IMG/VR virus record: IMGVR_UViG_3300028591_000065 | Direction: 5' to 3' (one strand) | DNA: 26,765 nucleotides | Source of the DNA: a virus | Shown here: piece by piece, positions 1-26,765 of the stretch | Numbering within the stretch: position 1 is the stretch's first letter | Layout of the letters: every line of letters begins with the position of its first letter | The notes under the pieces: model-generated | What the model was told of the DNA's origin: nothing | The model's input: the letters and a program-made list of their open reading frames with translations, nothing else | Databases searched by the model: none | Made by a program: the position numbers and the translations under genes

Positions 1-127
1 AAAAGTATATGAAGATGATAGAATTTTGCGATATGAAGATTTTCTTACTCGTGAGTTTTATGTAATATTTTATAAAAAAGAAAAAATGTTTGAAGCATTT
101 ACAAATTATGATTGTGTGATAACTATT
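1..127. repeat. Terminal direct repeat, identical to 26639..26765 (circular-closure overlap)
   Basis: Letter-by-letter comparison of the first 127 nt with the last 127 nt shows complete identity. Confidence 0.95.
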
Positions 128-190
128 AGAGAACTACAAGCAATAAATAAACAAATTGAAGAATTGGGGTGGAATAATGTTAAAGATTAA
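2..190 (+). CDS. Hypothetical protein, C-terminal part of the junction-spanning ORF that starts at 26601
   Basis: The frame from ATG 26601 continues at base 2 and ends at TAA 188-190 (75 aa in the circular molecule). The stop overlaps the next gene's start region. Confidence 0.6.
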   Translation, partial: KVYEDDRILRYEDFLTREFYVIFYKKEKMFEAFTNYDCVITIRELQAINKQIEELGWNNVKD

Positions 191-455
191 AGATAATGTA
201 GATTTAAAAGAATTAGAAAAGTTTGGATTTGAATTAAGACACTATCATTGGGCAAATAATATTTATGAAAGACCTTTATTGTATCCTGATTATAGCAAAC
301 AAAGTTTATATGTTGATTTCGATAGTAAAGAAATTGATGAAGAAGAAACTAATTTTAGTGTTATAGATGCAAAAGAAGAACATATACAAGACTTAATAAA
401 AGCAGATTTAGTAGAGAAGGTGGAAGAAAATGAAAGTAATAGATTTATTAAATAA
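177..455 (+). CDS. Hypothetical early protein
   Basis: ORF-track frame 156..455. ATG 177 follows GGGGTGG (167-172), so it is preferred over the TTG at 156. No recognisable motif. Confidence 0.6.
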   Translation: MLKIKDNVDLKELEKFGFELRHYHWANNIYERPLLYPDYSKQSLYVDFDSKEIDEEETNFSVIDAKEEHIQDLIKADLVEKVEENESNRFIK

Positions 456-777
456 AATAGCAAATGGGGAAATAAATGAAGATATTAAGATAGAATATCA
501 GTATGGCTTAAATTATGAATATTGTACTATAAGAGAGTTTTTTGATAGATATATTGTAGATAAAGAAAATCTTAATCAAGAAATAACATTAGAAGATACA
601 ACAAAAGAAGATAAAAAGATAAAAAAATTAAAATATTTGAATACTGATTATCATATGAAACGAAAAAAATATGGTGCATTGACAAATGAAGAAATAGTGC
701 TAGATATACAAACATTAAAAAATTATATAAATGAAATAATAGATAAACTAAAAGGAAGTGATAAAAGTGGAAGCTAA
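430..777 (+). CDS. Hypothetical early protein
   Basis: 115-aa ORF. ATG is preceded by GGTGGAAGAA. Same strand and tight packing with neighbours. Confidence 0.6.
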   Translation: MKVIDLLNKIANGEINEDIKIEYQYGLNYEYCTIREFFDRYIVDKENLNQEITLEDTTKEDKKIKKLKYLNTDYHMKRKKYGALTNEEIVLDIQTLKNYINEIIDKLKGSDKSGS

Positions 778-1171
778 ATTAACTAATGACATAGTAAGTA
801 CAATTGCAGAAGATAAACCACTAATTTACATAAGTGAAGAAGCAATAAACTTAAAAAGAGATAATGATAAATTAAAACAAGAAATAGAAAGATTAAATGA
901 TATTATCAAAACAAAAGATGAAGGTATAAAAGCACTTACTGAAGATTTATGTGATACTACGTTAGAATTAAAAAAACGAAAAAAGGCGAATAGAAAGTTG
1001 CAAAGAATAGCAAATAAAAACGAAATTAAAAACTTTGTATTAAAAAATATCATAAAAGAAGCATTAGATAAACTAACAATAAAACAACTTAGATTTATGA
1101 ATGAAACAGATTATGTATTAGATGATAATGATTTAGATGAAATAATGAAAATATTAGATAAAGGAGAATAG
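758..1171 (+). CDS. Hypothetical coiled-coil protein
   Basis: 137-aa ORF with heptad-like K/E/L-rich sequence (KLKQEIERLNDIIKTKDEG). Start is uncertain: GTG 758 or GTG 767 after AAAGGAAG. Confidence 0.55.
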   Translation: MIKVEAKLTNDIVSTIAEDKPLIYISEEAINLKRDNDKLKQEIERLNDIIKTKDEGIKALTEDLCDTTLELKKRKKANRKLQRIANKNEIKNFVLKNIIKEALDKLTIKQLRFMNETDYVLDDNDLDEIMKILDKGE

Positions 1172-1173
1172 TA

Positions 1174-1518
1174 ATGGAAGCGATTAATACAGGTAGAATA
1201 ACAAAAAATATAATAGACTGTTATATTAAATTAAGAGATAAAGTTGATATAAGTACATATGAAAGATTTAATATAATTATTATAATGAGCCCTAAAACAT
1301 TTTATGAGTTTAGAAATGAATTATCTTATTGTTGTTGCAGAGTAGATAATAGCATAGGCTGTTATTTTGTAGACTTATTTGGTGGAGAAACACCAGTTTT
1401 GATAGATAAAGAACTACCAGAAGAAATAGAGTTTAATATAATGACACAACAAGATTATGAAAGAATTGAAAAAGAAAAAATGTTTGAAAGGTTTAATAAA
1501 ATGTTTTTTGAATATTAG
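1174..1518 (+). CDS. Hypothetical early protein
   Basis: 114-aa ORF. ATG lies 2 nt after the upstream stop, preceded by AAAGGAGAA. Confidence 0.6.
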   Translation: MEAINTGRITKNIIDCYIKLRDKVDISTYERFNIIIIMSPKTFYEFRNELSYCCCRVDNSIGCYFVDLFGGETPVLIDKELPEEIEFNIMTQQDYERIEKEKMFERFNKMFFEY

Positions 1519-1535
1519 ATAAAGGAGTATAAAGT

Positions 1536-1688
1536 ATGAATAAAGAAGAACAAATAGAATTATTAGAATATAGAATATTAAAATTAAAACAAGAACTACC
1601 AATGTTATGTGATAGTGATTATTATAATCAATGTGATTTAATAGAGCAATTAGAAATAGAATTACAAGAGTTAGAATATGGAGTTTAA
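1536..1688 (+). CDS. Small hypothetical protein (50 aa), not in the ORF track
   Basis: ATG 1536 is preceded by AAAGGAG (1521-1527). Translation: MNKEEQIELLEYRILKLKQELPMLCDSDYYNQCDLIEQLEIELQELEYGV. It shares the 16-nt start cassette GGAGTATAAAGTATGA with two other genes. Confidence 0.5.
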   Translation: MNKEEQIELLEYRILKLKQELPMLCDSDYYNQCDLIEQLEIELQELEYGV

Positions 1689-1751
1689 CTTTCCCACAAT
1701 TCCCATTATGTATATGTTAATATGTTATTGTAGTGAATAATACACTACACG

Positions 1752-1776
1752 AAAGCACCTTAAATGGTGTTTTTTG
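1752..1776 (+). terminator. Candidate intrinsic terminator at the end of the early arm
   Basis: Stem AAAGCACC (1752-1759) pairs with GGTGTTTT (1766-1773) with one G-U pair, loop TTAAAT, and runs into a T-run to 1775. Confidence 0.5.
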
Positions 1777-1797
1777 TTTCACTTCAATTTGTAGTAG

Positions 1798-1962
1798 GGT
1801 TGGTTTAATAACCAACCTAGAGTAGATTACTGACATATATATATCTTTTTCCTAGACACACGAACCTTTATTAATTCAGTAGTAATCTATTCTAGGGTGT
1901 TTATTAGCAAAGCAAAAATGTAAGGAGGTATATCTCTCCAACTTACTTAACTTTATTGCTGA
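1798..1962 (+). promoter_or_regulatory. Series of three stem-loops in the ORF-free early/late spacer
   Basis: SL1: GGTTGGTT (1798-1805) / AACCAACC (1810-1817), loop TAAT. SL2: CTAGAGTAGATTACTG (1817-1832) / TAGTAATCTATTCTAG (1880-1895), 16 bp with 2 G-U pairs and a 47-nt loop. SL3: TTAGCAA (1904-1910) / TTGCTGA (1956-1962) encloses GTAAGGAG...CTCC-AAC-TTAC (1920-1946). Confidence 0.55.
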
Positions 1963-1993
1963 TAAGACCTAAAAATGGGTGCAAAAAGGGAAA

Positions 1994-2053
1994 ACGGTTG
2001 CAACATAATTGATTTGAAATAAAAAGAACGTTTGAGGGTTTACGGAGTTGCAA
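1994..2053 (+). promoter_or_regulatory. Direct repeat ACGG(AG)TTGCAA x2 upstream of the first late gene
   Basis: ACGGTTGCAA at 1994-2003 and ACGGAGTTGCAA at 2042-2053. A related GGGTGCAAAAA lies at 1977-1987. Confidence 0.35.
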
Positions 2054-2073
2054 ATAGGAAGGAGTGAAACAAA

Positions 2074-2433
2074 TTGAGAAAAGTAGTTAAAATTAGTGAT
2101 AAAGAATATTCTATGAAATCAAGTGCTTATACTCAATTTAAGTACAAAAATGATACTGGAAGGGGTTTACTTACTGATTTAAAAGAAATAGAAAAGTTTG
2201 GAAACCTAGACCAAGAAGAACAACTTAATAAAACTGAAGATTTATTAGAACTAATATTAAGACTTGCTTATATCATGATAGAAGAAGCTGACGAAAAACA
2301 AGTTAAATCTTATGAAGACTTTTTAAAAGACATTGACGGCATGTTAGATAATACTGACTGGATCACTGAAGTAGTTAGTTTAGCTTCAACACCCTTTTCA
2401 AGGGGAATACAAAAAGTCCCAGAACAAAAGTAG
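2074..2433 (+). CDS. Tail assembly chaperone-like protein (gpG-like)
   Basis: 119-aa ORF. TTG start lies 7 nt after GGAAGGAGTG. The pattern VKISDKEYSMKSSAYTQFKY..TG, then an acidic helical middle, then SYEDFLKDIDGM..DW resembles Gram-positive siphophage TAC proteins (recognised by eye only). Confidence 0.5.
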   Translation: MRKVVKISDKEYSMKSSAYTQFKYKNDTGRGLLTDLKEIEKFGNLDQEEQLNKTEDLLELILRLAYIMIEEADEKQVKSYEDFLKDIDGMLDNTDWITEVVSLASTPFSRGIQKVPEQK

Positions 2434-2614
2434 TGATAGACCAGCAGACGAGTTTGAAATATACGGAGTTGCTTTAAGGTTAGGTTTAACAATAGAAGAC
2501 TTAAAGAATATGAGTTTTGTTAGTTTATACAACACCATAATAAGTTGTACTAGTGAAGAAACGGAACACAAAGCAAGTCAAAAAGAGATAAACAAATATT
2601 TAAAAGGAGTGTAA
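2384..2614 (+). CDS. gpT-like extension, open only in the +1 frame relative to 2074..2433 (putative frameshift product G-T)
   Basis: The frame is open 2384-2614 with no SD-preceded start. It encodes ...DEFEIYGVALRLGLTIEDLKNMSFVSLYNTIISC..., reminiscent of the T part of tail chaperones. It overlaps the gpG-like ORF by 50 nt. Confidence 0.4.
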   Translation, partial: LQHPFQGEYKKSQNKSSDRPADEFEIYGVALRLGLTIEDLKNMSFVSLYNTIISCTSEETEHKASQKEINKYLKGV

Positions 2615-2617
2615 GTT

Positions 2618-2806
2618 ATGGAGTTAATGGTAATTAAAAACTTTTCAAATGCTAAAGGTTCTTTTAACTTTGGAGATATTATTAAATGTACTCCAGAAGA
2701 AGCAAAGTTATTAAAAGAACAAAGGTTAGTAAAAGAATACACTAAAGTAGAAAATGAAAAGTTAGAAGTTAAAAAAGAAACTGCAGTAAAGAAGAAAAAG
2801 AAATGA
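2618..2806 (+). CDS. Small hypothetical protein with a lysine-rich tail
   Basis: 62-aa ORF. ATG is preceded by AAAAGGAGTG. ATGA overlap with the HNH gene. Confidence 0.6.
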   Translation: MELMVIKNFSNAKGSFNFGDIIKCTPEEAKLLKEQRLVKEYTKVENEKLEVKKETAVKKKKK

Positions 2807-3153
2807 ATAGATATTCAGTATACAAGTCTAAAGCGTGGGAGAATATAAGAGTATCTTATGCTAGAAGTAAAAACTGCTTATGTGAAAAGTGTGGTAGACC
2901 AATATATATGACTGGAGTAAGTGAGTACATACCAAAAGAAAAAAGATTAAAAGGTATAGTACACCATAAAATACATTTAGACGAAAGCAATTACAAAGAT
3001 GATAGTATTGCTTATGACTGGAACAACCTAGAATTATTATGTATTCAATGTCATAATGAAGAACACTTTACCAAAGGTAGTGTTAGAGATGAATATTTAT
3101 TTGATGATGAAGGAAATATAAAACCCAAGCATACCCTCCCTAGTCGGCATTAA
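2803..3153 (+). CDS. HNH endonuclease (terminase-associated)
   Basis: Motifs: CEKCGR...HHKIHL...NLELLCIQCHNEEH. Located immediately upstream of terS/terL, as in HK97-like cos phages. Confidence 0.85.
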   Translation: MNRYSVYKSKAWENIRVSYARSKNCLCEKCGRPIYMTGVSEYIPKEKRLKGIVHHKIHLDESNYKDDSIAYDWNNLELLCIQCHNEEHFTKGSVRDEYLFDDEGNIKPKHTLPSRH

Positions 3154-3247
3154 ATCAAGTGCTTTGGGGCAACGGTGTAGGGGAGTTCAAAAAAACACAC
3201 AATTTGAATACATACGAGGGGTTTTGCAAAGATATGGAGTGAAATAA
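3130..3247. other. Candidate cos / terminase recognition region
   Basis: A locally G/C-rich tract in an AT-rich genome: ACCCTCCCTAGTCGGC...GGGGCAACGGTGTAGGGGAG...GAGGGG. It lies between the HNH gene and terS. Confidence 0.35.
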
Positions 3248-3565
3248 ATGAAGATAAAACAAATTGACGAAATATTGAAAAAGATACCAGAAGATAAGAA
3301 GAACGAAGCTAGTTTAGTTGCTTCAAAACTTATGTATATGGAAGAAAAATTAAAGGAATTGCAAAAGTCTATAGACGAGCAAGGTGTTGTAGAACATTTT
3401 ATCAATGGTAAACAAGACTTTTTAAGAGAAAGTCCAGCACTAGCAAGTTATACAAAATTGATGAAAACTTATGACACATTTTATAAGAACTTAATTAACC
3501 TAGTACCAAAAGACATTGAAGTAGTCGAAATTGACGAAGATATGGACGATATATTAAATGACTAA
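3248..3565 (+). CDS. terS: Terminase small subunit (P27-like)
   Basis: 105 aa, located between HNH and terL. The segment GKQDFLRESPALASYTKLMKTY is typical of the P27 family. RBS TGGAGTG. Confidence 0.7.
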   Translation: MKIKQIDEILKKIPEDKKNEASLVASKLMYMEEKLKELQKSIDEQGVVEHFINGKQDFLRESPALASYTKLMKTYDTFYKNLINLVPKDIEVVEIDEDMDDILND

Positions 3566-5237
3566 TTGGATCATTGAGTATCATAACTGGTTATGTGAAA
3601 ACCCTATGAGGGTAAATAAGAAAATAAAAGCAGTCTATGATAGGTTGGTTAAGAATATAGAGACACCAGAAACAATAACATTTTTTAATAAACTGACTGG
3701 AGAAACTGAAACGCATACATACGTATATGATGAAGAAAAAGCAAATAGACCTATAAAGTTTTGTGAATTGTTAAAGCAGTCAAAGGGTGTATGGAGTGGT
3801 AAACCATTAAAGTTGGAACTTTTCCAGAAAGCTTTTATAAGTGCATTGTTTGGTTTTGTAGATAAAGAAACTGGTTTAAGAAAATATCGAAAAGCAGTTT
3901 TTTTTGTTGCAAGAAAAAATGGTAAATCGGTACTTGCTTCTGCAATAGCATTGTATATGTTAGTTGCTGATAAAGAAGGAGGTGCTGAAGTATACGCAGT
4001 TTCTACCAAAAAAGAACAAAGTAAAATTGTTTGGGAAGAAAGCAAACGTATGATAAAAAAGACTAAAGCATTAGATAAACGAATAAGGTGTCTAGTAGGA
4101 GGTATCTACTATGATGAAAAAGATAGTTTGTTTAGAGCTTTAGCAAGTGATAGTAATTCCCTAGACGGACTTAATAGTCATTTAGTAATTGCTGATGAAG
4201 TACACGCTTGGAAAGATAAAAACTTACTAGACGTTATGTACGATAGTATGTCAGCAAGAAGACAACCAATGCTAATTGAAACGTCCACAATGGGAACTAT
4301 AAGACAAAACGTGTTCGATATAGAATACGATTATGCTAGTCAAGTAATTGACGGAGTAGTTGAAGATGAAACATTATTACCAATAATCTATGAGTTAGAT
4401 AATGAAAACGAGTGGATCAATGAGGAGTGCTGGTATAAAGCAAACCCAAGTTTAGGAACTATTAAGTCTATAAAGAGTTTAAGGGAAAAAGTAGAACGAG
4501 CAAAAGCAAACCCTATTGAGTTAGTTAATCTTTTATGTAAAGACTTTAATATAAGACAAAATAGTATCAATGCTTGGCTGACATTTGACGAGTTAAATAA
4601 TGAAGAAATGTATAACGAGTGGAAAGACTGCTACTGCATAGGTGGAGTAGACTTGTCGAGTACAACCGATTTAACTTGTAGTACGATACTAGGAGTTAAA
4701 AATGGGAAAATACGAGTTAAGCAAATGTATTTTATACCAACTAATGCACTAGAAAAGAAAGTAATAGAAGATAAGATACCTTATGACAAATGGTTAAAGG
4801 TGGGTTATTTAAGACTTTCTGGAGATACTAAAATTGATTATCACGACGTAGTTAAATGGTTTTTAGAACAAGTGCAAGAGTTTGATTTAAGACCATTATG
4901 GGTTGGTTATGATAGTTGGAACGCACAATATTTTTGTGATGAAATGGTTAGTAATGGTTTTGATATGGTAGAAGTAAGACAAGGTTTTAAAACGGAGTCA
5001 GCACCATTAAAACAAATGAAAGCTGACTTAATAGATAAGAAGATAAACTATAATAATAACCCTATCTTAAAATGGAACTTATCTAACGTAGTAGTAAAAG
5101 TAGATGATAACGAAAATATAATGTTATCTAAAGAAAAAGCAAGACAAAGAATAGACGGAGTTGCAAGTCTAATGGACGCTTACGTTATTTATGTAAATAA
5201 GCAACAAGAATACTTAAATTATATTGGGGAGGAATAA
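3558..5237 (+). CDS. terL: Terminase large subunit
   Basis: 559 aa. Walker A-like ARKNGKS, Walker B-like LVIADEVHAW, and a C-terminal nuclease-like region. Position is canonical. Confidence 0.9.
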   Translation: MTNWIIEYHNWLCENPMRVNKKIKAVYDRLVKNIETPETITFFNKLTGETETHTYVYDEEKANRPIKFCELLKQSKGVWSGKPLKLELFQKAFISALFGFVDKETGLRKYRKAVFFVARKNGKSVLASAIALYMLVADKEGGAEVYAVSTKKEQSKIVWEESKRMIKKTKALDKRIRCLVGGIYYDEKDSLFRALASDSNSLDGLNSHLVIADEVHAWKDKNLLDVMYDSMSARRQPMLIETSTMGTIRQNVFDIEYDYASQVIDGVVEDETLLPIIYELDNENEWINEECWYKANPSLGTIKSIKSLREKVERAKANPIELVNLLCKDFNIRQNSINAWLTFDELNNEEMYNEWKDCYCIGGVDLSSTTDLTCSTILGVKNGKIRVKQMYFIPTNALEKKVIEDKIPYDKWLKVGYLRLSGDTKIDYHDVVKWFLEQVQEFDLRPLWVGYDSWNAQYFCDEMVSNGFDMVEVRQGFKTESAPLKQMKADLIDKKINYNNNPILKWNLSNVVVKVDDNENIMLSKEKARQRIDGVASLMDAYVIYVNKQQEYLNYIGEE

Positions 5238-5238
5238 T

Positions 5239-6447
5239 ATGGAACGAAGAAGTTTATTCAGTAGAATATTTGGGACTGATAATAGTAGTGAAATACCACA
5301 AACTGCAACTGAAGTGAAAGTGCTAGACGATAGCAAAGCAGTATTTACACCATATAAAGGAGATTTTCATGACGATATAGATATTCGTGCATGTGTAGAC
5401 GCAATAGCTCGTAATGGTGCTAAAATGCACCCTAGACACATACGAAACTTTAATGGCAAAATGGAAGACTTAAAAGATAACCTTTATAAGTTGTTAGCAA
5501 AGCAACCAAACGAGATACAGGACGCATATAAGTTTTATTATCAAGTAATTACAAACCTAGAATTATATAACGATAGTTTTGTATATATTCAAAGAGATAA
5601 AGACTTAAAAGTGACTGGTTTATACCCTTTAGATTTTACTGAAGGTAAACTTTATGAGTTTCAAGGTAAGTTATGGGTAAAGTTTAAGTTTGGTAGAAGT
5701 AAAGAAAGATTTGTACCTTATGACAGTTGCATACACTTAACTAGGTTCGTTGGAAAAGACGGACTATTTGGTGGTTCTACTATACCAATAATAAAGACTT
5801 TATCTATAAAACACGTAATAGATGAGGGAATAATAAATGCAATAAAGACTACACAACACATTAAAGGTATTATTAAATCTACTAAAGCTATGTTAAAACC
5901 AGAAGACGTTAAGAAAATGAGAGACCAATTCGTTGCTGATTTTATTAAATATGGAGATAAAAGTGGTATTGGTGGACTAGACGCAACAACTGATTTTACA
6001 CCAGTTAAGTTAGATCCACAAACTGCAAGTGATAGTCAAATTAAGATATTTGACAATAAAATACTTTCATACTTTGGAGTAAATGAGAATATTATTCAGT
6101 CAAAATATAGTGAAGATGAGTGGAACGCATTTTATGAAAGTGTACTAGAACCAATAGGACTACAAATGAGTTTAGAGTTCACAAATAAAATATTTACACC
6201 AACTGAAAAGAACTTTGGTAATGAAATATTATTTGAAAGTAATAGACTACAATATGCAAGTAATACTACAAAGATAAATCTATTAAGATATGCAAATAAC
6301 ATAATGACTATTAACGAGTTAAGAGAAATATTTAACCTTGCACCAGTTGAAGACGGAGACGTACGTATGCAAGACCTTAACCATGTTAGTAGTGATATAG
6401 CAAATGATTATCAATTAGGAGGAGAAGAAGGAAATGAAGGAAATTAG
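5239..6447 (+). CDS. Portal protein (HK97-family-like)
   Basis: About 402 aa directly after terL. ATG 5239 follows GGGGAGG. The track's TTG 5224 start would overlap the terL stop, so it is rejected. Confidence 0.85.
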   Translation: MERRSLFSRIFGTDNSSEIPQTATEVKVLDDSKAVFTPYKGDFHDDIDIRACVDAIARNGAKMHPRHIRNFNGKMEDLKDNLYKLLAKQPNEIQDAYKFYYQVITNLELYNDSFVYIQRDKDLKVTGLYPLDFTEGKLYEFQGKLWVKFKFGRSKERFVPYDSCIHLTRFVGKDGLFGGSTIPIIKTLSIKHVIDEGIINAIKTTQHIKGIIKSTKAMLKPEDVKKMRDQFVADFIKYGDKSGIGGLDATTDFTPVKLDPQTASDSQIKIFDNKILSYFGVNENIIQSKYSEDEWNAFYESVLEPIGLQMSLEFTNKIFTPTEKNFGNEILFESNRLQYASNTTKINLLRYANNIMTINELREIFNLAPVEDGDVRMQDLNHVSSDIANDYQLGGEEGNEGN

Positions 6448-7036
6448 AAAGTTAGATTTACAATTTAGAGCTGAAGATACTGAAGATAAGAAAATGGAGA
6501 TAAAAGGTTATGCAGTAGTTTTTGATAGCCCAGAAACTTACGATTATACTGAAGTTATTGATAAACACGCATTAGATGAAACTGATATGACTGACGTAGT
6601 TTTAAGATATAATCACGAAGATACATTTATGGTACTAGCAAGAACACGTAATAAGTCTTTAAATCTTAATGTAGATGATAAAGGTTTGTTTATGGAAGCA
6701 ACTTTACAAGACGATATATCACAACACAAAGATATATATAACGCAATTAAAAGTGGTTTAATTGACAAGCAAAGTTTTGCATTTACGGTTGAAGAAGATA
6801 CTTACGATTATGATACCGACACAAGAACTATTACAAAAATAGGTAAGTTGTTTGACGTATCAGTAGTGGATCAACCATTTTATAATGCTACTGACGTAAG
6901 TGTTGCTTCTTCAAATGATGACTTTTTAGAGAGAAGAAACGAATTAAGAAAAGAACACGAAGAAAAGTTAAAAGAAGAAGAAAGAAAAAATATACTACAA
7001 AAAGCAAAAGAAGAAGTATTAAAAAAATTAGGTTAA
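6434..7036 (+). CDS. Prohead protease (HK97-family-like)
   Basis: 200 aa between portal and capsid. The N-terminal segment IKGYAVVFDSPE is typical of this family. The C-terminal tail is K/E-rich. Confidence 0.8.
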   Translation: MKEIRKLDLQFRAEDTEDKKMEIKGYAVVFDSPETYDYTEVIDKHALDETDMTDVVLRYNHEDTFMVLARTRNKSLNLNVDDKGLFMEATLQDDISQHKDIYNAIKSGLIDKQSFAFTVEEDTYDYDTDTRTITKIGKLFDVSVVDQPFYNATDVSVASSNDDFLERRNELRKEHEEKLKEEERKNILQKAKEEVLKKLG

Positions 7037-7046
7037 TACAAGGGTA

Positions 7047-7076
7047 AAGACACAACTGGAATAGGGTGTCTTTTTT
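7047..7076 (+). terminator. Intrinsic terminator between the protease and capsid genes
   Basis: Stem AAGACAC (7047-7053) / GTGTCTT (7066-7072), 12-nt loop AACTGGAATAGG, T-run 7071-7076. Confidence 0.7.
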
Positions 7077-7122
7077 AGTGCTGGAATAGTGCTAGAAACT
7101 TGTTTAATAAAGACTGGAATAG
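7056..7122 (+). repeat. Three direct copies of CTGGAATAG plus an 11-nt tandem duplication
   Basis: CTGGAATAG occurs at 7056-7064 (inside the terminator loop), 7081-7089 and 7114-7122. The tandem duplication is TAGTGCTGGAA / TAGTGCTAGAA at 7076-7097. Confidence 0.85.
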
Positions 7123-7174
7123 TCGTAATGGTAGTTATACCTTAAATAGCAAAAATTAAGAAGGAGGTTTACCA

Positions 7175-8311
7175 ATGAGTAGACTTGAAGAAATTGAAGC
7201 AAGAAAACTTGAAATAAGAGAAGAACTTGAAGCAACTGAAGAAGTTGAAAAAGTTGAAGAACTTAATCAAGAAGTAGACGCTTTAAATGAAGAAGTACAA
7301 CAAATTGAAGAACATGAAGAAGAACAACAAATTGCTGAAAAAATAGAAGAAGCACCAGTTGTTCCAGAAGTTATCAAGGAGGAGAAGAAAAATATGGATA
7401 ACAAAGAATTAAGAAACACAAAAGAATACGTAGACGCATACGCTGAATACGTAAAAACTGGTAGTGATAAAGAATTAAGAGCTTTATATACTACAAACGC
7501 AACTGAAGTATCAGGCTCAGTTGAAGTACCACAAGTAGTTGAAGACATTGTAAGAACTGCTTGGCAAAGAGAAGACTTAATGCAATATGTTAGAACATTA
7601 AGTGTTAAAGGAAACTTAAAAGTTCAATTTGAAGTTTCATCAAGTGAAGCACAAGTACATTTAGAAGGTGCTGACGAACCAGTTAGTGAAGAAGAACTAG
7701 TATTAGGTATCGTAGAACTAAAACCAGTATCAATTAAAAAATGGATCGGTATTAGTGATGAAGTAGTAGATATGAGAGGAGAAGAATTCTTACGTTATAT
7801 CTATGACGAATTAACTTATAGAATTGCAAAAAAATGTGCTGATACATTAGTAGGTGCTATTGCTGGTTTACCACAAACTGCAACTGCTTCTAGTCCTTCA
7901 GCAAATAAACTTACTTTAGCACCAGCAGTAGGAACTATTGCAAATGCTATAGCTAATTTAAGTGATGAAGCAAATAACCCAGTAATTATTATGAATAAAT
8001 TAACTTATGGAAAATTTAAAGAAGTTGCTTATGCAAATGGTTATTCAGTAGATCCATTTGAAGGTTTAAGAGTTATCTTCAATAACACATTACCAGCATA
8101 CGATAGTGCTTCTTCTGGAAACGTTTATGCTATCGTTGGAGATTTAGGTTTTGGTGCAGTTGCAAACTTCCCAAACGGAGAAGGTGTTGAAATCAAATAT
8201 GATGAAACAACTTTAATGACTGACGATATTGTACGTATTTTAGGACGTAGATTTGTTGGTATGGGTGTTGTAGCTGATAAAGCATTTACTTTAATAGCAA
8301 AACCACAATAA
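7175..8311 (+). CDS. Major capsid protein (HK97 fold) with an N-terminal acidic coiled-coil delta/scaffold domain
   Basis: 378 aa with the strong RBS AAGAAGGAGG. The E-rich N-terminal ~70 aa are followed by a capsid-like body. Position after the protease is canonical. Confidence 0.85.
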   Translation: MSRLEEIEARKLEIREELEATEEVEKVEELNQEVDALNEEVQQIEEHEEEQQIAEKIEEAPVVPEVIKEEKKNMDNKELRNTKEYVDAYAEYVKTGSDKELRALYTTNATEVSGSVEVPQVVEDIVRTAWQREDLMQYVRTLSVKGNLKVQFEVSSSEAQVHLEGADEPVSEEELVLGIVELKPVSIKKWIGISDEVVDMRGEEFLRYIYDELTYRIAKKCADTLVGAIAGLPQTATASSPSANKLTLAPAVGTIANAIANLSDEANNPVIIMNKLTYGKFKEVAYANGYSVDPFEGLRVIFNNTLPAYDSASSGNVYAIVGDLGFGAVANFPNGEGVEIKYDETTLMTDDIVRILGRRFVGMGVVADKAFTLIAKPQ

Positions 8312-8332
8312 AAATAGAAATGAGGTAAGACT

Positions 8333-8599
8333 ATGCTACAAGAAATAAAGAAAATACAAGGTATAAATCACAACGAGTTCGATAGTATGATTAATACTTG
8401 GATCGAGAGTGCAAAATTAGACCTTCAAAGTATCGGCATAGTCGATACAAAAGTAAATACACCAGATAGTTTAGTTCAAACGGCAATAATAACTTATGTT
8501 TTGTCTTTTTTAGACATAACTAATGCTGAATTATATGCACAAAGTTATGCACTACAAAAGGACGTTTTAAGACACTATACGGAGTACAATGGAATATAG
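8333..8599 (+). CDS. Head-tail connector protein (gp6-like)
   Basis: 88 aa, first gene after the capsid gene. Assignment rests on size and synteny. Confidence 0.6.
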   Translation: MLQEIKKIQGINHNEFDSMINTWIESAKLDLQSIGIVDTKVNTPDSLVQTAIITYVLSFLDITNAELYAQSYALQKDVLRHYTEYNGI

Positions 8600-8900
8600 T
8601 GAGATTATTTATTTAATAAGTGAGACTGAAGGAGTAGATGAAATAGGTAATATTATCACTACTTCTTCAAGTCAAAAAAAATGTTATGCTAAAGTTCAAA
8701 GTGTACGAACTAATGAATTCTATAATGCAGTCGAGGTTGGTTTAACACCGAGTATTGAGTTTGTAATTAAAAAACTTAATTATTCTGGAGAAGATTTAAT
8801 CGAGTGGAACGGAAATAAGTATCAAGTTATAAGAATAGTAGAACCAAAGAACAAGTTTGATATTGTATTGGTATGCTCTAAAAAAATAGGAGTTAACTAA
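8589..8900 (+). CDS. Head closure / head-tail adaptor protein
   Basis: 103 aa. The pattern ...CYAKVQSVRTNEFY...GNKYQVIRI is typical of the adaptor family. Confidence 0.6.
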   Translation: MEYSEIIYLISETEGVDEIGNIITTSSSQKKCYAKVQSVRTNEFYNAVEVGLTPSIEFVIKKLNYSGEDLIEWNGNKYQVIRIVEPKNKFDIVLVCSKKIGVN

Positions 8901-9268
8901 TGGGTTCAATATTAGACGTTAGTAAAATGCTAGACAATTATTCAACTGCGATTCAAGACGAAATAGAACGTGTAATATTCGAGAATTGTGATAAAGCAAA
9001 AACTGATTTACAAAACGAAAGAAGCACGTATCAAGTTAGAACTGGTAAATATAATAAAGGGTGGAAAGTTAAAAAAACCAAAAATAGAAAATATGTTGAA
9101 GGAGTTGTATATAATACGCAATACCAATTAACACATTTACTAGAAAAAGGGCATGTCACTAGAAATGGTGGTAAAACTAGAGCTTTCCCACATATAGAAC
9201 CAGTAAACGATAGAACACAAAAATTAGTTGTTGAAGAAATTGAGAGAGCAATAGGAGGTATACAATGA
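8900..9268 (+). CDS. HK97 gp10-like tail-component protein
   Basis: 122 aa. The motif LLEKGHVTRNGGKTRAFPHI resembles the gp10 family. ATGA-type coupling with neighbours. Confidence 0.6.
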   Translation: MGSILDVSKMLDNYSTAIQDEIERVIFENCDKAKTDLQNERSTYQVRTGKYNKGWKVKKTKNRKYVEGVVYNTQYQLTHLLEKGHVTRNGGKTRAFPHIEPVNDRTQKLVVEEIERAIGGIQ

Positions 9269-9579
9269 CTTATAAACAAGTATTTGATATGTTAAGCACA
9301 TTAAAAATACCAGTTGCTTACGACCATTTCCCAACGAATAAACAAGTACAACCACCTTTTGTTGTATATAGAGCAAGTAGTCCAGAAACATTTAAAGCTG
9401 ACGGAATAACATACTATAGACCTTATGAGTATGAAATAGAACTTATAACGGAAACAAAAGATATATTGCTAGAACAAACTATTGAAGATTTACTAACTAC
9501 AAATAAGATACCATACGACTTGATAGATGAAGTATGGGACGAAGACGAACGTATCTATCACAACTTTTACGAAATATAG
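9265..9579 (+). CDS. Tail completion / tail terminator-like protein
   Basis: 104 aa, last gene before the major tail protein. Assigned by synteny only. Confidence 0.5.
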   Translation: MTYKQVFDMLSTLKIPVAYDHFPTNKQVQPPFVVYRASSPETFKADGITYYRPYEYEIELITETKDILLEQTIEDLLTTNKIPYDLIDEVWDEDERIYHNFYEI

Positions 9580-9589
9580 GAGGTATATA

Positions 9590-10156
9590 ATGAGTAAAGT
9601 TAAGTTTGGTTTAAAAAACGTACATATTGCTAAAATTACTTATGGAGAAAGTGGTGGACTACCAACTATTACTTATGGAACTCCATTTGCTTTACCTGGT
9701 GCAGTTAACTTAACACTAGACCCAGAAGGAGATAGTGCTGACTTCTTTGCTGATAACACTAAATATTTTAGTTCAAGTGCTAATAATGGTTATAGTGGAT
9801 CATTAGAAATGGCAAAACTTACTGAGGAGTTTAGAACTGAAATACTAGGAGAAACTACTGACACTAACGGTGCATTAGTAGAAAGCAAAGACGATACTCT
9901 AAGTGATTTTGCTTTAGGTTTTGAAGTTGACGGAGATGATAAGAATACAAGATATTGGTTCTATGCTATTACTCCTGCAAGAGCAGGCGCAGGTTCATCT
10001 ACTATTGAAACAACAAAAGAACCTATTACTGAAACAATAAATATTAGTGCTAATGCAAGAATAACTGACGGAAAAGTTAGAATATTTATGGAAGAAACAA
10101 ATACAAACACAACAGCTTTCAATGGTTTCTTCACAAGTGTATACGAAGCACAATAA
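9590..10156 (+). CDS. Major tail protein (phi13-family-like)
   Basis: ATG 9590 follows TAGGAGGTATATA. The sequence MSKVKFGLKNVHIAKIT...TYGTPFALPGAVNLTLDPEGDSADFFADN matches the pattern of this family. The track's 9527 start overlaps the upstream gene and lacks an SD. Confidence 0.8.
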   Translation: MSKVKFGLKNVHIAKITYGESGGLPTITYGTPFALPGAVNLTLDPEGDSADFFADNTKYFSSSANNGYSGSLEMAKLTEEFRTEILGETTDTNGALVESKDDTLSDFALGFEVDGDDKNTRYWFYAITPARAGAGSSTIETTKEPITETINISANARITDGKVRIFMEETNTNTTAFNGFFTSVYEAQ

Positions 10157-10158
10157 AA

Positions 10159-10214
10159 TACTACTCTCTTATGAGTAGTACAAAGAGAACTACTATATCG
10201 GTAGTTCTTTTTTT
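10159..10214 (+). terminator. Tandem hairpins; the second is an intrinsic terminator after the major tail gene
   Basis: Hairpin 1: TACTACTC (10159-10166) / GAGTAGTA (10173-10180). Hairpin 2: AGAACTAC (10186-10193) / GTAGTTCT (10201-10208), followed by T-run 10208-10214. Confidence 0.75.
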
Positions 10215-10238
10215 AGTATTCATAAAAGGAGGTTTTTT

Positions 10239-12458
10239 ATGGCAAGTTCAAGAATAAAGGGCATTACCATTGATATTGGAGGTAATACCCAAAAACTACA
10301 AGACGCATTGAAGGGAGTAGACAAGCAAATATATGGTTTAAATGCTGATTTAAAAGACTTAAATAAAGCATTGAAACTAGATCCAAACAATACGGAATTG
10401 TTAGCACAAAAGCAAGACGTATTAGCAAGGAATATAAAAGCTTCTACTGATAGACTAAATGCTTTAAAAGAAGCACAAAAGCAACTAGGTAGTTATAATT
10501 CATTAACTGAAGAACAAAAAGCTCAATATAATGCTTTAAGTGGAGAAATAGCAAAGACTGAAAAAGCATTAAAAGACATGAATAACGAACTTAAAGGGAC
10601 TGCAAAGATAGATTTAAGTGCGTTAAAGACTGGTTTAGCAAAAGTAGGAGATATTGCACTAGACGTTGGTAAAAAGTTAGCACAAGTCACAACTGCAATT
10701 AGTGGGGCATTGACTGGAGTAGTAAGTCTAGGAGTAAAGAGTTATGCAAGTTTAGAGCAAAACTTAGGTGGTATTGAAACTTTATTTGGAGATAGTGCTG
10801 ATAAAGTAGTAGAGAACGCCCGTAAAGCTTTTAAGACTGCTGGAGTAAGTGCTAATGAATATATGCAAGGTGTCACTTCATTTAGTGCTAGTTTATTACA
10901 AAGTTTAGGTGGTAATACTGATAAAGCAGCCGATATAGCCGATATGGCATTTAGAGATATGTCAGATAATGCTAATAAGTTTGGTACTGATATGTCATCA
11001 ATACAAAGTGCTTATCAAGGTTTTGCAAAACAAAACTATACACTCCTAGACAACCTTAAGCTCGGTTATGGGGGAACTAAAACCGAAATGGAAAGACTAC
11101 TTAAAGACGCTTCTAAAATAAGTGGAGTTAAGTACGATATTAAAAACCTAAGTGACGTATACGAAGCAATACATGTTATACAAGGAGAATTAAAAGTCAC
11201 TGGTACAACTGCAAAAGAAAGTGCAAGTACAATTAGTGGTTCAGTACAAACAATGAAGTCAGCTTTTGACAACTTTATTAATGGTTCTGGTGGTGCTGAA
11301 GATTTAATTGAAAGTGTTAATAATGTTTTAACAAATGTATCTAATGCAGTAATAAAAATAGCACCTAGTATTTTAAGTGGTATACCTAAATTAATATCTA
11401 GTTTATTACCACAAATAGGACAAATGATAGTAAATCTTGCACCTCAATTATTCCAGTCAGTTAGTCAAATGATAACGCAAATATTAGACATGGTAAAAGG
11501 AGACACAACTGGTTTACAAAATACAATAAGTTCATTAGTAGAAAGTATCGTGACTTTCTTTACTGAAAACTTACCAAAGATAATTGAAATAGCATTGACT
11601 ATATTAGTCACACTAACTGAAAGCATTGCTAATAATTTAGACACAATAGTACCAGCAATAGTAGACTGCGTTATAACAATAGTAAATACTTTAATTGATA
11701 ATTTAGATATGATAATAGACGCTGGTATCAAGTTAATAATTGCACTTGCTGAAAGTATAACTGATCCAAAGACATTAAAGAAATTAATAGACGCAGTACC
11801 AAAGATAATTACAACTATAGTCACAACTTTAGTAAAGAACTTTCCAAAGATAGTTTCTGCTGGAGTTCAAATTATAGGAAGTTTGGCAACTGGTTTATAT
11901 AATGCTTTTAGTATGATAAGAGATAAAGCATTTGAATTATTGAATAACTTTAAAGACTGGTTATTAGAAGGTTTATGGAAAATAAAAGACGTTGGTAAAG
12001 AATTAATAAGTGGTTTATGGAGTGGTTTAACTGAAAAGTGGGACAGCTTAAAGAATAGTGTTAAGAACTTTGGAGAAGGAGTAGTAAATAAGTTTAAAAA
12101 TGTATTTGGCATAGCTTCTCCAAGTAAAGTATTTAAAAAGGTTATAGGTACTAATTTAGCATTAGGAATAAGTGAAGGTTTTACTGAAGAAATGAATAAA
12201 GTTTCAACTGATATGACTAAGTCAATACCAGTAGACGATTTAATAGGAGAATATGATACTGCAATGCGTAGTTTAACCAGAGGAATTAATTCAAGTGTTA
12301 ACCCAACAATAAACCCAAGTATCACATACGAGCAAAATTACTCAATGATGAGTAAAGCAATGAAAGAAGCTTTAAACGATATGGTAGTAGACTTAGACGA
12401 TAGAGAAGTAGGAAGATTCGTTAGTAAAACAATAACTAACGAAGTATATGGGAGGTAG
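10239..12458 (+). CDS. Tail tape measure protein
   Basis: 739 aa. The N-terminus IKGITIDIGGNTQKLQDALKGVDKQI is typical of Firmicutes tape measure proteins. The protein is long, helical and hydrophobic. Position is canonical. Confidence 0.85.
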   Translation: MASSRIKGITIDIGGNTQKLQDALKGVDKQIYGLNADLKDLNKALKLDPNNTELLAQKQDVLARNIKASTDRLNALKEAQKQLGSYNSLTEEQKAQYNALSGEIAKTEKALKDMNNELKGTAKIDLSALKTGLAKVGDIALDVGKKLAQVTTAISGALTGVVSLGVKSYASLEQNLGGIETLFGDSADKVVENARKAFKTAGVSANEYMQGVTSFSASLLQSLGGNTDKAADIADMAFRDMSDNANKFGTDMSSIQSAYQGFAKQNYTLLDNLKLGYGGTKTEMERLLKDASKISGVKYDIKNLSDVYEAIHVIQGELKVTGTTAKESASTISGSVQTMKSAFDNFINGSGGAEDLIESVNNVLTNVSNAVIKIAPSILSGIPKLISSLLPQIGQMIVNLAPQLFQSVSQMITQILDMVKGDTTGLQNTISSLVESIVTFFTENLPKIIEIALTILVTLTESIANNLDTIVPAIVDCVITIVNTLIDNLDMIIDAGIKLIIALAESITDPKTLKKLIDAVPKIITTIVTTLVKNFPKIVSAGVQIIGSLATGLYNAFSMIRDKAFELLNNFKDWLLEGLWKIKDVGKELISGLWSGLTEKWDSLKNSVKNFGEGVVNKFKNVFGIASPSKVFKKVIGTNLALGISEGFTEEMNKVSTDMTKSIPVDDLIGEYDTAMRSLTRGINSSVNPTINPSITYEQNYSMMSKAMKEALNDMVVDLDDREVGRFVSKTITNEVYGR

Positions 12459-12461
12459 TTT

Positions 12462-15038
12462 ATGAGAAATTATGTAATAATAAATGGAGTTAATTCATTA
12501 AGTATAAAAGGTTTAGCAATAAGTAAACTACCTTCTATTTCTAAACCACCATTAAGAGTAATGACGGAAGAAATAGACGGACGAGACGGAGATATAATAA
12601 CTGAATTAGGTTATGGATCGTATGATAAAGAATTAGTCATTGGTTTATATGAAAATTATGATATAAACGAAATAATAGGTTTCTTTAATCAAGAAGGAAC
12701 TATTGTATTCAGTAATGAAGATGATAAATACTATAACTTTAAAATAATAAATCAAATAGACTATGAAGCATTAATCAAGTTTAGAACTGCAAATGTGACA
12801 TTACATTGTCAACCGTTTAAGTACCCTTTAGAAGAAGAACCTATCGAACTAATAGATACATATATAGAAGAAGAAGGGGAAGAAATAACTTTAACCCCAA
12901 CAGAAGACGCACCAATGGAGATAACATTAAAAGGAAACACTTCACAAGTAGTAATACCAGCAGAAGAAGGTTTAGAAGCTGAAGGAACAAGCATAACATT
13001 AACTGACGTAATACCAACAAAAGAGAACTATATAATACTAAAAGGAAATACATCACAAAACGGAACACCTACACCAGATAATCCAGTAAATGTTAATGTA
13101 GTAAGTGGAGATAATGAGATAGTTGTATGTGGTAAAAACTTAATTCCATTTCCTTATCAAGGTTCAACAAGAACTGATGGTTCTTTATCGTGGGTTGTAA
13201 ATGATGATGGCACTATATTAGTAAATGGCACAAACGATACAGGTTCTACTAAATATTTTAATTTACAATATAATAACGGAATTCAATTAAAAGCAGGAAC
13301 TTATACAATTTCCGTTGGTAGTACATCAAATATTAGGGCAACGGTGGCTAAATGGGGTGATAACACTAATGTAATTGCATTGTTATCACCAAATACAAGC
13401 GATACAACATTTACTCTTACTGAAGATATGATTGTCACTATTGTACTAGCAATAAATAATGGGTTAAGTGTTAATAATATTTTAGTAAAACCAATGCTAG
13501 AAAAAAATACAAGTTCAACAACATACGAACCATATACAAGAAATACATATCATATAAATTTAGGCACAATAGAACTATGTAAAATAGGAACATACCAAGA
13601 TAAACTTATTAAGTCTAATGATAAATGGTATTGGTATAGAGAAATTGGGAAAGTTGTTTTAAATGGTAGTGAGAATTGGGGCAATTTTCATATTGAAAGT
13701 TCAGGACTTGGTAGAGCAATAGTAGAAAGTACTAATGTTTATTTTGACAGCGATACACCAAGCATTTTAGCAAGTAATATGAAAGGTGTTAAATATTCAA
13801 GTTCTTGGAATAATACTTATGATTGTATAGCAAGTTATAATAATAATAGATTTATAGCATATTTAAAAAATGCAACTGATTTAACAAGTTTTAAAGCAAT
13901 TTTAAGTAATAGTAATTCAATAGTAAAATATGTACTATCAACACCTACTTATACTGAAATAACTGATACTAATTTAATAAATCAATTAAATGCTTTATAT
14001 AATGCTACTATTTATGAAACAACTAATATAAGTTCTATTCCTAACGATTTAGAACCTTTTATTGATATTAAGTACAATGTTGTCACACCTTCTCCTAGTC
14101 CTCAAAGACCGAGTGCTATTAATGTGGTTAGTGGTACTAATACTATTAAAATAGCTAATGAAGATGATACTGAAAGTCAAACTTTTAATATTAGACTTGG
14201 ATCATTGAAGTTATACAAACTAAATGACACACAAGATTATATTTATAAAAGTGCTGATAAATGGTATATAAGAAACCACGCAAAAGAAAAAACCTTTACT
14301 GGTGCTGATATTGAAGGTTGGGGTTGTTTACAAAATGGTAGAGGAGAGTGGTGTATTCTAACTACTAATATTAGAAATGAAGTAAAACAAGGTTCATCTT
14401 TAATTGCTGATATATTACCATTTTTTAGTAGTGCTATATTTGACGGACTATATAATCAAAATGCTATAACTTTAGGTGGTAAAAATATAGAGTTGATGAT
14501 AGAAGGAATAAACGATAATGATGATGAATTATTTACGGACTTCTTAGCAATACATAACTTAACTATTTTATATGAGTTAGCAACTCCTATTGATACCGAA
14601 ATAACTGACACTGATTTAATAGAAGATTTGGAAGCATTACTTGAAGCAACTTCATATAACCCAGAAACAAATATCACACAAACAAGTAATGATAAACCAT
14701 TTATTATATATGCTAAAGCATTAGAAGGTGGTTCTGGAGAAGCTGAAGTAATAAACGAAGGTAATATATACGCTAAACCTATCTTTGAAATAGAAGGTAA
14801 TGGAATAGTACAAGTTTTAATTGATAATAACGAAGTATTACAAGTTGATACTACAAACGATACAATAATAATTGATACTGAAAATATGGAAGCAATTAAT
14901 AAGAGTGATAATACATTAGCAAATAGACAAGTAATAGGAGATTATTCAAAAATAAAATTAGTTTCTGGAGAAAGTAATGTAAAACTTACTGGTAATTATA
15001 CAAAAGGAACTATTACAAAATATACGAGGTATCTATGA
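12462..15038 (+). CDS. Distal tail protein (evolved Dit) with two inserted, related modules
   Basis: 858 aa directly after the tape measure gene. Dit-like N-terminal (~120 aa) and C-terminal (~110 aa) parts flank two paralogous insertions (see findings). Confidence 0.7.
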   Translation: MRNYVIINGVNSLSIKGLAISKLPSISKPPLRVMTEEIDGRDGDIITELGYGSYDKELVIGLYENYDINEIIGFFNQEGTIVFSNEDDKYYNFKIINQIDYEALIKFRTANVTLHCQPFKYPLEEEPIELIDTYIEEEGEEITLTPTEDAPMEITLKGNTSQVVIPAEEGLEAEGTSITLTDVIPTKENYIILKGNTSQNGTPTPDNPVNVNVVSGDNEIVVCGKNLIPFPYQGSTRTDGSLSWVVNDDGTILVNGTNDTGSTKYFNLQYNNGIQLKAGTYTISVGSTSNIRATVAKWGDNTNVIALLSPNTSDTTFTLTEDMIVTIVLAINNGLSVNNILVKPMLEKNTSSTTYEPYTRNTYHINLGTIELCKIGTYQDKLIKSNDKWYWYREIGKVVLNGSENWGNFHIESSGLGRAIVESTNVYFDSDTPSILASNMKGVKYSSSWNNTYDCIASYNNNRFIAYLKNATDLTSFKAILSNSNSIVKYVLSTPTYTEITDTNLINQLNALYNATIYETTNISSIPNDLEPFIDIKYNVVTPSPSPQRPSAINVVSGTNTIKIANEDDTESQTFNIRLGSLKLYKLNDTQDYIYKSADKWYIRNHAKEKTFTGADIEGWGCLQNGRGEWCILTTNIRNEVKQGSSLIADILPFFSSAIFDGLYNQNAITLGGKNIELMIEGINDNDDELFTDFLAIHNLTILYELATPIDTEITDTDLIEDLEALLEATSYNPETNITQTSNDKPFIIYAKALEGGSGEAEVINEGNIYAKPIFEIEGNGIVQVLIDNNEVLQVDTTNDTIIIDTENMEAINKSDNTLANRQVIGDYSKIKLVSGESNVKLTGNYTKGTITKYTRYL

Positions 15039-16672
15039 TAAAATTATTTAATACTACTGATAACTTATTTAATTCAAATGGAGATAAGATAATACAACCT
15101 ACTTACGCAATGGTGCATAAAGAAGATAATGGTGCTTACTATTTAGATATAGAAGCACCTTTAATTTATGCTGATGATTTAGTAAGTAATAAAATATTAG
15201 TTGCTAATACTCCACAAGGTTATCAAGCATTTAGAATTACTAATGTAGAAAAAACACGAACTAAAATAAAATTAACTGCTTATCATATTTTTTATGATAG
15301 TGCTAATTATGTTATTGAAGATAGTTATATAGTAGAAAAAAATTGTAATTATGCTTTAGACCATTTAAACAATGCTACTGATAACCCTAGTCCATTTACA
15401 ACGTCTAGTGACGTAGGCACAATAGCTTCTTATAGGTGTGTAAGAAAATCTTTATATGAAGCTTTTCAAGTTGTATTAAAACGTTGGGGAGGACATTTAG
15501 TTAGAGATAACTTCACGATCCAAGTTAAAAATACAATAGGTGCTGACAATGGAGTAGTAGTTAGATATGGTAAAAACTTAAAAGATATATCAGCACAATA
15601 TGACTGGAACGAAGTAGTCACGAAGATATTACCAGTAGGGTATGACGGACTATTATTACCAGAGAAATATATTGAAGGAGTAAACCAATACGATATACCA
15701 TATACAAAAGTAGTAAGTTTCGACCAAAGTGAGATACAAGAAGAAGATTATGCTTCACATGATGAGTTTATAGACGCATTAATAGGAGATTTACGTACAA
15801 AAGCACAAGCATATTTAGAGTTAAACTCTATACCTCACGTAAATTACACCCTAGAAGCTAATTTAGAGCGTATAACGGACATTGGAGACATAATCGAAGT
15901 AATAGACGAAAGACTAGGAATTAGTCTTATAACGTCTCTAATTAGTTTTGATTATGACTGCATATTAGAAAAATATAGACAAGTACAATTTGGAAACTTT
16001 AAACCGACACTTGATAACTTTGTAGAACAAATAGCACAAACTACCCAAGAACAAATAAACGAGAATAATGCAACAATACAAGTTCAATTAATTCAAGGGT
16101 TAGAAGAAGCTACTGATACGATATTAGGAGTTATGGGTAATTCTTTTGTTATATATGACGGAACACAAATTATGATAGTAGATAGTTTACCAAAAGAAAC
16201 TGCTACTAATGTAATGCGTATTAATTCTGCTGGTATTGGTTTTTCAAATACTGGTATAAATGGTATTTTTAATTCTGCATGGACTATTGACGGAACTTTA
16301 AATATGCAAAATATTAATGTCATTGGTTTAACTGCTGACTTAATAAGCTCTGGTACATTAAAATTAGGTTCTAATTTAAACCAATACGGAACATTAGAAG
16401 TATATGACGAGAACAATGTTTTAATTGCTACATTAGATAAAAATGGGTTAACAAGTATTAGTGTTAATGGTGCTTATGTAAGACTTAATGCTGATGAGGG
16501 TTTGGTTGGTTATGACGCTAACGATAATAAAATATATTGGGTACAAGATAATGTATTCCACATGGCAAATGCTGAAATAGAAAACGAAATTGCTATTGCT
16601 AAAAAAATAAAATTAGTCCCAGTAGTTAAAACAGGTACTAATGGTATTGGTTTTGTTGGTATTGCTGAATAG
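15035..16672 (+). CDS. Tail-associated lysin-position protein (Tal; phage minor structural protein N-terminal region-like)
   Basis: 545 aa. The N-terminus MIKLFN...NGDKII...AMVHKEDNGAYYLDIEAP...AFRITNVEKT is typical of the prophage tail endopeptidase/Tal N-terminal domain. ATGA overlap with Dit. Confidence 0.7.
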   Translation: MIKLFNTTDNLFNSNGDKIIQPTYAMVHKEDNGAYYLDIEAPLIYADDLVSNKILVANTPQGYQAFRITNVEKTRTKIKLTAYHIFYDSANYVIEDSYIVEKNCNYALDHLNNATDNPSPFTTSSDVGTIASYRCVRKSLYEAFQVVLKRWGGHLVRDNFTIQVKNTIGADNGVVVRYGKNLKDISAQYDWNEVVTKILPVGYDGLLLPEKYIEGVNQYDIPYTKVVSFDQSEIQEEDYASHDEFIDALIGDLRTKAQAYLELNSIPHVNYTLEANLERITDIGDIIEVIDERLGISLITSLISFDYDCILEKYRQVQFGNFKPTLDNFVEQIAQTTQEQINENNATIQVQLIQGLEEATDTILGVMGNSFVIYDGTQIMIVDSLPKETATNVMRINSAGIGFSNTGINGIFNSAWTIDGTLNMQNINVIGLTADLISSGTLKLGSNLNQYGTLEVYDENNVLIATLDKNGLTSISVNGAYVRLNADEGLVGYDANDNKIYWVQDNVFHMANAEIENEIAIAKKIKLVPVVKTGTNGIGFVGIAE

Positions 16673-16682
16673 GAGGTAAATT

Positions 16683-18455
16683 ATGGCAAGTGGTTCTTTT
16701 AATTTAAGCTTAGAACACCCAAGTTCTAGCGTATCTTTTCAAGGTAAAATTGAGTGGACTAGTACCTCAAATGGTGCAGTTGCTAATTCTAGTTTAGTAG
16801 AGTGTAAAATCTATGCTAGAAAACAAGGAAGTTCAACACCTACTAGTGGAACATTTAAAGGTTCTATTACTATTGACGGAACTAAGACAACTTTTAGTCA
16901 AAGTAAGTCAGTAAGTAATTCATGGGTTTTAATCTCAACAAGTAGTAAGACAGTTTCACATAATGCTAATGGAACTAAAACTATAACTATAGCTGGAGAA
17001 GTTGGTAAGGTTTCTGGTACTACTTTAGCAAATATTAATTCAACTGGATCAAGTAGTGCTACATTAGATACAATAGCAAGAAAGATAACCATAACTGATA
17101 GTGCAATATTTAATGATGAGTATTCTTTTGGTACTAATATGTCAGCACCAGCTTACCCAAACTATACAAGTGCAAAAATATGTTTAAGTTTAGACGGAAC
17201 TAACCCACTAGATACGTGGAAAGATATAACACTAACAAATAACCACCCATATTATACGTATACAATAACTGAAAACGAACAAAATGCAATGTATACGGCA
17301 CACCCTAACGATAATTCATTTAATATCTATGTTATGGTTAGGAGTGTTTTAGGTGGTTCAACTTATACTGATAAAATACAAAAAACAATAAGTATAATAA
17401 ATGCTAACCCAGAATATGACGCAAGTACTTTAAGTGTTATTGATACTAATGCTTCAGTTGTTTCTATTACTGGAGATAATACAAAATTAGTAGGTTTAGA
17501 AAGTATACCAGAGTTAATATGGACTGCACCAACAATAAAAAAAGGTGCTAGTTTATCTTATATGTCTTTTGTATTCATTGGTGGTGTAAGAGAATCTAGT
17601 TATACAACTGACACATTAACTGGATCATATACATTTACTGAAAAACCTAGTGGAACTTTTACTATACGTTGTATTGTAGAAGATAGTAGGGGAAATAGAA
17701 CTTACTTTGATAAGACAATAAATGTAATTGAGTATAATTACCCACAAATAGGAGGTAGTCTAAAAAGAGTAAATAATTATGAAAATGAAACCAAGTTAAC
17801 CATAAATGCTTCAATAAGTTCGGTTGATAGTTTAAATAGTATTCAATTACTTCAATATAGGTATAAAAAAGACGCTACAGGGGAAAACTGGAGTGCATGG
17901 ACTAATATATCAAACGGAGTAGAAACTACACTTACATTAGACAATAATTATGGTTGGTTCTTTGAGTTTAAATGTGAAGATAAGTTTGATTATGAAACTG
18001 TTAGTGGTTATCTAAATAAAGGACTATTTGTATTATTTATAGACGTTGTTAAAAACTCAGTTGGTATTAATTGTTTCCCAGAGAAAAATAATTCTTTAGA
18101 AGTAAACGGAGTTGAAATAGCAACCGAAGAAGAAGAAATATGGAGTGGTTCGACAATACTAGACTATAACGATACTATCACATTAGATATAAGTATTAGC
18201 AAAACTCAAAGAGGTTTTGCTTTTTTATGGGAACACCAAAACGGAGAACAGCAAGTCACATACGCACCTAAAACACTTTCATATAGTGAATTAAATTACT
18301 TTTTAATTAGTGCTGGTGGCATTGGTTATAAAAGAGTAATTTTAAGTGGGCATGACACCTTAACAGGTGACGCAGTAAATGGTGGTTCTGGAACTATTGG
18401 AGGAATAACATACGATAGTTCTAAATGGTATCTTAAAAAAGTATATAGAGTATAG
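16683..18455 (+). CDS. Structural protein, receptor-binding candidate (DUF859-like N-terminus)
   Basis: 590 aa, last structural gene before the lysis genes. The S/T/N-rich beta-type sequence starts MASGSFNLSL... Confidence 0.5.
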   Translation: MASGSFNLSLEHPSSSVSFQGKIEWTSTSNGAVANSSLVECKIYARKQGSSTPTSGTFKGSITIDGTKTTFSQSKSVSNSWVLISTSSKTVSHNANGTKTITIAGEVGKVSGTTLANINSTGSSSATLDTIARKITITDSAIFNDEYSFGTNMSAPAYPNYTSAKICLSLDGTNPLDTWKDITLTNNHPYYTYTITENEQNAMYTAHPNDNSFNIYVMVRSVLGGSTYTDKIQKTISIINANPEYDASTLSVIDTNASVVSITGDNTKLVGLESIPELIWTAPTIKKGASLSYMSFVFIGGVRESSYTTDTLTGSYTFTEKPSGTFTIRCIVEDSRGNRTYFDKTINVIEYNYPQIGGSLKRVNNYENETKLTINASISSVDSLNSIQLLQYRYKKDATGENWSAWTNISNGVETTLTLDNNYGWFFEFKCEDKFDYETVSGYLNKGLFVLFIDVVKNSVGINCFPEKNNSLEVNGVEIATEEEEIWSGSTILDYNDTITLDISISKTQRGFAFLWEHQNGEQQVTYAPKTLSYSELNYFLISAGGIGYKRVILSGHDTLTGDAVNGGSGTIGGITYDSSKWYLKKVYRV

Positions 18456-18466
18456 GAGGTGGAACA

Positions 18467-18667
18467 ATGGAAACTGTAAAGAAAATTGCTAAATATGGTG
18501 TTAATATTTTAGCTATAGTAAATGCTTTATTAGTAGGTTTAGATCCAATATGGGGTATTCCTTATTGTGATAAAATAACTGCTACTATATCAGTAATAAT
18601 GGCAGTTGCTGGTACATACTTACTAGGACAAAAAGCATATAATTATTATAAAATAGAGGGTGTTTAA
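18467..18667 (+). CDS. Holin
   Basis: 66 aa with two hydrophobic segments (VNILAIVNALLVGL and ITATISVIMAVAGTYLLG). Located immediately upstream of the endolysin. Confidence 0.7.
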   Translation: METVKKIAKYGVNILAIVNALLVGLDPIWGIPYCDKITATISVIMAVAGTYLLGQKAYNYYKIEGV

Positions 18668-18669
18668 TT

Positions 18670-19353
18670 ATGGTAAAGAAATATAAATATAATTGTGATG
18701 ATAAATTATCGGCACATTTTTCAGTTCAAGACTTTAGGTGTAAATGTGGTGGTAAACATGATATTTTAATTGATACAAAATTAGTAGATTTATTAGAAGA
18801 TTTGTACTTAAAACTAGAAGCTGACGAGTTAAAAGTTTATAGTGGGTATAGGTGTAAAAAGCACGATATAGCAGTAGGTGGTTCTGGAAGTGGTTCTCAT
18901 ACTGAAGGAAAAGCTGCTGATTTTTATTGCAAGAAAGACGGAAAACGTATAAGTTCAGGTGTTGTTTGTGTGACACTTGAAAACATGAAAGACTATAAAG
19001 GTATAGGTTTTAGGTGTGGAGGGAAAAAAAATACAACAGGAGATACACACGCTGACGTAAGAAATAGACAATGGTACGGAAATGAAGCAAGTAAAACTCC
19101 AAGAAAAGCAGTCACTAAAGACTGGTATAAATACTTTGATAATGTAGAAATGAAAACACGTACAACAATGAATATACGTAGTGGTGCTGGTACTAACTAT
19201 AAAAAAGTTGGATCATTAAAAAAGGGTTCTATATTTAAAGCAACGCAATTAAAATGGAACGGGAAAGACGGTTGGTTAAAAATGGCAAAAGGTTATATAT
19301 GTTTGTGTCAAGATAAAAAATATTATTGTGATATAGAAAAGGTAGAACCATGA
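18670..19353 (+). CDS. Endolysin: zinc peptidase M15 (M15_3/YcbK-like) catalytic domain plus C-terminal SH3b domain
   Basis: Catalytic motif: FSVQDFRCKCGG...SGYRCKKHDIAVGGSGSGSHTEGKAADF...THADVR. The SH3b-like segment is MNIRSGAGTNYKKVGSLKKGSIFKA...DGWLKM. Confidence 0.85.
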   Translation: MVKKYKYNCDDKLSAHFSVQDFRCKCGGKHDILIDTKLVDLLEDLYLKLEADELKVYSGYRCKKHDIAVGGSGSGSHTEGKAADFYCKKDGKRISSGVVCVTLENMKDYKGIGFRCGGKKNTTGDTHADVRNRQWYGNEASKTPRKAVTKDWYKYFDNVEMKTRTTMNIRSGAGTNYKKVGSLKKGSIFKATQLKWNGKDGWLKMAKGYICLCQDKKYYCDIEKVEP

Positions 19354-19724
19354 AAGTAAGAGAACTAATAGATTATGTAATATTAGCAAGTGCTTTTTTA
19401 GGTGCATTATTTGGAGTAATGAAATATATAAAAGCAGGTATAAAAGAAATGCTAAAAAATGAATTCAAAGACATAACTGATAGACTAAATAAATTAGAGA
19501 ATAAAATTGACACCAACGAAGCTGATAGAATAAGGACTGAAATAGAGCATTATTATCATATATGTTTAAGTGGTGGAGAAATAGACACAAACGAAAAGAC
19601 ACATATAGATAATATATATAGAAAGTACCATAATGAATTAAAACAAAATGGAGAAATAACACACGAATATAACTACATAATAGAATATTATGAAATGCAA
19701 TTTAAAAAGACTAGTGTATGCTAG
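19350..19724 (+). CDS. Membrane-anchored coiled-coil protein, translationally coupled to the endolysin
   Basis: ATGA overlap with the endolysin stop. N-terminal TM segment LIDYVILASAFLGALFGVM, then DITDRLNKLENKID and a His/Tyr-rich C-terminus. Confidence 0.6.
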   Translation: MKVRELIDYVILASAFLGALFGVMKYIKAGIKEMLKNEFKDITDRLNKLENKIDTNEADRIRTEIEHYYHICLSGGEIDTNEKTHIDNIYRKYHNELKQNGEITHEYNYIIEYYEMQFKKTSVC

Positions 19725-19735
19725 TCTCTTTTTTT
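19708..19735. terminator. Bidirectional intrinsic terminator between convergent genes
   Basis: Stem AGACTAG (19708-19714) / CTAGTCT (19721-19727). It is flanked by an A-run upstream and a T-run downstream, so it reads as hairpin plus U-run on both strands. Confidence 0.75.
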
Positions 19736-19772
19736 ATGCTCTAAAGTTATTTTTAGGCATTTTAAGGCACGT

Positions 19773-20108
19773 TTATAAATCTTTAGTGCAATTATACGTT
19801 TGATACTTTTTATAGACTAAATCGTCTTTATTCCAGTTGGGGTATTTTTCTTTAAAATAATCTTCAGCACGTTGTATCATATACTTACGCATTGGTGTAT
19901 CATCAAACATAAAATGACAGTCTAAACAATTAGTCATTATATTCTCTGGAATACCTAAACCACCATGAGAACGTTTTATAAAATGTGAATTAGCTAAGTT
20001 AATATCACAATATCTACCACAAAAAATACACCTGTGGTTATCTCTTTCCCATACTATTTGCTTAGTTTCTTTTGAAATCATTAAAGCTTTAGTTCTTTCA
20101 CTTTTCAT
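19773..20108 (-). CDS. HNH endonuclease (second copy; only minus-strand gene)
   Basis: 111 aa. Motifs: VWERDNHRCIFCGR...NSHFIKRSHGGLGIPENIMTNCLDCH. RBS AGAGGGA on the minus strand. Confidence 0.75.
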   Translation of the reverse strand: MKSERTKALMISKETKQIVWERDNHRCIFCGRYCDINLANSHFIKRSHGGLGIPENIMTNCLDCHFMFDDTPMRKYMIQRAEDYFKEKYPNWNKDDLVYKKYQTYNCTKDL

Positions 20109-20164
20109 ATATTCCCTCTTTAATTTTATTGTAAATCAAAAGAGTAGGGAATACTGGGAAATAT

Positions 20165-20193
20165 TTGACAATTAATACTATTCTATTTATAAT
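20165..20193 (+). promoter_or_regulatory. Consensus sigma-A-type promoter (early P1)
   Basis: TTGACA (20165-20170), 17-nt spacer, TATAAT (20188-20193). It is followed by AAAGGAGGGGG and ATG 20218. Confidence 0.8.
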
Positions 20194-20217
20194 TAGCAAC
20201 TCAAAGGAGGGGGAATT

Positions 20218-20484
20218 ATGAAGTATTTAGTATTATATGAAAGAACCAACGGAGATATGCTATATAGGTATAGGAAAAGTTTACCAGAATATGAAGTTGG
20301 ATCGTATACCTCAATGGGTTGGAAATTAGTTGACATAAAAGTATTAGATAAAGGTAAATGTCTTTCTATGTATGACTACTCTACTTCTGTATCTAATAGA
20401 GTAGTAGGGTTGACACAACGCATTGACTACCGAAAAATCGTTGAATATATGCTCTTATTAGCATTAATTAAAATTATTTTGTAA
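20218..20484 (+). CDS. Hypothetical first early protein with a hydrophobic C-terminus
   Basis: 88-aa ORF with a strong SD, directly downstream of P1. C-terminal segment: VEYMLLLALIKIIL. Confidence 0.65.
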   Translation: MKYLVLYERTNGDMLYRYRKSLPEYEVGSYTSMGWKLVDIKVLDKGKCLSMYDYSTSVSNRVVGLTQRIDYRKIVEYMLLLALIKIIL

Positions 20485-20500
20485 AGTTTTAAAATTACTA

Positions 20501-20529
20501 TTGCAACCAATATATATGTATGTTAAAAT
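20501..20529 (+). promoter_or_regulatory. Sigma-A-type promoter with extended -10 (early P2)
   Basis: TTGCAA (20501-20506), 17-nt spacer ending in TGT, TAAAAT (20524-20529). Confidence 0.7.
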
Positions 20530-20535
20530 TAAAAT

Positions 20536-20652
20536 GTAATGAAGGTACGAGATACCTTTTAAAAATACTTTAACAAGTTAACATAATATATATATTAACA
20601 AATAGAGTATTTTAAAAGAAACGAACCTCATTACTAGAAATGAGGTTTTTTT
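20536..20652 (+). ncRNA. Predicted ~115-nt structured leader / small RNA ending at an intrinsic terminator
   Basis: Hairpin AAGGTA (20542-20547) / TACCTT (20553-20558). A long AU stem pairs 20556-20569 with 20606-20618. The terminator spans 20624-20652. No SD-preceded ORF is present. Confidence 0.45.
20624..20652 (+). terminator. Intrinsic terminator whose 3' arm contains the SD of the next gene
   Basis: Stem AACCTCATT (20624-20632) / AATGAGGTT (20639-20647), loop ACTAGA, T-run 20646-20652. GAGG at 20642-20645 lies 8 nt upstream of ATG 20654. Confidence 0.8.
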
Positions 20653-20653
20653 A

Positions 20654-20851
20654 ATGTATTACAACTTTTATGCAGAACTCAAAAAGAGAAATTGGAAGCA
20701 AAGTGATTTAGCTAACTTCTTAGGAATAACAATAACAACTTGCAACCAGAAGCTATTAGGCAACTTCTCATGGGACATTAAAGATATAAAGAAATGTCTT
20801 AAAGAGTTTAATACCACATTTGAATATTTATTTGAAACTAAGGAGGACTAA
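20654..20851 (+). CDS. Cro-like HTH regulator (XRE/DUF739-like)
   Basis: 65 aa. HTH-like segment: WKQSDLANFLGITITTCNQKLLGNFSWDIKDIKK. Confidence 0.6.
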   Translation: MYYNFYAELKKRNWKQSDLANFLGITITTCNQKLLGNFSWDIKDIKKCLKEFNTTFEYLFETKED

Positions 20852-20853
20852 AT

Positions 20854-21042
20854 ATGAAAGTTAATATTAAAGGTTTTATTGCTTTATTTGTAATGTTATT
20901 TGTTATAGGTTTTATCGGTTATGATTTTATACAACTTGTAAAAGGTGGAACTTACACATTTTATGGAATAGCAACACTTATACTTGTAATTTATGCTGGT
21001 TATTTATCAAGCAGTTATATTGAAGCAAGAATAAAGAGGTAG
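20854..21042 (+). CDS. Small membrane protein (two TM segments)
   Basis: 62 aa. Hydrophobic segments: FIALFVMLFVIGFIGY and GIATLILVIYAGYL. RBS AAGGAGGA. Confidence 0.6.
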   Translation: MKVNIKGFIALFVMLFVIGFIGYDFIQLVKGGTYTFYGIATLILVIYAGYLSSSYIEARIKR

Positions 21043-21044
21043 AT

Positions 21045-21761
21045 ATGGCTGAAAGAAGAATGTTTGCAAAAACAATAATAGATAGTGACGCATTTTTAGA
21101 AATGCCTATGAGTGCAAGACTACTTTATTATGATTTATCAATGAGAGCTGATGATGACGGGTTTGTTAATTCCCCAAAAAAAATAATGAAGTTTGTAGGT
21201 GCTACCAATGACGATATGAATATCTTAATAGGTAGAAAGTTCGTAATAGCATTTGATAATGGGGTAGTAGTTATAAAGCATTGGAGAATACATAACTACA
21301 TAAGAAAAGACACTTATAATGAAACACCATATACCGAACAAAAAGCACTTTTAGAACTAGATGAAAAGAACGCATATAGACTTAAAAATAATGATAGTCA
21401 ACGAGAAGTCGACGGGGCGTTGACACAGGTTAGGTTAGGTAAGGTAAGTATAGATAAGAAAGAAGAAGATATATACGAGGCAATTTTAACTTTTAAATCA
21501 AACTTAACACCAACTGACTATGAAATGATAAACGAAGTCATTGATAAGTATAGTTTAGAGCAATTTAAAGAAGCTATTGAGATAAGTAAGTCTAATAATG
21601 CAAAGACAATTAAATATTTATTACAAGTCTTAAAAAACCCTATAAAGAATAAAAAGGTTGTTATAAGACCTAAATGGTTAGACGAAGATATTAAAGGAGT
21701 GGACTTAAGTTTAAATGAAGAAGAAGAACGAGAACTTGCTGAAATTATTAAAGGAACATAA
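21045..21761 (+). CDS. Phage replisome organizer / DnaD-domain replication initiation protein
   Basis: The N-terminus MAERRMFAKTIIDSDAFLEMPMSARLLYYDLSMRADDDGFVNSPKKI is characteristic of the replisome organizer N-terminal region. The C-terminal part is DnaD-like: ...FKEAIEISKSNNAKTIKYLLQVLKN. Confidence 0.8.
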   Translation: MAERRMFAKTIIDSDAFLEMPMSARLLYYDLSMRADDDGFVNSPKKIMKFVGATNDDMNILIGRKFVIAFDNGVVVIKHWRIHNYIRKDTYNETPYTEQKALLELDEKNAYRLKNNDSQREVDGALTQVRLGKVSIDKKEEDIYEAILTFKSNLTPTDYEMINEVIDKYSLEQFKEAIEISKSNNAKTIKYLLQVLKNPIKNKKVVIRPKWLDEDIKGVDLSLNEEEERELAEIIKGT

Positions 21762-21924
21762 ACCAATAAGAATATTCGTATTAGAAAGTGATTTTGGAAT
21801 ATTTGACTATGATCCAAGCAAGGAAATATATCAAGGGCAATTTGGTTATATATCTATAAGAGCATTATATAAATCGTTAAATGGGAGTGAAGAATTAAAT
21901 CATTTAAGAATTGAGGAAGTTTAA
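21715..21924 (+). CDS. Hypothetical protein (start uncertain)
   Basis: 69-aa ORF overlapping the previous gene by 47 nt. No clear SD. An alternative TTG start lies at 21736. Confidence 0.45.
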   Translation: MKKKNENLLKLLKEHKPIRIFVLESDFGIFDYDPSKEIYQGQFGYISIRALYKSLNGSEELNHLRIEEV

Positions 21925-22130
21925 TGGAAGATAGAATATTAGCTTATTTAAAGCAAAATAAATCAATTACAACGTGGGAAGCAATAAGGGAGTTTGGTTG
22001 TACTAGATTATCACATTATATATGGGCGTTAAGAAAAGAATATAACATAACTGACGAGTGGGAACACACTACTAATAGATATGGAGATAAAGTCAAATAT
22101 AAAAAGTATATTCTGGAGGACTTATGTTAG
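21924..22130 (+). CDS. Winged-helix/HTH_39-like DNA-binding protein
   Basis: 68 aa. The pattern ILAYLKQNKSITTWEAIREFGCTRLSHYIWALRKEYNI...NRYGDKVKYKKY matches the common small phage HTH family. Confidence 0.65.
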   Translation: MEDRILAYLKQNKSITTWEAIREFGCTRLSHYIWALRKEYNITDEWEHTTNRYGDKVKYKKYILEDLC

Positions 22131-22276
22131 AGTGGTACGCAAGTCAAGTATGGTTATTACTTAAAATAGTCTTTTGTTTTTTCATAATATACGAACTAAT
22201 AAAGGTGGTTGCAAGAGATGTCAAGGAAGAAGCATTTAAGAGTAAAAGAAAAACTAGACAATATCATAAAAGATAA
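22124..22276 (+). CDS. Possible small membrane protein (50 aa), not in the ORF track
   Basis: ATG 22124 lies 3 nt after GGAGGA. Hydrophobic core: VWLLLKIVFCFFIIY. The ORF overlaps the next gene by ~59 nt, so it is doubtful. Confidence 0.3.
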   Translation: MLEWYASQVWLLLKIVFCFFIIYELIKVVARDVKEEAFKSKRKTRQYHKR

Positions 22277-22460
22277 TTGTAATCAATATTGTTATAACTG
22301 CAAACACACTTTATATTTTAACCCAAGACAAGAAAAAAAGAATTGTGACTATTGTGGGGCATTAAATAAGAATAAAACAAGAGCATATTTTAGATATAAC
22401 TTTTATCAAGCAAGACAAAAAATGGAAGATTATAAAATTATCAAATTGGAGGAGAAATAA
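22218..22460 (+). CDS. Zinc-ribbon protein
   Basis: ATG 22218 lies 9 nt after AAAGGTGG. Cysteine pairs: CYNCKH...CDYCG. The track's TTG 22209 start is less likely. Confidence 0.6.
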   Translation: MSRKKHLRVKEKLDNIIKDNCNQYCYNCKHTLYFNPRQEKKNCDYCGALNKNKTRAYFRYNFYQARQKMEDYKIIKLEEK

Positions 22461-22462
22461 AT

Positions 22463-23017
22463 ATGACAAAATATGAAGATATTAAAAAAGCAAATGAAAG
22501 TTTAAGTTCATTAGACGTTAAAGGAAAAGATTATATACAAGTAAATGAAAGAGTTAAAGCTTTCCGTATGGTGTACCCAGAAGGCACGATCCAAACTGAA
22601 ATGCTTTCAAATGATAATGGAGTATGTGTATTTAAAGCAAGTGCATACAATGGAGATAAATTACTAGCAACAGGACACGCATACGAAAAAGAAGGTAGTA
22701 CATTTATCAATAAGACTTCATATATCGAAAATTGTGAAACAAGTGCAATAGGACGTTGCTTAGGTATGTGTGGTTTTGGAATTGATACAAGTATAGCAAG
22801 TGCTGAAGAAGTACAAAATGCTATCAATAACCAAGAAGAAGACGACTTTAAAGAACATAACAATTTAGAAATGGCATTAGATAAACTTATCGAACAAGAA
22901 AATGTAGATTATGACAAATTAGTAGAAAAGTATAAAACTGATGACATACACAAAATGAGTGTTAAGCAATTAAAGAACGCAATAGAAAATATAGACAAGT
23001 TTGAGAAGGTGGCATAA
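22463..23017 (+). CDS. Putative single-strand annealing protein (Rad52/Sak-like)
   Basis: 184 aa. The pattern KGKDYIQVNERVKAFRMVYPEG...ENCETSAIGRCLGMCGFGI resembles the Rad52-like phage recombinase core. The gene lies near ssb and a NinB-like gene. Motif-level recognition only. Confidence 0.45.
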   Translation: MTKYEDIKKANESLSSLDVKGKDYIQVNERVKAFRMVYPEGTIQTEMLSNDNGVCVFKASAYNGDKLLATGHAYEKEGSTFINKTSYIENCETSAIGRCLGMCGFGIDTSIASAEEVQNAINNQEEDDFKEHNNLEMALDKLIEQENVDYDKLVEKYKTDDIHKMSVKQLKNAIENIDKFEKVA

Positions 23018-23295
23018 TGGAAACTTATATCAAAATAGATGATGAAATAGAAACAATAAAAGAAGCATATATAACTACTTGTAGTTCACGAGAAAGTGGT
23101 TTAAAGCAATTTGAAAATAACACTATAGAAATAAACGATAGTATATATATAAGCACAAGAGAATTGAAAGATTTAATTTATTATTTAGTTGAGGCATGTG
23201 GTGGTTTAGAAGACGAATTGACTGATATACGAAGTGAAGAATATGCAGAGGACTGGGGTAGTGATATTGAGTTTGAAAGACAAAGGGGTAATTAA
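23017..23295 (+). CDS. Hypothetical acidic protein
   Basis: 92-aa ORF with ATGA-type coupling to the upstream gene. Confidence 0.55.
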   Translation: METYIKIDDEIETIKEAYITTCSSRESGLKQFENNTIEINDSIYISTRELKDLIYYLVEACGGLEDELTDIRSEEYAEDWGSDIEFERQRGN

Positions 23296-23296
23296 T

Positions 23297-23425
23297 ATGC
23301 GTATAGAAAAAGACATAATACTAAACAAGTACATTGTGTGGGAAACATACAGGAATTATATGGTGGAAAGATTTAGAGGAAATAAAAAACAATGCAAGGA
23401 GTGGATCAATAATGTTAAAAAGTAG
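23297..23425 (+). CDS. Small hypothetical protein (42 aa)
   Basis: ATG 23297 follows AAAGGGG. The track's longer 23234 start overlaps the previous gene. Confidence 0.45.
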   Translation: MRIEKDIILNKYIVWETYRNYMVERFRGNKKQCKEWINNVKK

Positions 23426-23669
23426 AGAAGAAATAACAAAACAATGTGGAGAGCTAATAGATACAATAGGAGAACTATTTGACGATAAAATCAAGTATGA
23501 AAGAAAGTTTTGTGAAGAAGCAAGAAAAAGAAAAGAAACTGAAAACGAATTAATAGATAAAAACATTAGAATAGAAAAGGCATTAACTTTATTAAAAAAT
23601 AATATAGGTAATAATGCAGTTGAGTTAAGAGTAGAAGCTATAAAAATATTGGAGGGTACTAATGAATAG
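23412..23669 (+). CDS. Hypothetical coiled-coil protein (85 aa)
   Basis: ATG 23412 follows AAGGAGTGG. The track's 23334 start lacks an SD and overlaps the upstream ORF. Confidence 0.5.
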   Translation: MLKSREEITKQCGELIDTIGELFDDKIKYERKFCEEARKRKETENELIDKNIRIEKALTLLKNNIGNNAVELRVEAIKILEGTNE

Positions 23670-24045
23670 TGTGTCATTAATTGGAAGGCTGACTCGAGAT
23701 AGTGAGTTAAGAGAAAACGAAAAAGGAACAAAAGTAAGTTCATTTACATTAGCTATAGCAAGAGATGAAAATACAACTGATTTTATAAATTGCACTTGTT
23801 TTAATAAAACAGCAGAAGTATTAAATAAATATACAAAAAAAGGTAGTCAAGTTGGAGTAATAGGAAGAATACAAACAAGAACCTATGAAGAAGAAAATAA
23901 AAAAAGAACTATAACTTATGTATTAGTAGATAAACTTGTCTTACTAGGCAAAAAAGAAAGCACAGAAGAAACAAATAAAGGCTTTGAGGGTAATTCACTA
24001 TATCAAGATGAAATAGTACTTACAGGGGATGATTTACCATTTTGA
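23662..24045 (+). CDS. ssb: Single-stranded DNA-binding protein
   Basis: OB-fold pattern: VSLIGRLTRDSELRENEKGTKVSSFTLAIAR...VGVIGRIQTRTYE. Acidic C-terminal tip: DDLPF. Confidence 0.9.
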   Translation: MNSVSLIGRLTRDSELRENEKGTKVSSFTLAIARDENTTDFINCTCFNKTAEVLNKYTKKGSQVGVIGRIQTRTYEEENKKRTITYVLVDKLVLLGKKESTEETNKGFEGNSLYQDEIVLTGDDLPF

Positions 24046-24368
24046 GAACAATGTTAAATTATTTGAAAAGCTACATAGAAAAAGAATATGGCATTGACTT
24101 TAAATTAGTAATTAGTGAACCAACAAACTATGAAAAATATGAGGAGTTAGTTTATAAAGTAGGTAAACAAGAATATACATTGTCAGTAGGTTATGCTTAT
24201 AGTTGTAAACAAGAAAGGCAAGTATGGAGTATATATACAGACTTTATGGACTATAAAGAGTGGTATGGGTATGGTGGTGCTTATGAAGATGAAGGAAGTA
24301 AAACCATAGATGAAATAATGCAAAAATGGGGTTTTAAAAAATCAAATCAACAAATGAGTTTATTTTAG
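24042..24368 (+). CDS. Hypothetical protein
   Basis: 108-aa ORF with a 4-nt overlap with ssb. Confidence 0.55.
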   Translation: MRTMLNYLKSYIEKEYGIDFKLVISEPTNYEKYEELVYKVGKQEYTLSVGYAYSCKQERQVWSIYTDFMDYKEWYGYGGAYEDEGSKTIDEIMQKWGFKKSNQQMSLF

Positions 24369-24377
24369 GAGGTATAT

Positions 24378-24824
24378 ATGCAAGAACTAATTAATAGACT
24401 ATTTCAATTAAATACATACCAATTAAGCAAAGTAAATGAGTTTATAGATAATCTACTAAACCCTAAAAAACATAGAAGTTTATCACAAAATGCTTATATG
24501 TGGCAATTAATAAACGAGATAGGGGTAAAGGTAAGAAAGAGCAAAGAAGAAGTATACTTGCAGATGTTAAAAGATTATGGGGTAAGTGAAATAGTGAGTA
24601 TGCTTTCTTCTATTTCTCCTAAAGGGTTCTTTAAATATTATGAAGCAATAGGAACAGGAATAGTAAACAATAAAGAGTTTACTCATTATAAGATTTATAA
24701 AGGTAGTAGTGAATATGACACAAAAGAAATGAGTGTACTAATAGACGGCGTAATACAAGAAGCTGAAAATCTAGGTATACCTACTTTAACAAAAGAAGAA
24801 ATAGAAAAAATGAGGTTAATATGA
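24378..24824 (+). CDS. NinB/Orf-like recombination mediator candidate
   Basis: HRSLSQNAYMWQLINEIG ... YKGSSEYDTKEMSVLIDGVIQEAENLGIP parallels lambda NinB (RSLDQN..LW ... STS.M...EF.ELLE.IQAFG) by eye. Confidence 0.45.
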   Translation: MQELINRLFQLNTYQLSKVNEFIDNLLNPKKHRSLSQNAYMWQLINEIGVKVRKSKEEVYLQMLKDYGVSEIVSMLSSISPKGFFKYYEAIGTGIVNNKEFTHYKIYKGSSEYDTKEMSVLIDGVIQEAENLGIPTLTKEEIEKMRLI

Positions 24825-25354
24825 TAGAAACATGGAAACAAATTGATAACACTTTATATTATGTTTCTAATTTTGGAAGATTTAAAAAGAAAAACCCTAA
24901 AAATGGTTATAGGTTTATAAAACCATTTAAAGAGCATAACAAGTATGTTATTAAGGTTAATGGTAAATGTATGACCTGCTCTCGTTTAGTTGCTAATGCT
25001 TTTATAAAACCTCTTACAAAGAGTGATTGTGTATATCATAAAAATAAAATGGAGTGGGACAACTATTATAGGAACTTGCAAGTATTATCTAAACAAGAGT
25101 TAGGGAAAAGAACAGGACATGTATCACGATCCAAGTCTGTAGTACAAGTTGAAAATGGAGAAATAGTCAAAATGTTTAGGAGTACAAGAGAAGCAGGAAG
25201 AAAGTTATACATAAGTTATCAAACAGTACTAGATTATTGCAAAGGTAAAGTTAAAAACCCTATGTATAATCTAATGTTTGAAGATGATTATTTCGATAGA
25301 GTTTTACCTGCATTTAGTTGGGAACATAAAAAAGGAACGCCAAAGAAAAATTAA
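24821..25354 (+). CDS. Free-standing homing-endonuclease-like protein (NUMOD4 N-terminus, degenerate HNH_3 core, C-terminal NUMOD1/IENR1-like HTH)
   Basis: NUMOD4 pattern: TWKQIDNTLYYVSNFGRFKKK. HNH_3-like core: VYHKNKMEWDNYYRNLQVLSKQE. HTH pattern: FRSTREAGRKLYISYQTVLDYCKGK. Confidence 0.6.
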   Translation: MIETWKQIDNTLYYVSNFGRFKKKNPKNGYRFIKPFKEHNKYVIKVNGKCMTCSRLVANAFIKPLTKSDCVYHKNKMEWDNYYRNLQVLSKQELGKRTGHVSRSKSVVQVENGEIVKMFRSTREAGRKLYISYQTVLDYCKGKVKNPMYNLMFEDDYFDRVLPAFSWEHKKGTPKKN

Positions 25355-25370
25355 TAAAGGAGTGATAACA

Positions 25371-25502
25371 ATGGCATTTTTAGGTGGTGCATTTTGTGGT
25401 TTAATTCTAGGTGGTGGTTTTGGTTTATTACTAGGTTGTTGTTTAGCAAGTGCTAGTAAAGAAGACAAATATTTAGAAGAAAACTGGAGACATAAAAGAT
25501 GA
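25371..25502 (+). CDS. Small glycine-rich membrane peptide (43 aa)
   Basis: ATG 25371 lies 8 nt after AAAGGAG. Translation: MAFLGGAFCGLILGGGFGLLLGCCLASASKEDKYLEENWRHKR. The track's 25278 start overlaps the upstream gene. Confidence 0.55.
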   Translation: MAFLGGAFCGLILGGGFGLLLGCCLASASKEDKYLEENWRHKR

Positions 25503-25888
25503 GCGAAAAAGAACTATCAAGATATTATAAAATTAGGCAAGAAATAGACGATTTAGAAAATAGAATAAAAGAGTTTGGAGACGGAGTAAGTGGTATTGCT
25601 ATAAAAGATATTATTACAATGTCTTCTGGAAAACACGAAAGTTTACAAGAGAAGCTAGTGTTATTAAAAGATAAATGGGTAGAAAAAAGAATATCAGCAC
25701 TAGAAGAATATTTAAAAATAGAGAATTACATAGACAATGTAGATGATCCAGAGACAAGAACAATAATGCGTTTACGTTTCCTAGACCTTTTAACTTGGGA
25801 AGAAATAGGGGAAGTAGTACATATGGAACGTACTAGTGTATCAAAGAAGATAAGAAAGTATATAAAGGTGCAAAATGCAAAACAATAA
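25499..25888 (+). CDS. Putative late-gene transcriptional activator (sigma-70 region-4-like HTH; RinA/ArpU-type role)
   Basis: 129 aa. N-terminal coiled segment: YYKIRQEIDDLENRIKEF. C-terminal segment RTIMRLRFLDLLTWEEIGEVVHMERTSVSKKIRKYI resembles sigma region 4. The gene lies near the end of the early arm. Confidence 0.55.
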   Translation: MSEKELSRYYKIRQEIDDLENRIKEFGDGVSGIAIKDIITMSSGKHESLQEKLVLLKDKWVEKRISALEEYLKIENYIDNVDDPETRTIMRLRFLDLLTWEEIGEVVHMERTSVSKKIRKYIKVQNAKQ

Positions 25889-26033
25889 TTATGTATATTA
25901 TCGAGAAAGTCAAAAAGAAGAAAAGAAACCAAACTACTTATTAACTATACTAGGTGCAATATTTATGGTTGAGTGTATTGTAATGTTAGGAATATGGTTA
26001 AGTGCATTATGGTATTTAGAATATGGAGTGTAA
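25875..26033 (+). CDS. Small membrane protein (52 aa), not in the ORF track
   Basis: ATG 25875 follows AAAGGTG and overlaps the upstream stop. TM segment: LLTILGAIFMVECIVMLGIWLSALWY. Confidence 0.45.
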   Translation: MQNNNYVYYRESQKEEKKPNYLLTILGAIFMVECIVMLGIWLSALWYLEYGV

Positions 26034-26036
26034 AAT

Positions 26037-26249
26037 ATGAATAAATTAAAAGAAAAATGGGCAAGTTTATTTATACCTAAGAAAAGTCCATATTGTCATC
26101 ATAAGTTTAAAGTAAAAAGAGATACATGCTACGCAAAACCTTGTAAGTATTGGTGTTATAAAAATAATTTAGAATATTGCAAACTTTTAAAGAAAGAATT
26201 ATCAATACAAGACCAAGTAAAAGACTGTGGTATAAATGAAGATTATTAA
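26037..26249 (+). CDS. Cysteine-rich hypothetical protein
   Basis: 70 aa with six Cys residues (CHH...C....C...C.......C). RBS TGGAGTG. Confidence 0.55.
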   Translation: MNKLKEKWASLFIPKKSPYCHHKFKVKRDTCYAKPCKYWCYKNNLEYCKLLKKELSIQDQVKDCGINEDY

Positions 26250-26265
26250 AATAGGAGTATAAAGT

Positions 26266-26604
26266 ATGAAAGTAGGAGATTATATAAGAACTAAAAAAGG
26301 AACTATATATCAATTTAATTCAACAAGCAGTAAGGCATTAAATGGTGCTAAAAAATACGCAGTAAAATCAAGTCCAAACATCATAGATTTAATAGACGAA
26401 GGAGACGTTTTAAAAGTAAATGATTTTAAAGATGTTTATACAATATATGAAGTAGAAATGTTTAGAAATCCATATACAAATGAAAAATATTTAGGAATAA
26501 GAAATGATTTTGATAGAAAGCCAAAAAGATTATATGAAATACCATTAGTTAATTTATCAATAGTAACAAAGGAACAATTTGAAAGTATGGAGTATAAAGT
26601 ATGA
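26266..26604 (+). CDS. Hypothetical protein
   Basis: 112-aa ORF preceded by the GGAGTATAAAGTATGA start cassette. Confidence 0.6.
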   Translation: MKVGDYIRTKKGTIYQFNSTSSKALNGAKKYAVKSSPNIIDLIDEGDVLKVNDFKDVYTIYEVEMFRNPYTNEKYLGIRNDFDRKPKRLYEIPLVNLSIVTKEQFESMEYKV

Positions 26605-26765
26605 CAGCAAGAGAAATGTTTATTGATGTGAATATGAAAAAAGTATATGAAGATGATAGAATTTTGCGATATGAAGATTTTCTTACTCGTGAGTTTTATG
26701 TAATATTTTATAAAAAAGAAAAAATGTTTGAAGCATTTACAAATTATGATTGTGTGATAACTATT
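26601..26765 (+). CDS. Hypothetical protein, N-terminal part of the junction-spanning ORF (continues at 2..190)
   Basis: ATG 26601 lies inside the third copy of GGAGTATAAAGTATGA. The ORF is open to the window end and in frame across the 127-bp overlap. Confidence 0.6.
   Translation, partial: MTAREMFIDVNMKKVYEDDRILRYEDFLTREFYVIFYKKEKMFEAFTNYDCVITI
26639..26765. repeat. Terminal direct repeat, identical to 1..127
   Basis: See the feature at 1..127. Confidence 0.95.

What the first reader, a model, noticed from the sequence alone, without database searches (positions are those of the whole stretch)
1798..1895. Two adjacent stem-loops at the start of the late arm: candidate cis-acting RNA (put-like antitermination element, origin or packaging signal)
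The 385 nt between the last early gene and the first late gene contain no credible ORF. Directly after the early terminator candidate there is a perfect GC-rich 8-bp hairpin with a tetraloop (1798-1817). It abuts a 16-bp stem (1817-1832 / 1880-1895) that has two positions pairing only as G-U, which favours an RNA-level structure over a DNA-level one. That stem encloses a 47-nt AT-rich loop including ACATATATATATC.

Downstream, the late arm carries strong intrinsic terminators inside what should be a single operon (7047-7076 and 10186-10214). No Q/N-type antiterminator protein is recognisable. One coherent hypothesis is a cis-acting RNA that makes RNA polymerase terminator-resistant, analogous to the HK022 put RNAs or the Bacillus EAR element. 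Alternative explanations are an origin of replication or a regulator binding platform.
Basis: inference. Interest (0 to 1): 0.65.

Follow-up and report, generated by a model that had tools for sequence, protein, structure and literature searches.

The report
Conserved phage RNA scaffold module
The two stem-loops are real and are one diverged copy of a widespread, apparently unnamed structured RNA module of gut and rumen phages, which has three covarying helices, two complementary hairpin loops and a hypervariable insert that is occasionally a tRNA; nothing specific supports an antitermination role.

Summary
The hairpin is at 1798-1817. The 15-16 bp stem is 1817/1818-1832 with 1880-1895, has two G.U pairs and encloses 47 nt.

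It is not a one-off. A covariance model built without the window scores 1797-1911 at 40.6 bits (E 1.6e-5). About 140 distinct copies occur in ~100 uncultivated phage or prophage loci, with hosts among gut and rumen Bacilli and Clostridia.

Architecture: hairpin H1, a 0-1 nt linker, long stem P2, GG, hairpin H3. All helices covary. G.U outnumbers A.C by 183:11, and copies are co-oriented with flanking genes, so it acts as RNA on the + strand. The H1 and H3 loops are complementary and covary (z = 11.6).

The P2 tip carries a hypervariable insert of ~13-145 nt (108 sequence clusters among 132). It is sometimes an independently structured RNA or a tRNA.

Copies sit at the early/late junction before the terminase genes, in tRNA islands, and between portal and scaffold genes. 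Rfam 15, GenBank phages and the literature search gave no match.

Best reading: an RNA scaffold or processing cassette. The put-like antitermination, origin and packaging readings are not supported.

The parts
1691..1731 (+). Conserved motif TTCCCACAATTCCCA...GTTAATATG, a candidate late promoter or regulator site that lies upstream of the module. Context only, not part of the module.
   Evidence: It is 85% identical over 41 nt to the stretch that directly follows the phrog_36 regulator gene in L128. L010 has TTCCCACATTTCCCAC at the same place. Its function is inferred.
1729..1749 (+). Small hairpin GUAGUGA/UCACUAC between the motif and the terminator.
   Evidence: MFE fold of 1722-1780, z = -4.33. 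Not tested for conservation.
1751..1779 (+). Intrinsic-terminator-like hairpin (GAAAGCACC..GGUGUUUUU) plus U-run, 20 nt upstream of the module.
   Evidence: Terminator scan and fold. L128 has an equivalent terminator just before its homologous module. Across the family, 14 of 133 units have one within 120 nt upstream.
1798..1817 (+). H1, the 5' hairpin. In the family register the stem is 1799-1804 with 1811-1816 and the loop is 1805-1810 (UUAAUA).
   Evidence: The H1 stem covaries in the family: 99.3% of cells paired and 5 of 6 pairs with changes on both sides (that set was pre-selected for H1 pairing). The unselected CM alignment shows the same.
1818..1832 (+). P2 5' arm, UAGAGUAGAUUACUG. C1817 can alternatively pair with G1895.
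   Evidence: P2 is 93-99% paired, with 10-13 pairs changed on both sides and 0 of 500 shuffles as good.
1833..1879 (+). Variable insert ('cargo') at the tip of P2, 47 nt, AT-rich and unique to this phage.
   Evidence: Family inserts run from ~13 to 145 nt; 132 inserts fall into 108 sequence clusters, 91 of them singletons. No significant antisense target in the window (13-nt best match; 17 of 200 shuffles do as well).
1880..1895 (+). P2 3' arm, UAGUAAUCUAUUCUA(G), containing the family's most conserved string AUCUAUUCUA.
1896..1911 (+). Junction GG plus the H3 region, GGUGUUUAUUAGCAAA. Positions 1902-1907 (UAUUAG) are complementary to the H1 loop 1805-1810. The canonical H3 3' strand is missing.
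   Evidence: The CM match ends at 1911. Loop-loop complementarity covaries family-wide. The closest relative, L128, has GGUG-UUUAUUAG-CACC.
1896..1969 (+). Window-specific extended hairpin that replaces the short H3. GGU/ACC closes it, and 11 further pairs sequester the UUAUUAG loop-partner.
   Evidence: MFE -21 kcal/mol, z = -3.77. Not seen in relatives, so it is an insertion into H3 or a sign of decay (inference).
10158..10241 (+). Possible second, degenerate copy.
   Evidence: R1 scores 20.1 bits, E 0.011, with filters off. However, the MFE is a single long hairpin, z = -7.65. Ambiguous.

Best explanation
Window 1797-1911 is a diverged single copy of a conserved, multi-copy structured RNA module of uncultivated phages of low-GC gut and rumen bacteria.

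Shown:
- It is transcribed with the flanking genes on the + strand and folds into hairpin H1, a long stem P2 and hairpin H3. There is no closing helix between the flanks.
- The H1 and H3 loops are complementary and covary.
- The distal end of P2 carries a hypervariable insert. In relatives this insert is often an independently structured small RNA and occasionally a complete tRNA.

Inferred:
- The conserved part is a scaffold, and the insert is what differs in function between copies.
- The H1-H3 loop pairing clamps the base of P2. This isolates the insert from the surrounding mRNA and gives a defined, nuclease-resistant or nuclease-recognised structure.
- The module would therefore work as a processing and stability punctuation mark within polycistronic phage transcripts, releasing or protecting the embedded RNA and the downstream mRNA segment.
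- The same complementarity allows an alternative extended hairpin of roughly 25-30 bp. That is a plausible substrate for a double-strand-specific RNase, so processing could run through a switch between the two folds.
- The window copy keeps H1, P2, GGUG and the loop complementarity but has lost the short H3. It may be weakened.
For: - Family membership: R1 scores 40.6 bits, E 1.6e-5, and the window was not in the seed. The closest variant sits in L128 in tandem with a canonical copy.
- Abundance: 83 of 129 exact hits to a 14-base pattern in IMG/VR carry the complete module. About 138 distinct units occur in 98 loci, 1-4 per locus.
- Helices: P2 is 93% paired against 82% in shuffles, with 13 of 15 pairs changed on both sides. 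In the 51-core alignment H1 is 99.3% paired, the loop-loop helix 94.4% (5 of 6 pairs changed on both sides) and P2 98.9%. No shuffle of 500 did as well, and slid controls gave 32-48%.
- Loop-loop permutation test: observed mean run 6.19 against 5.19 +/- 0.09, 0 of 20000 permutations, z = 11.6.
- RNA strand: 2005 Watson-Crick pairs, 262 G.U and 13 A.C. Copies are co-oriented with flanking genes.
- Conservation stops at the outer edges of H1 and H3, and the flanks do not pair with each other.
- Insert: 108 clusters among 132 inserts. One 7-member insert family has its own covarying helices. tRNA-Glu and tRNA-Arg lie inside P2, and the Rfam tRNA model matches with the acceptor stem supplied by P2.
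- Position: intergenic, at the early/late junction before TerS, TerL and portal genes of different types, and also between portal and scaffold genes. A separate tRNA gene lies within 300 nt of 34 of 137 units, always on the same strand.
- Cassette turnover: L001 and L002 differ by exactly one unit.
- Two folds: the extended hairpin is predicted to be more stable in 112 of 136 units, by a median 3.25 kcal/mol, when any loop-loop contact energy is ignored. The difference is 0.6 kcal/mol in the window.
Against: - No transcript, cleavage or stability data exist, so the mechanism is inference from anatomy and position.
- No nuclease or partner protein is identified. The commonest neighbouring protein cluster is present in only 19 of 98 loci.
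- Only about 8 of 137 inserts are tRNA-like, and many short inserts (~13-30 nt) may be nothing more than a loop.
- Loop covariation cannot tell a kissing contact within one molecule from one between molecules, or from the extended hairpin.
- The window copy lacks a proper H3, is preceded by a terminator, and has a cargo with no relatives. It could be a decaying copy.
- Alignments A4 and A5 were fitted to, or selected with, the model. This inflates the percentage of paired cells, though not the compensatory changes.
Confidence: 0.45

Rival explanations
1. Self-assembling RNA. This builds rings or larger RNA-only assemblies that display or enclose the variable insert, as phi29 pRNA does in its ring and as ROOL and GOLLD do in nanocages.
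For: - The loop-loop pairing of 5-9 nt covaries strongly.
- Two short hairpins (6 and 4-5 bp), joined by 1-2 nt to the same helix end, may be strained if they form a 5-7 bp contact within one molecule (my own geometric estimate).
- The context matches what is reported for GOLLD and ROOL. These are encoded in phages and prophages, often near tRNA islands, with tRNAs sometimes in the variable linker, and are held together by covarying intermolecular kissing loops (PMC12286853; PMC5737381).
- Here 34 of 137 units lie within 300 nt of a tRNA gene, and some hold a tRNA.
- No conserved partner protein was found.
Against: - The conserved core is about 65-70 nt, against more than 500 nt for ROOL and GOLLD.
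- Their Rfam models do not match.
- The complementarity is equally well explained within one molecule, either as a kissing contact or as the extended hairpin.
- No experimental data exist.
Confidence: 0.15
2. One reading: a cis-acting processive antitermination RNA (like put or EAR, or conAn2-like with a protein partner) that makes RNA polymerase read through the terminators of the late operon.
For: - It lies at the start of the late arm, downstream of a conserved promoter-like motif (1691-1731) shared with L128.
- It is a compact multi-hairpin RNA with helices joined by 0-2 nt. putRNA is about 70 nt with two stem-loops (PMC9378689).
- Terminator-like hairpins exist in the late arm.
- In L128 one module precedes a terminator.
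- Sequence conservation across unrelated phages would fit binding to a host factor such as RNA polymerase.
Against: - No Rfam match, even at E <= 10.
- In the window the module lies after the adjacent terminator, not before it.
- Tandem arrays, hypervariable and tRNA-containing inserts, copies inside tRNA islands and copies between portal and scaffold genes are all unexplained by this model.
- Only 25 of 133 units have a terminator-like hairpin within 120 nt downstream.
- The phage has a sigma-region-4-like late regulator.
- The 10186 'terminator' may itself be part of a degenerate module copy.
Confidence: 0.08
3. A selfish or neutral repeat. It would be a MITE-like element with about 30-nt terminal inverted repeats, or a recombination linker that shuffles cassettes, with no RNA function of its own.
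For: - Conserved ends flank a variable interior, and the ends form a long imperfect inverted repeat.
- It is multi-copy and patchily distributed among unrelated phages.
- Gain or loss of one whole unit by recombination between the conserved 3' halves is seen between L001 and L002.
Against: - Compensatory changes keep three separate helices plus the loop-loop pairing.
- The G.U to A.C asymmetry is 183:11.
- Orientation relative to genes is strongly biased, 63/72 and 62/73, whereas a DNA transposon should insert either way.
- The H1 and H3 stems differ from each other, so the ends are not a simple inverted repeat.
- The interior is hypervariable rather than family-specific.
- No transposase was found and no target duplications were noticed. 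The latter was not tested systematically.
Confidence: 0.08
4. A DNA-level site: a replication origin, a pac or cos packaging signal, or a platform of inverted repeats for a regulator protein.
For: - It is an inverted repeat with an AT-rich centre in a non-coding gap, next to the packaging genes.
Against: - The strand asymmetry of wobble pairs and compensatory changes with free sequence are not expected for duplex DNA sites.
- The arm spacing varies from ~13 to 145 nt.
- The same module occurs with different terminase types and at other positions in the genome.
- The probable cos lies at 3153-3248, between HNH and TerS, and several related contigs end 0.6-2.6 kb downstream of the phrog_709 gene (inference).
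- The replication genes are about 7 kb away on the circular map.
Confidence: 0.03

Closest known systems
GOLLD and ROOL RNAs (large phage and prophage ncRNAs)
   Same: They are encoded in phages and prophages, often near tRNA islands, and a tRNA is sometimes found inside the variable or linker region. They have covarying kissing loops, unknown function and no known protein partner (PMC12286853; PMC5737381). Here 34 of 137 units have a tRNA gene within 300 nt, 2 hold an ARAGORN-called tRNA and about 8 hold a T-loop.
   Different: The core here is about 65-70 nt with 3 helices, against roughly 580-800+ nt with many junctions. There is no sequence or model similarity (Rfam scans). Copies occur in tandem arrays. 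Oligomerisation is untested.
phi29 pRNA (packaging RNA)
   Same: It is a three-helix junction with two hairpin loops that are complementary to each other and covary among relatives, and it is encoded next to the packaging genes. Topologically the module is a circular permutation of that junction (my own knowledge of pRNA).
   Different: There is no Rfam match. These phages use TerS, TerL and a portal rather than the phi29-type gp16 motor. The module also occurs away from packaging genes and carries variable cargo.
HK022 put RNA, Bacillus EAR and pLS20 conAn2 (RNA-based processive antitermination)
   Same: They are compact hairpin RNAs in an operon leader that act in cis. put is about 70 nt with two stem-loops just downstream of a promoter (PMC9378689). 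These three are the known RNA-based antiterminators (PMC8191782).
   Different: No homology was found. The module here has three helices plus a loop-loop pairing, variable cargo and tandem or dispersed copies, and it lies downstream of the adjacent terminator in this window. Function is untested.
RNase III processing hairpins of phage polycistronic mRNAs (T7 R sites, SP82 early RNA, lambda sib)
   Same: They are conserved intergenic hairpins, several per genome and co-oriented with transcription, which punctuate polycistronic mRNAs and set segment stability (established knowledge, from memory). The extended-hairpin fold of about 25-30 bp would be a suitable substrate.
   Different: Those sites have no flanking hairpins with complementary loops and no cargo. 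Cleavage is not shown here.
tRNA and tRNA-like structures
   Same: In some copies the distal P2 (AGAUAUA/UAUAUCU) is the acceptor stem of a tRNA-like body with D and T arms (RF00005 at 42-47 bits). The order H1 - 1 nt - P2 - 2 nt - H3, with interacting loops, mirrors D arm - anticodon arm - T arm.
   Different: The window copy is not tRNA-like. There is no acceptor-like closing helix around the module. The loop contact is a Watson-Crick helix, not a D-loop/T-loop elbow.

Membership tests
New H1-P2-H3 phage RNA module (defined here) | A 5' hairpin H1 of about 6 bp (consensus GCUACC-UUAUA-GGUAGC), directly abutting P2 with a 0-1 nt linker. | tested here: met
   Window 1798-1817, GGUUGGUU-UAAU-AACCAACC, has a different sequence but keeps the pairing. 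The same variant occurs in L128.
New H1-P2-H3 phage RNA module (defined here) | A P2 stem with 5' UAGAGUAGAU and 3' AUCUAUUCUA, and a conserved G.U at the sixth pair. | tested here: met
   1818-1827 with 1885-1894 is an exact match, and G1822.U1890 is the conserved wobble.
New H1-P2-H3 phage RNA module (defined here) | An invariant GGUG after P2, followed by a short H3 hairpin. | tested here: inconclusive
   GGUG is present at 1896-1899. The H3 3' strand is absent and is replaced by a 74-nt extended hairpin closed by GGU/ACC.
New H1-P2-H3 phage RNA module (defined here) | The H1 loop is complementary to the H3 loop. | tested here: met
   1805-1810 (UUAAUA) pairs with 1902-1907 (UAUUAG) in 6 pairs, one of them U.G.
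New H1-P2-H3 phage RNA module (defined here) | A significant score against a covariance model that was built without this sequence. | tested here: met
   40.6 bits, E 1.6e-5, over the full model. With filters off, the long insert makes the alignment fail, at 10.7 bits.
New H1-P2-H3 phage RNA module (defined here) | Intergenic, on the same strand as the flanking genes, typically between the early or regulatory genes and the packaging genes. | tested here: met
   It lies between 1536-1688 and 2074-2433, about 1.3 kb upstream of TerS (3248).
HK022 put RNA | Sequence and structure similarity to putL/putR: two stem-loops, about 70 nt. | tested here: not met
   Three helices with a loop-loop pairing. 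No RNA family matched in the Rfam scan even at E <= 10. I did not verify that Rfam holds a put model. Features taken from PMC9378689.
HK022 put RNA | Located just downstream of the promoter and upstream of the terminators it suppresses. | tested here: inconclusive
   A promoter-like conserved motif lies at 1691-1731, but the nearest terminator (1751-1774) lies before the module. The late-arm terminators lie after it.
HK022 put RNA | Binds the RNA polymerase beta' zinc-binding domain and confers terminator read-through in cis. | not testable with these tools
   Needs transcription assays.
EAR (eps-associated RNA) / conAn2 | Homology to the described elements. For conAn2, an adjacent conAn1 gene on a conjugative element. 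| tested here: not met
   No Rfam hit. The context is a phage late operon rather than an eps operon or a conjugation operon (PMC8191782).
GOLLD / ROOL | A match to the Rfam models; a large (>500 nt) multi-junction fold. | tested here: not met
   No hits in the window or in 28 related loci. The core here is about 70 nt.
GOLLD / ROOL | Phage or prophage location near tRNA islands, with a tRNA sometimes inside the variable region. | tested here: met
   Met at family level. The window itself has no tRNA.
phi29 pRNA | A match to the pRNA model and co-occurrence with a phi29-type packaging ATPase and connector. | tested here: not met
   No Rfam hit. The packaging genes here are HNH, TerS, TerL and portal.
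tRNA | A cloverleaf detected by ARAGORN or RF00005. | tested here: not met
   None in the window. It is met only by the inserts of some relatives.
MITE / TIR transposon remnant | Insertion in either orientation, ends that are simple inverted repeats, and a family-specific interior. | tested here: not met
   Orientation is biased, 63/72 and 62/73. The H1 and H3 stems differ and each covaries internally. The interior is hypervariable. Target duplications were not tested.
cos / pac site or replication origin | A duplex DNA site next to its cognate terminase or replication genes, with fixed spacing of the protein-binding repeats. | tested here: not met
   Spacing varies from ~13 to 145 nt. Wobble pairs are strand-asymmetric. 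It occurs with different terminase families. Cleavage and initiation are not testable here.

The most novel reading that the evidence does not exclude
The module is a previously unnamed class of phage RNA: a small, sequence-conserved clamp or switch. In this way it presents a rapidly diversifying library of small structured RNAs (pseudoknots, tRNA mimics, tRNAs). It would be a cassette system for RNA cargo, exchanged between phages by recombination at the conserved arms and used as decoys or effectors against host factors or defences.
Probability: 0.2. Interest if true: 0.9.

Novelty: categorically new. Interest (0 to 1): 0.75.

Why it matters
If the family is what it appears to be, it is one of the more abundant unnamed structured RNAs of gut and rumen phages.

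Its design is unusual: an invariant scaffold of about 65 nt, a covarying loop-loop contact, two near-isoenergetic folds, and a hypervariable insert that can be a whole tRNA.

It shares with GOLLD and ROOL the unexplained link between phages, tRNA islands and ornate RNAs, but it is small enough for direct biochemistry. That makes the open question of what tRNA-island-associated phage RNAs do more tractable. It may also offer a natural RNA scaffold for engineering.

For annotating this window, it replaces a speculative antiterminator with a defined family member.

Tried and rejected
- Rfam at gathering and at permissive E-values, on the window and 28 related loci: only tRNA matched.
- GenBank phages by blastn with a consensus core: chance hits only.
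- tRNA scan of the window: none.
- A closing, acceptor-like helix between the flanks, which would make the module a full cloverleaf: observed complementarity 5.02 against 5.00 permuted, so rejected.
- An antisense target of the window's insert within the window: the 13-nt best match is within the chance range.
- A conserved neighbouring protein as partner: the largest cluster is in 19 of 98 loci and the types are heterogeneous.
- Closer relatives of the window's GGUUGG variant: the IMG/VR and JGI metagenome scans found only the L128 contig, so the window-specific insert and extended H3 could not be tested for conservation.
- Independent sRNA gene with its own promoter and terminator: there is no conserved promoter or U-run in the flank profiles. 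Terminator-like hairpins lie within 120 nt in only 10% (upstream) and 19% (downstream) of units.
- A short ORF starting at the AUG in CUAUGGUG: the frame is not kept because the H3 loop length varies (inspection).
- A hammerhead, pistol, hatchet or twister ribozyme: the Rfam scans returned no ribozyme-family match above threshold, and P2 is an ordinary helix in sequence-divergent subfamilies.
- The CM with filters off mis-aligns long-insert copies, apparently through a window-length limit, so its 10.7-bit result for the window was discarded in favour.
- Supplements of the two large csRNA catalogues are not held. A full-text search for the core sequence found nothing.
Full report
**1.

The window is a ~30% GC phage genome. 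Its map is:
- early genes at 20218-26604 and 26-1688;
- a 385-nt gap at 1689-2073 with no ORF above 39 aa;
- a phrog_709 gene at 2074-2433, an HNH gene at 2803-3153, TerS at 3248-3565, TerL at 3558-5237 and portal at 5224-6447.

GGTTGGTT-TAAT-AACCAACC (1798-1817) and the stem 1817-1832 / 1880-1895, with its two G.U pairs and 47-nt loop, are exactly as described. Energetically they are unremarkable: z = -2.4, and the opposite strand folds better. The case for reality therefore rests on comparison with relatives.

**2. It belongs to a large family.**

Loci encoding relatives of the downstream phrog_709 protein carry 2-3 tandem copies of the same arrangement upstream of that gene. Half-site profiles found about 138 distinct units in 98 loci, at 1-4 per locus.

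The consensus, 5' to 3', is:
- H1: GCUACC-UUAUA-GGUAGC;
- a single A;
- the P2 5' arm: UAGAGUAGAUAU;
- an insert of ~13-145 nt;
- the P2 3' arm: AUAUCUAUUCUAU;
- GG;
- H3: UGC-UUAUAAA-GCA.

Conservation ends at the outer edges of H1 and H3. Covariance model R1 was built from 16 cores with the insert trimmed and without the window. It finds window 1797-1911 at 40.6 bits, E 1.6e-5. The only close relative of the window's GGUUGG variant is in L128, where it sits in tandem with a canonical copy.

**3. It is a structured RNA on the + strand.**

- On 45 natural copies, P2 is 93% paired against 82% in shuffles, with 13 of 15 pairs changed on both sides.
- Subfamilies have entirely different P2 sequences that still pair.
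- In 107 distinct CM-aligned copies there are 2005 Watson-Crick pairs, 262 G.U and only 13 A.C. That asymmetry is not expected of a duplex DNA palindrome.
- Units are co-oriented with the upstream gene in 63 of 72 cases and with the downstream gene in 62 of 73.
- The flanks do not pair with each other.

**4. The loop-loop complementarity.**

The H1 and H3 loops are reverse complements and change together. Examples are UUAUA/UAUAA, UUAAUU/AAUUAA, UAGUA/UACUA, UUGCAG/CUGCAA and UUUCGAGA/UCUUGAAA. In the window the pair is UUAAUA (1805-1810) with UAUUAG (1902-1907). A permutation test on 125 distinct loop pairs gives z = 11.6, with 0 of 20000 permutations as high. On an ungapped 51-core alignment this helix is 94.4% paired, with 5 of 6 pairs changed on both sides.

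The same complementarity also allows an alternative fold. In it, the H1 loop and 3' strand pair with GGUG and the H3 loop, extending P2 into a hairpin of about 25-30 bp with one invariant G.G mismatch. If any kissing-contact energy is ignored, this fold is predicted to be more stable in 112 of 136 units, by a median 3.25 kcal/mol; in the window the difference is 0.6 kcal/mol.

Compensatory changes support the H1 and H3 hairpins themselves. The data therefore fit either a three-hairpin fold closed by a kissing contact, or a switch between the two folds. Sequence analysis cannot decide between these, nor between a contact within one molecule and one between molecules.

**5. The insert.**

The 132 inserts fall into 108 sequence clusters, 91 of them singletons. 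One 7-member family has its own covarying helices. ARAGORN calls tRNA-Glu and tRNA-Arg inside two units, and 7 inserts have a T-loop-like motif; another (L053) was seen by eye. The Rfam tRNA model matches with the acceptor stem supplied by distal P2.

L001 and L002 differ by exactly one unit, bounded by the conserved 3' halves. The window's 47-nt insert has no relatives and no significant antisense target in the window.

**6. Context.**

- Downstream neighbours are TerS-like proteins, TerL of two types and portal proteins. Upstream neighbours are phrog_36 regulators, a Holliday-junction resolvase and HNH-like proteins.
- Extra copies lie between portal and scaffold/capsid genes.
- 34 of 137 units have a separate tRNA gene within 300 nt, always on the same strand.
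- Host genomes that carry the pattern are gut and rumen MAGs labelled Bacilli, 'Tenericutes', Coprobacillaceae, Christensenellaceae and Clostridia, among others.
- No GenBank phage has it.

In the window the module follows three upstream features. The first is a motif at 1691-1731 that is 85% identical to the stretch after the regulator gene in L128. The second is a small hairpin. The third is a terminator-like hairpin at 1751-1774. The window's own phrog_36 regulator is at 25499-25888.

**7. Interpretation.**

The anatomy points to a conserved scaffold carrying a variable RNA domain inside polycistronic transcripts. The features that fit are a conserved frame, a free insert, tandem and dispersed intergenic copies, membership of tRNA islands and the absence of a conserved protein neighbour.

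I favour a processing and stability cassette (0.45). In this reading the clamp isolates and protects the insert and marks a processing point, possibly through the extended double-stranded fold.

The rivals are:
- put-like antitermination (0.08);
- a selfish repeat (0.08);
- a DNA site (0.03).

The remainder is unassigned, which includes a decaying copy. The window copy lacks a proper H3, which is replaced by a 74-nt hairpin that sequesters the loop partner.

**8. Novelty.**

Rfam 15 holds no matching family. No paper in the library prints the core sequence, and targeted searches found no description. A catalogue of 8495 anonymous IMG/VR candidate structures exists (PMC10690425) and may include the motif, but its files are not held. 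I therefore rate it categorically new as a described kind, with that caveat.

Noticed in passing
R1 gives 20.1 bits, E 0.011. The MFE, however, is a single long hairpin (z = -7.65), so this is an ambiguous degenerate second copy, lying between the 209-aa and 739-aa tail-region ORFs.
   Followed up: partly
window 7040-7125 (+): The nonamer CTGGAATAG recurs three times, starting at 7056, 7082 and 7115, each within a predicted hairpin, in the gap before the major capsid gene (7175-8311). This could be a repeated protein-binding or regulatory RNA motif.
   Followed up: no
window 1691-1731; L128 5181-5141; L010 upstream region: The conserved TTCCCACAATTCCCA...GTTAATATG motif directly follows the sigma-region-4-like (phrog_36) regulator gene in L128 and L010. 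In the window it follows the last early gene. It is a candidate late promoter or regulator binding site, followed in both the window and L128 by a terminator.
   Followed up: partly
window 3153-3248: A GC-rich stretch, GGGGCAACGGTGTAGGGGAG, lies in the HNH-TerS gap of an AT-rich genome. Several related contigs end 0.6-2.6 kb after the phrog_709 gene. This is the likely cos site.
   Followed up: no
window 1975-2060; L003, L005, L006 and L008 just upstream of the phrog_709 gene: TGCAA-containing repeats (GGGTGCAAAAAGG, GGTTGCAAC, GAGTTGCAAATAGG) lie between the module and the first late gene. Relatives have ATGGGAAGGAC...GGTGGGAATGGGTG at the same place. This is an unexplained conserved leader.
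   Followed up: no
L005 3511, L049 2669, L074 2702, L132 4526: In the first unit of these arrays, the stop codon of the upstream HNH-like 130-aa gene (...AAAAGATGTTTGTAG) lies inside the H1 region. The coding sequence therefore runs into the module.
   Followed up: no
L004 3254-3383; L041 8910-9054; L053 2463-2610: Complete or near-complete tRNAs are nested in P2: Glu-UUC in L004 and Arg-ACG with an enlarged variable region in L041. The module's stem extends the acceptor stem by about 6 bp, so leader and trailer are paired.
   Followed up: partly
L021, L029, L041, L068, L101, L131 and L148 inserts: A shared ~60-nt insert family has covarying helices and an apparent pseudoknot (UGUUCUA/UAGAACA changing to UGUUAUA/UAUAACA and UGUCUUA/UAAGACA). 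It is carried in scaffolds of different phages.
   Followed up: partly
L011, L012, L021, L043, L095, L131 and L136: In one subfamily the module is bracketed by terminator-like hairpins. One lies immediately upstream (AGCACTC..GAGTGCTTTTATTAT, then H1) and, in most of these loci, another about 10 nt downstream of H3. This hints that some copies end, or begin, transcripts.
   Followed up: no

Follow-up and report, generated by a model that had tools for sequence, protein, structure and literature searches.

A tail assembly chaperone gene pair at the head of the late gene block of an uncultured gut phage, probably expressed by +1 slippage on a rare proline codon

We analysed by purely computational means a stretch of 26,765 nt of viral DNA (IMG/VR virus record IMGVR_UViG_3300028591_000065), referred to as the window throughout, which has a G+C content of 29.8%, looks like the DNA of a small siphophage and comes from an uncultured gut phage. 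The locus under study consists of G, a gene that opens with a TTG start, and of T, a frame that overlaps the 3′ end of G and lies +1 relative to it; the pair is followed by the genes of an HNH endonuclease and of both terminase subunits, and the genes of the major tail protein and the tape measure protein lie further downstream (Table 1). The ORF of the major tail protein was listed from position 9527, and the start given in Table 1 was deduced from the match to PHROG 88, which begins at residue 22. Elsewhere in the window, two further genes resemble HNH endonucleases (19773-20108 on the minus strand, and 24821-25354), and the first of these is the only sizeable minus-strand gene, which thus codes for an HNH protein and not for a repressor. 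No integrase was found among the ORFs scanned, which were a subset of those in the window, an ARAGORN scan of the window returned no tRNA, and the 858-aa protein encoded at 12462-15038, in the position of a distal tail protein after the tape measure protein, had no PHROG match at E ≤ 0.001.

Table 1 Features of the window discussed in the text, with the basis on which each was assigned
Feature	Position (nt)	Strand	Basis or remark
Terminator-like hairpin after the upstream gene block	1751-1774	+	Consensus scan: 1 site, 0.4 expected
Shine-Dalgarno-like AGGAAGGAG	2056-2064	+	9 nt 5′ of the G TTG start; read from sequence
G, tail assembly chaperone, 119 aa (identity supported by homology and fold)	2074-2433	+	Standard decoding, stop TAG 2431-2433
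Proposed +1 slip site CCC_T	2392-2395	+	CCC (2392-2394) would re-pair to CCT (2393-2395)
T part, +1 frame, 72 codons	2396-2614	+	Stop TAA 2612-2614; open in all readable relatives; homologous to −1 T peptides
Possible 3′ stimulatory hairpin	2402-2420	+	GGGGA 2402-2406 with UCCC 2417-2420; RNAfold
HNH endonuclease gene	2803-3153	+	Pfam HNH, E 1.5e-7; PHROG HNH match
Small terminase gene	3248-3565	+	PHROG terminase small subunit match
Large terminase gene	3558-5237	+	After small terminase; order conserved in relatives
Major tail protein gene	9590-10156	+	PHROG 88 'major tail protein', E 1.6e-45
Major tail/tape measure gap, usual place of G/GT	10157-10238	.	82 nt, no ORF
Tape measure protein gene, 739 aa	10239-12458	+	Homology to tape measure proteins of Javan340 and NatCom_9291
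129-aa protein	25499-25888		PHROG 36 'transcriptional regulator', E 3e-18

We determined the identity of G by profile, sequence and fold comparison. G matches PHROG 709 (E 3e-13), a family that carries the label 'unknown function' and that is also matched by proteins encoded between the major tail and tape measure genes of Javan340 (E 5e-45), NatCom_9291 (E 1e-39) and the related contigs L164 and L135. A tblastn search of phage records yielded five weak homologues with identities of 26-30% and E values of 4e-5 to 7e-3, namely the Streptococcus phages Javan340, Javan331, Javan306 and Javan372 and the record NatCom_9291; in the two records inspected, Javan340 and NatCom_9291, the homologue is encoded between the annotated major tail and tape measure genes. 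Alignment of the profile of the G family with the Javan340 protein by hhalign gave a probability of 95.8%. The AlphaFold2 model of G (pLDDT 82.5) consists of a beta hairpin followed by helices, and a BFVD fold search with this model returned matches that are mostly annotated as tail assembly chaperones (probability ~1.0, TM-score 0.45-0.66, with weak E values of 2e-3 to 1e-2); the top PDB fold match, the tape-measure chaperone ORF12 of phage p2, is non-significant at E 1.7. Sequence-profile searches of Pfam, NCBIfam and PDB with G, T and the fusion revealed nothing significant (best PDB E 0.09), and blastn of positions 1700-3600 gave no match in phage records. The identity of G as a tail chaperone, which the earlier note had proposed, is hence supported by family membership, by fold and by the position of the homologues. 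The profile comparison that the note had suggested as a check came out in two parts: Pfam has no credible match to offer, and PHROG 709 and hhalign do link G to proteins of the canonical locus.

The window is one member of a larger family. A large protein collection contains 382 homologues of G, many of them on contigs of 26-32 kb, and scans of viral contigs, genomes and metagenomes yielded more than 120 loci in which G is 38-86% identical. The matches from the genome collection are metagenome-assembled genomes labelled Bacilli, Bacillales, Firmicutes or Eubacteriaceae, and three such records name sheep, roe deer or rabbit ('Lapin') samples. The comparison used to locate the frame switch covered 75 distinct sequences.

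The +1 frame of the window is open from 2384 to 2614, that is, for 76 codons plus the TAA stop, an event for which we estimate a probability of ~0.002 in random sequence of the same base composition. Its only canonical start in frame is an ATG inside '...NMSF...', and none lies ahead of the conserved T core. The −1 frame closes at TAA 2475-2477, which corrects the closure at 2470-2472 that the earlier note had given. The same picture emerges from the relatives: past the G stop, the +1 frame stays open for 55-68 codons in every readable related locus (one contig ends before that), and the −1 frame is closed within 4-17 codons. In Javan340 and NatCom_9291, it is the −1 frame that stays open beyond the G stop, and the classic −1 heptamers A_AAA_AAG and A_AAA_AAA are found near the end of G. 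Their T peptides nonetheless align with the +1 peptide of the window family (BLASTP E 8e-10 and 3e-6), and the peptides read in +1 and in −1 have ...LG(I/L)SI(D/E)(D/E)(L/M)K... and a C-terminal ATQxDxDxF in common. Both G and T are therefore homologous to the canonical pair, and only the relation between the frames differs. Fusion of the two frames is predicted to yield a GT protein of 179 aa (2074-2394 joined to 2396-2611) with the junction ...SLASTP/FQGEYK...; the predicted junction peptide is DIDGMLDNTDWITEVVSLASTPFQGEYK, and the matching peptide of unshifted G is DIDGMLDNTDWITEVVSLASTPFSR. Judged by its sequence and conservation, the pair at 2074-2614 is a real G/GT tail chaperone pair, and the claims of the earlier note that the downstream frame is T-like and lies +1 of G agree with what we found. 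The comparison with relatives that the note had suggested as a check shows both overlapping frames to be conserved and, save in L135, the slip codon as well.

Translation of T as a separate small protein, by reinitiation or from a non-canonical start and hence without any frameshift, is an alternative reading of the open frame. It could draw on the ATG, GTG or TTG codons that occur between the CCC codon discussed below and the T core in 15 of the 75 sequences, on the ATG at NMSF in the window, and on a precedent, since T4-like phages are reported to produce their chaperone proteins with no frameshift (Vladimirov et al. 2022, cited in PMC12859696). Against this stand the distribution of starts and the onset of conservation: no start codon is conserved in position among the 75 distinct sequences, 44 of them have none at all before the T core, and conservation in the +1 frame begins inside G, directly after the CCC and 15-45 nt before the G stop. 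Moreover, the homologous T peptides of the Javan340 type are also devoid of starts and are found behind classic slippery heptamers. We regard separate translation of T as very unlikely.

Comparison of the relatives narrows down the point at which the frame changes. In four of them (L005, L032, L033 and L035), the last stop of the +1 frame ends 2 nt before a CCC codon, and in L019 the 0-frame stop of G begins 15 nt after the first C of this codon; the shift therefore takes place within 17 nt. In many relatives, the G stop lies 15-18 nt after the first C. In the window, the codon stands within ACA CCC TTT, in frame at 2389-2397, and is codon 107 of G. CCC is present at this site in 74 of the 75 distinct sequences, L135 being the sole exception, the base that follows is always A or T in the CCC-bearing relatives, and 61 sequences that were tabulated base by base read CCC-W-T-W-T-C without exception. 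CCC is a rare codon in this genome: 38 ORFs of the window contain 177 proline codons, and only 2 of these are CCC.

The periodicity of sequence variation changes at the same site. Upstream of CCC, positional entropy is highest at the third positions of the 0 frame (1.29 bits, versus 0.96 and 0.67 bits at the other positions), and from position +7, counted from the first base of CCC, it is highest at the third positions of the +1 frame, which are first positions of the 0 frame (1.50 versus 0.94 and 0.84 bits). Changes of AGG to GGG and of GGA to CGA in relatives alter the residue in the 0 frame and are silent only in the +1 frame, where they leave Q and G in place; the shift therefore lies before those codons. 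The codon in front of CCC encodes small residues (mainly S, T and A) in the 0 frame and, if read in the +1 frame, an unrelated mix, e.g., H, L and R. Were the shift one codon upstream, the need to encode two frames at once could explain in part why CCC does not vary. The re-pairing of CCC with CCW is the only one available in all CCC-bearing members; about half of the sequences have ATA or TTA as the next codon, and neither of these re-pairs in +1.

A +1 or −2 shift elsewhere in the overlap, i.e., on the TTT_T that follows CCC, on AGG_G or GGG_G, or on A-rich sites near the G stop, has to be weighed against this. In the window, tRNA-Phe could slip perfectly from TTT to TTT within CCC TTT T; CCC_T and TTT_T are both slippery and lead to an identical product, so the window alone cannot tell them apart. 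AGG GGA or GGG GGA is common in the family, and in L135, where the site reads ACC TTT CGT, the step from TTT to TTC is the only good re-pairing. For the family as a whole, however, the ATA or TTA codons after CCC leave about half of the sequences without a slip at that position, variation is already framed in +1 from position +7, with the changes at AGG and GGA being silent there alone, and the third base of CCC, a 0-frame wobble position, never varies, contrary to what a shift further downstream would lead one to expect. A-rich sites would come to lie downstream of the G stops found at 15 nt (L019) or 18 nt (many relatives). Shifting at any of these other sites therefore appears unlikely to us. 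The earlier note had listed ACA CCC TTT next to two such A-rich candidates: the 17-nt bounds, the presence of CCC in 74 of 75 sequences and the wobble periodicity single out the first, and both CAA AAA GTC and the stop-adjacent −2 site CAA AAG TAG drop out, being neither conserved nor located ahead of the G stop of many relatives. Two further routes were considered and rejected: (i) transcriptional slippage, as the site has no conserved homopolymer run, and (ii) a −2 slip, as no codon two bases back would re-pair with the tRNAs concerned. On the comparative sequence evidence, the frame switch is most likely a +1 slip on the rare CCC codon.

The one sequence that lacks CCC, L135 (IMGVR_UViG_3300033553_000153), has a G protein 42% identical to that of the window and a T frame that is likewise +1. 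Its pair lies at the canonical place, with the major tail gene at 7376-7945, G at 8001-8372 and the tape measure gene at 8566-10812. At the homologous site (8340-8351), ACC TTT CGT is found in place of CCC, and the junction peptide ...PF.GEY... is retained, which implies that L135 would use a different slip codon, TTT to TTC, to make the same junction peptide. The slip codon is therefore not universal among +1 relatives, and, with +1 occurring in the canonical position, the direction of the shift and the location of the pair are not strictly linked. A search for close relatives of L135 recovered just L135 itself.

We further examined the surroundings of the slip site for elements that could stimulate the shift. 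The hairpin predicted in the window comprises only 4 bp, is thus weak, and begins 10 nt downstream of the first base of CCC. A hairpin of the GGGG(A)...(U)CCCC type is present in 39 of the 75 distinct sequences, compared to 1.5 ± 1.2 (maximum 7) in shuffled sequences, and its 5′ arm begins 8-13 nt after the first C of CCC in these 39. The arms co-vary, as seen in the pairs GGGGAA/UUCCCC, GGGGAU/AUCCCC, GGGGAGUU/AACUUCCC and GGCAACU/AGUUGCC, and the proline codon contained in the 3′ arm is CCC in 27 of 40 cases compared to 1 of 62 proline codons elsewhere in T. Where the hairpin occurs, the RNA itself is therefore likely to be under selection. The hairpin is missing from the other 36 sequences, and it is absent from most members that have no G-E or G-D after P-(F/Y)-Q, e.g., the QGNYK group. 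RNAalifold applied to an ungapped 48-nt alignment did not recover it and returned just a trivial CCC:GGG pairing, because variable loop lengths shift the 3′ arm out of register; the case for the hairpin therefore rests on folding of individual sequences and on the shuffle test. An Rfam scan of the window found no family. Taken together, the hairpin is probably an enhancer and not a requirement. The codons that occupy the A site after CCC (ATT, ATA, TTT and TTA) rank with those used most often in the genome, and no stop codon adjoins the slip site; neither of the usual +1 triggers, a slow codon or a stop codon, is therefore present.

The position of the pair departs from that of its homologues. 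The gap that separates the major tail gene from the tape measure gene contains no plus-strand ORF of at least 50 aa in the ORF lists, and the pair is therefore truly missing from its usual place. It is encoded ~7.5 kb further upstream, ahead of the HNH and terminase genes. This arrangement is a property of the family, in which the order is the gene of an ArpU-like regulator (where detected), G, T, HNH, small terminase and large terminase: G-T precedes the HNH and terminase genes in every locus in which neighbours were captured, and the major tail gene directly neighbours the tape measure gene ~7.5 kb downstream wherever both were captured, L135 being the exception on both counts. The pair is thus moved to the head of the late gene block, away from the major tail and tape measure genes, in line with the displacement that the earlier note had read from the window alone. 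In several related loci (L010, L015, L019, L028, L030, L031, L035 and others), 1.2-2.2 kb of extra DNA is found between T and HNH.

With such a location, the pair might not, or no longer, be a tail chaperone at all; it could fulfil another role, with tails being assembled without G/GT or with the help of an unrecognised gene. That it adjoins packaging genes instead of tail genes, that PHROG 709 has no function label and that its similarity to characterised chaperones is weak would all fit. Several observations speak for a retained function instead. Both G and T are under purifying selection, and their domain layout is that of the relatives encoded between major tail and tape measure genes. The tail module of the window is homologous to that of Javan340 and NatCom_9291, with identities of 40-46% for the major tail protein and, in comparison with the tape measure proteins annotated there, of 38-39% for the N-terminal region of the tape measure protein; in family members that include both the major tail and the tape measure gene, the space between the two offers no other candidate. 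Loss or change of the chaperone function is accordingly, in our estimate, highly improbable.

The stretch in front of G carries features of its own. The terminator-like hairpin and a non-coding stretch of ~300 nt suggest that a new transcription unit begins with G; matches to sigma-70-type promoters upstream of G were below the expectation from shuffled sequences. Within the non-coding stretch, a 26-nt inverted repeat (1806-1831 and 1881-1906, 88% complementary, 49 nt apart) could represent a late-promoter or regulatory element. The 129-aa protein encoded near the other end of the window is possibly a late activator of the ArpU/RinA type, and homologues of it are encoded upstream of G in most related loci. 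On the other side of the pair, at least eight related contigs (L010, L015, L019, L020, L028, L033, L034 and L036) terminate 45-51 nt beyond the HNH match, and several others do so within 300 nt of it. These recurrent contig ends suggest a fixed physical genome end, i.e., a cohesive end, in the interval between the HNH and small terminase genes (3154-3247 in the window). If this holds, G-T and HNH would lie at the far right of the virion DNA and the terminase genes at its left.

From these data, the best explanation of the locus, which we consider probable, is a relocated G/T pair of the lambda type that is expressed by +1 slippage on a rare CCC codon. According to this proposal, most ribosomes would terminate at the G stop and release the 119-aa chaperone. 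We infer that a minority would shift by +1 while peptidyl-tRNA-Pro sits on CCC (2392-2394) and re-pairs with CCT (2393-2395), would then read the +1 frame from TTT at 2396 to TAA at 2612-2614 and would thereby produce the 179-aa GT protein. Two contributions to the slip seem likely, (i) weak decoding of a codon that is almost unused in the genome and (ii) the G-C hairpin that about half of the family would place at the mRNA entry channel of the ribosome. By analogy with lambda, the G part may bind the tape measure protein, and the T part may recruit the major tail protein.

Beyond the locus itself, the chaperone may function independently of adjacency to the tape measure gene, the CCC slip may have replaced an ancestral −1 heptamer and the ratio of GT to G may depend on the host, a combined reading that we offer as speculative and rather unlikely. 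If it were true, the G/GT gene of the family would be the first late gene, next to a probable cohesive end, and the GT:G ratio could follow the supply of host tRNA-Pro, its modification state or the activity of EF-P, which would render tail assembly sensitive to host physiology. The working rule for annotating tail chaperones combines a place between the major tail and tape measure genes with the presence of a −1 heptamer; the family breaks both parts of this rule and retains the protein pair, and phages reported to be without a chaperone may have one elsewhere. A function can now be assigned to PHROG 709. Homologous G/T pairs are found in three states, −1 in the canonical place, +1 in the canonical place (the single contig L135) and +1 relocated, and this series provides concrete material on how recoding signals are replaced in evolution. 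A +1 slip on CCC ahead of common sense codons, with an optional hairpin, would also make a compact case for studying what drives slippage without a slow A-site codon.

The G/GT shift of phage Mu is −2. Frameshifting in G/GT is widely conserved and normally −1, and the G-T shift of a haloarchaeal myovirus has been described as very likely +1 (PMC5009743). Among the shift sites of actinophage tail chaperones used to train PRFect, 350 of 2718 (~13%) are forward (PMC10885494); a +1 shift is therefore a minority state and not new. The earlier note had called both the dislocation and the direction of the shift unusual, which holds for the former, as we found no documented case in open-access text of a chaperone pair displaced from the tape measure gene, and less so for the latter, forward shifts being a known minority. 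According to a 2026 report, the chaperone gene is typically found directly before the tape measure gene or only a few genes away, and an atypical location is listed there as a possibility for the Gordonia cluster DJ phages, in which no chaperone was found (PMC12859696).

Compared to gpG/gpGT of lambda (Levin et al. 1993; Xu, Hendrix and Duda 2004; reviewed in PMC5009743), the pair of the window shares the small chaperone ORF with an overlapping, start-less frame that is, or in the window is predicted to be, fused to it by a programmed frameshift near the 3′ end of G. It differs in the shift, which in lambda is −1 on a heptamer X_XXY_YYZ and here would be +1 on a single proline codon, and in its place: lambda-type phages have the pair between the major tail and tape measure genes, and in the window it precedes the tape measure gene by ~7.5 kb. 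The closest system in terms of homology is that of Javan340 (with Javan331, Javan306 and Javan372) and NatCom_9291, whose G, T, major tail, tape measure and connector genes are homologous to those of the window; there, the pairs are in the canonical place and shift by −1 on A_AAA_AAG or A_AAA_AAA, whereas the pair of the window is relocated and +1. The slip site of L135, ACC TTT CGT, resembles the +1 motif UCC_UUU_CGU of influenza PA-X, whereas the window family has CCC. The closest system in terms of the slip itself is Listeria phage PSA, in which the capsid gene shifts by +1 at ACA_CCC_UCC, followed by a pseudoknot, and the tail shaft gene by +1 at CCC_UGA (PMC5009743). Both PSA and, as predicted, the window represent a low-GC Firmicute phage that employs a +1 slip of peptidyl-tRNA-Pro on a rare CCC, and the PSA capsid site and the site in the window have the identical ACA_CCC context with a sense codon next. 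In place of the pseudoknot of the PSA capsid gene, a simple hairpin is predicted in part of the window family only, and where the capsid and tail-tube proteins are extended in PSA, it is the chaperone that would be extended here.

Follow-up and report, generated by a model that had tools for sequence, protein, structure and literature searches.

A Folded Leader RNA with Three Like Hairpin Loops Precedes the Capsid Gene in Low-GC Phages of Gut and Rumen

What is a terminator-like hairpin doing directly ahead of a phage capsid gene, and why does one 9-mer occur three times in and behind it? The question is raised by a virus genome (IMG/VR record IMGVR_UViG_3300028591_000065; hereafter the window, meaning the whole 26,765-nt stretch of DNA that was analyzed), in which the genes of TerL, portal, an S78 prohead protease, and an HK97-type major capsid protein (MCP) stand in a row and the last two are separated by a spacer of 138 nt. 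Bases 1–127 of the window are identical to 26639–26765. This 127-nt terminal overlap marks it as a circular assembly, and the phage genome of ~26.6 kb is probably complete. No integrase was seen among the scanned ORFs, which lie outside the tail-to-lysis stretch (9265–19724). Among ~50,700 deposited phage genomes, neither the capsid protein nor the protease–capsid DNA had any match; hence, the whole clade is known from metagenomes alone. The capsid start shares its reading frame with the protease gene, at a distance of 141 nt (7034–7177). A protease–capsid fusion by read-through is not indicated: more stop codons lie between the two genes, and the spacer lengths of relatives are not multiples of three.

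Anatomy of the leader RNA

The 9-mer CTGGAATAG occurs as three exact copies at 7056, 7081, and 7114, all on the + strand, and the 26.7-kb window holds no further exact copy. When one mismatch at most is allowed, there are 15 matches, against 4.6 expected, and this count was reached in 0 of 100 shuffles. A preliminary description of the spacer had held that the repeats are not due to chance. The shuffles and the covariation across ~50 phages given below bear this out, and the repeats belong to a real, selected element. They are the tips of three hairpins (HP1, HP2, and HP3) in a folded RNA of ~130 bases ahead of the capsid gene (Table 1), and these three are the only hairpin tips with TGGAATA in the phage genome. 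The display of the motif in the terminator loop, as described for the first copy, was confirmed and extends to all three copies, each of which caps its own hairpin on a stem unlike the others. An enclosing stem (P1) and a fourth hairpin (HP4) also go beyond the earlier reading. P1 starts at the protease stop codon and encloses HP1 and HP2; a possible extension by GUUAA (7032–7036), which includes the stop codon, would pair with 7104–7108.

Table 1. Features of the protease–capsid region of the window
Feature	Position	Strand	Remarks
S78 prohead protease	6434–7036		assignment confirmed
P1, 5' strand	7032–7042	+	core ACAAG 7038–7042 pairs with 7099–7103; MFE fold
HP1, terminator-like	7046–7076	+	8-bp stem, AAAGACAC 7046–7053 with GTGTCTTT 7066–7073; T-run 7071–7076
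HP2	7076–7094	+	arms UAGUGC 7076–7081 and GUGCUA 7089–7094, two G–U pairs; loop UGGAAUA 7082–7088
P1, 3' strand	7099–7103	+	CUUGU; MFE fold, covariation
Linker UUUAAUAAA, single-stranded	7103–7111	+	columns invariant or nearly so in an alignment of 36 leaders
HP3	7112–7124	+	GAC / UGGAAUA / GUC
HP4	7130–7141	+	GGUA / GUUA / UACC; without YGG loop
Conserved block UUAAAUAG after HP4	7142–7149	+	UAAAGAG in other leaders (UAAAUAG/UAAAGAG)
Shine–Dalgarno and capsid start	7162–7177	+	AGGAGG 7162–7167, ATG 7175
HK97-type MCP	7175–8311		assignment confirmed

HP1 is the terminator-like hairpin with a T6 run reported earlier. Its apical C7056–G7064 pair closes the loop UGGAAUA (7057–7063), and a simple terminator scan overlooked it because the apical part is 12 nt long. 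The hairpin has the form of an intrinsic terminator, in which a stable stem–loop is directly followed by a U-run. In the leaders of relatives (see below), the median energy of HP1 is −11.5 kcal/mol, and a T-run of at least five follows it in 45 of 47 (the exceptions are L016 and L081); this run is often longer than the A-run able to pair with it. L016 keeps all the hairpins and has no T-run behind HP1. The window has a similar terminator behind its major tail gene, with a loop that does not carry the motif. It is the second of two hairpins between the major tail and tape-measure genes (10157–10238), has a T7 run, and shares the A-run, stem, and U-run design of HP1. Neither of the two hairpins has a YGG loop.

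An 11-nt tandem duplication, TAGTGCTGGAA / TAGTGCTAGAA (7076–7097), had also been described. The letters are present, but they are the two arms of HP2: AGUGCU pairs with itself via G–U wobbles, so that the arms look like a direct repeat. At the HP2 position, relatives have ordinary unrepeated arms, e.g., GUUAC/GUAAC. HP4 is represented in relatives by GGCA..UGCC or GGGA..UCCC. The linker between P1 and HP3 is, from its sequence, a candidate RNase cleavage site and resembles a −10 box too. Many spacers have an ATG behind P1 that might begin a leader peptide, but the window and L013 lack it (spacers were judged by eye), and this candidate was dropped.

Conservation across relatives and selection on the RNA

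Searches with the capsid protein recovered 136 loci, part of them in IMG/VR and part in metagenome-assembled genomes (MAGs) of gut and rumen samples. The loci split cleanly by GC content. Those of 28–39% GC (~56 loci, with 47 distinct spacers) all have a spacer of 100–200 nt, whereas in the higher-GC relatives the protease and capsid genes abut or overlap and the element is missing. All low-GC spacers have the same order of parts, namely P1, HP1 with its T-run, HP2, UUUAAUAAA, HP3, HP4, UAAAUAG/UAAAGAG, AGGAGG, and ATG. Judged from the sequences, ~50 distinct relatives, all of them low-GC uncultured gut or rumen phages, keep the same layout. A covariance model built from 14 leaders, from which HP4 was left out, had exactly one match in each low-GC locus, always on the + strand and directly before the capsid gene, and none in the high-GC loci. 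Two weak matches off the capsid leader (L022 5633–5735 and L161 10389–10493; E values of 0.4–0.7) are probably due to chance. A second model, which was independent of the MCP, was run on 151 genomes of the order of one host-candidate bin; it gave six matches in three genomes, all directly before capsid-like genes. The matches of a loose pattern scan of IMG/VR were mostly due to chance (3 of 80 were real).

The 50 distinct leaders were aligned by fitting to the covariance model, which favors pairing; in this alignment, 97.3% of the cells form standard pairs and compensatory changes are found in 21 of 21 modeled pairs, and a subset aligned by MAFFT only had already given the same compensations. 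The changes cover all five core pairs of P1, the eight of HP1, the five of HP2, and the three of HP3. When the partners were slid as a control, pairing fell to 33–59%. HP2 is the least constrained hairpin, with a loop without GG in L085 and no hairpin at all in L256. Two reduced variants of the leader were observed, L256 (G146:C6) and L002. They keep HP1 (L256 keeps HP3 as well) and lack a proper HP2 and P1. In the leader alignment, G–U pairs number 97 and A–C pairs five. This strong asymmetry shows that selection maintains the structure in the sense RNA and neither in the DNA nor in the opposite strand.

Two explanations of the repeats can be weighed on these data. The preliminary description had offered as an alternative that they are the scar of a small insertion; a mobile hairpin repeat is weighed with it here. 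Local repetition, and nothing more, speaks for either. A single copy per genome at a fixed position, covarying across ~50 phages, refutes both, and we give them practically no chance. The other explanation is an element acting at the DNA level, either a capsid promoter with TTTAAT as the −10 box or a repeated operator for the sigma-region-4-like late regulator of the phage. The invariant TTTAATAAA does resemble a −10 box, TTG lies 17–18 nt upstream of it in some leaders, and a terminator followed by a promoter would explain why a terminator stands ahead of an abundantly expressed gene. The −35 part, however, is weak, inconsistent, and missing in the window, and no convincing promoter was found in the spacer, in agreement with the earlier statement that it holds no clear sigma-A promoter. 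Protein-bound DNA palindromes show the opposite pattern to the conserved centers and freely compensating arms seen here, P1 covaries even though it spans the supposed boundary of terminator and promoter, and the ratio of G–U to A–C pairs speaks for selection on the RNA. A DNA-level element is therefore very improbable.

Loop types and their linkage to neighboring genes

The preliminary description had proposed a search for the motif in related phages. The 9-mer itself turned out to be unconserved. Conservation is confined to Y-G-G-(A/U) on the 5' flank of each loop, a purine at the loop end, and a likeness among the loops that a given phage carries. Observed types are UGGAGA, UGGAUA, UGGACA, UGGAAUA/G, and UGGUAGAA, usually alike within one phage and different between phages. 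Among the 43 leaders with three such loops, the lengths are equal in 41 and the loops identical in 25, compared with 6.3 and 3.1 after shuffling, a control that ignores relatedness. The octaloop class carries GGU, not GGA, and loop position 4 is A or U.

The history of the loops differs from that of the capsid gene. The capsid tree requires 10 or more changes of loop type, and its well-supported branches force six or seven of them. The protease tree requires six, with only one or two forced, and it unites the octaloop class in one clade. Loop type, as read from these trees, follows the protease gene, not the capsid gene. L063 and L065 illustrate this: their capsid DNA is 92–100% identical, their protease DNA only 70–90%, and their hairpins are entirely different. 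This contrast and the trees place a recombination boundary between the hairpins and the capsid gene, so that the leader is inherited with the protease side. The link between leader and protease may be plain linkage or a functional tie, and the concordance of loops within a phage could, on the sequence evidence, stem partly from exchange of whole leaders by recombination.

One functional form of this tie would be a matched RNA–protein recognition pair, in which the hairpins are inherited together with a protein made by the head genes upstream (on the protease, portal, or terminase side). An unassembled head protein would bind the three loops and tune read-through into, or stability of, the capsid mRNA. 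We regard this as a rather improbable reading. If true, it would mean an assembly-coupled feedback comparable to the autoregulation of the P22 scaffolding protein, and even close relatives among the phages would differ in specificity type.

The opposite possibility is that the spacer is plain punctuation. HP1 would be an ordinary partial terminator, and the other hairpins would passively stabilize the 3' end upstream and the 5' end of the capsid mRNA. Folding or stability would account for the retention of the YGG(A/U) loops, or these would have been inherited as a block; they would have no specific partner. The terminator anatomy of HP1 in 45 of the 47 leaders agrees with this, as does the similar pair of hairpin and terminator after the major tail gene, and the movement of whole leaders by recombination can mimic a concerted change of loops. 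Yet the hairpins after the tail gene are the ones without YGG loops, and in the leaders the UGG start is kept in three hairpins the stems of which vary freely. In addition, at least three loop types exist, each of which had to arise in all three hairpins. P1, moreover, forms only on read-through RNA and covaries; hence, read-through RNA is under selection, and read-through transcripts matter as well as terminated ones. Punctuation alone is unlikely, though it retains appreciable weight.

Candidate partners and comparison with known RNA elements

A binding site for a protein or an RNA that modulates termination or capsid expression had been suggested in the preliminary description. A trans-acting binder is still the best reading of the loops, but no binder was found. 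Searches against Pfam and PHROGs recognized no RNA-binding domain in the scanned phage proteins, and no protein of the window tracks loop type across 10 whole genomes. The ORF at 156–455 had seemed to be associated with it, only one close relative was retrieved, and the candidate was dropped. Tracking by the host is disfavored too, since bin G156 holds phages of both loop types. In the host-candidate MAG G001, where CTGGAATAG was searched as had been advised, the other copies are all in coding sequence, and none is at a hairpin tip outside the capsid leaders of related phage contigs; this disposes of mimicry of a host motif. G001 (1.3 Mb) contains three related phage genomes on C34, C55/C68, and C60, with capsid identities of 56–83%. 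The second is one phage split over two contigs, the break being inside the leader element. In G135, a relative is integrated in a 92-kb contig (G135:C1, L302/L303; leader at 32696–32813), adjoining a large serine recombinase and flanked by TypA, SNF2-helicase, and AddB-like genes; its leader is among the six matches of the second covariance model. G135, a low-GC genome of 1.1 Mb, is a genuine host.

The RNA-binding protein CsrA/RsmA deserves attention as a partner. Its targets and sponges (hag, glgC, CsrB, and RsmZ) have several GGA-loop hairpins upstream of a Shine–Dalgarno sequence containing GGA, and three GGA loops plus AGGAGG are present in most leaders, i.e., those with hexa- and heptaloops. 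Against such a target or sponge, the octaloop class has GGU instead of GGA, and the nearest loop is ~40 nt from the Shine–Dalgarno sequence. The CsrA family (PF02599) was missing from all 10 host-candidate genomes holding these phages, including G135 with its integrated phage; the family was detected in the control genomes, and the MAGs may be incomplete. No CsrA homolog was found among the scanned phage proteins either. The CsrA reading is thus largely refuted and has very little probability left.

The loops may instead pair with another RNA, either the single-stranded NCCA 3' end of tRNA, as UGGN does in T-box leaders, or a host small RNA, U-turn loops serving for fast recognition. The loops with their closing pyrimidine (C/U-U-G-G) fit the YUNR U-turn motif of antisense-RNA recognition loops, and A or U at loop position 4 is as expected if the tRNA discriminator base were paired. 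A complementary loop was found at no common place in 10 phage genomes, however, and the reverse complement of the loop did not recur there in loops. The sole complementary 9-mer of the window, a near-complement at 1887–1895, is hidden within a long helix. A contact of no more than four base pairs would be weak. With T-box leaders only the UGGN tetranucleotide is shared; that class, which has a stem I with a specifier loop and a T-box sequence in an antiterminator bulge, gave no Rfam match. Pairing with an RNA is improbable on this evidence.

Searches of the window and 10 relatives against Rfam 15 gave no family at gathering scores or at permissive E values, the only matches being chance ones to snoRNA and miRNA families. 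The nearest described architecture is TwoAYGGAY (RF01731), in which two successive YGGA-loop hairpins stand on a common basal stem, as HP1 and HP2 stand on P1. Variants of TwoAYGGAY with additional YGGA-loop hairpins have been described (preprint 10.64898/2026.09.22.753630, section 8). The RF01731 model had no match at E values up to 10 in the window region and five genomes, nor at E values up to 1 in ten loci. The loops of the capsid leaders are UGGAGA, UGGAAUA, or UGGUAGAA and share only YGGA with that family, in another register, with YGG directly at the 5' side of the loop. In the capsid leaders, moreover, the first hairpin is terminator-like, two more (HP3 and HP4) stand behind the basal stem, and the position ahead of a phage capsid gene is fixed, whereas TwoAYGGAY is multi-copy in Pseudomonas genomes. 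We know of no function assigned to TwoAYGGAY.

Two further systems show parallels of arrangement. In lambdoid nut sites, boxB hairpins are bound by N proteins and act on transcription termination. There, too, related phages have different loops on unconstrained stems. The capsid leader differs in having three hairpins, the first itself a terminator, and in its position in the middle of a late operon, and neither a boxA nor an N-like protein was found; no N-like antiterminator was recognizable by Pfam or PHROGs, searches that short arginine-rich peptides would escape. In Bacillus subtilis cggR–gapA, which is cut by RNase Y, and in 5' stem–loop stabilizers, a structured spacer within an operon likewise precedes the gene needed most, with an AU-rich single strand beside a hairpin. 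Such elements are without repeated sequence-specific loops, and the cleavage site in the capsid leader is only a candidate.

The leader is apparently an unnamed RNA family, with no Rfam 15 match and no paper found that describes the element. A large IMG/VR screen (PMC10690425) listed candidate structured RNAs that lie ahead of major capsid genes, for which no structure, name, or function was given, and these may include it. New here are stem P1, the strand asymmetry, the terminator statistics, the loop classes with their linkage to the protease gene, the absence of CsrA in a confirmed host, and the architectural parallel to TwoAYGGAY.

Proposed role of the leader in capsid expression

Here, we propose that the spacer is a cis-acting leader of the capsid mRNA, combining a partial terminator with docking loops for one trans-acting factor, an explanation to which we give an even chance; that the leader RNA sets how much capsid message is made is probable. 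The evidence counted for it comprises the three exact copies at the tips of hairpins with unlike stems, the common layout of the low-GC relatives, the matches of both covariance models ahead of capsid genes, the covariation, the G–U to A–C asymmetry, the T-run behind HP1, the likeness of the loops within a phage, and the rarity of the motif at other hairpin tips. HP1 would stop part of the transcription entering from the terminase–portal–protease genes, and the read-through transcripts would fold into the full leader structure. The three like loops would then dock one multivalent trans-acting factor, most likely a protein, which may be encoded by the host or by the head-gene module of the phage. 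Its binding would set the amount of capsid message made or surviving. Possible routes are a changed read-through at HP1, a cleavage in the AU-rich linker that leaves HP3 and HP4 as a protective 5' end, or both. HP3 lies ~40 nt upstream of the Shine–Dalgarno sequence, and simple occlusion of the ribosome site is therefore unlikely. A terminator ahead of the most abundant structural gene is counter-intuitive and stands against the proposal, as do the negative search for a binder or for a window protein that tracks loop type, the bin with phages of both loop types, and the possible exchange of whole leaders.

How tailed phages obtain very unequal amounts of their head proteins from one late transcript is little understood beyond a few model phages. 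The leader, with its three-way junction, terminator, and three like loops, lies at the point where capsid expression separates from protease expression, and it recurs throughout a large group of uncultured phages, from gut and rumen, whose bacterial hosts have small, low-GC genomes. If the loops are passive, the element would still be useful as a marker and as a compact natural terminator–leader cassette. The loop types look like specificity classes that accompany the upstream gene, and they may thus offer a handle for finding a new RNA-binding regulator.

What the first reader, a model, noticed from the sequence alone, without database searches (positions are those of the whole stretch)
20501..20656. 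Promoter, ~115-nt structured leader and terminator in which the terminator stem sequesters the SD of the Cro-like gene
A good extended -10 promoter (TTGCAA-17-TGTTAAAAT, 20501-20529) is followed by ~115 nt with no SD-preceded ORF but with several structures:
- A 6-bp hairpin at 20542-20558.
- A 13-14-bp AU stem (20556-20569 / 20606-20618) that overlaps the 3' arm of the first hairpin, so the two are mutually exclusive alternatives.
- A textbook terminator (9-bp stem 20624-20647 plus a 7-T run).

The ATG of the Cro-like regulator (20654) starts 2 nt after the T-run. Its only SD (GAGG, 20642-20645) lies in the 3' arm of the terminator stem. Transcription into the whole replication/recombination arm, and translation of its first regulator, are therefore both gated by this hairpin. 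The same transcript, when terminated, would be a discrete ~115-nt small RNA. The genome has no recognisable protein repressor, so this RNA element is a candidate for the main early switch. It could act as an attenuator, a riboregulator or an immunity-type small RNA, as in P4 or P22 sar. I do not recognise it as a known riboswitch class.
Basis: partly seen in the sequence, partly recalled or inferred. Interest (0 to 1): 0.7.

Follow-up and report, generated by a model that had tools for sequence, protein, structure and literature searches.

The report
Phage early-operon leader RNA attenuator
Between a conserved promoter and the first early gene, this phage encodes a ~112-nt structured leader RNA that can fold either into a transcription terminator or into one long hairpin that blocks the terminator. 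The design matches the "zipper-type" attenuators described in 2026 for conjugative plasmids, here found in phages with an unexplained invariant tip.

Summary
Window 20501-20653 holds an extended -10 promoter, a weak hairpin (H1), a long AU-rich hairpin (H2) and a canonical terminator whose 3' arm contains the SD of the Cro-like gene.

I found about 16 diverged lineages of the same module in metagenomic phages. All have the promoter, a 90-116-nt leader, H2 and a terminator just upstream of the first early gene. The H2 stem covaries: 15 of 16 pairs change on both sides, and cognate arms pair at -19 versus -9 kcal/mol for non-cognate arms. Its tip, AGTT(A/T)ACATAATAT, is nearly invariant.

In every lineage the terminator's 5' arm is already paired with upstream leader sequence before its 3' partner is transcribed. 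The two folds have similar energies (differences up to about 8 kcal/mol). In the window, the leader's 5' end (20536-20546) pairs with 20625-20634 and extends H2 into a rod. This is the architecture of the zipper-type attenuator of plasmid pLS20 (PMC13401043).

SD sequestration occurs only in the window's two closest lineages. The signal that flips the switch is unknown. Candidates are the always-adjacent 88-aa protein, an antisense transcript starting at the tip, or the choice between the two tandem promoters. No Rfam family or literature match was found.

The parts
20165..20193 (+). P1: perfect sigma-70-type promoter (TTGACA, 17 nt, TATAAT) driving orf88. No terminator lies between it and the leader.
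   Evidence: 12/12 match. A TTGAC(A/T)-17-TAnnnT promoter sits at the same place upstream of the orf88 homologue in all 14 lineages scanned.
20218..20484 (+). orf88: 88-aa protein of unknown function, always encoded immediately upstream of the leader. Candidate effector.
   Evidence: No Pfam or PHROG hit. Homologues lie upstream of the leader in every lineage. Invariant residues are Y7, P23, G28, T31, S32, G34, W35 and G46. The family has at least 124 clusters, none annotated. AlphaFold pLDDT is 87: four strands plus two helices. No significant structural match.
20501..20529 (+). P2: extended -10 promoter (TTGCAA, 17 nt, TG-T-TAAAAT). Predicted TSS about 20536.
   Evidence: Sequence. Conserved in type and position in all lineages although the hexamers differ. 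The best partner of the terminator's 5' arm within the 410 nt upstream starts exactly at 20536.
20536..20546 (+). Leader 5' end, the 'zipper strand' GUAAUGAAGGU. Pairs with the terminator's 5' arm (20625-20634): 10 bp with one bulge.
   Evidence: Duplex energy -11.4 kcal/mol; 6 of 1000 shuffles reach it. It forms in the MFE of transcripts ending at 20634-20640.
20541..20559 (+). H1: weak 7-bp hairpin (-5.5 kcal/mol). Both arms are consumed when the rod forms.
20556..20618 (+). H2: long imperfect AU-rich hairpin, with a 16-bp basal stem plus an apical hairpin. It is the core of the antiterminator rod.
   Evidence: Covariation: 92.5% of cells paired against 73% in shuffles and 39-52% in slid controls; 15 of 16 basal pairs change on both sides. 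Cognate arms pair at -19.3 versus -8.6 kcal/mol for non-cognate arms. G.U outnumbers A.C 24 to 3.
20575..20601 (+). Invariant tip AAGTTAACATAATATATATATTAACAA. The 14-mer AGTTAACATAATAT (20576-20589) is kept in all lineages with at most 1 change.
   Evidence: One compensatory change in its stem (GTTAA/TTAAC to GTTTA/TAAAC) in L038. Single copy in the window.
20623..20652 (+). Intrinsic terminator: 10-bp stem, 6-nt loop, seven U. The A-tract upstream makes it bidirectional.
   Evidence: A terminator occupies the same place in all lineages.
20642..20645 (+). SD (GAGG) of the Cro-like gene, inside the terminator's 3' arm. Exposed in the rod fold, sequestered in the terminator fold.
   Evidence: Specific to the window and L092 lineages.
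20654..20851 (+). First early gene: 65-aa Cro/XRE-type HTH protein. It is followed by a 62-aa hydrophobic protein and a DnaD-like helicase loader.

Best explanation
The element is a cis-acting transcription attenuator in the leader of the phage's early operon.

Proposed sequence of events:
1. RNA polymerase starts at P2, at about 20536.
2. The invariant apical hairpin and then the long H2 stem fold first.
3. As the next bases emerge, the stem keeps extending. H1's 3' arm pairs with 20614-18, and the leader's 5' end (20536-46) pairs with 20625-34.
4. The terminator's 5' arm is therefore already occupied when its 3' arm (20639-48) is made. This rod fold lets polymerase read into cro and the replication genes, and it leaves the SD free.
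5. If the rod is not completed or is opened, H1, a shorter H2 and the terminator form instead. The product is then a ~112-nt RNA. In this lineage, any transcript that escapes termination has its SD locked in the terminator stem.

In most relatives the logic is simpler: H2's 3' arm is itself the terminator's 5' arm.

Shown by computation: the conserved promoter, leader, terminator, covarying H2, alternative pairings and similar energies of the two folds.

Inferred: the TSS; that the rod forms by default (by analogy with pLS20); and that a factor recognising the invariant tip flips the switch. The candidates for that factor are ranked in the full report.
For: - The module is conserved in about 16 lineages whose Cro-like and Orf88 proteins have diverged to 24-72% identity.
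- H2 covaries. G.U pairs far outnumber A.C pairs (24:3), so the plus strand acts in single-stranded form.
- In all 16 representatives, 60-100% of the terminator's 5'-arm bases are paired with upstream leader sequence in the MFE of the transcript that ends just before the 3' arm.
- Full-length terminator and antiterminator folds differ by -5.0 to +8.2 kcal/mol.
- Window specifics: the rod is -23.9 kcal/mol at 20640, against -15.6 for the shorter transcript ending at 20620, which folds as H1+H2. The full-length terminator fold is -27.5, against -24.6 for the rod.
- The 5'-end pairing is the best partner within 410 nt and is reached by 6 of 1000 shuffles.
- No good promoter lies downstream of the terminator.
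- The same architecture was shown experimentally to attenuate transcription in pLS20-family plasmids: a weak stem-loop, a long imperfect stem-loop and a terminator, with complementarity that extends the long stem, similar energies and 0-26 nt from terminator to SD (PMC13401043).
Against: - There is no transcript data. The TSS and termination are predictions.
- In the window lineage the terminator fold is 2.9 kcal/mol more stable than the rod at full length, so the outcome depends on folding kinetics that I cannot compute.
- In L100 the alternative pairing is weak.
- The pair counts were made on a CM-fitted alignment, which leans towards the modelled structure.
- AU-rich sequences pair promiscuously.
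- The zipper model does not by itself explain the invariance of the tip.
Confidence: 0.65

Rival explanations
1. The hairpin is the ordinary terminator of the orf88 transcription unit. The early genes are expressed by constitutive leak-through. H1 and H2 are only stabilising or processing structures of a 3'/5' UTR.
For: P1 is the strongest promoter in the window, and no terminator lies between orf88 and 20623. When the 70 nt upstream of the P2 start are included, as in P1 transcripts, the terminator fold is favoured. Mean E_T - E_AT goes from +1.8 to -5.1 kcal/mol. This exceeds dinucleotide shuffles (at most 3 of 80) in 8 of 16 lineages.
Against: A conserved promoter, P2, sits between the orf88 stop codon and that terminator in every lineage. 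The terminator's 5' arm always has a competing upstream partner. This is unnecessary for a plain terminator. For the window itself the upstream effect is not significant (9 of 80 shuffles).
Confidence: 0.15
2. This is countertranscript-driven attenuation, as in pT181, pIP501 and pCF10. The invariant tip would be an antisense promoter. Its RNA would pair with the leader's 5' half, free the terminator's 5' arm and cause termination. This is a proposal for the input signal and is compatible with the best explanation.
For: The reverse complement of the tip, ATATTATGTTAACTT, reads TRTG-n-TAACTT. That is the same extended -10 type as P2; for comparison, P2 of L038 is AATATTATGTTAATCT (reading by eye). 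A promoter at the apex, between the two arms, is where pT181-type antisense promoters lie (my own knowledge). The pLS20 authors also raise a countertranscript as a possibility.
Against: No canonical -35/-10 promoter was found on the minus strand downstream of the tip in any lineage. The key -7 T is A in L097 and L120/L121. No minus-strand terminator lies between 20400 and 20600. Promoter function alone would not fix 14 or more consecutive bases, given that P1 and P2 vary freely.
Confidence: 0.15
3. The ~112-nt terminated transcript is itself the functional product. It would be a trans-acting small RNA, either an immunity or regulatory RNA as in P4 CI or P22 sar, or a decoy for a host factor.
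For: There is a conserved promoter, a conserved terminator and an invariant exposed tip. Terminated leaders would accumulate in any case.
Against: There is no other copy or complement of the tip in the window at up to 3 mismatches. The RNA always sits directly in front of the early genes, with no room for a separate promoter. The alternative pairings target its own terminator.
Confidence: 0.07
4. The element acts at the DNA level. The inverted repeat would be a cruciform or single-strand origin element next to the replication genes, or the palindromic tip would be an operator.
For: It is an AT-rich long inverted repeat directly upstream of the replication module. The tip contains GTTAAC-N11-(N)TTAAC.
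Against: The G.U to A.C asymmetry of 24:3 argues against double-stranded recognition. The 3' half of the palindrome is lost in L114-L123 while the 5' half and loop stay. The replication initiators differ among lineages (DnaD-like, Phage_rep_org_N, HTH_36) although the tip is the same. The U-run, promoter and competing arms are all oriented for a plus-strand RNA.
Confidence: 0.06

Closest known systems
Zipper-type transcription attenuator cATTpLS20 of pLS20-family and other Gram-positive conjugative plasmids (Gonzalez-Alvarez et al., NAR 2026, PMC13401043)
   Same: - Lies in the leader of a long co-directional operon.
- Has a weak upstream stem-loop, a long imperfect stem-loop, and an intrinsic terminator 0-26 nt from the SD of the first gene.
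- The upstream stem-loop and the terminator's 5' stem and loop are complementary, so the long stem extends and precludes both.
- The two folds have similar energies.
- Some members have an A-tract that makes the terminator bidirectional.
- In both systems the effector is unknown.
   Different: - The host is a phage, not a plasmid. The leader is about 112 nt, against 456 nt.
- The first gene is a Cro-like HTH protein, not ConAn1.
- In most phage lineages the terminator's 5' arm is simply the 3' arm of the long hairpin.
- In pLS20 the most conserved part is SL-2. Here it is the tip of the long hairpin.
- A specific small protein gene and a second promoter always lie directly upstream.
- In the window lineage the terminator also hides the SD.
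- Sequence homology was not tested, and function was not tested here.
Countertranscript-driven attenuation in pT181, pIP501/pAMbeta1 and pCF10 prgQ/Anti-Q (my own knowledge; pCF10 is cited in PMC13401043)
   Same: The leader has a pre-emptor/antiterminator versus terminator choice just upstream of the first gene of a mobile element. The upstream arm and the terminator's 3' arm are near-copies that compete for one strand.
   Different: Those systems need an antisense RNA made from a promoter within the leader. Here there is only an extended -10-like sequence in the tip, with no canonical promoter or antisense terminator.
Satellite phage P4 immunity: CI RNA with seqA/seqB/seqC (my own knowledge)
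   Same: A phage early-operon leader in which RNA-RNA pairing within or between leader transcripts decides premature termination. A short stable RNA is derived from the same leader.
   Different: P4's CI RNA is processed out and acts in trans on two target sites. No such repeated target sites occur here. There is no Rfam match and the gene context is unrelated.
Lambda PR'-6S RNA-tR' with Q, and HK022 put RNA (my own knowledge)
   Same: A constitutive promoter, a short terminated RNA and a terminator gate a long phage operon. In HK022 a cis-acting, two-hairpin RNA just downstream of the promoter allows read-through.
   Different: Q and put modify the polymerase for processive antitermination and do not compete for the terminator's arm. 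Here the alternative pairing directly removes the terminator hairpin. No Q-like gene was identified among the ORFs scanned.

Membership tests
Zipper-type transcription attenuator (as defined in PMC13401043) | Lies in the 5' leader between the promoter and the first gene of a long co-directional operon | tested here: met
   P2 at 20501-29, leader at 20536-20653, then cro, replication and all other large ORFs on the plus strand.
Zipper-type transcription attenuator (as defined in PMC13401043) | Intrinsic terminator immediately upstream (0-26 nt) of the first gene's SD | tested here: met
   Terminator at 20623-52. The SD overlaps its 3' arm. In relatives the SD lies downstream of the U-run.
Zipper-type transcription attenuator (as defined in PMC13401043) | Long imperfect central stem-loop that nucleates the antiterminator | tested here: met
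   H2 at 20556-20618. Covariation.
Zipper-type transcription attenuator (as defined in PMC13401043) | Weak stem-loop just upstream of the long stem | tested here: met
   H1 at 20541-59, -5.5 kcal/mol. pLS20 SL-2 is -6.4 kcal/mol.
Zipper-type transcription attenuator (as defined in PMC13401043) | Sequence of the upstream stem-loop is complementary to the terminator's 5' stem and loop, so that the long stem is extended and both hairpins are precluded | tested here: met
   20536-46 pairs with 20625-34, and H1's 3' arm extends H2. Difference: here it is H1's 5' arm plus 5 upstream nt that pair with the terminator, whereas in pLS20 it is SL-2's 3' arm.
Zipper-type transcription attenuator (as defined in PMC13401043) | Terminator and antiterminator folds of similar free energy | tested here: met
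   -27.5 versus -24.6 kcal/mol in the window. The difference ranges from -5.0 to +8.2 kcal/mol over 16 lineages.
Zipper-type transcription attenuator (as defined in PMC13401043) | Attenuation and a default antiterminator state shown by in vitro transcription, reporters or SHAPE | not testable with these tools
   Needs experiments.
Zipper-type transcription attenuator (as defined in PMC13401043) | Common descent with cATTpLS20, or a ConAn-type antitermination system as the first genes | not tested
   I did not compare with the pLS20 sequence. The first gene here is an XRE/Cro-type HTH protein. I claim similarity of mechanism only.
Any curated RNA family, including riboswitches (Rfam 15) | Match to a covariance model at the gathering score | tested here: not met
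   0 matches in the window. Only noise at E up to 10 in 20100-20900. 0 matches in 14 related loci.
Countertranscript-driven attenuator (pT181/pIP501/pCF10 type) | Antisense promoter within the leader, producing a discrete antisense RNA | tested here: inconclusive
   No canonical minus-strand promoter is conserved and there is no minus-strand terminator. However, the reverse complement of the tip resembles an extended -10 (by eye).
Rho-independent terminator | G+C-containing stem followed directly by a U-run | tested here: met
   10-bp stem with 3 G-C pairs, followed by seven T.
Ribosome-mediated (leader-peptide) attenuator | Conserved short ORF with an SD, whose translation overlaps the alternative arms | tested here: not met
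   There is only a 7-codon ORF without an SD at 20539. 'MKV...' ORFs occur in L100, L102 and L103 but are absent in L085, L089 and L116.

The most novel reading that the evidence does not exclude
The invariant tip (AGUUAACAUAAUAU) is the docking site of a dedicated effector. That effector would be either the always-adjacent Orf88 protein or an antisense RNA started at the tip. The module orf88-P2-leader would then be a self-contained phage switch. It would decide between a ~112-nt dead-end RNA and transcription of essentially the whole genome, and it would treat P1- and P2-initiated transcripts differently.
Probability: 0.3. Interest if true: 0.75.

Novelty: new variant of a known kind. Interest (0 to 1): 0.6.

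Why it matters
Zipper-type attenuation was described only in July 2026, and only for conjugative plasmids. Its input signal is still unknown. The phage family found here uses the same folding logic in a much shorter leader of about 112 nt. It offers natural covariation across about 16 lineages, an invariant 14-nt tip, and a co-inherited small protein. These are concrete handles for finding the effector.

In this 26.8-kb phage nearly all genes run in one direction from the P1/P2 region. The element is therefore likely to gate the whole infection programme. It also defines a new structured-RNA family and a new small-protein family, neither of which is in Rfam, Pfam or PHROGs.

Tried and rejected
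- **Rfam:** gathering and E up to 10 on the window, gathering on 14 relatives. Nothing found.
- **tRNA/tmRNA:** none.
- **GenBank phages:** no relative of the region or of the tip, only chance-level hits.
- **Reference bacterial genomes:** the tip pattern gave one chance hit, so there is no prophage and no host assignment.
- **Cro-like protein in IMG/VR:** no relatives.
- **CM search of 80 DnaD-related viral loci:** only L038 was added.
- **Literature search for the exact tip sequence:** nothing relevant.
- **Orf88 structure:** a confident model, but no significant PDB or BFVD match. The top hits (RbpA, Hfq, YkzG) have TM about 0.3 and are not meaningful.
- **Leader-peptide attenuation:** rejected, because the short ORFs are not conserved.
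- **DNA palindrome operator:** weakened, because the 3' half-site is lost in L114-L123.
- **Resemblance of CTTTAACAA / TTTTAACAA to rrn boxA:** these bases are not conserved across lineages, so I dropped it.
- **Internal plus-strand promoter in the tip:** there is no conserved -35.
- **P1-transcript-specific termination:** a suggestive trend (mean z = -2.1), but not significant for the window itself with dinucleotide shuffles.
- **H1 versus H2 as the switch:** rejected. They overlap by only 4 nt and coexist in the MFE.

Full report
**Context**

The window is a small phage genome with siphovirus-like gene order. It corresponds to a 26,779-bp metagenomic contig. Almost all genes lie on the plus strand:
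- terminase through tail genes, then holin and endolysin (18467-19353);
- a minus-strand HNH gene (19773-20108);
- an 88-aa ORF (20218-20484);
- a Cro-like HTH protein (20654-20851), a 62-aa hydrophobic protein, a DnaD-like loader and further early genes.

The only 12/12 sigma-70-type promoter in the window is P1 at 20165-20193, in front of the 88-aa ORF.

**The observation**

- an extended -10 promoter, P2, at 20501-29;
- H1 at 20541-47 with 20553-59;
- a long AU-rich hairpin, H2, at 20556-72 with 20603-18, topped by 20577-81 with 20595-99;
- a 10-bp terminator at 20623-48 with seven T;
- the SD (GAGG, 20642-45) in the terminator's 3' arm;
- the ATG at 20654.

The leader folds far better than shuffles (z = -5.5). 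Terminator-like sites are enriched in this region, 5 against 0.6 expected. P2 on its own is a chance-level match.

**Relatives**

No GenBank phage and no Rfam family matches. I found relatives in metagenome assemblies by four routes:
- homologues of the Cro-like protein;
- exact scans for the hairpin tip;
- one of 80 DnaD-related viral loci;
- independently of the RNA, homologues of the 88-aa protein.

Together these give about 16 lineages. Their Cro-like proteins are 65-72% identical to the window's, and their Orf88 proteins are as little as 24% identical. In two lineages the first early gene is not Cro-like at all.

All lineages share the same order of parts:
1. P1;
2. an orf88 homologue;
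3. about 16 nt after its stop codon, a promoter with -35 TTGnnn, a 17-nt spacer and a TG-extended -10;
4. a purine-rich 5' segment, usually with a small hairpin;
5. a long hairpin;
6. an intrinsic terminator;
7. the SD and the first early gene.

One distant lineage, L125/L126, is arranged differently. Its Orf88 homologue is truncated to 76 aa and lies on the opposite strand. Its early leader still has a promoter, about 110 nt and a terminator, but it lacks the canonical tip.

**Structure conservation**

The basal stem of H2 has a different sequence in nearly every lineage, yet it stays complementary. Examples are AAAAUACU/AGUAUUUU, UUAGUGU/ACACUAA, UGAGUGGC/GCCACUCA, UGGUUGA/UCAACCA and GUAUCUUAAGU/ACUUAAGAUAC.

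- Cognate 5' and 3' flanks pair at a mean of -19.3 kcal/mol, against -8.6 +/- 3.5 for non-cognate combinations.
- On a CM-derived alignment, 92.5% of cells are paired, against 73% in shuffles and 39-52% when the partners are slid. Fifteen of 16 basal pairs change on both sides. This alignment is fitted to the structure, so the counts lean towards it.
- G.U pairs outnumber A.C pairs 24 to 3. This is expected for a plus-strand RNA and not for double-stranded DNA recognition.

By contrast, the tip is nearly invariant. AAGTTAACATAATATATAT(N)TTAAC holds in most lineages, and AGTT(A/T)ACATAATAT holds in all. L038 shows one compensatory change in the tip's small stem. In the diverged members the local fold of the tip is not kept, but the motif always sits at the apex of the long hairpin.

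**The switch**

The relation between H2 and the terminator falls into two groups.

- In 12 of the 16 representatives, the 3' arm of H2 is also the 5' arm of the terminator. The two structures are therefore mutually exclusive. These lineages are L085, L089, L097, L038, L101, L103, L109, L114, L116, L118, L120 and L123.
- In the window, L092, L100 and L102 lineages the terminator is a separate hairpin. Its 5' arm still has an upstream partner.

In the window, GUAAUGAAGGU at the predicted 5' end (20536-46) pairs with ACCUCAUUAC (20625-34).
- The duplex energy is -11.4 kcal/mol.
- It is the best of all 12-mers in the 410 nt upstream.
- Only 6 of 1000 shuffles reach it.

Folding the growing transcript shows the following:
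- H1+H2 up to 20620 (-15.6 kcal/mol);
- a single extended rod at 20634-20640 (-22.7 to -23.9 kcal/mol), in which H1 is dissolved and the terminator's 5' arm is occupied;
- H1+H2+terminator once the 3' arm is present (-26.8 to -27.5 kcal/mol).

Across all 16 representatives, 60-100% of the terminator's 5'-arm bases are already paired before the 3' arm exists. Full-length terminator and antiterminator folds differ by -5.0 to +8.2 kcal/mol. The pairing is weak in L100.

In the rod fold the window's SD lies in an open loop. In the terminator fold it is paired. Elsewhere the SD lies downstream of the U-run.

**Comparison with what is known**

A paper from July 2026 (PMC13401043) describes exactly this architecture in the leader of the pLS20 conjugation operon and of many other Gram-positive plasmids:
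- a weak stem-loop, a long imperfect stem-loop and an intrinsic terminator 0-26 nt from the SD;
- complementarity between the weak stem-loop and the terminator that zips the long stem further;
- similar energies for the two folds;
- the antiterminator as the default state in vitro;
- an unknown effector, with an RNA-binding protein or a countertranscript proposed.

That paper does not report such attenuators in phages.

I therefore read the element as a zipper-type attenuator of a phage early operon. I claim similarity of mechanism. I did not test common descent.

**What flips it**

I cannot decide this with the tools at hand. The candidates, in my order of preference, are below.

1. **A factor recognising the invariant tip.** The obvious candidate is Orf88.
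   - It accompanies the leader in every lineage, including the 7 reached through the protein alone.
   - It has a conserved aromatic and basic face on a four-stranded sheet, followed by two helices.
   - It has no detectable relatives of known function.
2. **The start site.** The 70 nt upstream of the P2 start, which are present in P1 transcripts, often pair with the tip or with H2's 5' arm.
   - Including them shifts the balance towards the terminator: mean ddG goes from +1.8 to -5.1 kcal/mol.
   - This exceeds dinucleotide shuffles in 8 of 16 lineages, but not in the window itself (9 of 80).
   - P1 transcripts may therefore stop at the terminator while P2 transcripts pass.
3. **An antisense RNA.**
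   - The reverse complement of the tip looks like an extended -10 element of the P2 type.
   - However, there is no canonical promoter, no antisense terminator, and two lineages lack the -7 T.

**Rivals**

- A plain orf88 terminator does not explain a conserved promoter placed between the gene and its terminator, nor the competing arms.
- A trans-acting small RNA is not excluded as a by-product, but it has no second target in the genome.
- A DNA-level origin or operator is disfavoured for three reasons. The G.U to A.C ratio is asymmetric. The 3' half of the palindrome is lost in some lineages. The same tip occurs next to unrelated replication initiators.

**Verdict**

The finding is real and non-trivial. 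The proposed H1/H2 alternation and SD sequestration are not the conserved mechanism.

The element is a new variant of a very recently described kind. The RNA and its companion protein are absent from Rfam 15, Pfam-A, PHROGs v4 and GenBank phage records. A literature search for the tip sequence found nothing relevant.

Noticed in passing
window 20218-20484 (and homologues in L085-L123): orf88 defines a small-protein family of 76-130 aa with at least 124 clusters at 90% identity. All come from metagenomes and none is annotated. The invariant motif is TS(M/Y)GW, and the C-terminal helix is hydrophobic. The AlphaFold model is confident (pLDDT 87) but has no structural neighbour.
   Followed up: partly
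window 19773-20108 (minus strand): The minus-strand HNH gene between the lysis genes and P1 occupies a variable slot. Close relatives with near-identical flanks carry different genes there (103 aa; 103+155 aa; 106+149 aa; 128 aa). Several lineages have a promoter divergent from P1.
   Followed up: no
window 20370-20700 versus L001, L003, L004: Among close relatives the 5' half of orf88 differs by roughly 10%, mostly at synonymous-looking sites. From about 20370 through the leader into cro the DNA is almost identical. The few changes fall mostly in unpaired positions of the fold. This suggests a recombination boundary or strong constraint.
   Followed up: no
L092 versus L093, L094, L097: An identical or similar leader+cro module is joined to different replication modules: DnaD-like, HTH_36/Phg_2220_C or Phage_rep_org_N. 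Different recombinases also follow (Sak, ERF, Slr1353_N-like). The module is therefore shuffled as a unit.
   Followed up: no
window 20539-20562: A seven-codon ORF, MKVRDTF*, starts 3 nt after the predicted TSS and has no SD. ORFs starting 'MKVQ...' occupy the same place in L100, L102 and L103 but are absent in other lineages. Many leaders also carry an SD-like purine block near the 5' end (GAAGG, AAGGAG, AAGGGG). That block could bind 30S subunits as an mRNA stabiliser.
   Followed up: partly
window 20576-20589 (minus strand); P2 at 20507-20529: The reverse complement of the invariant tip (ATATTATGTTAACT) resembles the spacer and extended -10 region of P2. In the window, 20509-20526 is complementary to the tip over 16 nt with one bulge. 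The two regions form a large inverted repeat around the TSS.
   Followed up: partly
L100, about position 14320 (minus strand): A second, partial copy of the tip (ACAAGTTAACATAAT, then diverging) lies about 12 kb from the leader on the opposite strand of a 40-kb viral contig. It may be a chance match.
   Followed up: no
window 10158-10212: Two overlapping strong terminator-like hairpins lie between the gene ending at 10156 and the tape-measure gene, one on each strand. The plus-strand one has a 13-bp stem. Another plus-strand terminator lies at 1751-1774 in the gap before the packaging genes, and one at 19708-19727 ends the lysis operon.
   Followed up: no
window 25499-25888: A 129-aa protein matches PHROG 36 and PHROG 248 (transcriptional regulator/activator). 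It may be the late-gene activator. No integrase or CI-type repressor was seen among the ORFs scanned.
   Followed up: no
L125 1290-1500 (minus strand): In a distant lineage the Orf88 homologue is truncated to 76 aa and lies on the strand opposite to the early operon. The early leader still has TTGACA-17-TACAAT, about 110 nt, a terminator (ACTAGGTA-GAAA-TACCTAGT followed by T7) and an SD, but it lacks the canonical tip.
   Followed up: partly
window 20654-20680: The first roughly 25 nt of the Cro-like gene (ATGTATTACAACTTTTATGCAGAAC) are almost unchanged at the DNA level in lineages whose proteins are only 65-72% identical. This may reflect conservation of the N-terminal MYYNFY peptide or an RNA-level role.
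   Followed up: no
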